A stretch of DNA of 61,619 bases, the filler included. It is 15 parts of 15 records of this genome, joined end to end, with 100 filler letters (N's around TTAATTAATTAA, not from the genome) between each part and the next. Parts side by side here need not be neighbours in the genome. Positions count along the whole stretch, not along the records: positions 51,562 to 58,490 come from SRR15195285_9648; 14 more parts are not named here. One strand, given 5' to 3'. The notes under the pieces are model-generated. The model was not told where the DNA came from. It saw nothing but the letters and a program-made list of their open reading frames with translations, and ran no database searches. The first letter of the stretch is position 1. Every line of letters begins with the position of its first letter. The position numbers and the translations under genes were made by a program. This document shows positions 1-61,619 of this stretch, in pieces.

Positions 1-283
1 TTCTTCCGGCCTGCCAACCTGGGCACTGCTTTGTAGTACCGTACGTGCACACTGCACCACCACTGACCACTCAGTCGAGTCAGCACGCACAGCTCACTGA
101 GCTCAGCTTGTGTTTCCCGTGCGTGGCGGTTCACGAACAGGCCCACACGCATGTGTTGCGTCGCTGCTGCCGCCGCCGCTGCTGGAGCGCCAGCGATGAG
201 CAGCTGAGCGGCGCCTGTCCGTGCGCGTAGTAAGGCTCCTGCAGCTGGCTCGCCGAAACAGGACGCCGTGTGCACTCACATCG

Positions 284-1651
284 ATGTCGCGTCACCGGCT
301 GCCCGTGGCCGTCGTGGGTGGTGGCAGCGCCGGCATCTCGGCGGTCGCGGCCCTGGCAGCATCAGGGACGCGCCACGTCGTGTGGTACGACGTACCGCAG
401 CACCACTCGCAGAGAGCCTTTGCAGTCGGCGAGCTGCAGGCGTACCGCAGCGTGCCCGCGAACACCAAGGTCGACAAGCTTCTCGGGCCCGGATGCTTCG
501 GCCACCATCTGCTCGCGCCGTGGATTGCAGCCAGTCAGCCAGCCCAAGCGGCGCTGCAACAGCTGCGCGAGCAGGCCGAGGCGATCCCCGAACTCGAACC
601 GTATGATCCGTCGCCTGACGGCTGGGTCGGGCTCGACCCCTGTCGCGCGGTCTATGCCCACATTGGGGAAGCTCTGGCGACAAGCGAGCACGTCACCTGC
701 GTCGCTGCGCGTGTTGCTCAGGTGCACTACGCCTCCGGCTGCTCAGCGCAGCGTTCTGGTGGCGATGGCAGCGCTGACGGACAGTGGACGGTGTGTACGG
801 AGGAGGAGAAGTTCCCAGAGATGCAGGTCTCCGCGCTGGTGCTGGCGACGGGAGGTACACCACGCCGTGTGGCGCTGCCACTCCTGTTGAGCCCTGCGCC
901 ATCACCGTCGGGCCCGGCAACTGGCACAACGACGGCAGGCCGCGTCACCGAGATTCCCCTGCGCACGGCACTAGATCCCAACCAGCTGGCCGATGCGCTT
1001 CGCTCCGAGGGCGAGGGCACGGACGTGTGCGTAGCGGTCATCGGCAACTCGCACACTGGTGTCGTCATCCTCGACCACTGCCGGAGCATCGGTGTCAAGG
1101 TGTACCTGGTGGGTCGCAGGCCCATCCGCCACGCCGAATGGGTCCCCGAGGAGTCCGATTATCGTTACACAATGTCGGGCCTCAAGGGTAAAGGCTCGGC
1201 AGTTGGGCGGTGGCTAGATGGCCAGGGCCAGAGCCAAACACTGACGGCGGCTACGGACGAAGAGTTGCAGAGATGCTTGCTTGCTGTTGGCTGCACACAC
1301 GTCGTGCAAGCGGTTGGATTTGAAGGCGCACCACTACCGAAGCTGACAATTGATGCCGCGCCGGTCTCATGGAGTGCAGAGGCGCTGGTCAGAGAGCCAG
1401 TCACCTCCCAGCTCCGTCTGCACTATGCTGACGGTGTCGGAATCACTGCTGAGGATGAAGCTACGCTTCAGCTGCAGCGTGTGTACGGTTTAGGCTTATG
1501 CTTTCCTGAGGATGAAGGTTACTGCCAACCTAGCCCTGACGAGAGACCCACCGGCTTTTCCTTCGCGAACAATTGCGCCGCAAGACTAGTGGCAGACCTG
1601 GACAGGATTGACAGCGTCAACCAGGGCACGCCACCTAGGCCGGCGTTGTGA
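284..1651 (+). CDS. FAD-dependent pyridine nucleotide-disulfide oxidoreductase-like protein (intronless)
   Basis: N-terminal Rossmann motif VAVVGGGSAG, LVLATG motif, second dinucleotide motif VAVIGNSHTG, and VQAVGF. The first in-frame ATG is at 284. Confidence 0.75.
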   Translation: MSRHRLPVAVVGGGSAGISAVAALAASGTRHVVWYDVPQHHSQRAFAVGELQAYRSVPANTKVDKLLGPGCFGHHLLAPWIAASQPAQAALQQLREQAEAIPELEPYDPSPDGWVGLDPCRAVYAHIGEALATSEHVTCVAARVAQVHYASGCSAQRSGGDGSADGQWTVCTEEEKFPEMQVSALVLATGGTPRRVALPLLLSPAPSPSGPATGTTTAGRVTEIPLRTALDPNQLADALRSEGEGTDVCVAVIGNSHTGVVILDHCRSIGVKVYLVGRRPIRHAEWVPEESDYRYTMSGLKGKGSAVGRWLDGQGQSQTLTAATDEELQRCLLAVGCTHVVQAVGFEGAPLPKLTIDAAPVSWSAEALVREPVTSQLRLHYADGVGITAEDEATLQLQRVYGLGLCFPEDEGYCQPSPDERPTGFSFANNCAARLVADLDRIDSVNQGTPPRPAL

Positions 1652-2069
1652 CCATCAATACAAGGTGCTGCACGCAGTGGATACGACGGAGCGTGCCCAG
1701 CCTAGCGCGCGCGCAGGCAGCGATGCGTCGCACGGCTTCAAGGTCGCCGTGAAGCTGGCGCTGTAGAGGTCACAAGTGAGCGTGGCTTCAAGATTTCTGA
1801 TGAGCTAGCGTGGCTGTGCGCTGATCCGCCTGACTACTCGGTGAGCAGCTGAGCACCCACGGAGCCGAGATGTCGCAGGGTTCGGGGCCCCATGCTTTGC
1901 GTATGACAAAGTTGTGCATAGCTATCACAACCACAGAACCGGTTCTGCGTCGGCGGCGGCTGCTGTGCGTGCGTGCGTGCGTGCGTGCCGCTCTTCCCTC
2001 TTCCCCTCCTCCCCCATCCTAGCACGCCCGCCGCCCAGCACGGCCGCACATCGTCCGCCGGGCGCCCAG

Positions 2070-2778
2070 CTAGTGCCCCTCGGTCTGGGAGCGCAAGTTG
2101 GTAATCCGCACGAACTCCGGCAGCGATATCACCCCTGTTCCTGTCTGATCCGCCTCGTCGATCATTTCCTGCATCGTCTCCGCGCCGATGTCCGTCTCGA
2201 TGCCCAGCATCTTGGTTATCCGTTGCAGGTCCTCTTTGGTCAGCACAACGCCCTCGTCCGGCGTCGACACTGTCGGCCCGAACATACGGAACGCCTGGCA
2301 CGTCTCCTCGTACGTCGAGGTCTCCCCCATCTTCATCGTCATGATCTCTGTGAACTGCGCCTCCGTCACCATCTTGGCCTGCGGGTCGGCAACGTGCGGC
2401 GCGATCGCCAGCTGCGCCTGCACGACCATCTTCTGCAGCTCGGTCGGCGAGGGCTCGAAGCCCATCGCCCGCATCGTCACCATCAGATCGGACGTGCTGA
2501 TCTCCCCCGTCTCATCCACATCGAACAAGTCGAACGCCTCCTTGATATCCTGCCAGTAGCGAGCAACGCCAGCGCCAGCGCCACCGTGTGATCAAGACAC
2601 TCCCAACCCGCTCCCGAAAACCGCACCCAATCACCAGCCACCACCCCCATCCCCAGCGGCGAGCTCGCTCCCAACGAACACGAGCAGTGCAGTGCATGGC
2701 GCTGTGGCGTACCGTCTTCTCCTCGTCGGTGAGGTTCACCGGTGGGCCGGACTTCTTCGCCACCTTCGCCATCGCCAT
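2070..2778 (-). CDS. Centrin/caltractin-like EF-hand protein; join(2713..2778, 2070..2549)
   Basis: Removing GT-AG intron 2550..2712 gives [24 protein letters not shown]...MRAMGFEP...[20 protein letters not shown], a typical centrin pattern. Confidence 0.85.
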
Positions 2779-3253
2779 CGCAACGACGTTTTGCCACAGC
2801 CAGTACGGTACTCTGAGTAGATCTATTATACACCCAGGAGAATGCACTGAGAAATACAGTGGGCACCGATGTCTTTCCCGCACACGGAACACTACTACTC
2901 TGAATATCCGGCAATCCGGGTACTTTGTGTGTGAGTTGTCTCGAGGATGTGAAACCGTCCGGCATTTCTCGAATTTCGATCGTGGTAGTGACCCTTCTGG
3001 CACGTGGCTGCTGGCCAGTTCTGACCGATCCCAAAATGGCCCACAATTCGGTAGTGACACGAACCACTCTGCATCAATTTTGGCAGCTGATGAGCAGATG
3101 ATCGAGAAATGCACGGGGATTTGCTGGTCAGGATACAATCACACACCACAAGCGAGGCCAGATCGCCAGAACCATTCAAATCAGAAAATATCATGTCTGA
3201 TAGGAAATTCCTATGAGAACAACACCAGTGTCTCGGGGCGGTCCGCGGCGTCT

Positions 3254-3353
3254 NNNNNNNNNNNNNNNNNNNNNNNNNNNNNNNNNNNNNNNNNNNNTTA
3301 ATTAATTAANNNNNNNNNNNNNNNNNNNNNNNNNNNNNNNNNNNNNNNNNNNN
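3254..3353. other. Artificial contig spacer (N44-TTAATTAATTAA-N44), first of 14
   Basis: Identical linkers with stops in all six frames also at 7798, 12623, 17633, 20853, 24147, 27270, 31240, 34772, 37960, 42841, 47495, 51462 and 58491 (each 100 nt). Confidence 0.99.
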
Positions 3354-3393
3354 AGCGTGCGTGCGTGCGTGCGTGCGCGCGCGTGTTTCTGAC

Positions 3394-4258
3394 CTGAACA
3401 ATTGGACCCATTACTTCAAACCAGAGGCCGGTTGGGTCAGCAGCGAATGCGAAAGGTCCGAACTCTCCCCACTCCATCATGATGCTCACCCCATCCTGCA
3501 GAAACAGAAACAGAAACGTCTTCCCCCCTTCAACATTCCTAATATTTGTCCCGAGCCTGTCTTGGCAAATATTCGGTTTCTTTGAGAAGACGATAAAATG
3601 GCGCAAAAAGACGTTGGACTATATAGTTCCGCACCGCCGCCATCGCACTGCAGGCGCTCTCAGCGTCACGGCGCGCGAAGCCGAGGTGGTCGATGCGTCG
3701 CTGCGCCTTGTCGATCGGCGCGGCTGCGCCCGGGCGCGCCCGAGAGAAGCAGAGCAGGAGCCCCGTGTCGGGGAAGCGCAGCGCCTTGCGGTCCGGTGCG
3801 AACCGCGGGCCGTCGCGCCGCACGCCGCCCAGGTGCGCCTCGTACCACCCGAGCAGCTCGTCCGGCTCGTGGGCGACGACGTTCACGTGAGACAGGCCGG
3901 GCGACCCGCTCTGGATCAGCTCAAAGAGGACGCCCCACGGGTCCGTTGCGGTGGCCACCTCGACCACGCCGCACTGCGAGCGCTGGGAGACGATGGCCCC
4001 GCCGTCGGCGGCCCAGCTGGCCAGCGTGGCGCTCAGGTTTGAGACGGCGATGCCGACACTGGCGATCCAGGCGCTGCCGTCGGGCTCCATGGCTAGCGGC
4101 GCTGAGCTTTGGACCTGGAGGAGGTTGAGGCGCCCGTCCAGCACGTTCTCGGAGCGCGGCGTGGGCTTGGAGACGCGCAGCCCGGTGTGCGCGGCGAGCC
4201 ACGCGGCAGCCTTGTCCCGCTCCTTGGTCGTCACGTGCACATGCGAGAGACCCTCCAT
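3394..4258 (-). CDS. Glyoxalase/VOC-superfamily protein with tandem VOC domains; intron 3496..3634; 3' end probably lost at the contig edge
   Basis: Paired motifs GLSHVHV / GLSHVNV, DPWGVLFELIQ / DPTGLWFEVM, and IDHLGF. A phase-0 intron restores AMAA-DGVSIM. Confidence 0.8.
3496..3634 (-). mobile_element. Introner-like intron with symmetric subterminal inverted repeats
   Basis: GTGCGG...CTGCAG intron. An 8-bp inverted repeat AACGTCTT (3515-3522) / AAGACGTT (3608-3615) sits 19 nt inside each end. Internal TGCCAAGACAGGCTCGGGACAAA motif. Confidence 0.55.
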
Positions 4259-5567
4259 GGCTGCGGGCGGGCTGCCGGCGCGCTCGCTCGATCGCGCGAG
4301 TCGGGCTCCTCGTGGCGCGCCAGTAGTGCGGCGACTACATGTATACCATCGATCGCCGGCCACCATGCACTCGCGCGCGCGCGGGCCGCGGCCGCGCGCG
4401 CGCGTCGGCGCACGCCACGAAGTGCCCAGGTATGCTGAGCACAATCTGCTGATTTTTGGCCAACTGAGACCGGGGGAGTTCAAAGGCGGTTACGCAACCA
4501 CGTACTGTGGCTGTTTGGCGGCCCCAATAGGCGTGCTATGCCTTGTCATGTACAGGGTGGATCTCCTTCGAAGGTCTGTGTGGTCAGCTAGTGTAGCCGG
4601 CGCCGTAGAGTGTTGGTTTAGCAGCCGTTTTGGTGAGGCTCGTATAGGGTGACCACGCCTCGAGATTTGAATTTTTACACGTCTCATGCGCAACGGATAG
4701 CACCAACACCACTCGCGCCCACACCCTGGCAGCATAAGAGGCCGCTCTAGCTGTATGCCGAGAGTGCCGATCGAGCTCAGCTACGTCATCTAAGCATAAC
4801 TGACACCCGAGATATAACTTGCCCCTTGCATGCATGGATGGGTGGGCTTTGCATCGGTGGGTGGGCTTTGAATAGACACGTTGGGGGCGCAACGGTAACT
4901 CTGCCAGTACCCATCCTCTCGGCGACTAAGCACGGCAGTTGTGATTGGGGGGCTGCGCACCCTGGCGTGTACAAGGGTTGCTGGGCTGACAGAGTGGGGC
5001 ATGAACCGGTCAATGGACGTCCAGACCACGGACGCGACATGGATGATGATCGACGGTTGGGACCCACGATTCCCTTTCATTCGCCGCAACAATTTGCGGT
5101 CGACTGTGCGTCACGTTAGGTACGCGGACTGCGTACCTCGACTACGCAAAAAGCACCGTCCGGCGCGCGCTCGGGCGCGCGCGCTGGACAAGGACTAGCT
5201 AAACCGCTTGCGGGAGCGGCCAGCTAGGGGGCCTGGGCTGGTCTCGGGACCAGCCTGGCTTCCTTAACTGCCGCGGACGAACCGCGCAAAGAAACGGCTG
5301 CGTGCTGGGTGAGGCCAAGCAACAGCCGCAACTTTGTCAGTCTTAGCACTTGCAAGTTCGTGTCAGGAACTGAGCATTCCCTTCCTCTCTTCGCCTGCCT
5401 TCCGCAAGTGGCGATGGGGCAATATCCGACCGCCGTGGGGTCCGGACACGCCGCGTGCAAGTCAACCGCGCGTGCTGCAACACGCCGGTGCGCGTCACCG
5501 CGTACCGCGCTAGCATAGGCTTCCCGTCACCGTATCGCGCCACCCTACCGCCCCACGACCGCCAAGC

Positions 5568-7797
5568 ATGGCATCATCCGAGACCGCCAACCCACTGGCC
5601 CTGCAGGACGATACCGACGATGACGCCCATGCCGCCCGCGCCGCCGACGAGGACGAAGAGGGCGCCGCAGCCCTCGTAGCGCACGCCGCCACGGCCGCCG
5701 AGGAGGCCATCGCGCGGACCGCCGGCAGTGCCGAGGTCGCCGCCGCGGGCGGGCTGGCCGAGATGGACGACGCGGCTCACGCCAGCAACATCCGGCAGGC
5801 CTTCGCCAAGCTCCACCTGAACGGCGTCGGCGGCATCGTCGCGCAGGGCTACGTCATCGTCGGCTACTTCTCCAACTTCGCGCTGCTGACGATGGTCGAG
5901 ATCGAGTGGCCCAGCGGCTGGCTGGCCAGGTTCGCGTGGCTCAAGGCGCTCGCGTTCCCGTTCAAGGTACTGCTGCCGGTCGATCTGCTGGTGGAGGACG
6001 TGGCGGTCGGCGAGACGCTGGCGCTCGTGCTGACGCTGTGCACCCACCCGGCGATCTTTGCGTACATGGTTTACCGCGTGTCCTTCTTCAAGGATTCCCA
6101 ACCTTGGGAATCCTCGAAGAAGGACAAGTGGGCGGCCGCCGCGGAGCAGGGCGGCTGGCCTGTGCGCGCGGCCGCATGGCTGGCGCTGTGGCTCGCGCCG
6201 GCCACGCTCTTTGAGGCCGGCCGCAGCGCCCTCGGCTTTGGCAATTCAGCCAGCGCAGATGGAGCGGCCCTCACTGAGAGCGGTGGGAGCGGTGGGAGCG
6301 GGAGCTATCTGCCCGGTGGAGCAAAGGGGGCTGCAGAAGCCGGGCACGTACTCAGCAGCTTCACTGTCGCGTGGCTCCTCTGCGTCGGCGCAGTGATCGT
6401 GCCGTGCGTGCTGCACCGCTTCGCGCTGCGCTCAGCCTACGAGACTTCTCGCAAGCGGAACGAGCCCAAGGAGACATTCTTTGGCACCTGGGCCTACGCC
6501 GAGGGCAGCGTGCTGCTCTTCGCATACATCGCGCTGCACCTGAGCGTGGTGGTGGCGTGCGTGAGGCAGATCGCGCGCTTCTTCGATGAGGCGGACGGTG
6601 TGGACGCGGCTCTGGGGGCAGGTGGCACGCTGGTCATCTGGCTCGTGCCTGTGGCTGGATTCTTCCTTGGCAACAAGATTGACAGCGAGGAAATGAGGGT
6701 GGTGGCATTTCTATCTGCAGGCTGCCTCGTAGTCGGTGTGCTTGTTACCGGCGTGATTTACCTGCCCTCTGGTTTCGCCAGCATGGTCTTCGGCCCCGCC
6801 TACGCCCTCTTGCTGCCGGCGTTCCTGTTGCTCATCCTCATCCTCGACAACTGGAGAGAGGATCCCGACAGAAACCCAGAAGAAAAGATCGCCAAATGGA
6901 TCGAGGAAAAGGAAAAGGACCCACTGAACGACCGCGCAGAGGCCATCGAGGCGCTCGTTGCTGAGGAAGTGGCGAAGGGAGACGAGAACAGCCTGGTTGC
7001 ACCATGGAGGTACTCGCTGGTGGCGCCGTTCGAGCGGCAGTTCTGGTTCATGAAGATCGCAATGATGCTGGAGAAAGTTGCGCTCGGCGCGTTCGTTGTG
7101 GGCACGCGAGGGGCAGTGCAGCTGTGGGGATCGGTCGGCATCTCCACGCTGGGCACGGCCTTTTACGTGTGGAAGAAGCCGATGTTGGACGACGGAGAGG
7201 ACTTTTCGGAGTGTTTCGCACGAGGCAGCAACACCGCGATCGTCATCACCGGCGCGCTAGTGCACTACAGCAACATTGAAAAGAAAACTGGAGAGGGGAT
7301 CCTGACGGTCACTTCAGTCGTGACCATGGGTGTGTTTGTGTTGACGATCGGCCCACGCCGCGTGGTTAGCACTCTGACCGCATTCTTCCTCAAGCGAGCT
7401 GCGCTACAGAAGGCGGCCAAGATGGACGAGGCTTACATCAAGGGCACGATGGTGGTGGAGCAAGTGCACGCTGTGGATGACCGACTGTTCGCAAACATGT
7501 CCCCTGATCAGCAAGGCTGGCTGGCGCAACACAAGGGATCTGCTCTGCGTGGCTCCAGGCTGACGGTGATCAGGGTCGGCGCTTTGTCACTGCCGATGAA
7601 GCAGCCGTACACGAGCTCCACGCTAGATGCAACAGGACAGATCGATAGCGTGGGACGAGCGCGTGTAACCGCGTGGTGGCTCGCTACGGACGCTGCGGCC
7701 GCCGTTGCGGATCTGAATATTTCCGAGGCAGTCATCGGCGGTGCAGGACCTACGTTGGTCGAAGCGGTTTCTGCCTCATCCTCTCTGGAGTTCATCA
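5568..7797 (+). CDS. Multi-pass membrane protein with the start of a C-terminal leucine-rich repeat (3' truncated)
   Basis: Open frame of >740 codons with many hydrophobic segments. PFERQFWFMK...LEK resembles GPCR-like/TRP-C type proteins, and it ends in LRR-like LNISEAVIGGAG...SSSLEFI. Confidence 0.65.
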
Positions 7798-8069
7798 NNN
7801 NNNNNNNNNNNNNNNNNNNNNNNNNNNNNNNNNNNNNNNNNTTAATTAATTAANNNNNNNNNNNNNNNNNNNNNNNNNNNNNNNNNNNNNNNNNNNNTGG
7901 ATAACTCCGCCGCTTTTCCCGGCTGCATGCACCCCACCGTGCACGCGCGCGGGTCCTCGCGCTCGCTCGGGTCCTGACGCTGGCTGCTGGGTCGCGCGCT
8001 GCGTCGCGATTGCCGCGGCGATCGATACTGGTACGTACAGGGAGCTTACGCTCGCGTCGTGCCGTCGAC

Positions 8070-9467
8070 ATGGCCCCGCCACTGATGCTCACGGCAGCGC
8101 TACACGTATTGGAAGCTGCTGCTGCACCTGCGGCCCCCCCCTCATCATTATGCTACAATTCCTCCGCACTCCACACCCAAATGAATCTCGATGCGCCCGG
8201 GCACCCGACAACCGGCAGCACGCTCGACGCCTGCGGCGCTGCCTGCTGTGGCGATCCTGAGTGCGCCGGGTTTACCTTCACTTTGCGGCAGCCCACTGGC
8301 AACGAGGCCTGCGAGACCTCCACACCGTGCTGCTGGATAAAGACTGGTCACGGCGAACTCGCCACTAGAAAGTGCGGTGTGGAGAACGGCAACTGCACAT
8401 CCGCGGTCGTGCGTGACCCAGCCCCAGCAAAGCCTTCGCGTTTCTGGACGCCGACGCTCAACTACGTCAAGACGATCGCACTAGATACCACTGGCAACCT
8501 CCGCGATCCGTCTTCTGTAGTGCAGGATCCGCAGACCAAGCGTTTTCATTTCTGGGTTGACTATATGCCTGGCGCCACTCAGCCTGGCTGGCACGCCTAT
8601 CTGCACCACTACAGCGCCTCGGAGATCACTGGCCCGTGGACAAACCACGGCCTTGCGCTCAATCACTCTTCTGACCCACGCGCCTGGGACTACAGTGGCC
8701 AGTTCTCTTCGTCGGTGATCTATTCGGCGGAGGAGCAGCTGTGGTACCTGTTTTACTCTGCGTCGGGCGCGAATCAATCGAGCCTGCTCACGTGTGCGCA
8801 GCTTGCAGCCAGCTCACGCAGTCCGGACGGCCCGTGGATCGTGCTTGGTGCAGTTGCTACGCCCACTGGAGTCCCAAGCAACAATTGGACGGGAGGCTGG
8901 AACACTCGGCGATTGGACTCTGGCCGGGCTCTGATCATTGGTGGACAAAAGGGGTACTGGACCAAAGGGGTACAGGGCAAAAATGTCGCGAGCGAGGGCC
9001 TCTATCTTCCACACTCGCCACATTCTTTCGCGCCACCGTATGCCGAGGCTCCAGGCAACCCGAGATTCAAACCGCCAGCATCAGACTCCGCCGGATACGA
9101 GAACTGTGAGTTCTTTAAAGGTGGTTACCCTGCGCCGTCAAGCCAGCTGCATATCTGGTGCAGTTGGCACAGCGGATCCGGCATCCCAGGTCTCCCACGA
9201 GGGCAGTCACCACATTTCGTTGTCGATCTTACAACCGATCCGCTGGGTGAGCACTGGGTTTACGCGGGCTCACTCAACTGGCAAAATAAGTCAGACACTG
9301 GCCCGGCTCCCGGCGAGCCGACGCCTGTGTACGAGAATGGCGCGCCAGGAGACGCCTCCTCGGTCCAGTATTTCATCGCGCGGCAACATACTGGGCACAA
9401 AGGGGCCGGGGCTCTCGCCATAGGGCTGTACTCGCTAAGCTGGGCCGCTCCCAGTGTCGAGCAGTAA
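8070..9467 (+). CDS. Secreted five-bladed beta-propeller glycoside hydrolase (GH117/GH43-like) with an N-terminal PAN/apple-like Cys domain
   Basis: Signal-like N-terminus. CGAACCGDPECAGFTF...CWIK (PAN-like), then LRDPSSVV, GPWTNHG, AWDYSGQFSS, WYLFYS, SPDGPW and GYENCEFF. Confidence 0.7.
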   Translation: MAPPLMLTAALHVLEAAAAPAAPPSSLCYNSSALHTQMNLDAPGHPTTGSTLDACGAACCGDPECAGFTFTLRQPTGNEACETSTPCCWIKTGHGELATRKCGVENGNCTSAVVRDPAPAKPSRFWTPTLNYVKTIALDTTGNLRDPSSVVQDPQTKRFHFWVDYMPGATQPGWHAYLHHYSASEITGPWTNHGLALNHSSDPRAWDYSGQFSSSVIYSAEEQLWYLFYSASGANQSSLLTCAQLAASSRSPDGPWIVLGAVATPTGVPSNNWTGGWNTRRLDSGRALIIGGQKGYWTKGVQGKNVASEGLYLPHSPHSFAPPYAEAPGNPRFKPPASDSAGYENCEFFKGGYPAPSSQLHIWCSWHSGSGIPGLPRGQSPHFVVDLTTDPLGEHWVYAGSLNWQNKSDTGPAPGEPTPVYENGAPGDASSVQYFIARQHTGHKGAGALAIGLYSLSWAAPSVEQ

Positions 9468-9623
9468 TGAGTGGTCAGTCTCCACTGAATAAATTCAGTG
9501 GGTGACCGACCAAGATAGTCTGTAAAGCTTGCTCCGCGACACTATTAAACACGTAGGGAACAAACGCAGCTTCATTTGCTGCGAATAGTTTGTACGATTC
9601 GTATGGCTAGATCAGATCGGGGC

Positions 9624-12256
9624 TCATGTCTTCATCACCTGCACACGAGCCTGCACCGCCATGCTGTATGAGAAGGAACTCTCCGCATCCACACCGCCAC
9701 CGCTGCCCGGCTGCCCCCCACGTGCTTGCGCAGATCCCCTGCCTCCTCCGCCGCCACGCCCACGGCGTCCCATCTCAAGCTCGCTGAATTCCGTCGCCGA
9801 AATCCCCGCACCCAGTCCACCACCACCCGCTCCCTTGCCACCAGCGGCGTTGCCCGTTGTGAGCAAGAGCTGCTTCTGCTTAAGTCGGCGATCCTCTGCC
9901 TTGTTCAGATGCTTGGTCATCTGCACGCGGTGTCGATCAAACTCTGCTCGCGCCACTTCATGTGCTGCCATCGCCGCTAGCCTTCGACGAGCTTCAGTGC
10001 ACATATCCACTCTGTAGCCTCGATTCGTCAGAGCCGTGTGCTCAGACCGATCACCGCCGGCCGCGACTGTTTCTACTACTGCCGCACCCCCAAGTCCTGC
10101 CTGCAGCTGTTCGTCTAGCCGTGCGGCGACACTGAGGTTCTTTTTGCCGCCGGGACCACTAGACCCCTTCCGACTTGACAGCTTTCGCTCGTACTCAGCC
10201 CTTCTGGCAGCCATCTGCTGCTCTGGAGTCAGTTGGTCCACCTTTGTGTTTAGTAAGGCAACGTCCTCAGCACCGCTCTGTTTTTTGTCTTTCGGCCGCT
10301 TGATTTGTGATTGCGGGATCACGGCGTCGACGTTCGGATGGCAATCTACCACCGCCTGCGCAAGGCGTTCCAGTCGCCAGTACAGCTGATCTCGCTGCAG
10401 CTCCGCCATCCGTCGCAGATTGCGCGCTGACTGTCGAAGGCGTGGATGTGGCAGATCGCCGGCATCATGAAATCGTAGGAACTCTGACTTTGAAATCATG
10501 TAAAGGCTCACTGGCGTCGTGGCAACCACCGACGTCACCCATTTCACAGGTAGCGGCGCCCCCCATGGAGTTGCAAGTAGTGAGAGTTCCCCGAATACCT
10601 GAGTTCAGTGCACAGGTAAATCAGATGCAGTCGCAATGCAACAGTCATCTATCGACAGCCAGTATAGCCCACAATAGCGACAGTCTATCATTGAAGGCAC
10701 CCCTCTGAGCGACCGGCCGTGTGTGACAAAGACCGGCAAATATTCACGTACGTTTCCAGGGCTGACCTTCGTGAGACCAATCGACTGCGACTCATACTCA
10801 ATAACAGCCTTGTCGGACTTCGCCTGAGAGAAGTCTCGCCCGCCCCCACCCTCTAGCTTGCCCATCTGAAACTTGCGCACCACCCGAACATCCTGCACCA
10901 TTGACATCGCAGCAACGTCAGCACAAACGGACGGAAACACATGCATATCGTTCTGCACAGTGGTCGCACCTGCCGTAGCTCCACCTCGCCGCTATCCATC
11001 AGGTATATATTCTGGCAGTCATCTCCTTCCTTGGCGATAATTTGCCCCTTCTCATACTTTCGAAGGAACATGAACATCGCCGTATTGTGCAGCTGCTCAT
11101 CTGAGCACTGCTCAAAAAGAGGCATCGACTGCAGCAGCGCCATCTTTGCCTGCGTCTCTTCATGCTTCCTCCCCTGCATTACACCTAAGAAGTCTACGGT
11201 GTTAAGGAAAACGAATGTCGACTCGCCTTCTGCCATGATCCCAAGGCTGCGTGGCTTGTTTGAGAACAGCGCCACCTCGCCAAAAGAATCCGTCGAGTTC
11301 TTCAAGACTTTGAATGGCTTGAAATCCTTATGGTTTGGGTCCTGTGGACCGTTCGGATCCAGAAGCCGCGCGGCCCCTTTGAACAGGATGTAAAACCCGT
11401 CACCTGGGTCACCCTTTCTGAATACAAACTCGTTCGATTTGAGCGTAATCAGCGCGCAGCATACCGAGAGCTCGGTGCGCATGTCAGTGTTGAGGTTGTG
11501 CAGGAACGCCACTGATTGCAGCCAGTCGACGATGTACTTAGTTTCGCGTGCGTTGCGCTCAGAGGCTTTCTTTTTGATGGCCGAGAGCACGGAAGCCTGC
11601 AGAATGTTCTGTGCGACTTTACTGCCCTCTTCTAGAATGGCCTCGTCCTCGTCAAATTCTCCCGGCTTCTTAGTCGAGGCCAGGACTATCGGCTCGTGAA
11701 GCTGTACTCCGCCTGTCTCGTTTGAGCGCTCGCGCGACTTCTCGTAGAAGAGGTCTTTGTACTTGCGAAAGCGCTGCCCGTGGATGCTGGTGTCGCGCGC
11801 AAGCGGCTGTAGATCCTCCTCCGTGCGCTGGGTGAATGGGTCCCATGTGTGCTGCAGCGCTGGAACTCGTCCGCTGGCGTCGAACGGGCGTTCACCGGGC
11901 AGCTCGTGGGATGTCGAGAACGGGTTGAGCTTCTCCACAAGGTAGTCGTCCAGCGGATCTGTAAATCTATTATTCGCCGCACCCTCGTCGCCGTCCGCGC
12001 CCTCTAGCTGGCTCTCGTCCCAGCTCGCCCCAGGAGGGGCGCGGTGCTCGCGCCGGTCTTCGCGCGACCAGCCAAACCCACCCAGTGCGTAGCGGTTGCC
12101 TTTGAACTCTTCCTCCTCACGCGCCGCCTGCTCCATGAATGCCTCCATCGCCTCGTCCTCCTCCGGCGCGTCGCGCGGCGTCGCTGCTAGATCCGTGTCC
12201 AGCAGTGCGTTCATGATCTCGGTCGTGTCGTGCTCGTACATGGTAGAGATCTCCAT
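9624..12256 (-). CDS. Protein with two cyclic-nucleotide-binding domains; introns 10893..10969 and 10599..10751; 5' end uncertain
   Basis: CNBD1: VFRKGDPGDGFYILFKG...SFGEVALFSNKPR. CNBD2: IAKEGDDCQNIYLMDSGEV, with splicing restoring VSPGN-VFGELSLL. Confidence 0.8.
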
Positions 12257-12723
12257 CCCGCCGCCGCCCAGTTGAACGCACTATTTGACACCACCACAAC
12301 TCACACGCTCATGCACTCACACACATGCGCTCCCACGCACTCACACCCCCACCCACCCCCACACAGATACCCCCACACAGACCCTCGTGTACTCAGGTGT
12401 GCCCGCCACGGGCTCAGCCGCCAGCCCAGCCGATGACGGGGCCGCTGCTGTCCGGCTATGGGCTCCGCCGTTGCCCGCTCCGGATCAGTGTTCACTGACC
12501 GTTTGTTGGATCTGGAGGAGCCGGATCACAGGTTCCACCGGCGCCTGAGATGTTCGTGAGATCCAATCAATACACGACACTAATTTCCGTGGCAATAAAC
12601 TAAAGATAAAAAGAACAAATCTNNNNNNNNNNNNNNNNNNNNNNNNNNNNNNNNNNNNNNNNNNNNTTAATTAATTAANNNNNNNNNNNNNNNNNNNNNN
12701 NNNNNNNNNNNNNNNNNNNNNNG

Positions 12724-15700
12724 GAGGAGGAGGAGGAGGAGGAGGAGGCGGCTTTACCGCTCGGTGAATACTGGGATCCTGAACTGTGGCTGGAAAATCT
12801 GTTCATCAAAACCAGCACATTTTTCGGCGGGCCTGCGTATCTTAGATCAATACTTGGCACAAAAAAGGCAGCTCGTGGAAACGTTGACACATACAAGGTC
12901 GCACAGATGTTGCTTCACTTTGGGTACGTGGAGCGTGGTACCCACAGAGACCATGTGCTGTCTTCAGGTGATAGCTCCTTGCTAGACGATGGCTTCGGTG
13001 CAAGTCTCAACCTTGCATTGATGGACCAACTCAAACTCTTCTTGAGCCACACCCGGGACGAGGAGTGGATGTGGGACCGCATTAAGTCGCGCGAGGTTCA
13101 ACAGACAACTGTCTCAGCAATCATCAATCGGAAACAATTGTTTCCAAGCAGGCTTGAAGGAGCACCCATCGAAACACAACATTTCATCTACGCGAATTTT
13201 AGCATACTTGAAGGAATGTCCACATTCTGGGCTCATGCAGCCGAATGTGTCAAAAAAGCAGAGCATGACCACAGCACACGGTTCAATCTACTAAATCGGA
13301 TCGATGTAAATCAATTTCAACTGCGCTCCGTGGGACTGAAATGCCGCAAATGCAAGTGGCAAGGCAAGCGTCCATTACCCAACTGTGAGGCACAGCTCAG
13401 CAAGCGAAAAGCCTGCGACGCTTGCCGACCGAAACGTGATATGCTAGATGAATACTTGCGCTTTGTGATGGCTGTTAAAGAGTTTCTGAACATGACCCAC
13501 GTTGTTCGAAAATTCTTGCAAAACTGTCCCGACGACTGTCGTGACCCGTGGTCTGTGCCACCAGACATGGAGACATGGGGTGGTACAAAGGATGATAACA
13601 CAGTTGTACGAGAGTTCATGAGCATTGTACGCAAACACTGCCAGGAACGCTGTGCTCCCCTTTGGCGTGACTGGATACGTAGAAGACCAATTCAGTGGGA
13701 CTTGGACGCCAAGAATGATGAGGCTCTGGATGAGCTGACTGAGTGCTTGCAGGGGATCGGTTACACTGGAACAAAATCAGCACTGCAACCGTTGTTCAAA
13801 GCAATTCGTCGCCACGCTCGCAACTTTGCTTCATTTTCACATGTTGCACGTAGGAGCAGCTCAGCCGAGCAGCTCGCCCGATCGGTTTCTACTGAAGCAC
13901 AAGCACACAGACTGCTGTCAGCTGTATCAGGACTTGACTGCGTGCCTGAGGAGGCCCTTTTGAAGCTATCAAGGCACTTTAAACGAAAGACAATTGATCT
14001 GAAGGCAACGGTCATCGTAAAGGATGATTCGTCGACTGAGATGTACATAATTGAGACAGGTAAAGCGTTGGCAGGTCCTGAAGAGGGCAACGAAGCGAAT
14101 GTTTTTGCTGAGCTCACTACTGGTGACATCTTTGGGGAGGGTGGTGCTATTGATGGCAGCCCACGCAATTGTTTTGTGTGGAACGCGAGCACGACAGAAA
14201 AACTAGAGCTTCTGGCGATCGGAACAGACGCATTGAAGGATGTGATTAAACAATACCCCTCACTTCGTAAGAGCATCCTTGCAATGGGCATCCAAAGGAG
14301 AAAAGCAACTGGAGATATGCACACAGACTTTCGTGACTGGAACCGCTGTATTAAGTTTCTCAGCAGTGGAAACTACACATTCTGTACGATCCACGATCTC
14401 TGTCGCTGGGAGCTGCAAGACCAACGCCATCGATCAAGTAACATTGATCCGTATCGGATTAGCCGGTTTAAGGGTTCTGCCAACTATTCTCGTTTCAATT
14501 ACGTTGTCAGTGTTCTTCATATGGCTTTGACGCTTGTGGAGGCACCTTCAGGTGACACGCCGCTTACATTAACCGACACCGAGCGTCTCCAGGCTCATAA
14601 GACATTCTGTATTCTCCTTGGTGGGTGCATAATTGCCACATACTGGGTCGATATAGCGCTTTCCTGCGCCATTCACGGCGGAGTGAAACGCTACGAACGC
14701 CCACCAGCGACGCAGCCATCTCTCCCTGCGGAGATACCGCAGCTCACCCTGTTCCAGAAAACCGCACGGCTAAGCAAAGGTAGAGAATCTGAAGTTCCTC
14801 AGCTTACCCTCATTGCGTTGATTGTCGTCATCGGCCTACTCACGGTGGATTGGGGTCTACAGCTGCTTTTTGACTACAGCACAGAGCCGACACCTCGTGA
14901 CAGTCTGGAACAAGATTTAGTGCTTCTCATTCCCTACTCTGCTATCTTGCGCCCAGTTGTACTCGTGCTACGCTCAAAGCCTCTGCGCCATGGCGCGTCT
15001 AGTTTCGTTCGCACATTGGTCCATTCGGGAACAATCTTTCTGCTATTTCTGATCATTTTGGCAGCGTCTGGTGTTACGGGCATGATCCTTTTTGCAAATG
15101 AGCGCAGCAAAATGTACGGCGACGTGTTCCTTACCATGTCTTACATGTTCACCTACGTGAGTTTCCCTGTCACCCGTCCAAGTGCTTTCAACTTCCACTG
15201 CCACAAGCATCAGGAGTGTGCAGCAGCGCGCGTACTCTCTTGCGCTTACCCTGGGTGCTGGTATACGATGCAGATGACGACTGCAGAGAACTGGCCAGAC
15301 GCGGTGTGGGGTGCGACGGAATGTGATAGTTCTGGCAAATACGTGCACGGCAATTGTGCCAAATACTTTTTTCACCTGTACTTCTGGACTGCCTCGTTTG
15401 TCGGCACCATCATTATGGTTTCTTTGATGATTGCCACATTTGAGTCTAAGTACACAGAGCAGCATAGAGCGGAGGCGGAACAAAGACGCGCACGCCGTCT
15501 GGAAAGCATCGTAGCTGCGTACCTCGTCCTTGACCGAGCCGGACACAATCATCTGACTGTCAAAGAGATCGGAGAGTTCCTGGCAGCTTGCGGGCTTAAC
15601 CACGTGAAGCTAGGCAGGCGTGGGCAGAGGATTTTGTTGAAACTGAACGTTTCAGAATTTGCACCGGTGTTGGAACAACTGGAGCACGAGGTTGAGGGCT

Positions 15701-16935
15701 GCAAAGCTACCAGCATGCTTACAGAGGAACTTGTTGAAATAGAAACAAAAAAGATTCAAAGGCGGTCTGAGGAGAACTTGCAGGGAGATGCTGAAGAAGA
15801 CAGCGAGACGTCACCTCACCAGCCAAGATTTGTGAATTCGAATTTGCACGAGTTCTTGATGTCTGTCGTGTCGTTGGTCCACTTGGGCGGGACGGCATGT
15901 ATGAACACCGGTCTCCTTTTCTTCGGCATAGACGTTGACATAATCTCGTCCATCTGTGTCTGCATGTTCCATGCAGACTGTGTCGCAAGGGTCAGGGCCG
16001 CTGGAAGCTACTCGGACTTTTGGAATGTCCCTTCCAGCGTCTTTGATCAGTCAAAGAATCGTTACGATGCCTGGATATCTGCTCTGTCTGTGGCATTCCT
16101 CGGCTTAGCCGCTGCACAGCTCATCTTTGAAGTGCCACAATCCGAATTTGCTGCTTCCACATCAGCTTTTCTTGGGCTCGATCCTTGGAATCGAATTGCG
16201 CTAGCGTTGCCAGTGTTGAGACTCTTCTCTGGCCCTAAGTCGATAAGGATAATCTGGTTCTGTTTGTCTTCGATCCTTCCACAATACAGCCACGTGGTGG
16301 CGCTGGGCGCCATCGGGCTGTACTGTTTTGGCTGTGTCGGATGTTGGTTGCTCGCGTTTCGGTTCCATTATCTTGGGCCGGATGTCTACGAAATCCCCCA
16401 AGCAAACTTCAATGGCATGCTCGATTCCATCACTACCTTGTTCCAACTCTTTATTGGGGAGGCGTGGGACAGTGTGAAGCAGGCGGCGGTTGACAGCAAC
16501 GGTGGATTCGTTTCCGAGCTTTTTTTCTTGGTCTACGTTCTTACCATGACAGTGCTCTTCGTCAACCTGCTGTCAGGAGTCATCCTATCTTCGTGGGAGG
16601 TTGTGGCTACAGTCATAGAGACAGAGCGACGGCAGTCGACCGTTAGTGTGCGGCAGTTTCAGCTGCTGGCTGCTCACCAGGACATCTCAACACAATTTGA
16701 GATCCAGTTCGAGGGCGCACGTGACATACGAGTTGTACCGAGCATCAGCTATTTATTTGGAAGTGCTGACACTGACGGATCGGGTACGATCACCCGCCAG
16801 GAGCTTGCGCGACAAATTGGGGAAAAGGCGGCGGCAGATGTGTGGGGCAAGGTCCAACAGCTTGTGGACGTGGAAGAAGACGGTGAAGTGACCCTCGAAG
16901 ACTTGAAGCCGAGGACCCTCGAGGAGTTGATGTGA
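12724..16935 (+). CDS. Two-repeat (TPC-like) cation channel with a CNBD and EF-hand(s); in-frame intron 15157..15273; 5' truncated
   Basis: The frame is open from the contig edge. CNBD MYIIETG...GDIFGEGG...PR. Two 6TM-like repeats with S4-like ILRPVVLVLR and LPVLRLF. Pores TTAENWPD and FIGEAWDS, S6 LFVNLLSGVI, EF-hand DTDGSGTITRQE. Confidence 0.8.
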   Translation, partial: EEEEEEEEAALPLGEYWDPELWLENLFIKTSTFFGGPAYLRSILGTKKAARGNVDTYKVAQMLLHFGYVERGTHRDHVLSSGDSSLLDDGFGASLNLALMDQLKLFLSHTRDEEWMWDRIKSREVQQTTVSAIINRKQLFPSRLEGAPIETQHFIYANFSILEGMSTFWAHAAECVKKAEHDHSTRFNLLNRIDVNQFQLRSVGLKCRKCKWQGKRPLPNCEAQLSKRKACDACRPKRDMLDEYLRFVMAVKEFLNMTHVVRKFLQNCPDDCRDPWSVPPDMETWGGTKDDNTVVREFMSIVRKHCQERCAPLWRDWIRRRPIQWDLDAKNDEALDELTECLQGIGYTGTKSALQPLFKAIRRHARNFASFSHVARRSSSAEQLARSVSTEAQAHRLLSAVSGLDCVPEEALLKLSRHFKRKTIDLKATVIVKDDSSTEMYIIETGKALAGPEEGNEANVFAELTTGDIFGEGGAIDGSPRNCFVWNASTTEKLELLAIGTDALKDVIKQYPSLRKSILAMGIQRRKATGDMHTDFRDWNRCIKFLSSGNYTFCTIHDLCRWELQDQRHRSSNIDPYRISRFKGSANYSRFNYVVSVLHMALTLVEAPSGDTPLTLTDTERLQAHKTFCILLGGCIIATYWVDIALSCAIHGGVKRYERPPATQPSLPAEIPQLTLFQKTARLSKGRESEVPQLTLIALIVVIGLLTVDWGLQLLFDYSTEPTPRDSLEQDLVLLIPYSAILRPVVLVLRSKPLRHGASSFVRTLVHSGTIFLLFLIILAASGVTGMILFANERSKMYGDVFLTMSYMFTYVSFPVTRPSAFNFHCHKHQECAAARVLSCAYPGCWYTMQMTTAENWPDAVWGATECDSSGKYVHGNCAKYFFHLYFWTASFVGTIIMVSLMIATFESKYTEQHRAEAEQRRARRLESIVAAYLVLDRAGHNHLTVKEIGEFLAACGLNHVKLGRRGQRILLKLNVSEFAPVLEQLEHEVEGCKATSMLTEELVEIETKKIQRRSEENLQGDAEEDSETSPHQPRFVNSNLHEFLMSVVSLVHLGGTACMNTGLLFFGIDVDIISSICVCMFHADCVARVRAAGSYSDFWNVPSSVFDQSKNRYDAWISALSVAFLGLAAAQLIFEVPQSEFAASTSAFLGLDPWNRIALALPVLRLFSGPKSIRIIWFCLSSILPQYSHVVALGAIGLYCFGCVGCWLLAFRFHYLGPDVYEIPQANFNGMLDSITTLFQLFIGEAWDSVKQAAVDSNGGFVSELFFLVYVLTMTVLFVNLLSGVILSSWEVVATVIETERRQSTVSVRQFQLLAAHQDISTQFEIQFEGARDIRVVPSISYLFGSADTDGSGTITRQELARQIGEKAAADVWGKVQQLVDVEEDGEVTLEDLKPRTLEELM

Positions 16936-17026
16936 GACACGATACCAATGCAATTCAGAAGTTATGGTGGCGTAGAGCATAACTATCAGTGCTCGATTGC
17001 GCGCAACACAACTTCACAAGTGCTTG

Positions 17027-17425
17027 TCATGCGCGCGTCTCGCCCGCATCGCCCAACGAGGGCCGCCGGCAGTTGCGACCTGAGGGCGTAACCAGCGCTG
17101 ACCTCTCTTGCCACACACGTTGATTCGAAAACTTGACACTTTGTTTTTCGGCACATGGACGCACTTGACACCTGGAGTGCCAGTGGCAGCCGCTAGAGCA
17201 GCGGAATGTGTAATACTTTAGAACTTGATCGAGTGAAACACGGGCAAGACACACAAGCCGAGAAGGGTGTCGGCGGAATACAAAGCCATGCGAAAGGAAT
17301 CCATGCAAAAGGCTCCGCCCAGCCGGCGCCAGGCACTCTTTGAGAGTGCCTGGCGTCTTAGTGTCCTCAGCTATGCGCCGTGGTGTCCTCAAGACCTTCT
17401 CGTCTTTGTCTTTCCGTTTGCCCAT
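17027..17425 (-). CDS. Hypothetical small basic protein (exon structure unresolved)
   Basis: ATG at 17425 begins MGKRKDKDEKVLRTPRR. The downstream sequence looks intronic and no family was recognised. Confidence 0.3.
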   Translation of the reverse strand: MGKRKDKDEKVLRTPRRIAEDTKTPGTLKECLAPAGRSLLHGFLSHGFVFRRHPSRLVCLARVSLDQVLKYYTFRCSSGCHWHSRCQVRPCAEKQSVKFSNQRVWQERSALVTPSGRNCRRPSLGDAGETRA

Positions 17426-17553
17426 CGTGTCGTGCTGTGTGCTGTATGTACACGCCAAGGCCTGCCTGCGCAGACCGTCTCGTGAGTTTGCGGTAGCGAC
17501 GGCCTTGTTCTGCCGAATTTTAGTCTACAGGTACTAGTACATGTAGACTCCGT

Positions 17554-17605
17554 GCGGGAGTCCTCATCAGTCGAATCAGCGCGGGAGTCCTCATCAGTCG
17601 AATCA
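17554..17605. repeat. 27-bp-period tandem duplication next to a 28-bp palindrome
   Basis: GCGGGAGTCCTCATCAGTCGAATCA at 17554 and 17581. Palindrome AGTCTACA-G-GTACTAGTAC-A-TGTAGACT at 17522-17549. Confidence 0.9.
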
Positions 17606-17816
17606 CGGGGAGACTCAGATGGGTTGGTCACTNNNNNNNNNNNNNNNNNNNNNNNNNNNNNNNNNNNNNNNNNNNNTTAATTAATTAANNNNNNNNNNNN
17701 NNNNNNNNNNNNNNNNNNNNNNNNNNNNNNNNCAACCACTTCTTTCGAACATCACTTTGACCACCCGGTGCGGCCGTGGTCCGGGTACGCGATGGTATGG
17801 ACGGGTGAGGCGAGCA

Positions 17817-20785
17817 TGGCACAGGGCAACTGCCGGCAGGAGGCTAGCTCAAGGCGGCTCTGCTGTGCGCTGCTCGTGATAGCAAGTGCTAGATATGGTA
17901 CCGAACGTGTGGCGGCTGCAGCGGAGCTTGTTCATGGCGCCAACCCCAGCTCCAGTGAGCAGCACACGCTACTAGTTGAAACCACCGCTGGGCTCAGCAT
18001 CGCGTTCTCTCCGTCGGCAGTTCCGCTGTCTATCAAGAACGCCGAGGGCCACGAGCTGCTGGGCGTGGGGTCGCCTGGGTTCACGCTCTACTGCTCTGCT
18101 TTCACCGCTGAACAGCACCAGTCCTGCAACCAGAGCGAAGGCGTTGCTTTTGACACGTGTGTCGCCAACGGATCTGACCCGAACGAATTGACGTTCACCT
18201 TTGGCATCTCAGCGTCGGACGAAGAGCTCGACGTGACTTTCAGCGGAGCGCACCACTATCTAACCGCCAACATCACATCTACCCGGGGTTTTGAGTGGGG
18301 CGATGGCAAAAGTGTTCGGTTTGCCCTGGTTGGTAAGGCACCCGACGCCCTCCGTGGAATGGGTCTGAACTTTATGATCGATGACGCCAGTGGCGAAGGC
18401 CACAACAACAAACCGCACCCAATCTTGAACTACGAGGCGCCCTGGGTCAATTCGACCTGGAATCCACACGCTCGCTTCGCCGTTTACGAGCGCGTTGATG
18501 ATGCCACGGAGGACGAGACGCTGTTCGACTTATGGGTAGACGAGGGCTTGGCCCATCCACGCGTGAACGGCAGCTGGGATCGTCCCACTGCCAAGGCGTG
18601 GGTCGAGACCTGGACCAAGGCAACCTACGATATCAGCCACCTGGCTATGGTGCCACGCAACCTCAGCGAGTGGCGGGACTTCTTCCCGTACGGCAAGCTT
18701 ATGGATGCGAAGTCGCTGTGGTTCAATTTCCGAGTATGGGCGGGGAGCGAAATCGACAACGTTAGTCCAAAGATGTTTCCGAGCGGCGTCCCGGGCTTCA
18801 AAAGCTTTAGCGACGATGCAGCCAAACATGGCTTTCGTATAACGACGCATCGGATGAGCGGTGGTCTCATGCCGGACGACCCCGACTACTGCGTGAAGCC
18901 GGATCCAGGTCTACTGGGCTGGGGCAACATGCATCTGATGTCTAATGGCGCCGCTGGTGTCGACAGAGTCGCGGTCAAGCCGCAGCCAGGTATCAAGATC
19001 CCCGTTCCGAGCAACAAGTGGAAATCAAACATGTCCACGCAAGTATACCAGGAAGTAAAGGCCGATCTCGGCGCGTGCAGCATCGGCGACGAGATGCTGT
19101 TCTATCAAAATATCGCACCACTTCCTGACGGTAACTGGGAAATCGTTCTCAGGACCAAAACGAAACAGGCACATCCTTCTGGATCGTTAGTGAGAGGCTA
19201 TATCAAGGGAAACGAGTACTTCATACCAGACCTGTTCTCACCGCTGTACGAAGAGATTGCGGTGCGCTACGCAGACTTCAGTAATCTGGTCGGCTTTGAC
19301 GACGGCAGTTTCGACGGCGCGGCCTGGTTTGGCTGGTACGGGCGATGGGCCTTCTTCAAATTTGCGACGTTGGTGTACGAGAATCTAGACCACCCAACAG
19401 TGGTTCACACTAGCGGTTTGGTTGTTTCCTCCGCTTGGCCAGAGTACAGATTCAATTCTGTGAAAGCTGCGTTTGGCGGCAGCTTCACGACGCAGCCAGG
19501 AGGCATTTCGCTAGAACCTGGCTACGTCGGCCTCGACACGTCCTCGTTAGACCGCGCCGCGTTGGAGTTGACTTCGGCTTTGTGCGACAACACTCGGCAG
19601 TTTTCCGTAGGGCACGATTTACGGTCGACCCTCGATGTCTACAACGACGCCAGTGGTCATGGCGTCGGTAATGTAGAGCAAGTGCTGACCTTGGTGAACG
19701 AGTACAAGCGTGGCAGCCTCGCCATGGGGCCAGAGCAGCGGCAGTGCATGAGGGAGACTGTCATGACAAAACAAAAACACCCCCGCATTTCCAACGTCCT
19801 CAATGCATCATGGATGGTCGAGGGCGCAGTCTTTAGGAAATGGGTCAGCACCGGCACGGAGGTGTACGATTACAAGGCCTACTCAATGTCTAGTTTCATC
19901 CCACCACGCTTCTACGCGCAGAGTGAGAGTCGGGTGGCTCTCGTCCCACCCACTGAGTTACAAGCAGGTTTCGAGAAGGCCCAAGTGATCGGGAGGGTGC
20001 TGCCTCGATTTGACGCTCTGTCGCCAATGAACATCGACTTATTTGAGAAGATGAAGGTTGCGGGGGCGACTCTGCAGCTCAGCGCTCACAATCCCAGCCC
20101 CATGGAGAGCTGGGATGAAGGTCGGCTGAAGGAGTACCGTGTGCTCCCTGCCCTTAACCTCACGCAGCACCAGGGAATTGGCATGTTTGTCGATGGCGAC
20201 GGAAGCGGGGGCACACTAGTAGTCAGGGTTGTCTGTGGTACCACTGCCCGCGACTATGCCGCGCCGTTGACGTTCACCGGGAGGCAATGGGTAGAGATAC
20301 CATCACCCGAACAGGGGTTGCGGGTCAGCAACTGGGGCCCGATCGGCAAGGGCGCTGCTATCTGGGCGGGGATCAACTTTGCCGAAGCTGTTGGAATTTC
20401 TATCGGGATTGGCTACATGCCTCCATCGGCTACGACCAATGTGACCGTAAGTGGACTGCAGGCGTTATCCGAGATTCGTGAGCCACTAGTCGACCCTCAA
20501 ATTACTGTCGGCGACGAGACTGTACATGCTACTGGAACACTGCAGGCTTACGACCATTTCATCCTGGCCCCTGATGGAACTTTCACCATCTATGACCAGT
20601 CTTGGAAGATGCTGTGCAATAACACAGTCGGCACGTTCAAACCGACAAACCTATCGAGCTTCCAAATGAGCGTGGGCGCGCCCGGCAAGAAGCCTTTGTG
20701 GCTGGAGGTTGGCGTGGTGGGCGCCACGGAGACTGTCCCAAATCCTGGGTGGACACCGCGAGTGCGCGAGGGGCGTGACGCTTAG
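17817..20785 (+). CDS. Large secreted, intronless, glycoside-hydrolase-like protein of unassigned family
   Basis: About 990 codons with a hydrophobic signal segment. Possible TIM-barrel features (FPSGVPGFKSFSDDAAKHGFRITTH; GFDDGSFDGA) and a C-terminal beta-sandwich (GIGMFVDGDGSG...TFTGRQWVEIP). The start could be 17791. Confidence 0.6.
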
Positions 20786-21100
20786 CCAGTCCATCATATC
20801 AAGCTTACTGGTGCAAAAGTGGTATAAGTCGCTTTTTCACCAGACCCAATAANNNNNNNNNNNNNNNNNNNNNNNNNNNNNNNNNNNNNNNNNNNNTTAA
20901 TTAATTAANNNNNNNNNNNNNNNNNNNNNNNNNNNNNNNNNNNNNNNNNNNNCTGCTGCTGCTGCTGCTGCTGCTGCTGCGTTTTGGATGGCGGTGGCAG
21001 CGGGGGCGCTGATTGCAGATGTCGTGTTGTGGTGTTTTACAGCCAAGGCGAAGGGGGTGGGCCAGGTGCGCCCGCCCCGGAGCAAGTGCCTGGCGGTGGC

Positions 21101-45900: not shown

Positions 45901-47424
45901 AAGCATGACTTGTTTGTGGTATTCCACGGCCGGATTAAGACATCGCAAGTCTTCATCTGTGATGCGAGTATAATTGGACCAATGCCGATACTTCTTTTTG
46001 CAGGCACTGTCGACTCCAATTATGATATTGACAAGAACAAGACATCGATGGTCGAAGAGGAGCAGACCGACGCACGTGGCTATAGCAGAAATTCTGTCAA
46101 GCAGAGCTCGATGGATGTTGACGTGGATGCTGAAGGATCCTCAAAGTCAACTCAAAAAACAGATAGTGACACAGCTCAAGTGGTTCTGGAGATAGACGGG
46201 TGGCTTCGATTTGCAACCAGCTCTCGGCAGATCCACCTCTTCACAGGGTTGCGCCGCTGTATTGGAGCCTTATTACAGTCTAAGCTAAGTGTCACTCACG
46301 ATCAGCTGGATGGTGCGACTGAGGACATGATCGTGGCAGCAGTTGCGAACATCATCCAAGAAAGCGACTGTGGTGCAGGTGCGTTCGAGAAAACGCAGCC
46401 ACTTCCTCAAGGGTGGGAGAGTGTGGAGGACCCTTCCTCCTCCACAGGCTGGGTCTTCTTCCGCAATTGTTTGAGTGGTGAAACACAGCGGGAGCGGCCG
46501 ACTCGACCTGCTTCTGCAACTAAGAAGGAGGCAGTGCCACGGTTGCCACCGCCAACAATCTCTCCACCGCTGAAGCCCACAGCGCAAACTGAGGCAGAGA
46601 AACAGGCGACGGCTGAGAAGTCGGCGCGGCTCGCCGCAGCTCGGGCCGAAGCTAAGGCGCGGCAGGCCGAGGATGCTGAGAAGGAGGCCGCGCAGGCCCG
46701 GCTTGCATCGATTCGCTTGGCCACAGAGGCGGAGCAACGCGAGCGGGAAGGCGAAGCAAAGAATGGAGTGCGTGTCCTCAGTGTGGCCGCCCTGCTGAAA
46801 AAGCTAGACCTTGAGCACTATGCAGATGAGTTTGCAGCCACTGGGATCGACGATGATGCATTGGCGGAGATGATCGCCATCATCAATGATGACCCAGAAG
46901 AGGGAGCATTAGAAGTTGGTAGACTTGTCGACGAAGTTGGAGTGCGTGGTGGCGCAGCAGTGAAGATCCGGCGTGCCCTCTCCAAGCCTGAAGAGCATGG
47001 AAAGTCTGGTGGTGGAGCAGGAGGCGGAAGTGTAAAAGGCAGAGGCAAGAAATTGTCGAAGAAGGATCAAGCTGCCCTTGCTGCCGCGGAGAAAAAGGCA
47101 CACAATGCCACGACGAAAGCAATGGAAAAAAGGCAAGCTGCTCAGAGAGCTGCGTTGCTCCAAGCAAAGAAGCAGCTTGGGAACAAAACAGGTGGGAAAG
47201 GCAAGGTTCACAAAACCTGCGCAAATATTTCAGACACTGACAATCCGCGAGTAGTTGCGCAGGCCGTGGCGCGAGCCCTGAAATTGCAGGTCGGGGAAGC
47301 GTCACTCCCGAAAGATGTACTAGTATTGGCACAACAAAAGATGCCCGAGGTTGACCTGGGGGACCTTGCTCCAAAACCGGCTCTGCTTCTTCTCGCCAAG
47401 GCCATTGTTGCGTCTGGCAAGTGA
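42941..47424 (+). CDS. DEAH/RHA RNA helicase (DHX57/DHX29/DHX36-like) with C-terminal WW and SAM-like domains; introns 43154..43223, 43704..43861, ~44543..44616, 45320..45424; 5' truncated
   Basis: GGTGCGKSTQVPQ, TQPRRIAA, DEVHER, MSAT, VFLPG, PLHS, STNIAEASITI, QRAGRAGR, LPVDPRIGK, SDH, HPSS. Confidence 0.9.
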
Positions 47425-47674
47425 GCACGTGACATGTCCTTGGAGGGTGCAATAGACGTTTCGGGCGTGCGGGGGGGGGGGGGGGGGGGGGGGGNNNNNN
47501 NNNNNNNNNNNNNNNNNNNNNNNNNNNNNNNNNNNNNNTTAATTAATTAANNNNNNNNNNNNNNNNNNNNNNNNNNNNNNNNNNNNNNNNNNNNCCAATT
47601 TCGGCCCCATAGTGTTGAGTGGGGGCCAGCCACTACAGCCACTGCTGTGCAGGAAGCAGCGGGGGCTGGCTGGG

Positions 47675-50124
47675 ATGGAAAGGGCGGCGCCGCCAGTGGG
47701 TGGCGGCAGGCGGAGGGTGGCGCAGCGGCAGCGTCCAGATGCCGAGCCGCTGGATGCCGAGGAATGCGTGCCGTCGTGGTTGGTCTGCGAGGGCTCGGAG
47801 CCGGTGAATGGCGTGCGGGTTGCAATCTGGGAGTGGCAGGACGGGAAGTACTGGAGGGAGCTGCCCGACTCGCTGTGGCCGAAACTAGAGCTGGGTCGCC
47901 GCGCTGCTCGCTCCGGCGGCGGCGGCGGGCAGGTCGATATTGAGCTGCTTGACATCGATATGGGCGAGGCGGGCGGCGCGCTGCCGCCGGAGTGCCGGTG
48001 GGTCGTTGACACTGGAAAGCTTCACATGACCCACACGTTCACGGAATTGTCGCGGCAGGTGCGTCGCAACACGTGCTACCGTGCCGTGTGGGAGTGGAAT
48101 CGGTGCGACACTCCGGAGGAGGGACAGTGGGTGCCGTACGCTAAAGGGTTGCAGCGAGTACTGGAGGACGCGTACGAGACGGGTGAGATGTCGGTGCAGT
48201 TCTCGGTGCAACCCGCAAGCGGGTGGGTCTGCAAGCACACGGGCACACCTGCGCGGCTCGAATACACCGTGGAGTGGACGGAGACCGACGACGAAGGTAG
48301 ACGTGTGTATCGCCAGACGGACGACTCCAGACGAAAGCGGCCGGTACGGCGACGCGTTTGCTGCCCGATACCCATCTTCAATCTTGAAGACCTTGCGACG
48401 GTCACAAAAGACGGTGAGCGCAGCAAAACGCATCGCGACTTCTGCGACGCAATTCACCGACCAGGTTTCGCGGTCGTGAGGGTCGAGCCCGGGTCAATGC
48501 CTGCTCCGTCGCAAATATATGCTCTGTGGAAGCCGTTCTTTCACCACACTCCAAAGTCGGAGAAGGAAAAAATGGCAGTGCGAGGTTCAGGAGCAATGTC
48601 GTCCATCACGGGGTCAGGTTGGGTTGGGAACAAAGAGTCTGCGGAGCATTTTGAGATCGGGATCAAAGAGGAAGGCAAAAAGGAGGAAGTGCCGTGGCCA
48701 CAGACAAGGGGGCAGATTGAGCAGCTGCAGCGAGAGCTCCAGAATTGCTGCTCGACGGTGTGCCGTGTGGTGACCAAAACGCTGGAGCAAGGCGCTGAAG
48801 GCACCGCAGACATGTGGCCGCAACAGTGGGGCAATGATGTGCATTCCGACCGTTCGAAGTGGAACAGCTTTCGCGAGGTGGCATGGGACCAGTCGCTATG
48901 GCATAGTTTCGGTGGTACTGTGCGTTCCTGCCAACGCGTCAACTTCTTCCGCACGACTCCACCAGCAGCCGTGATGCTGCGTCCGACTTTTGGGACACAG
49001 TTGCATCAAGACCTTGGCCTAGTTACCGTGGTGGTTAAAGGTCTTGGTGGTGGGCTGGTGATGCATCCTCGTGGCACCGAGTTCCAGTATGACATTTCTG
49101 ATTGGACCTCTGCGGAGCGTGTGGTTGATGAGGACACTGATGTGATCGTCTTCGGCGGTATGCAGCTTGAAGCGGCCACACGTGAATACTATCATGCTGC
49201 TGTGCACGGTACAATGGCACCAGCTGCCAGCACAGACGACGAACAGAAATACGGGACTCAGCCCGCCGAAGGTACTTGTGCCCAAGCGGCGTGCATCTGC
49301 ACTCGCTCATTTGTAGCTCAACTTCTGATAGTTTGTCCTCGGTTTCTTGTCGGACAGACGGCGTGCGCATCTCGATGCCGCTGTTTATGCGCGTGCGTGG
49401 TGAAGGTGAGCCCGCCAAGCAAGAAGAAGAGTTCCGGCAGGATGTCGAGACCATTGTCAGGCGGCTATTGACCCAAGATACTATCAATAGCATGAGTCGC
49501 ACGAGGCTTACGGCGCTACTCGAGACGGAATGCACGCGAACTCTAAATCTGAACATGCGAGACGCGAAGAACCAAGATATCCTGTGCGCGCATTGCACAT
49601 GACACCGCACACCTATACCAGACGATTCGTCCGGTGCTCTAGTGTCTGTCATAGTCTCTCGCTGACCAGCGCCTGGCACTTGTGCGTGTAAGCGTAGGTT
49701 TTCGATCATTTGCACCATTCTCTCTGAGCACCGAGGTTCAACGCATCCTGATCAACCTGATCAACCTGATCTGCCAGCTGTGGCGCCCTCTCTACCTGTT
49801 CCTGCCTCCGTTCCGACACCATCTAGCGCGGGTGCTACTGCTGCGCGACAGTCGGAAGCACCCGCAGTGACAGTGGCAAGCTCCAGCGGCAGCAGCAGCG
49901 ATGGAAGCTGGGCCTGCGCAGCATGCACGTTAGTCAACGAAAAGAAAGAAGCTCATTGGTGTGAGGCCTGCGGCGCCCCACGCATAAACACACGGTGCGT
50001 GTCGATCCATGATGAATCGTTAGCTCTGATGTGCCTGTTGTCAGGGCGAGGCCGCAAGATCGTGCTCTTACTTGGCTGCTCGCTGTCATGCATTCGACTG
50101 GCAGGGGTGTCCTCCCGAAGGTAG
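47675..50124 (+). CDS. WWE-like x2 + 2OG-Fe(II) dioxygenase + RanBP2-type zinc finger protein; intron 49272..49357 and further introns; 3' structure approximate
   Basis: IWEWQDGKYWREL and VWEW...GQWVPY...LEDAYE...RPVRR; IPIFNL, GFAVV, HQDLGLVT, AAVHG, RISMPLF; WACAACTLVN...CEACGAPR. Confidence 0.7.
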
Positions 50125-50299
50125 TACAGACACAGGAGAACTTAATGCGGGTCGTTACAGCAGGAGGCTCCGGTGACCGTTGAGGCCCAGTGATGTCATG
50201 AACCGGGTTCATGATGCGATATGTGGCTGTCGTACTATGAAAGAAGATATATGCACTCAATATACGTTCATTACGCACGTACTGGGCAAGAAGCCCTAC

Positions 50300-51461
50300 T
50301 CAATCTCGGTCCTCAGCACCGAGGCCAGACGGTGTTCTCGGAGGGCCCAACAAGCTGCTGCGCCGTGCATTATGCGTAGCGGGAGGCTCAGCCTCCGATA
50401 GAGACGTGGCTCCTGGCTCCCTCCGAGGCGCCCGACTAGTTGTGCTCGCAGAAGCCCAGCGCTTATGTCGTGCTGCCGCTTTGCTCGCCAGCGCATCGGC
50501 CCGGCTGCTGCCATGTGCGTCACTGTCCCCCGCAAATCTAGCGTCCGTGCTCCGCGCACTCACTTCGCCCCGGGCGATGGAAGACGACCTTCTGGCGCCA
50601 TACGCATCTTCCTCTGGATACCTGCTGCTGCTGCTGCTCGAGTATGTTGCAGCAGGCGCGAGCAAAGGTGACGACGCCGGGCGCGCAGCCGTGGCTCGCG
50701 GTACATACCGGGAGTCCGAGGCACTGACCACTGCTGTTGCTGTAGCTCCTGCCATAGCGTATGAGCCTGCACTGAGGCTCGTTCTAGTGGGGCTGCGCGC
50801 CATTGCCAGGTCCTTCTTTGTATCCTCTCGCATCTTGCGGATTCGTGCCTCGTGGTCCTTCACTTCCTCCAACGTGCCTCGGAATCCAGTGCCCAATTCG
50901 CATTCATAAACCATTTTGCCAGCGTCTGATCCCCACGAACCACGCCTTGGCCTGGAGCCGACTGACGCAACTGAGGCCGCAACGGACAACGTTGGCGAAC
51001 CCTTGCTGCCAGGTGAGCCCCTGCTGCCCGTGGCTTCCGCATCAGGCTTCGAAATTGACTGCCCTTCCGACAGCGCCAGCGCCTGACTAGCCGAGCGAAG
51101 TAGCGCATTCTCGCCACCTAAAGCCCTGCCCCGCCATTCACTCAACTCCTTCTCTTTCATCTCCATCACGTGTGCCTGCTCCACTCGTTCTTCCTCCAGT
51201 CTCTTCAGGTTATCATGAGCGATAGTGAGCGAGGCCGTGAGCCTGTCCATGTCACTGCGTCGGTTGGCGACACTCTCTTGCTGAACAGTAGTCAAGTTCG
51301 CTTCAGCCGCAGCCAGCTCCGTCTGTAGACGCTCGGCTTCGGCCTCGAGTCTCGTGTGTGCTTGCTCAGCAGCCTGTCGTGCTTGCTCAGCGGCCTGTCG
51401 TGCTTGCTCGGCCTCTGCACGTGCTTGCTGAACTTCTTGTGCGGCTTCTGCATTTGCTTGC
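50300..51461 (-). CDS. Coiled-coil protein, 5' truncated
   Basis: Long open frame with heptad-rich (QARQAAE)n repeats at the contig edge and a Ser-rich tail. Confidence 0.6.
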
Positions 51462-51733
51462 NNNNNNNNNNNNNNNNNNNNNNNNNNNNNNNNNNNNNNN
51501 NNNNNTTAATTAATTAANNNNNNNNNNNNNNNNNNNNNNNNNNNNNNNNNNNNNNNNNNNNTGTGTGTGTGTGTGTGTGTGTGTGTGTTTTTGTCTGCCT
51601 GGCTGGCTGGCTGGCTGGCTGGCATGCAGCAAACGCAAGGTTGGGACTTCAGCTTTCCATCGTTGCGCGCTCCGCGTCTGTTGCCGCCGCTGAGCTCCTT
51701 GCTGTGGTGTCTGTGTGTAGTCGTCTCCGGCAG

Positions 51734-54700
51734 GGTTGCTTTCACCGACGAGTGCGATGGCGGTGGAGTGACTGTGCACATCGACCTGCACTACATTGAC
51801 GGCACGCTCTTCTTCACTAAGGATCACAACTGGCACGTCCATACTCGCGGTGAGCCGCCCACAGCTCGCAAGAGCAGCCTGAGGGAATGTCACTGGACGG
51901 GGGGACACTGGGACCCTGAAGAACTCGAGAGCGCGGAGTACGAGTGCGACCAGCGCGAGCCATCTGGTTGCTACCGTGGCGACATGAGTGGTAAACTTGG
52001 GACGCTATCAATCGATGGGGCTACCTTGTCGCGCGGTGGAGCCGACTCGAACGCGAACAAGTTCTCCACACCAGACCTCACGATTGCTTCCAGTGCGGCC
52101 CTTCTTGGTCGATCGATCGTGATCCACGACGCCAACTTCTCGAGCACCCCGATCGCTTGCGCAGGTATCTATCCAGACACTACCTCGTTTCCAGACCAGG
52201 ACCAGCAGCTCGTCGAGCGATTTTACGCAGCCGTGGATGTCAAAGATTTCGACGCCATGCGCCTCATCACCGCGGTGAATTATGAAGCCTTTTTTGCCCC
52301 CGGCTGCGCTGCGGTCGGCGGCGCTTTCCACGAGGGCGAAGAAACCCTGGACTTCGAGGGGCTACGAAGATTGCTTGACAGCGGAGATGCGAACGATGGC
52401 GCGGGCACGAGCCGTACCTTTATATCCGAAGGTTCTGGAGTGGTTCTCAACCACTACAGTGTTCAGAGAGGTGAGAGACGCGTACACGGTGCAGCAGTCC
52501 ACACCACCCAGAATGGACGCGTCGTTTCATCATTCTGGTACGGAGGTTCCGACACTTGCAGCGGGTTAAACAGCATGTCCAGACGCTGGGAAATGGAGAC
52601 CGGCGGAGTCGGCTCGAAAAGCGCTGCCTTCTTCTTGCTTGTGCTGGTTTTTGTCGCTATCGGCATCAGCCTCGACGGCTGGCTTCAGCAGCGCGGTGTT
52701 CTTTACCTCCCTGGTGCGTCCGTAACGATGCTGCTTGGTCTTGGATGTGGGGTGTCGCTCCGCGCGATAGGCGACGAGAAGCTGGAAGAAGTGCTGGAGT
52801 TCGACGCAGAGATCTTCGTAATCGTACTCTTGCCCTTGATCATCTTTGAAGCGGGCTACGCTCTCGACAAGGTTGGCTTCTTCAGCAACTTGCTGCCCAT
52901 CTGCACCTTCGCGATCCTCGGTACCCTGGTCTCCACTCTCCTCATCGCGCCGGCGGTCTACTTTGGCGCGGTGCGCAACTTGTTATCCGCTGCCGTTCTA
53001 CTGGGCGTGAATCGGGCGTGCTAAAGCTATTGAACTGCGCCTGATGTGCGCGCGTGTGTACTGCTCTCACAGCGCCTTTCCTTTGCATCAAATCCGGACG
53101 CTCTCAATCCAGCTTTCAGCTACACCGAGGCGCTCACCTTTGCGGCCTTGATTTCAGCGGTGGATCCAGTCTCTACGATTGCGATATTTGGCAACCTGGG
53201 CGTTGACCGCACTACCTCTGTCATTCTTTTGGGCGAGTCGATCCTCAACGATGCCGTAGCAATAGTCCTATACCATCACCTTGCCACTGCTGTAGTGGAA
53301 GAGGAGGCGCTGTCGTTTGGTGATGTACTGCTCCTACTGCTAGTAGTGCTCTGGTCGTTTGTGGCATCGTTGGTTCTCGGCGCACTGGCGGGGTTGTTCG
53401 GCACGCTCCTCGTGGGCCGAGCAACAGCAGGCACAACGCATTCGAACGCACAGCTGCAGGTGTCCCTGGTCCTCCTGTTTGCATACATTGCATACGAGCT
53501 AGCTGAGACGATGGGATTCTCCGGAATTGTCGCGACTCTTGCAGCTGGTATTGTGACCAAGCGGTACGCTTATACACACATGAGTGAAGATGGACGTGCT
53601 CTGTCCAAGCAAAGCTTCGGCATGCTCGCGCAGGTTCGTACCGCAAAGCATTTTACTGTACTGCCCCTTCTATCCTCAACCAATGAGCATATCTGTGCAC
53701 AGCATTACCGCACGATCATATCACTCGCGCAATCAGATTGTGCTCCTCACTGTTTTGGCGCGTGCTATCGGCTGTGTTGACACGCACAGCTTTTTGAGAC
53801 GGTAGTGTTTTTCTGCATTGGAGCATCGACTGCGCTATATCTGCGTCACATGCACGTAGGCTTCACGTGTGCTGTCGTCATCGGCTGCATGATTGGCAGG
53901 CTGGCCTCAGTGTGTGGTCTCTCTGTGCCCCTGAACATGCACGCCGAACGAAAGGCGCTCAGCAAGGGTGGGGTAGCGAAAGTTCTCAGCATGTCTCAGC
54001 AGATTGTGTTGTGGTGTGGTGGTTTACGGGGTGCCGTTGCGTTTGCCTTGGTGCTCTCTTTCCCGTCATCGTGGCGACCCACTCTCATTGGCACAGTGGC
54101 GTGGATTGTCTTTGCGACCACTCTGATCGGCGGAGCAGGGACTCCGTCACTACTCGACTATCTTGGTATGGCGCACTATGGTGGTGGAGCTGACGATGGG
54201 GAAGCTGCGCACACCCACCTGGAAGCATCGTTCGGTGATGGTAGACTGGAGGCACTCGGCAACGCCGATGCGGCGAATGCTGCGGCGGAGCTGCCACATG
54301 ATGGTGGCACTTTCACCGAGGCGTTCAGAATGCTGGAATTGAAGCTGCTGGCGACTGGCAGCACTGAGGCTGCGCGGGCAGCTGCAAGGCTAGCCGCGAA
54401 TGGGCCCCAGTCACAAAGTACTACCGCAAGGGAAATGCGGACTTCTCCCGGTGTGGCTCAGCCGCAACGCGATCCAGCGACTGGTGCGCCGGACGATGAT
54501 GGAAACCTGGATCGAAACTGGTCGACAATGGCTAATGTCGATGGTTTTACTGATGTCGCTATCGATCAAACGGAAACTCGGACGGCTGAAGCGCCCGGAC
54601 CGAGAGATCATGGGTTTTCATCTCCACAACGTAGTCGTGTTGGTTCGCCGCCACGGTCAACGCTCGATGCTGCGCGGGAGGCGAACCAGTCTCGCGTGCG

Positions 54701-54821
54701 CAGCGGGTCTGACTCAGGTTCCAGTAGGCCTGGGTACGACCCTGCCGCCCTCGCGCACACAGCTTCGGCTGCCCAGCGACAGGAAGCGTACAATGATGTT
54801 GCGGATGGGGTGCGTCCATGA
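51734..54821 (+). CDS. Fusion protein: Cu-only SOD-like domain + SnoaL/NTF2-like domain + CPA1 Na+/H+ exchanger (NHE8/NHX-like); introns 52971..53072 and 53634..53789; 5' exon(s) missing
   Basis: NWHVH, CHWTGGHWDP, CYRGDMSGKLG, GRSIVIH, IACAGI; LVERFYAAVDVKDFDAM; LLPLIIFEAGY, FFSNL, ISAVDPV, GESILNDAVAIV, SGIVA, GGLRGAVAFAL. Confidence 0.85.
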
Positions 54822-55450
54822 GGTGCATTGCAGCCATAGTCTGCGCCAGGGCGGAGCTATCTGCGAACAGTGATGCCAACGCACGCGCATGATGGCTGGA
54901 GGACGTGCTTATGTACCGGCAAGGCGGTAGATTCTTGTTGTGCAGACTGAAACTGCTTGGTTGAAAGTGTCACATGCTGCGAACAATGGTTGTGTTAATG
55001 ACTTGTCCAATTCATTCCGAGACGATCGCCATATATTGGCTGTGGTGTGATTGCATGCGATATTTGTGAATGCATGTACGCATCAATTGGAAAAGTGACA
55101 CAACTGCAAACTTATATTTTAGGCGTTTCAGTCTGGGAACTGCACCCAGTCCTGATTCGCACCCCATCGGGTCCTCACATGCCATTATAAGGCGAATTGC
55201 CACGCTGTAGACAGCGCGAGTGACATTCTTCGCCCGCTGCTCACTGATAGGCCAGATCAGTGAGTGGCCGACGACGCGTGCTCCCATGTGACATAGGGCA
55301 TAAGGCCTCCTGATGCCCTGTGTCAGTGTGGGTCGTCCAAGATTGTGTCGAGGCTGTAGGCCGGTGTGGACCCACTACAGTCGTAGCAGTAGCCTGGGTG
55401 GTCCATCACTGTGCATTATGCATTCTACCGTAGACGATGTGACCTACCGC

Positions 55451-58228
55451 CTACGGGCCGGTAGACCTCTTCTCGCGGGCTTTCTCCAAGAACGCCAACT
55501 TTTGGTCCTTTTTGGCCATTTGTCGAGAAAGCAACTGTAATTGCTCCTGTAGCTCCACCTGCTTCGATTTTGCGAAGTTTAGGGTAACCGTGCGATGCTT
55601 CTTCTCAAGTACATACTTGGTGACGTAGACAACCACGAGGGCATACGCGACAACGGGGCTCGTCACTGAGTTCACAATCGACAAAGCTATGCCAGAACTA
55701 GGCAAGATCACAGACACCGGCTTCTGCAGTGGAGTGGGATCATTGAAAGGCCCTCCCTGTACCGCAGTAGTGCACTGTCCGCCAGTAACGCAAGTGGACT
55801 TGGACAGAAAGAAATACAGATTCAGCAACGCGATGGCCAGCGAGAGCACGAAGAAGTTGGCGATGAATGCCATCGCCTGTCTGGTTTCGAAGGTGCGCAG
55901 CGGCTTTTTCATGTACCGACAGAGCACCCAGTAGTCCCACTTGAAATTCAGGTACCACATGAACGGCATCCTGTGATTGGCGGCGCAAACAAACAGCCGA
56001 AATGAATACTTCACAACAGGTAGCGCTGCGCTACACGGCTCCTTCCACAGGGTCATTGGGCGGCAAACGTACCACAGCAGAATAATGGGCACATAGGGAA
56101 CCGCAAGCCAAGCAAGAGCTTGGGTATAAAGCAGCTGGATCACCATCGTCGAAGTCTGAAAGTCCGACTTCGCAGCCGACGCCGGCTGCTTCTTCGCGTG
56201 CACATACGCTCTTTTGGCCTCACCGATCGCCACAGCTACTGCTTTGCCGACGAAAAAGTCCAGTGCAATGGTTTTGAACAGGACAAATCCGAGCTCGTCT
56301 TCCTGCATTGGTGCATATGACGTCATAACTTGTCAGTCGCTGGAACGTCAAAGCGTACTGAGCAGCAAATCGCATAGTATTGATACTGCGATCCAAAGTG
56401 GTGCAAATGCAACAGCAGGCTGTACTCACTGGGCACGGCCAATCCGACGACGCATCTGACGCCTTCGTAGCGTAGGTTGCATCCGCATTCACCCCATACG
56501 CGCATGCATCGCCTGATTGCGCAGCCTCCCAGAAAGCGCTAACCCCTGGCAGCTCCAATTGGGAGCCACCAACGTAGGAGTTGGCTCCAGTATACATGAG
56601 CACCAGGGCGTTCAGAATCTTGCCGAAGTACAGACGTGACGTTTCCATCTGGAACTGAGTTGACGGTGCGTCGTATTTCTCGAACTGTATCAGCAAATTC
56701 GTTATTGCTGGGAGCACTGCATGTGCGGAATGGATTGGCCAAGTCAGATAAGCACACACGTCCGTTGGTCACATACTAGTATAGGCGACGGGAGTTGCGT
56801 ACCACCATTAATGACAATCAGCGCGAGATTCGTCATTGGCAGCGCCGCATGGATTTTCCCAAAGAATTCTTCAGGGTTCGAGAAGAACGATTCTCTGCCT
56901 GGTGCGGACAAGTACGTCAACGAGCCGATAGTGAACCAGGACGCCAATATGAGCAAGACGTTGATAAAGATGCCGAAGACCTTCTTGGCAAGCAGCCGAT
57001 TCTTCTCTTGCTGTGAGCGGTTTGCAATCTTCTCCAACACCTCGTGCTCTTTCAGGGCCATGTTCATGTTCTCGGATGCCTGAATCATTGCGTCTTCGAT
57101 CGACGATTTGTCGTACATTTTGAAATCCCAGCCAGCGAATGCCAGCTTCGAGAACTTGTTTGACTCCTCGTCTGCTACCACGTCCTCCTTTTTTTCCTCT
57201 GCCTTCTCTTCGGAGTACTTCTTCACAGCCATGCCGACAAGGAAGAAGCCGAGCGCGCTGAGGACCACTGAGTAAATAAGGGCGCCTGATGCCGGGAACA
57301 ATGAAAACAAAAGAAAACGCGGGAACTGCCCAGAACCAGCAGGGAGCATCACCAGGCCACTCGAGTCGGAGATCAGCACGAATTGGTATATCACCACAGT
57401 GCCACCGACGACGAACGAGAGCACGTTTAACATCCACAGGTAACGCAAGAATGCGAAGTACACTGCTATGCCTTGTCCAAAGCGTGCCTCCACGAAGCGG
57501 TATTCTTTGTGGCCCATCTTCTCCTGCACACGATGGACGGTGGCTTTGTACCATGTGACCAGACGCTTGTGCCACGGGTCACGCGCTCGCTGAGACTTCG
57601 TGCCACTCTTCTTCTCTTCCTCCAGCTCATCCAACAGGTAGCCCTCGGCACCCTCCAGGGCCCGCTGCAGCTCTTCTTGTTTCTTTGCGCTATTTGGGTC
57701 CTTGCCTTTGGTCGCAGCTAGCCGGGCATTGGCTTCCACGAGCTTTTTCAGCTGCTCGGCCTTGATTTCGTCGGCCTCTTTCTTCATCGCCCGGTTCTCT
57801 GACTCTAGCTGCTCGTTCTTTCGCTTCACTCCTTTAAGCTGAATCTCCATTTTCTTACGCTCAATGGTGAGGTGCTTGACCTCGTCCTTCGCCGCCTTCG
57901 CCTGCTGCAGGAGATGCTGAACGGCATCGTACTCCTCGTTCGTTACCTCCTGCGGCGCGGTGAACACGGCCGGTTGGTCCGCGTCCACGGTTGCCTGGCG
58001 CTGTGACCTCTGACCCAGGTCTTCGTCGCTGTCATAGTCCGCGCCTGGTGACTTGACGCCGCCTCGCCGCCGCTGATCCTTGCTCGGCGCGGCTTCCAGA
58101 TCCTCGTCATAGTTGTAACCGAAGCCGACTGCGCTCTGCGCCTCGTCGCTCGGGTCGATACTGTCCCAGTCCACGACCTCCACGGATCGCAGCTCGTCGA
58201 CCAGCCGCGCTGCTGGCACAGGCTGCAT
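55451..58228 (-). CDS. Transmembrane channel-like (TMC family) protein; introns include 56717..56802 and 55971..56072
   Basis: VEARFGQGIAVYFAFLRYLWMLN, FAGWDF, LIQFEKY, LLYTQALAW...VP, GPF, and an N-terminal coiled coil. Confidence 0.8.
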
Positions 58229-58920
58229 CAGCAGCCCGTCACCGGCGCGTGCGCCGTGGCAAGGCGGCGACCACTACCCTGCTCCTGCATCTGCAGTTCG
58301 CCTGGCTCCTCATTCTCGCCGCCGTCACAGCACAGCCGGTTCCACGCCATTTCTCATCCTCGCAGGCAAGCGCTGCGGTTTGTCGTTAGCAGCTATCGCC
58401 GCCTCAGCAGCAGCCTGCCATACTCGCACCAAGTTCCTCAAAGTCGCGCCGCCCAGTGTCCAGCAGCAGCAGCAGCAGCAGGAGCAGCAGNNNNNNNNNN
58501 NNNNNNNNNNNNNNNNNNNNNNNNNNNNNNNNNNTTAATTAATTAANNNNNNNNNNNNNNNNNNNNNNNNNNNNNNNNNNNNNNNNNNNNGTATTTGAAT
58601 GTTAGAAGTAGTGGTTGGTCTGCTATGTGGCCTCCGCGCGCGCCGTTACGCGCGCTACAGAGGGTCACAGGGCCGCCGCTAGCTAGATAGCGCCATGGAG
58701 GGGTGCCTAGCGCAACCCTAGCACCTCCTTTTTTGTGTGTGTACACGTGTCACTCCCCTTTAAATGCACTTCGGCGCTTGTTTATTCAGATTACGGTGTA
58801 CACTGTCTGAGTACTAGTACCTCAGCCGTCAGCGTACCATGCATAGCGCGCGCGGTGCGTGCGTGCGCCGCGCTCGCTCGCTCGCTACGCTCCCGACGCG
58901 GACGCCGATCAGACAGCGCT

Positions 58921-59136
58921 ATGCCGCCGCCGGAGGAGTTCGAGCCGCTGGCGAACCTGCCGTACTACATCCTCGCGGTAGCTGTCGGCGTGGTCGGACT
59001 GTGTGTGTCTCTCCCCCACGTGGCATACTTTCTGGATCTCAACCACTCGGACGCTGCTGTGGTGCTGGTCGCTGCCCCGATCATCGCGGCCCTGGCGTAC
59101 TTCTCGATCAACCGCCCACGGATCGTCGATATGTAG
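58921..59136 (+). CDS. Small (71 aa) two-TM membrane protein
   Basis: ATG follows a CGCG/GTAC island. Two hydrophobic helices and a GC3-rich codon pattern like neighbouring genes. Confidence 0.6.
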   Translation: MPPPEEFEPLANLPYYILAVAVGVVGLCVSLPHVAYFLDLNHSDAAVVLVAAPIIAALAYFSINRPRIVDM

Positions 59137-59148
59137 ACGGGCACTGTC

Positions 59149-60998
59149 ATGCCACGTGGAGCATCGGCAGGGGCTGAACCGTTGGTGGCGGCGCCAGTCC
59201 CAGCGCCAGGAGCTGGAGCGGCCGCGGAAGCGATGGCACCAGCATCTGCCGCGCCCGTGCCGCCGAGCGAGACGACCTGCTATTACGACAACTCTCTCCC
59301 AGACCTCGATGCGGAGGCGCGCTTCGCTGGGTGTGAGGCGCGCTGCCGAGTCGATGTTCATCTCCCGCCCAGTGATGATGGGGCTGCGGTCGGCGAAGCG
59401 CGGTCGCTGCTGCTTTTTGTGCACGGCGGCACTTGGCGTGTCGGCGACCGACGCTCGATGATGTTTTCCGGCAGGCATGCTGAGCTCGCGCAGTACCACA
59501 ACTGCGTGGTTCTGTCGGTGGGCTACCGCCGCTCGCGCATGCCCAATTGGGTGTTTTTCGGGCTCTATCCGGTGCGTGCACGTGCAGTGTTGTCGCTGCT
59601 CACGCTGTTCGTGTGTGCGCCTCCTTCCTGATACTCATGCGGCTGCGCGTGCTTCGCAGCTGGTTCTGCTTCTAGGCGCAAGCTTTGCGACCGCTCCGTT
59701 TGTGGTGGCTGGGGTCTACCTACTCGACCTTCCGCTTTATGCCGTACCCGTGCCGGCCGTCTGCCTCTTTCTCGTGTGCGTCTTCCTCGAAGTTTACAGC
59801 TGTTGTGGGCATCTTGACTCTATCGGACTCCGCCCTGTTCTTTCGAGTTGGGAAGTTCACTCGCGGCCACTCGTTGCCTGCGCAGGTACTTTTGTTTTTG
59901 GGGCACATATCCGTGCGGGGATGGTGACGTTGGGACGCGCGGCGGGAATTTTGCGTCCCAGTGCGAAAAAGGAGGTGGTGTCCAGTACGAGACGATGGCC
60001 GGCGATGTGGCGCGTGCGGCAAGATGGGCACGCGACAACGCCGCCAGGCTCGGTGAGTCGTAGGACGCCCAAGTATCACCTTCCGATCTAAGCCACTAAA
60101 CTAAATCGCTTCGTCTGGACCGTGCAGGTGCAGACCCATCGAAGCTGCTGCTCGTAGGCCACTCGGCCGGCGCTCATCTGTGTGCACTCGTCGCGACGGA
60201 GCCTAGATTTCTCGACGAGGTTGGGATGTCGCCCAGTGAGATTCGTGGGGTGGTTGGACTCTCTGGTCCATATAGTGTGCGCAAGCTTGTGACACAGACT
60301 TCAAGATTCGTGAGATTCGCGACGTACTGGTGAGCTCATCCTCTGTTGGATTGCGTCAAGATGCAAAGTACTTTAGCATCTCTGTACCGCGGTCGGCAGA
60401 GCTCACCATCTTGACATCGGAAGTGTGATGGGCTGGGTAGGATGACGGTGCGGCATGCGTTCGGCACAGAAGTGGCACAATGGGACGCTTCTGACCCCGG
60501 GAAAATTGTGGAAGTTCGTTGCAAGAACATCACGTGCAGCAACACTGCTGCTGATGATGATGATGATCCGACGGCAGCGCAGTCAGTCGACGAGTCGATT
60601 GGCGTGGGTTGCCGAGAATTGTCGAGCGACACAGATGGATTTAAAAAGCGACGGCTACCGGAGTTTGTGCTACTCGTTGGGGATAAAGAAGTGGAACAAG
60701 CGCATTTTGAGGACCAGATGCGCGCCCTCGGCGATAGCTTGCGCATGGGAGGCCACACTGTGTACACTGCCATCGTGGCGGGCAAAAGTCATTCCACCAC
60801 GATCAGGCATCTGGGAGCGGTGAGTGACGCATCTACGGCTTTGCCGAGCTTGTGCGCATCTCCAGTACTTCGCCTGTGCTGTGTGTTCTGCTAGATTGAA
60901 TCGTCGCTCCAACACTTTGCTCGCAGGGGCCAGTCCTGGACACCATCTCTCCGCACTTTATGGAGAGGCTTGGGGTGGGCAGCCTGCAACGGCCCTAA
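59149..60998 (+). CDS. Alpha/beta hydrolase (HSL / kynurenine-formamidase-like) with a hydrophobic insertion; about 5 introns
   Basis: VDVHLP, LLFVHGGTW, VLSVGYR, DVARAARW, LVGHSAGAHL, GVVGLSGPY, LLVGDKE, GKSH. Confidence 0.8.
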
Positions 60999-61593
60999 AG
61001 GTTTAGTCAGAGCTGTGGTGGCAGGCCGAGGGACCTGAGACTGACGCTGGTTTAAAAGGTGGTTAAGGCTGTGGGAGGAAAGGTGATTCAATGAATGGCA
61101 AAATTGAGTCACCTTGGTATACATGTCTTATGTGGCAACGCGGATTGCTGGCTCATTTTGCCCCCCCAGCACTATCAGTCATCAAAATCACTCAAAATGG
61201 ATACAGATATGTCGTCCGTACCGTACACACTCATTTCTATCCCACCCTACGCGCAGCACGAGCCCCCACACAACTGCAAACAGCAGATCACCTGTACAAT
61301 GCACAGGGGGCGACTCGCCTGGCTAGTAGTACTAGTAGCGCAGCTAGCCTAGATCAAGTGGGATGTCACCGCTGCAACTATACGAGCAGCCGAGGCAGCC
61401 ATGGAGGCTGAACGAGCTCGCGCCACAGCATTGGCAATCGAACTGCAGATGGAACTGCAACTGGAAGAGGCGTTGCGTGTATCGACGCGGTCTGAGTAGA
61501 AGCACGGCGCGAGGCGCATCATATTTCCGAAGCAGCGCCTGAGCCGCAGCTCGACGGTGGCCCAGAGCTAGAGCACGACTCCACTAAGGCAGC

Positions 61594-61619
61594 GCCGGAG
61601 CCGGAGCCGGAGCCGGAGC
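61594..61619 (+). repeat. (CCGGAG)n Glu-Pro repeat at the window end
   Basis: The same hexamer class occurs at contig edges 24247, ~34740-34771 and ~37932-37959. Confidence 0.85.

Follow-up and report, generated by a model that had tools for sequence, protein, structure and literature searches.

A protist two-repeat channel of predicted TPC-like fold with Glu-based filters, a CNBD before the first repeat and a C-terminal EF-hand

Introduction

An ORF recovered from marine protist DNA raises the question of whether one gene joins a CNBD to a two-repeat channel with Cav-like filters, and of what such a channel would do. A sequence-only reading of this ORF had proposed a Ca2+ channel regulated by cyclic nucleotides and Ca2+, of an architecture that it did not recognise. 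In this study, we examined the ORF, its relatives and its modelled fold, and compared them with known channels.

Results

The window, that is, the whole stretch of DNA analysed (61,619 nucleotides, filler included), consists of 15 short unlinked contigs joined by 14 linkers, so that genes adjacent in it are not thereby genomic neighbours. The ORF was listed at 12679..16935 on the plus strand; true sequence begins at 12724, after the N/TTAATTAATTAA linker. From there it is open at the 5' edge of its contig and runs through 1403 codons (12724..16935, plus strand) to a TGA stop at 16933-16935. The edge is an assembly break point in a GAG repeat encoding poly-Glu (12724..12747, plus strand), upstream of which the database protein P0003 has further Glu. 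The 3' flank extends to the contig end (16936..17632, plus strand), and its final ~150 nt are a high-copy repeat, with an X1 depth of 484 and many loose ends at 17480-17632. P0003, which is identical to the window ORF (12724-16932 against residues 1301-2703 of its 2703 aa, 99.93% identity by tblastn), is labelled Picozoa sp. in EukProt. The ORF or part of it was present in 19 of the 23 listed runs, of which 12 contained half or more of the sampled words and 5 were RNA libraries; the sequence was found in DNA and RNA libraries alike. We conclude that the window ORF covers the C-terminal half of a protein of ~2700 aa, encoded by a real single gene of a small marine protist.

Pfam confirmed the ORF as it had been read: the CNBD comes first, two Ion_trans repeats follow, and an EF-hand lies at the C-terminus. 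The union of CNBD and channel might still be an artefact of chimeric assembly, or of two adjacent genes read through without splicing. The contig is short and broken at a repeat, the database proteins bear ORF-style gene-call names ('plen_..._part_00'), the relative P0006 is visibly truncated at either end, probably because of introns, and none of the RNA contigs covers the ORF from end to end. However, the ORF is uninterrupted over its 1403 stop-free codons, as are the 2703 of P0003. The homologue P0002 keeps the same order, colinear at 57% identity over 97% of the query, and belongs to a cluster of 8 members from 3 sources that includes proteins of 2434 and 2408 aa. P0006, a third lineage with 39% identity, starts in the last third of the CNBD and continues into the channel. 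Two contigs from other runs also bridge the two parts, the independent DNA contig X1 (13582-15931) and the RNA-library contig X13 (14113-14788), which crosses the CNBD/IS1 boundary. We regard an artefact as highly improbable; the CNBD and the channel belong to one gene.

The upstream part of P0003, outside the window, comprises ~1300 residues and includes four TM segments and an ectodomain that is Cache-like. The full-length order is a cytosolic N-terminus, a TM-ectodomain 1-TM unit, a TM-Cache-like ectodomain 2-TM unit and a cytosolic helical Cys-rich region, followed by the CNBD, the two-repeat (2 x 6TM) TPC-fold channel and the C-terminal EF-hand pair. No direct Pfam match to Cache was obtained in the N-terminus of P0003; the likeness came from profile comparison with relatives, in which ectodomain 2 matched their Cache regions with 97.6% probability (hhalign, E 4e-12) over a YNPxxRxW(F/Y) motif. 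A DEP-like element had been suggested at AQMLLHFGYVE. This string occurs at residues 60-70, but no Pfam DEP match was found at E<=1, and the fold model of the region was unusable (pLDDT 39).

We then analysed the cytosolic region around the CNBD. A Cys-rich CxxC...CxxC stretch precedes it (residues 216-240; 13369..13443, plus strand), with Cys positions conserved in P0002, where the stretch gave a weak C6_DPF match (E 0.08). The CNBD itself was assigned by PF00027 (cNMP_binding, 34.4 bits, cut-off 27.5) with a Pfam envelope of residues 428-511 (14005..14256, plus strand), and PDB alignments extended it to about residues 404-527. The score of 34 bits is modest, and the CNBD of P0002, at 23.6 bits, fell under the cut-off. 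In phmmer searches, the CNBD of the ORF matched 5j3u, a chain of protein kinase A (E 8.3e-6), and 6wej, a cyclic nucleotide-gated channel (E 6.5e-4), as well as CRP-family regulators. In alignments with GDAFGELALLYNAPRAA of 5j3u and with the cassette of CRP, the phosphate-binding cassette FGEGGAIDGSPRNC (residues 470-483; 14131..14172, plus strand) retains Gly-Glu and Arg481. This Arg was kept in all three rows of alignment A2 (P0001, which is the window ORF protein, P0002 and P0006), and the position after it is Asn or Cys, not Thr/Ser/Ala-Ala. Between the CNBD and IS1 lies a Cys/Asp motif conserved in three sequences (residues 535-563; 14326..14412, plus strand), in which D535, D538, R541, C542, C554, D558 and C560 were invariant.

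Ion_trans matched two stretches of the ORF (E 3.4e-25, 89 bits). Repeat I (IS1-IS6) covers residues ~586-925, a putative intron included (14479..15498, plus strand), as judged from Ion_trans, AF2 helices and colinear relatives. Repeat II (IIS1-IIS6) covers residues ~1038-1305 (15835..16638, plus strand), with Ion_trans at 1071-1290 and AF2 helices. The S4 segments of both repeats are charge-poor. IIS4 reads LR(1166)LFSGPK(1172)SIR(1175), and R616 and R625 in alignment numbering (R1166 and R1175) were invariant in 15 sequences.

As had been stated, the pore loops carry TAENW and IGEAW. Filter I is T853 A854 E855 N856 W857, followed by P858 and D859 (15280..15294, plus strand), and filter II is I1244 G1245 E1246 A1247 W1248, followed by D1249 (16453..16467, plus strand). 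In alignment A1, with its own numbering, E305 of filter I was at least 90% conserved and N306 invariant, and in filter II G695 and W698 were invariant and E696 at least 90% conserved; both E855 and E1246 thus reach at least 90%. E1246 fell on the filter Glu in all four Cav2.x repeats (I-IV), where filter II lay against TGEDW of Cav2.3 repeat II, and BLAST segments of repeat I against repeat II placed E855 on E1246 and W on W. In the AF2 model, pore helix P2 of each repeat starts at the filter Trp, and the Glu sits two residues ahead of this Trp in the P1-P2 loop; filter II falls between model helices 682-693 and 698-709. Together, the Cav2.x alignment, the comparison of the repeats and the model register place both Glu at the filter position.

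Just before filter I, a stretch of 117 nt (15157..15273, plus strand) is in frame and free of stops, and reads GTGAGT...pyrimidine tract...CAG. It would add 39 codons between pore helix P1 (..MFTY) and MTTAENW. The insert is absent at exactly the same point in P0002, P0004 and P0006; P0005 and P0010 read uninterrupted there, as FTF/FTY+M(A/T)TAENW. Model residues 263-302 had a pLDDT below 50. The insert is present in DNA contig X1, and no RNA joint across it was seen, the RNA contigs ending at 15118 and restarting at 15320. The stretch 15157-15273 is very probably an intron; translation of its 39 residues would break up pore loop I.

The AF2 channel model was moderately confident (pLDDT 65, pTM 0.64). 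Among the Foldseek ranks listed, 1-12 and 14 were all TPC chains, at low TM-scores of 0.31-0.38 by query length. In VIA-align, the top 17 entries were TPCs (Z 20.8-23.4) and the next was Cav2.3 (Z 15.4). The A1 profile matched AtTPC1 in a single colinear stretch (187-775 against 153-698, 162 bits) through both repeats and the linker. In the PDB profile search, Cav channels were the top matches, at about 300 bits summed. Repeat II of the family matched one Cav1.3 repeat at 105 bits, better than expected for TPC-type pores, and all Cav1.3 stretches among those listed matched repeat II of the profile only. The modelled channel fold is closest to solved TPCs, ahead of Cav.

The C-terminal EF-hand pair region (residues 1343-1394; 16750..16905, plus strand) was recognised by EF-hand_6 at residues 1343-1362 (25.9 bits, cut-off 25) and by EF-hand_7 at 18.6 bits, under its cut-off of 30, and is conserved in P0002 and P0005. 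Its first loop has the canonical form (DTDGSGTITRQE), and its second a looser one (DVEEDGEVTLED). A further degenerate EF-hand-like loop, DRAGHNHLTVKE, follows IS6 in the inter-repeat linker (residues 937-948; 15532..15567, plus strand), as suggested by its sequence and a helix-loop-helix in the model; the Pfam scan of P0001 made no EF-hand call at this site. Pfam EF-hand pairs were found in the inter-repeat linker of relatives P0004, P0019, P0020 and P0063, and directly before IS1 in P0012, P0014, P0022, P0057 and P0098.

By its channel core, the ORF falls in a large family of protist channels with two repeats, and many members carry Cache (dCache_1 / PDC) or VWA N-termini. Filter I was acidic in 47 of 51 two-repeat relatives (37 E, 10 D), filter II was E in 39, and the E/E pair was the commonest (31 of 51). 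The architecture is thus no orphan, and published work already describes Cav-like filters for TPC-related (TPCR) channels (PMC4278181, PMC12839299, in the portions available), so the claim of an unrecognised architecture was overstated. No description of a CNBD combined with a two-repeat Cav-like-filter channel and an EF-hand was found in literature searches.

The CNBD was seen in a 5-row subclade and in none of 48 relatives outside it. The sequence-only reading had also suggested an intermediate between one- and four-repeat channels. A surviving intermediate between single-repeat channels and four-repeat Cav/Nav channels would fit the Cav-like sequence of repeat II and a two-repeat protein carrying Cav-type filter residues, and the available text of PMC4278181 and PMC12839299 puts forward the same idea for TPCR channels. 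However, in an unrooted tree of the family's own sequences, the CNBD-bearing clade was a tip (support 100) nested among Cache or VWA branches, so its special features are derived, and the overall fold is nearer to TPC than to Cav. We consider such an intermediate rather unlikely, and the earlier suggestion went unsupported.

Discussion

Animal TPC1-3 and plant TPC1 likewise carry two 6TM repeats per chain and were the best structural matches. Plant TPC1 shares an EF-hand-like element right after IS6. The repeat I pore-loop pattern here, '..TT(A/G)xN(W/Y)PDV', resembles a motif of TPC pore loops. However, the filters are Glu-based (TAENW / IGEAW), whereas those of TPCs are Asn-based VNN or MGN motifs (PMC11085791, in the text available), and the N-terminal CNBD, the C-terminal EF-hand and the ~1300 upstream residues are additions to the TPC plan. 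TPCR channels of unicellular eukaryotes were reportedly described by Rahman et al. in 2014 in Sci Signal. The accessible portions of PMC4278181, PMC8490419 and PMC12839299 present TPCR as two-domain channels with a putative selectivity filter like that of Cav; these portions mention neither a CNBD nor a Cache module, and the present family is set beside TPCR by description only. The P-loop and filter of repeat II can be aligned with those of Cav1-3 position by position (FQLFIGEAWDSV with FQILTGEDWNEV), and the T/G-x-E-x-W register is common to both, but there are two repeats instead of four, and the structural Z was 15 against 23 for TPCs.

CNBD-bearing 6TM channels likewise hold a CNBD and a 6TM unit in one chain. 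According to the part of PMC7576140 available, two-repeat tandem CNBD channels exist in protists, with a C-linker and CNBD after each 6TM unit and a K+/CNG-type pore, whereas the present protein has one CNBD, before IS1, and a Cav/TPC-like pore. A CNBD placed before S1 is not known to have a coupling route to the gate, which counts against modulation by cNMP. Alpha2delta brings VWA and Cache domains to Cav in trans. The same domain types (dCache_1 / PDC or VWA) stand N-terminal to the pore repeats in relatives of the present channel, but in cis via extra TM segments, and the likeness drawn is one of domain type; in P0003 itself the Cache-like segment alone is supported, not VWA. PMC12303104 mentions the Cache domain of alpha2delta.

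The ring of four Glu had been taken to make this protein a candidate Ca2+ channel. That was overstated, since the ring alone is insufficient: bacterial Nav channels, which are Na+-selective, also carry an EEEE ring. The same architecture could be an ordinary TPC-type organellar channel, non-selective or Na+-preferring, whose CNBD is degenerate and whose glutamates merely raise cation conductance. The CNBD would then serve structure or dimerisation and would not bind nucleotide. The Na+-selective bacterial rings, the TPCs as nearest fold, the modest CNBD score (under the cut-off in P0002) and the charge-poor S4 segments favour this possibility, and decayed CNBDs are reported for dinoflagellate tandem CNBD channels (PMC7576140, in part). 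However, the cassette Gly-Glu and Arg are correctly spaced in P0001, with the same residues in P0002, the Cav-type T-x-E-x-W register occurs in both repeats with an acidic residue at the first or second position past the Trp, and the conservation of E855 and E1246 argues the same way. The four upstream TM segments and large ectodomains also suggest a surface sensor, short of proof. We consider an ordinary TPC-type channel a real but lesser possibility.

We favour, with some confidence, a TPC-fold dimer with an EEEE ring that would be Ca2+-permeable and modulated by cNMP and Ca2+. For this channel we infer dimerisation, ion selectivity, cNMP and Ca2+ binding, domain coupling and subcellular location. 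Two chains would dimerise as TPCs do, and the four pore loops would set E855 and E1246 twice round the axis. This EEEE ring, flanked on its outer side by D859 and D1249, would form a Ca2+-permeable, probably Ca2+-preferring cation pore. Domain II of TPCs is the voltage-gating half and domain I the lipid-gated half (PMC12839299, in the part available). Repeat II, with its two family-invariant S4 arginines, may be the voltage-sensing half here. Since repeat I is the ligand/lipid half in animal TPCs and the CNBD precedes it, and since an EF-hand pair takes the place of the CNBD in sister groups, cAMP or cGMP at the CNBD may tune opening via repeat I. The C-terminal EF-hand would supply Ca2+ feedback, and the upstream Cache-like ectodomain may add external small-molecule sensing.

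Results

The sequence-only reading had proposed that the ORF at 12724-16935 (+) encodes a two-repeat channel with a cyclic-nucleotide-binding domain (CNBD) before the first repeat and an EF-hand at its C-terminus. Pfam analysis bore this out. Ion_trans (PF00520) matched in two stretches with an E-value of 3.4e-25, placing two 6TM repeats in a single ORF, and cNMP_binding matched residues 428-511, ahead of repeat I, with 34.4 bits against a cut-off of 27.5. The C-terminal EF-hand was detected as EF-hand_6 at residues 1343-1362, marginally (25.9 bits against a cut-off of 25). The pore loops read, as claimed, TAENW at residues 853-857 (filter I) and IGEAW at residues 1244-1248 (filter II). The described features of the ORF are real and well above chance. 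A DEP-like segment near the N-terminus had also been suggested, and no DEP family was found in Pfam at E<=1. Since the N-terminal 400 residues had no Pfam match and the AF2 model of residues 1-560 (3 sequences), which covers a helical, Cys-rich region, had a pLDDT of 39, the DEP idea was unsupported.

The position of the two glutamates was checked against known filters. In a phmmer search of PDB sequences, TLFQLFIGEAWDSV was aligned with TVFQILTGEDWNEV of Cav2.3 repeat II, so that E1246 fell on the Cav2.3 filter Glu. The same Glu aligned, more weakly, with the filter Glu of repeats I, III, and IV. Secondary BLAST segments laid repeat I on repeat II with E over E and W over W. In an AF2 model of the channel core (853 aa, pLDDT 65, pTM 0.64), built from a 15-sequence alignment (A1), both filter Glu residues were located in the short P1-P2 loop, two residues ahead of the Trp with which P2 starts. 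In A1, E855 and E1246 were at least 90% conserved, and N856, G1245, and W1248 were invariant, as were the arginines R1166 and R1175 of IIS4. The repeat II filter of two-pore channels (TPCs) is given as VNN in animals and diatoms and MGN in plants in passages of PMC11085791. Unlike these Asn-based motifs, the ORF has GEA in repeat II and AEN in repeat I. An EEEE ring is by itself not enough to set selectivity.

The core model was then compared with solved channels. TPC chains took Foldseek ranks 1-12 and 14, including human TPC2 (E 2e-12), AtTPC1, and mouse TPC1. With VIA-align, the best 17 entries were all TPCs, with Z-scores of 20.8-23.4, and Cav2.3 came next at Z 15.4, for a model whose pLDDT is only 65. 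The A1 profile gave its top summed score against Cav1-3, about 300 bits; in the Cav1.3 alignment, all the stretches listed match repeat II of the profile. Against AtTPC1, the same profile gave one colinear stretch across both repeats and the linker (162 bits). Because the fold is closest to TPCs and the filter aligns with Cav, the protein joins a body of the TPC type to a filter and P-loop of the Cav type.

The CNBD was aligned with a protein kinase A chain (5j3u, E 8.3e-6) and CRP-family regulators, and with a cyclic nucleotide-gated channel (6wej, E 6.5e-4). Its phosphate-binding cassette, FGE...PR, is in register with those of protein kinase A and CRP, and the Gly-Glu pair and Arg481 are intact; the residues after Arg481, Asn-Cys, are unusual. 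About 75 residues separate the end of the CNBD from IS1, and a Cys/Asp motif between them is invariant in the three sequences available. An EF-hand pair occupies the corresponding place before IS1 in five relatives (P0012, P0014, P0022, P0057, and P0098). Read from sequence, this suggests that the pre-IS1 site is a swappable second-messenger module, filled by a CNBD here and by paired EF-hands in sister groups. IS6 is followed by a degenerate EF-like loop, D937-E948, and linker EF pairs were detected by Pfam in four relatives. The C-terminal EF loop, DTDGSGTITRQE, is canonical (D1, D3, S5, G6, I8, and E12), and the EF-hand_7 pair model scored 18.6 bits, below its cut-off of 30. On the preceding contig, a 475-codon frame at 10853-12280 (-) has a strong cNMP_binding match (71 bits) and ends in a second stretch that resembles a CNBD; it encodes another cNMP-binding protein, distinct from the channel, in the same assembly.

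The linker TTAATTAATTAA, which carries stops in all frames and is flanked by N-runs, occurred 14 times in the window (3298, 7842, 12667, 17677, ... 58535) against 0 expected, separating 15 short contigs. Because the window is made of joined contigs, neighbouring ORFs are not genomic neighbours and synteny across the joints is meaningless. The source contig of the ORF is 12724-17632. On it, a single frame of 1403 codons is already open at the first base (12724) and ends with a TGA at 16933-16935. When 1.84 billion representative proteins were scanned with residues 551-1403, the channel part, 397 proteins matched with E<=0.001, of which 111 reached <=1e-10 and 20 reached <=1e-30. The best match was P0003, a protein of 2703 aa with the source label EukProt 'Picozoa sp. 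COSAG02'. By tblastn, residues 1301-2703 of P0003 corresponded to 12724-16932 with 99.93% identity, and residues 1-1300 had no coding counterpart anywhere in the window. The contig break falls within a GAG (poly-Glu) repeat. A search for full-length homologues in the length band of 771-2456 aa returned P0002 as the sole match (2406 aa, 57% identity across 97% of the query). P0006, a fragment from a third lineage, clusters with 'Picozoa sp. COSAG04' proteins. The best Protein Atlas score was 0.75, below evidence level, to a 'hypothetical protein' cluster (Ion_trans in 90% and cNMP_binding in 20% of members).

Several other frames and repeats were observed. The end of the ORF's contig (17480-17632) contains a short direct repeat (..GGGAGTCCTCATCAGTCGAATCA.. 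twice), with a summed depth in metagenome contigs of 484 compared to about 6 for the gene and with numerous loose ends; this is probably dispersed repeat DNA at which the assembly stopped. At 51570-53024 (+), a Cu/Zn superoxide dismutase domain (residues 52-189) shares one frame with the first part of a Na+/H+ exchanger TM domain (378-479), and the frame runs off the contig; this odd pairing may reflect either a fusion or a single open frame across two genes. The frame at 34979-37039 (+) has a pectate-lyase-like rhamnogalacturonase/epimerase domain (163 bits) and a short match to a phage endosialidase N-terminal extension. No Pfam family was found at E<=1e-5 in the 1016-codon frame at 17735-20785 (+), and likewise none in the long frames at 5514-7841, 7905-9467, 40934-42601, and 47600-49471.

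We also considered whether the joining of the CNBD to the channel could be an artefact. Against this, the ORF is uninterrupted, and P0002 shows the same order of parts; among the eight members of its cluster are proteins with lengths of 2434 and 2408 aa that come from another source. P0006, at 39% identity, begins within the final third of the CNBD and continues into the channel. An independent DNA contig spans the CNBD to pore I, and X13, an RNA-library contig at 14113-14788, crosses the CNBD/IS1 boundary. Of the 23 listed runs, 19 also contained the stretch, wholly or partly; in 12 runs, half or more of the sampled words were present, and five runs were RNA libraries. Given the open ORF, the order in P0002, the join in P0006, the DNA and RNA contigs, and the spread over runs, an artefactual fusion is highly improbable. 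The runs were mostly seawater or marine metagenomes, and because the sequence is present in many of these and in some metatranscriptomes, the organism is environmentally common. A search for a partial motif of the dinoflagellate spliced leader gave 0 matches and therefore no hint of a dinoflagellate transcript.

The region next to filter I probably contains an intron. In P0002, exactly 39 residues are missing between ...MFTY and MTTAENW, the same 39 residues are absent from P0004 and P0006, and in P0005 and P0010 FTF/FTY runs straight into M(A/T)TAENW. The corresponding DNA at 15157-15273 reads GTGAGT, a pyrimidine-rich tract, and CAG over 117 nt, in frame and stop-free, and the inserted residues have a pLDDT <50 in the AF2 core model. 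A contig from X1, a run labelled 'DNA?', covers 13582-15931 and includes the 117 nt, which are therefore genomic. Evidence of splicing was sought in four runs, all as contigs. The RNA-library contigs end at 15118 and restart at 15320, and neither a joint nor a loose end was seen over 15157-15273; the sole joint seen, 17136>17220, lay in the 3' flank and came from the DNA run. As the RNA contigs have no joint, we infer the splicing of this putative intron from its sequence and from the homologues. The database proteins look like ORF-style gene calls, which would account for the insert retained in P0003 and for the truncation of P0006 at its two ends.

The upstream part of P0003 lies outside the window. 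It has hydrophobic segments at about 357-379, 715-735, 755-773, and 1199-1220, which enclose two large loops, ectodomains 1 and 2, the second at ~775-1198. By hhalign, ectodomain 2 was matched to the Cache regions of relatives with a probability of 97.6% (E 4e-12) over YNPxxRxW(F/Y). The same comparison gave no support for ectodomain 1 (probability 21%), and no Pfam Cache or VWA domain was found in P0003 or P0002 at E<=10. In the predicted N-terminus of P0003, residues ~190-330 hold near-identical tandem copies of a unit of ~45 residues (ARLPRAMEGTPARHD...). An ORF-style gene call may here have taken in repeat or untranslated DNA, and the true start codon of P0003 is therefore uncertain.

The wider family was examined by a Pfam scan of 48 other matches (23 + 25 relatives). 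Two Ion_trans stretches were found in 43, one in 5, and more than two in none. dCache_1 and/or MCP-like_PDC_1 lay N-terminal to the channel in 16 of the 48, in 9 of them above the curated cut-off, and VWA was found in 3; cNMP_binding was found in none at the Pfam thresholds used. The relatives pair repeat I with repeat I and repeat II with repeat II. We aligned 51 two-repeat members, with P0002 representing the CNBD clade and with P0001 (the ORF protein), P0003, three four-repeat proteins, and matches lacking either pore omitted. Filter I was acidic in 47 (37 E and 10 D), filter II had Glu in 39, and 31 were E/E; the usual motifs were T-G-E-N-Y and G-E-G/A-W. In a FastTree of 54 rows, which was midpoint-rooted and has several long branches, P0001, P0002, P0004, P0006, and P0005 formed one clade with a support of 100, nested among Cache-bearing branches. 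Labelled members came from Rhodelphis marinus, Paulinella micropora, Cafeteria roenbergensis, and Picozoa, and the sampled members were named 'hypothetical protein' or 'Ion transport domain-containing protein'. In the sub-group of P0012, P0014, and P0057, a VWA domain lies far upstream and the EF-hand pair just before IS1. P0025, a Cache-bearing relative, has an EsV-1-7 cysteine-rich motif (34.5 bits) between ectodomain and channel.

Discussion

The ORF protein was compared with known channel types. In CNG, HCN, and KCNH channels, a C-linker joins the CNBD to S6 and the pore is of the K+/CNG type, whereas here the CNBD precedes IS1 and the pore aligns to Cav and BacNav rather than to K+ channels. 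Four-domain Cav, Nav, and NALCN channels have four 6TM repeats, whereas the ORF protein has only two Ion_trans stretches. The TPC superfamily has two 6TM repeats per chain, as in the ORF protein, and solved TPCs are its nearest folds. Passages of PMC4278181 and PMC12839299 describe TPC-related channels (TPCRs) as TPC-type two-domain channels with a Cav-like putative filter. By this description of the TPCR clade (Rahman 2014), the ORF protein likewise places Cav-like filter residues in a two-domain channel.

The ORF protein would form a dimer as TPCs do, in which an EEEE ring together with outer Asp residues would give a Ca2+-permeable pore. Repeat II is the voltage-sensing half of TPCs according to passages of PMC12839299, and it may have the same role here. 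A cyclic nucleotide would act on repeat I via the preceding CNBD, Ca2+ would feed back through the EF-hand, and external ligands might act through the Cache-like ectodomain. The VWA and Cache members of the two-repeat family recall the animal Cav alpha2delta subunit, which has VWA and Cache domains, except that here these are fused in cis. The ORF protein and the Cache/VWA two-repeat family might be read as an ionotropic chemoreceptor, in which an extracellular Cache-type ligand sensor sits in cis on a Cav-like EEEE Ca2+ pore of the TPC fold, with a second gate on repeat I operated by cyclic nucleotide here and by Ca2+ in the sister groups. We regard this reading as speculative and rather unlikely. 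If true, protists would have a new class of Ca2+ channels gated by ligands, and these would be a cis-fused counterpart of the animal Cav/alpha2delta pairing.

In the full-text literature searched, which covers few subscription journals, no account was found of a two-repeat channel fused to a CNBD or a Cache module, or of the Cache/VWA-fused two-repeat family. The nearest published proteins are TPCRs, tandem (6TM-CNBD)x2 channels, in passages of PMC7576140, and the diatom TPCL with a VND filter, in passages of PMC11085791. The literature passages on two-repeat channels with Cav-type filters gave no account of a functional test. Such channels are central to ideas on the origin of four-domain Ca2+/Na+ channels, and this gene is a clean example, with Glu at both filter positions in exact Cav register on a TPC fold. 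The swappable pre-IS1 module, if confirmed, would yield a model of how ligands control repeat I that can be put to the test. The gene is a good candidate for heterologous expression and structure work. It also brings to light a large protist family in which channels are fused with a Cache or VWA ectodomain, and this family is itself worth study.

What the first reader, a model, noticed from the sequence alone, without database searches (positions are those of the whole stretch)
51734..54821. Cu-only SOD-like + SnoaL-like + Na+/H+ exchanger fusion
Seen: one uninterrupted exon (51734..52970) encodes a SOD-like domain (~51740-52175), an NTF2/SnoaL-like domain (~52200-52545) and the first TMs of a CPA1 exchanger, so the fusion is not a splicing guess. 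Established: the WHVH...C..TGGH.DP...C..GD.SGK.G...GRSIVIH...ACA pattern, which keeps the Cu histidines but lacks Zn histidines and the electrostatic loop, matches Cu-only SODs (fungal SOD5, animal CSRP). The exchanger keeps the ES.LND motif. Superoxide dismutation consumes protons. Inference: a lumenal or extracellular SOD tethered to a proton exchanger, coupling ROS handling to pH control, for example in a feeding vacuole. I know of no described example.
Basis: partly seen in the sequence, partly recalled or inferred. Interest (0 to 1): 0.88.

Follow-up and report, generated by a model that had tools for sequence, protein, structure and literature searches.

The report
Copper SOD-like domain fused to proton exchanger
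A marine protist gene really does encode one protein that carries a copper-binding superoxide-dismutase-like domain and a small pocket domain on the outer face of a sodium/proton exchanger, an arrangement not found in print whose purpose is still unknown.

Summary
One open frame (window 51624..52970) encodes a signal peptide, a Cu-only-SOD-like barrel, an NTF2/SnoaL-like domain and TM1-4 of a CPA1 Na+/H+ exchanger. Two GT..AG introns lead to the rest of the exchanger, giving 979 aa in all.

It is not an assembly chimera. Five separate 90%-identity protein clusters (74-91% identical to the window; NCBI, Logan and ENA sources) carry Sod_Cu plus Na_H_Exchanger on one protein. One of them has no intron 1. 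The DNA is near-identical in seawater metagenomes from 17 studies.

All six exchanger-bearing forms (window included) and one SOD+SnoaL protein keep the four Cu histidines, both cysteine pairs and the RGDMSGK motif. The Zn histidines and the long loop VII are absent. Two things differ from SOD5 and CSRP domains: the E110-equivalent is Tyr or Phe, and the active-site Arg is Pro in the window's subclade, though Arg remains in two deeper relatives.

The exchanger is NHE6/9-like and keeps the ND and GLRGA motifs. By homology its N-terminus faces outward or into a lumen.

Sister exchangers carry only the NTF2-like domain, and other relatives carry ANF_receptor ligand-binding domains. The ectodomain slot is therefore modular. 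Tethering or sensing is better supported than stoichiometric proton coupling.

The organism is probably a picozoan. The function is untested.

The parts
51624..51728 (+). Start codon and N-terminal signal-peptide-like segment (residues 1-35; hydrophobic core about residues 23-41)
   Evidence: ATG read. Hydropathy peak at residues 23-41. Orthologues have different but equally hydrophobic N-termini. No signal-peptide predictor was run.
51723..52184 (+). Cu-only-SOD-like beta-barrel (residues 34-187). Cu His: H71 (51834-36), H73 (51840-42), H95 (51906-08), H168 (52125-27). Cys: C89/C179 and C108/C116. Y117 (51972-74) stands in place of SOD5 E110. D120 is kept. P176 (52149-51) stands in place of the active-site Arg.
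   Evidence: Pfam Sod_Cu above its cut-off. Column census of 303 related domains. Orthologue alignment. SOD5 4n3t_A: Z 12.1, rmsd 3.4, 136 aligned, 26% identity.
52185..52559 (+). NTF2/SnoaL-like domain (residues 188-312) with conserved PGC, FHEGEE, NHY, HGAAVH and FWYGG motifs and a second Cys (C312)
   Evidence: AF2 pLDDT 80.6. Foldseek E 3.9e-6. VIA Z up to 14.5. Alignments. Pfam SnoaL_2 reaches only E 0.05.
52560..52643 (+). Juxtamembrane linker (residues 313-340)
   Evidence: Low pLDDT. A 7-residue deletion here in P0182 and P0183.
52644..52970 (+). TM1-TM4 of the exchanger, still in exon 1 (residues 341-449)
   Evidence: Pfam Na_H_Exchanger 360-447. Residues 378-446 align to NHE6 163-231, and residues 386-446 align to NHE9. 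Hydropathy.
52971..53072 (+). Intron 1 (GT..AG, 102 nt)
   Evidence: The intron-less orthologue P0185 reads VYFAAVVSFAS... colinear with VYFGA|RLSFAS.... No spliced read was captured.
53073..53633 (+). Exon 2: the middle transmembrane helices of the exchanger, with SAVDP and the GESILND ion-site motif (53235-53252)
   Evidence: Pfam Na_H_Exchanger E 3.3e-26. NHE6 246-417 at E 7.8e-20.
53634..53789 (+). Intron 2 (GT..AG, 156 nt)
   Evidence: The frame is colinear with NHE6: exon 2 ends near NHE6 residue 419 and exon 3 starts near 421. Splicing has not been seen in reads.
53790..54179 (+). Exon 3, first part: the last transmembrane helices, with GGLRGA (54018-54035)
   Evidence: NHE6 423-539 at E 1.3e-5. 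Hydropathy. No Pfam hit for this piece alone.
54180..54821 (+). Ala/Asp/Gly/Arg/Ser-rich C-terminal tail, cytosolic by homology, and the TGA stop
   Evidence: Composition of the last 209 residues. No Pfam hit. NHE9 has an intracellular C-terminus (PMC7737618).

Best explanation
This is a real, conserved single gene of an uncultured marine protist, probably a picozoan. It encodes a 979-aa membrane protein. A cleavable signal peptide leads a Cu-only-SOD-like barrel and an NTF2-like pocket domain across the membrane. A 13-TM NHE6/9-type electroneutral cation/H+ exchanger follows, then a disordered cytosolic tail. The ectodomain therefore faces sea water or the lumen of the endocytic or food-vacuole system. 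It hangs from TM1, which in NHE9 lies at the dimer interface. I think it most likely works as a membrane-tethered copper enzyme. The barrel binds Cu through four invariant His residues and dismutates superoxide, probably more slowly than SOD5 because the guiding Arg is Pro. The exchanger serves as its anchor, in the way GPI anchors serve fungal Cu-only SODs, and independently sets the pH and Na+ of the same compartment. The link between the two halves is co-localisation in one compartment, not a stoichiometric chemical coupling. Shown here: the architecture, its conservation, the metal-ligand set, and the folds. Inferred by homology: the topology. Inferred only: Cu binding, SOD activity, location, and the reason for the fusion.
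For: One ORF holds all three parts. Five 90%-identity clusters (P0182 and P0183 at 91%, P0005 at 81%, P0184 at 77%, P0185 at 74%) from NCBI, Logan and ENA carry precomputed PF00999+PF00080. P0185 has no intron 1 and reads from SOD through exon 2 in one frame. 19 of the 23 listed runs, from 17 studies, hold the stretch, 11 of them with at least half of its words. An RNA-library contig bridges the SOD/NTF2 junction (X14, 52123-52314) and another bridges the NTF2/TM1 junction (X8, 52554-52719). H71, H73, H95, H168, C89, C179, C108, C116 and RGDMSGK are invariant in 7 of 7 aligned forms, at domain identities down to 53%. Against P0005, identity is 73% in SOD, 81% in NTF2 and 91% in the TM part, so the SOD part is constrained and not decaying. 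SOD5 is the only SOD in the VIA top 50. Cu-only SODs and CSRPs are always extracellular and take up Cu outside the cell (PMC13017621, section 6). That fits a signal-led exofacial position. NHE9 has an extracellular N-terminus and 13 TMs (PMC7737618). The three exons align colinearly to NHE6 163-539, and the ND and GLRGA motifs are kept.
Against: The active-site Arg is Pro in 5 of the 7 aligned forms, including the window. It is Arg in 248 of 303 related domains. The oyster CSRP paper lists this Arg as a key feature (PMC12217663 figure legend). The E110-equivalent is Tyr, or Phe in P0182 and P0183, so its hydrogen bond to the bridging His cannot be general. D149 is Thr in the window. No activity, metal content or location is known. 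The NTF2-like domain, which is the older partner of the exchanger, has no role in this explanation. Relatives with ANF_receptor ectodomains suggest sensing rather than catalysis. RNA-library contigs may contain DNA, and no spliced joint was seen.
Confidence: 0.42

Rival explanations
1. Sensor-exchanger. The ectodomain is a regulatory or receptor module that gates or tunes the exchanger in response to an outside or lumenal cue. The cue could be a small ligand in the NTF2-like pocket, or Cu, superoxide or peroxide at the open Cu site. The SOD-like barrel then works mainly as a Cu or redox sensor rather than a detoxifying enzyme.
For: 8 of 10 examined relatives with long N-termini carry an ANF_receptor (Venus-flytrap ligand-binding) domain in the same N-terminal exofacial position. 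Two of those clusters include picozoan records. Another relative carries a Cys-rich EGF-like ectodomain (L001). NTF2-like + NHE without SOD forms one 98%-supported clade with the SOD forms. The NTF2-like domain has invariant polar residues typical of a pocket: H293, R264, FWYGG. Loss of the catalytic Arg in the window's subclade fits relaxed selection on turnover while the metal ligands are retained. In NHE9, TM1, from which the ectodomain hangs, lies at the dimer interface.
Against: No exchanger is known to be gated by an ectodomain; I recall none and found none. The two-domain model has pTM 0.47, so no defined contact is predicted. The 28-residue linker to TM1 has low confidence and carries a deletion in two orthologues, which argues against a rigid coupling. 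No ligand is known.
Confidence: 0.3
2. Non-catalytic copper handling. The barrel is a low-affinity Cu-binding module that captures or buffers Cu from sea water or from endocytosed colloids, for uptake or for protection. It has no meaningful dismutase turnover.
For: The Cu ligands are invariant, whereas the second-sphere residues that make SOD5 fast and pH-independent are changed: E110 to Y or F, and Arg to Pro. [quoted passage not shown] SOD-fold proteins have been re-used for copper delivery in CCS (abstract of PMC13017621).
Against: P0185 and P0186 keep the Arg, so the ancestral fused form had the Arg as well as the metal ligands. No Cu transporter or other Cu motif lies in the protein. In my recollection, SOD1 Arg143 substitutions lower activity but do not abolish it.
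Confidence: 0.12
3. The exchanger supplies or removes the protons used in 2 O2- + 2 H+ -> H2O2 + O2, so that dismutation and proton exchange are functionally stoichiometric partners.
For: The two activities share one polypeptide and one membrane face. Lack of the E110 carboxylate could make catalysis or Cu retention pH-dependent (PMC13017621, section 6).
Against: Nothing in the sequence links the two sites. The SOD was added late to an NTF2-NHE protein. The same exchanger clade accepts unrelated ectodomains. From general chemistry, buffered sea water or vacuole fluid supplies protons far faster than superoxide fluxes consume them. The catalytic Arg is lost in this subclade.
Confidence: 0.08
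4. Artefact: a chimeric single-cell or metagenome assembly, or a wrong gene model, joins two unrelated genes.
For: The window is a chain of short contigs with linkers, and the gene starts 62 nt from a contig end. No spliced RNA joint was captured, and one RNA-library contig runs 29 nt into intron 1.
Against: There is no stop or N within 51562-53021. The same three-domain order appears in five further clusters from three data sources, at 74-91% identity. Junction-bridging contigs occur in other runs.
Confidence: 0.02

Closest known systems
Fungal and oomycete Cu-only SODs (Candida albicans SOD5, PDB 4n3t)
   Same: Same beta-barrel. Four Cu His and the conserved disulfide pair are present. There are no Zn His and the loop VII is short. 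The D113-equivalent is kept. The protein is signal-led and exofacial. SOD5 is the best SOD match by structure (Z 12.1, 26% identity).
   Different: The E110-equivalent is Tyr. The active-site Arg is Pro in this subclade. There is an extra Cys pair (C108/C116). Anchoring is by a 13-TM transporter instead of a GPI anchor. The host lies outside fungi and oomycetes, the only groups named for this class in PMC13017621 section 6.
[quoted passage not shown]
   Same: These are the closest sequence relatives of the domain. Capsaspora P0009/P0161 matches at E 5e-64 over 10 stretches. The frog CSRP-like P0004 also matches. The CxGDxSGK motif is shared.
   Different: CSRPs have 4-12 tandem repeats and are secreted or GPI-anchored (PMC13017621, section 8). 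Here a single domain is followed by an NTF2-like domain and a transporter. The nearest relatives form a 'CY.GD' variant that also occurs as tandem repeats in a picozoan record (P0026).
Endosomal Na+(K+)/H+ exchangers NHE6 and NHE9 (SLC9A6/9)
   Same: These are the best solved relatives of all three exons. The alignment is colinear over NHE6 163-539. The SAxDP, ESxLNDA and GLRGA motifs are shared. The TM count is about 13.
   Different: NHE9 has 23 residues before TM1 (PMC7737618). This protein has about 340, folded into two domains. The C-terminal tail is unrelated.
ANF_receptor-NHE and NTF2-like-NHE proteins of marine protists (unnamed database proteins; none found in print)
   Same: Same exchanger family and same position of the added ectodomain. 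NTF2-like-NHE (P0006, P0008, P0014) is the sister architecture at 34-50% identity.
   Different: None of them carries a SOD-like domain. The SOD+NTF2+NHE order is confined to one 98%-supported clade.
NTF2-like superfamily (SnoaL-like cyclases, ketosteroid isomerase, limonene epoxide hydrolase)
   Same: Same cone-shaped alpha+beta fold.
   Different: Sequence identity is 7-21%. The domain has its own motifs (PGC, HEGEE, NHY, HGAAVH, FWYGG). It is eukaryotic, exofacial and carries two conserved Cys. Only four short relatives were found in 5.8 billion proteins.

Membership tests
Cu-only SOD (SOD5 / CSRP-domain type) | [quoted passage not shown] | tested here: met
   Pfam Sod_Cu 33.5 bits against a cut-off of 28.9. 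SOD5 4n3t_A: Z 12.1, 136 of 153 residues aligned. The barrel part of the model has only middling pLDDT.
Cu-only SOD (SOD5 / CSRP-domain type) | Four Cu-binding histidines | tested here: met
   H71, H73, H95 and H168 are present and invariant in 7 of 7 aligned forms. The same columns are His in 252-270 of 303 related domains. Metal binding itself was not tested.
Cu-only SOD (SOD5 / CSRP-domain type) | Conserved intramolecular disulfide cysteines | tested here: met
   C89 and C179 are present. These columns are Cys in 298 and 299 of 303 domains.
Cu-only SOD (SOD5 / CSRP-domain type) | No Zn site and a shortened loop VII / electrostatic loop | tested here: met
   There is no His between H95 and D120. 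Only 10 residues separate H168 from C179. The comparison with the SOD1 loop length is recalled.
Cu-only SOD (SOD5 / CSRP-domain type) | E110/D113 signature pair | tested here: not met
   D120 is kept (298 of 303). The E110 column holds Tyr in the window and Phe in P0182 and P0183. It is Glu in 217 and Tyr in 34 of 303 domains. The signature is defined in PMC13017621 section 6, which also notes that many but not all CSRP domains keep it (section 8).
Cu-only SOD (SOD5 / CSRP-domain type) | Active-site arginine three residues before the second disulfide Cys | tested here: not met
   P176 in the window, P0182, P0183, P0005 and P0184. Arg in P0185 and P0186. Arg in 248 of 303 domains and Pro in 12.
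Cu-only SOD (SOD5 / CSRP-domain type) | Extracellular location | tested here: inconclusive
   An N-terminal hydrophobic segment and the N-out topology of NHE9 predict an exofacial position. No predictor and no experiment was run.
Cu-only SOD (SOD5 / CSRP-domain type) | Superoxide dismutase activity | not testable with these tools
   This needs a purified, Cu-loaded ectodomain.
CSRP (repeat protein) | Four or more tandem Cu-only SOD-like domains, secreted or GPI-anchored | tested here: not met
   The protein has one SOD-like domain followed by an NTF2-like domain and a 13-TM exchanger.
CPA1 Na+/H+ exchanger (SLC9A, endosomal NHE6/9-like) | Na_H_Exchanger transmembrane domain, colinear and complete | tested here: met
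   Pfam hits on exons 1 and 2. The three exons align to NHE6 163-231, 246-417 and 423-539. About 13 hydrophobic segments. Exon 3 alone has no Pfam hit.
CPA1 Na+/H+ exchanger (SLC9A, endosomal NHE6/9-like) | Ion-site motifs (SAxDP, ESxLND, GLRGA) | tested here: met
   SAVDP, GESILND and GGLRGA align to SATDP, GESVLND and AGLRGA of NHE6. Which residues bind the ion is recalled.
CPA1 Na+/H+ exchanger (SLC9A, endosomal NHE6/9-like) | Endosomal location and cation/H+ exchange | not testable with these tools
   The only support is that the nearest solved relatives are NHE6 and NHE9.
NTF2-like superfamily (SnoaL-like) | Cone-shaped alpha+beta NTF2 fold | tested here: met
   AF2 pLDDT 80.6 and pTM 0.77. 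Foldseek E 3.9e-6. VIA Z 11.5-14.5 for the NTF2-like entries that fill 49 of the top 50 rows.
NTF2-like superfamily (SnoaL-like) | Pfam SnoaL_2 membership by sequence | tested here: inconclusive
   E 0.05 and 14.7 bits, below the cut-off of 27. The relative P0186 carries a precomputed PF12680 hit. The atlas lead reached only 0.81.

The most novel reading that the evidence does not exclude
This protein is one member of an unrecognised class of 'receptor-exchangers' in marine protists, in which an exofacial module controls, or is controlled by, a Na+/H+ exchanger. The modules seen so far are an ANF_receptor flytrap, an NTF2-like pocket, and a SOD-like Cu site plus an NTF2-like pocket. In this member, the exchanger in a freshly closed sea-water-filled food vacuole would use the large outward Na+ gradient to drive H+ into the lumen. 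The tethered Cu site lacks the E110 carboxylate that makes SOD5 pH-independent. It would then be switched on, loaded or unloaded by that local pH change. Alternatively, its Cu or redox state would gate the exchanger. Either way, vacuole maturation would be tied to oxidant chemistry.
Probability: 0.12. Interest if true: 0.85.

Novelty: new variant of a known kind. Interest (0 to 1): 0.62.

Why it matters
Every part belongs to a known family, but the combination is new in three ways. First, it places a Cu-only-SOD-type domain in a lineage, probably Picozoa, outside the fungi, oomycetes, animals and Capsaspora to which a 2026 review confines this class. Related tandem-repeat proteins occur in the same lineage. 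Second, it is the first case I could find of a SOD-fold domain anchored by an ion transporter instead of a GPI anchor. Third, together with the NTF2-like-NHE and ANF_receptor-NHE relatives, it shows that the exofacial N-terminus of NHE6/9-like exchangers is a slot for folded ligand- or metal-binding modules in marine protists. That makes a question testable: can an NHE be regulated from the outside or the lumen? The natural Arg-to-Pro and Glu-to-Tyr/Phe variants, set against relatives that keep the Arg, also offer a ready-made series for asking what the second sphere of the Cu-only SOD site does.

Tried and rejected
- **Whole genome:** none is held for this window.
- **Search for longer proteins with residues 1-340:** one hit only, a frog CSRP-like protein.
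- **phmmer of the SOD domain against PDB sequences:** only weak Cu/Zn SOD hits, best E 0.018, and SOD5 was not found by sequence.
- **ESM Atlas on the NTF2-like part:** SnoaL-like clusters at 0.81, a level that shuffled proteins also reach, so this is a lead only.
- **Profile search for the NTF2-like domain:** 4 hits, none with a Pfam family.
- **First scan of JGI metagenome contigs for orthologous DNA:** nothing.
- **Second scan:** two loci that match only the exchanger part. I therefore had no orthologue DNA and made no dN/dS estimate.
- **Reads:** no spliced joint was captured. No RNA-library contig lies over intron 2. One (X16) runs 29 nt into intron 1. Splicing and transcription are therefore not shown, and DNA carry-over in RNA libraries cannot be excluded.
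- **Alternative donor at 53007:** in frame and would add 12 residues. I rejected it because the intron-less P0185 is colinear with the 52970 junction.
- **Homodimer of the NTF2-like domain:** no verdict, score 0.12 against a mark of 0.32. This is evidence neither way.
- **Two-domain model:** pTM 0.47, so I make no statement on contacts between the domains.
- **Careful tree search:** not finished in 288 s. Only the quick tree, with SH-aLRT supports, is used.
- **Supplementary tables** of the CSRP review and the oyster paper (lists of organisms) could not be opened. They might list non-opisthokont members.
Full report
**What is in the sequence**

The window is not one chromosome stretch. It is about 15 short contigs joined by N44-TTAATTAATTAA-N44 linkers. 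The finding lies wholly inside one linker-free contig (51562-58490).

A frame without stops runs from 51510 to 53024. It holds an ATG at 51624. My first translation was one base off. The 449-aa product (P0003) hits three Pfam families:
- Sod_Cu at residues 34-171: 33.5 bits against a cut-off of 28.9.
- Na_H_Exchanger at residues 360-447: 32 bits against a cut-off of 26.2.
- SnoaL_2 at residues 197-302: only E 0.05, below its cut-off.

GT..AG introns at 52971-53072 and 53634-53789 join two more exons. The joined model has 979 codons and a single terminal stop.

The three exons align colinearly to human NHE6: residues 163-231, 246-417 (E 7.8e-20) and 423-539 (E 1.3e-5). SAVDP, GESILND and GGLRGA stand where NHE6 has SATDP, GESVLND and AGLRGA. 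A hydropathy scan gives an N-terminal hydrophobic segment (residues 23-41) and about 13 membrane segments between residues 334 and 757. The last 209 residues are rich in Ala, Asp, Gly, Arg and Ser.

**Is the fusion real?**

A search of 1.84 billion representative proteins found one representative, P0005 (81% identical), that covers residues 33-449, which is all three parts.

At 90% clustering there are five clusters with precomputed PF00999+PF00080:
- P0182: 91% identical, from NCBI.
- P0183: 91%, from Logan.
- P0005: 81%, from ENA, 6 members.
- P0184: 77%, from Logan.
- P0185: 74%, 729 aa, from ENA, 11 members.

P0185 has no intron 1. It reads in a single frame from the signal peptide through the SOD-like and NTF2-like domains and on to the end of the region matching exon 2. 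This also fixes the exon 1 end at 52970 rather than at an alternative in-frame donor at 53007.

The exon 1 DNA is near-identical in 19 of the 23 listed public runs, from 17 studies. Eleven of these runs hold at least half of its words, and six are RNA libraries.

Among the contigs laid:
- One from an RNA library bridges the SOD/NTF2 boundary (X14, 52123-52314).
- One bridges the NTF2/TM1 boundary (X8, 52554-52719).
- No spliced joint was captured.
- One RNA-library contig runs 29 nt into intron 1.

Transcription and splicing are therefore suggested but not shown. A chimeric assembly is very unlikely.

**The SOD-like domain**

I cut 303 related domains out of the hits and aligned them. The table gives the family consensus and what the window has.

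| Column | Family consensus (of 303) | Window |
|---|---|---|
| 71 | His, 257 | His |
| 73 | His, 270 | His |
| 89 | Cys, 298 | Cys |
| 95 | His, 252 | His |
| 108 | Cys, 254 | Cys |
| 116 | Cys, 260 | Cys |
| 117 | Glu, 217 | Tyr |
| 120 | Asp, 298 | Asp |
| 149 | Asp, 285 | Thr |
| 168 | His, 259 | His |
| 176 | Arg, 248 | Pro |
| 179 | Cys, 299 | Cys |

The window thus keeps all four His, both Cys pairs and D120. No His lies between H95 and D120, so the Zn ligands are absent. Only 10 residues separate H168 from C179, so the long loop VII is absent. This is the Cu-only pattern as defined in PMC13017621 (section 6 read).

The structure agrees. In an all-against-48,161-chain comparison of the two-domain model, C. 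albicans SOD5 (4n3t_A) is the only SOD among the top 50: Z 12.1, rmsd 3.4, 136 residues aligned, 26% identity. The barrel part of that model has only middling confidence.

Two features differ from SOD5 and CSRP domains.
- **The E110 column.** It is Tyr in the window, a variant found in 34 of the 303 domains. That variant is concentrated in the closest relatives and occurs in the tandem-repeat protein P0026 of a picozoan record. P0182 and P0183 have Phe there.
- **The active-site Arg.** The residue three positions before the last Cys is Pro in the window, P0182, P0183, P0005 and P0184. It is Arg in the deeper relatives P0185 and P0186. The Arg was therefore lost within the clade, after the fusion arose.

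The oyster CSRP paper names this Arg as a key feature of the domain (figure legend). My statement that Arg143 substitutions in SOD1 lower activity without abolishing it is recalled.

The four His, the four Cys and RGDMSGK are invariant in 7 of 7 aligned forms, down to 53% identity. Per-domain identity to P0005 is 73% for SOD, 81% for NTF2 and 91% for the TM part. The metal site is therefore under constraint. Catalytic efficiency may not be.

**The middle domain**

Sequence alone is inconclusive. Pfam gives E 0.05 and the atlas lead scores 0.81.

An AF2 model of residues 188-338 has pLDDT 80.6 and pTM 0.77. It matches NTF2-like, SnoaL-like and ketosteroid-isomerase structures, with Foldseek best E 3.9e-6 and TM-scores of 0.42-0.69 over the listed rows. 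In the two-domain model VIA gives Z up to 14.5.

The domain is rare. A profile search of 5.8 billion proteins found only four short relatives, none with a Pfam family. One tri-domain-like relative, P0186, has a precomputed SnoaL_2 hit.

The conserved motifs are PGC, FHEGEE, NHY, HGAAVH and FWYGG, plus a second Cys after FWYGG. Polar His and Arg residues of this kind would suit a ligand or catalytic pocket. I could not place them in three dimensions, so this is inference.

**Context and history**

Records named by the tools place close relatives in Picozoa:
- A fragment in the 90% cluster of P0005 is labelled Picomonas judraskeda (P0156, 70% identical to the window over 92 residues).
- P0008 and P0037 are from Picozoa sp. 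records.
- P0026 is from a Picozoa sp. record.

The window's organism is therefore probably a picozoan. This is inference.

Three proteins (P0006, P0008, P0014) have a signal peptide + NTF2-like domain + NHE, and no SOD.

I built a quick maximum-likelihood tree of the TM1-4 region. It used 51 rows and 115 columns, after 12 near-duplicates were dropped, and it is rooted at the midpoint for drawing only. It puts all SOD+NTF2 forms (5 rows), all NTF2 forms (3 rows), P0037 and the fragment P0052 in one clade with SH-aLRT 98. The SOD+NTF2 forms make up one subclade, also at 98. The careful search did not finish. This fits the NTF2-like domain being the older partner of this exchanger, with the SOD-like domain added once. 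The rooting is not established.

Among ten further relatives with long N-termini, 8 carry an ANF_receptor ligand-binding domain in front of the exchanger. Two of those clusters include picozoan records. One metagenome locus has a Cys-rich EGF-like ectodomain instead (L001). The exofacial N-terminus of this exchanger family is thus a slot for interchangeable folded modules.

**Topology and place**

NHE9 has 13 TMs, an extracellular N-terminus and an intracellular C-terminus. Its TM1 lies at the dimer interface. The authors note that long N-terminal tails go with signal peptides (PMC7737618, passages).

By homology, the SOD-like and NTF2-like domains face the outside or the lumen. This agrees with the rule that Cu-only SODs and CSRPs are extracellular and acquire Cu outside the cell (PMC13017621, section 6).

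Picomonas takes up colloids smaller than 150 nm by bulk-flow endocytosis into a very large food vacuole (PMC3608682, abstract and passages). A vacuole or plasma-membrane location is therefore plausible but untested.

**How it most likely works**

I rank the readings as follows.
- **Tethered exofacial copper enzyme (0.42).** The exchanger anchors the enzyme and shares its compartment with it.
- **Sensor-exchanger (0.30).** The ectodomain regulates transport, by analogy with the ANF_receptor relatives.
- **Non-catalytic Cu handling (0.12).**
- **Artefact (0.02).**

The coupling idea has no support in the sequence. It is also weakened by the late addition of the SOD to an NTF2-NHE protein and by the loss of the Arg.

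**Novelty**

Full-text searches gave the following.
- Sod_Cu with Na_H_Exchanger: 0 papers.
- ANF_receptor with Na_H_Exchanger: 0 papers.
- Picozoa with superoxide dismutase: 4 papers hold both terms and 3 were listed. None concerns this protein, judged from the listing only.
- Copper-only SOD with transmembrane and oomycete: 3 papers, none relevant, judged from the listing only.

The 2026 review has no occurrence of the word 'transmembrane'. It confines open-site Cu-only SODs to fungi and oomycetes, and CSRPs to animals and Capsaspora (sections 6 and 8). Its supplementary table could not be opened.

The parts are known families. The architecture and the host lineage are new, and the function is open.

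Noticed in passing
window 3254-58590 (28 N runs): The window is a chain of about 15 short contigs (3-7 kb) joined by N44-TTAATTAATTAA-N44 linkers. Gene order across the linkers therefore carries no information.
   Followed up: yes
proteins P0087, P0092, P0097, P0114, P0133, P0140, P0151, P0089 (not in the window): Eight of ten exchanger relatives with long N-termini carry an ANF_receptor (Venus-flytrap) ligand-binding domain in front of Na_H_Exchanger. Two of the clusters include picozoan records. A paper search for the pair of family names found no paper.
   Followed up: partly
L001 2-2700 (+): This metagenome locus encodes a related exchanger. Upstream of the exchanger, a second ORF in a different reading frame that overlaps its start is Cys-rich and EGF-like. 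The two may be one gene joined by an intron or a frame error.
   Followed up: no
proteins P0026, P0007, P0015, P0022, P0028, P0046 and others (not in the window): Tandem Cu-only-SOD-like repeat proteins (2 to 10 repeats) carry a 'CY.GD' variant of the E110/D113 signature. One is from a picozoan single-cell record and many are from marine metagenomes. These are CSRP-like proteins apparently outside Opisthokonta.
   Followed up: partly
protein P0186 (not in the window): This is a 343-aa relative (10 member sequences) with the SOD-like and SnoaL_2 domains, and with the active-site Arg, but no exchanger part. It is either a secreted two-domain protein or a gene model cut at an intron.
   Followed up: partly
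window 51681-51717: This 37-nt piece of the signal-peptide region lies in other contigs of runs X8 and X1, flanked on both sides by unrelated sequence. It is a short repeated segment or is shared with a paralogue (table 7).
   Followed up: no
window 55451-58273 (-): The neighbouring gene on the same contig looks like a TMC (transmembrane channel-like) protein. Pfam TMC reaches E 6.3e-5, just below its cut-off.
   Followed up: no
window 45358-47421 (+): On another contig of the chain, an ORF has a helicase-associated OB_NTP_bind domain followed by a WW domain and a long Ala/Lys/Glu-rich tail.
   Followed up: no
window 52175: A>G, a synonymous change in the third position of Pro184, appears in contigs of two RNA libraries (X8, X14) but not in the DNA run X1. 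This is most simply a strain difference (table 3).
   Followed up: no
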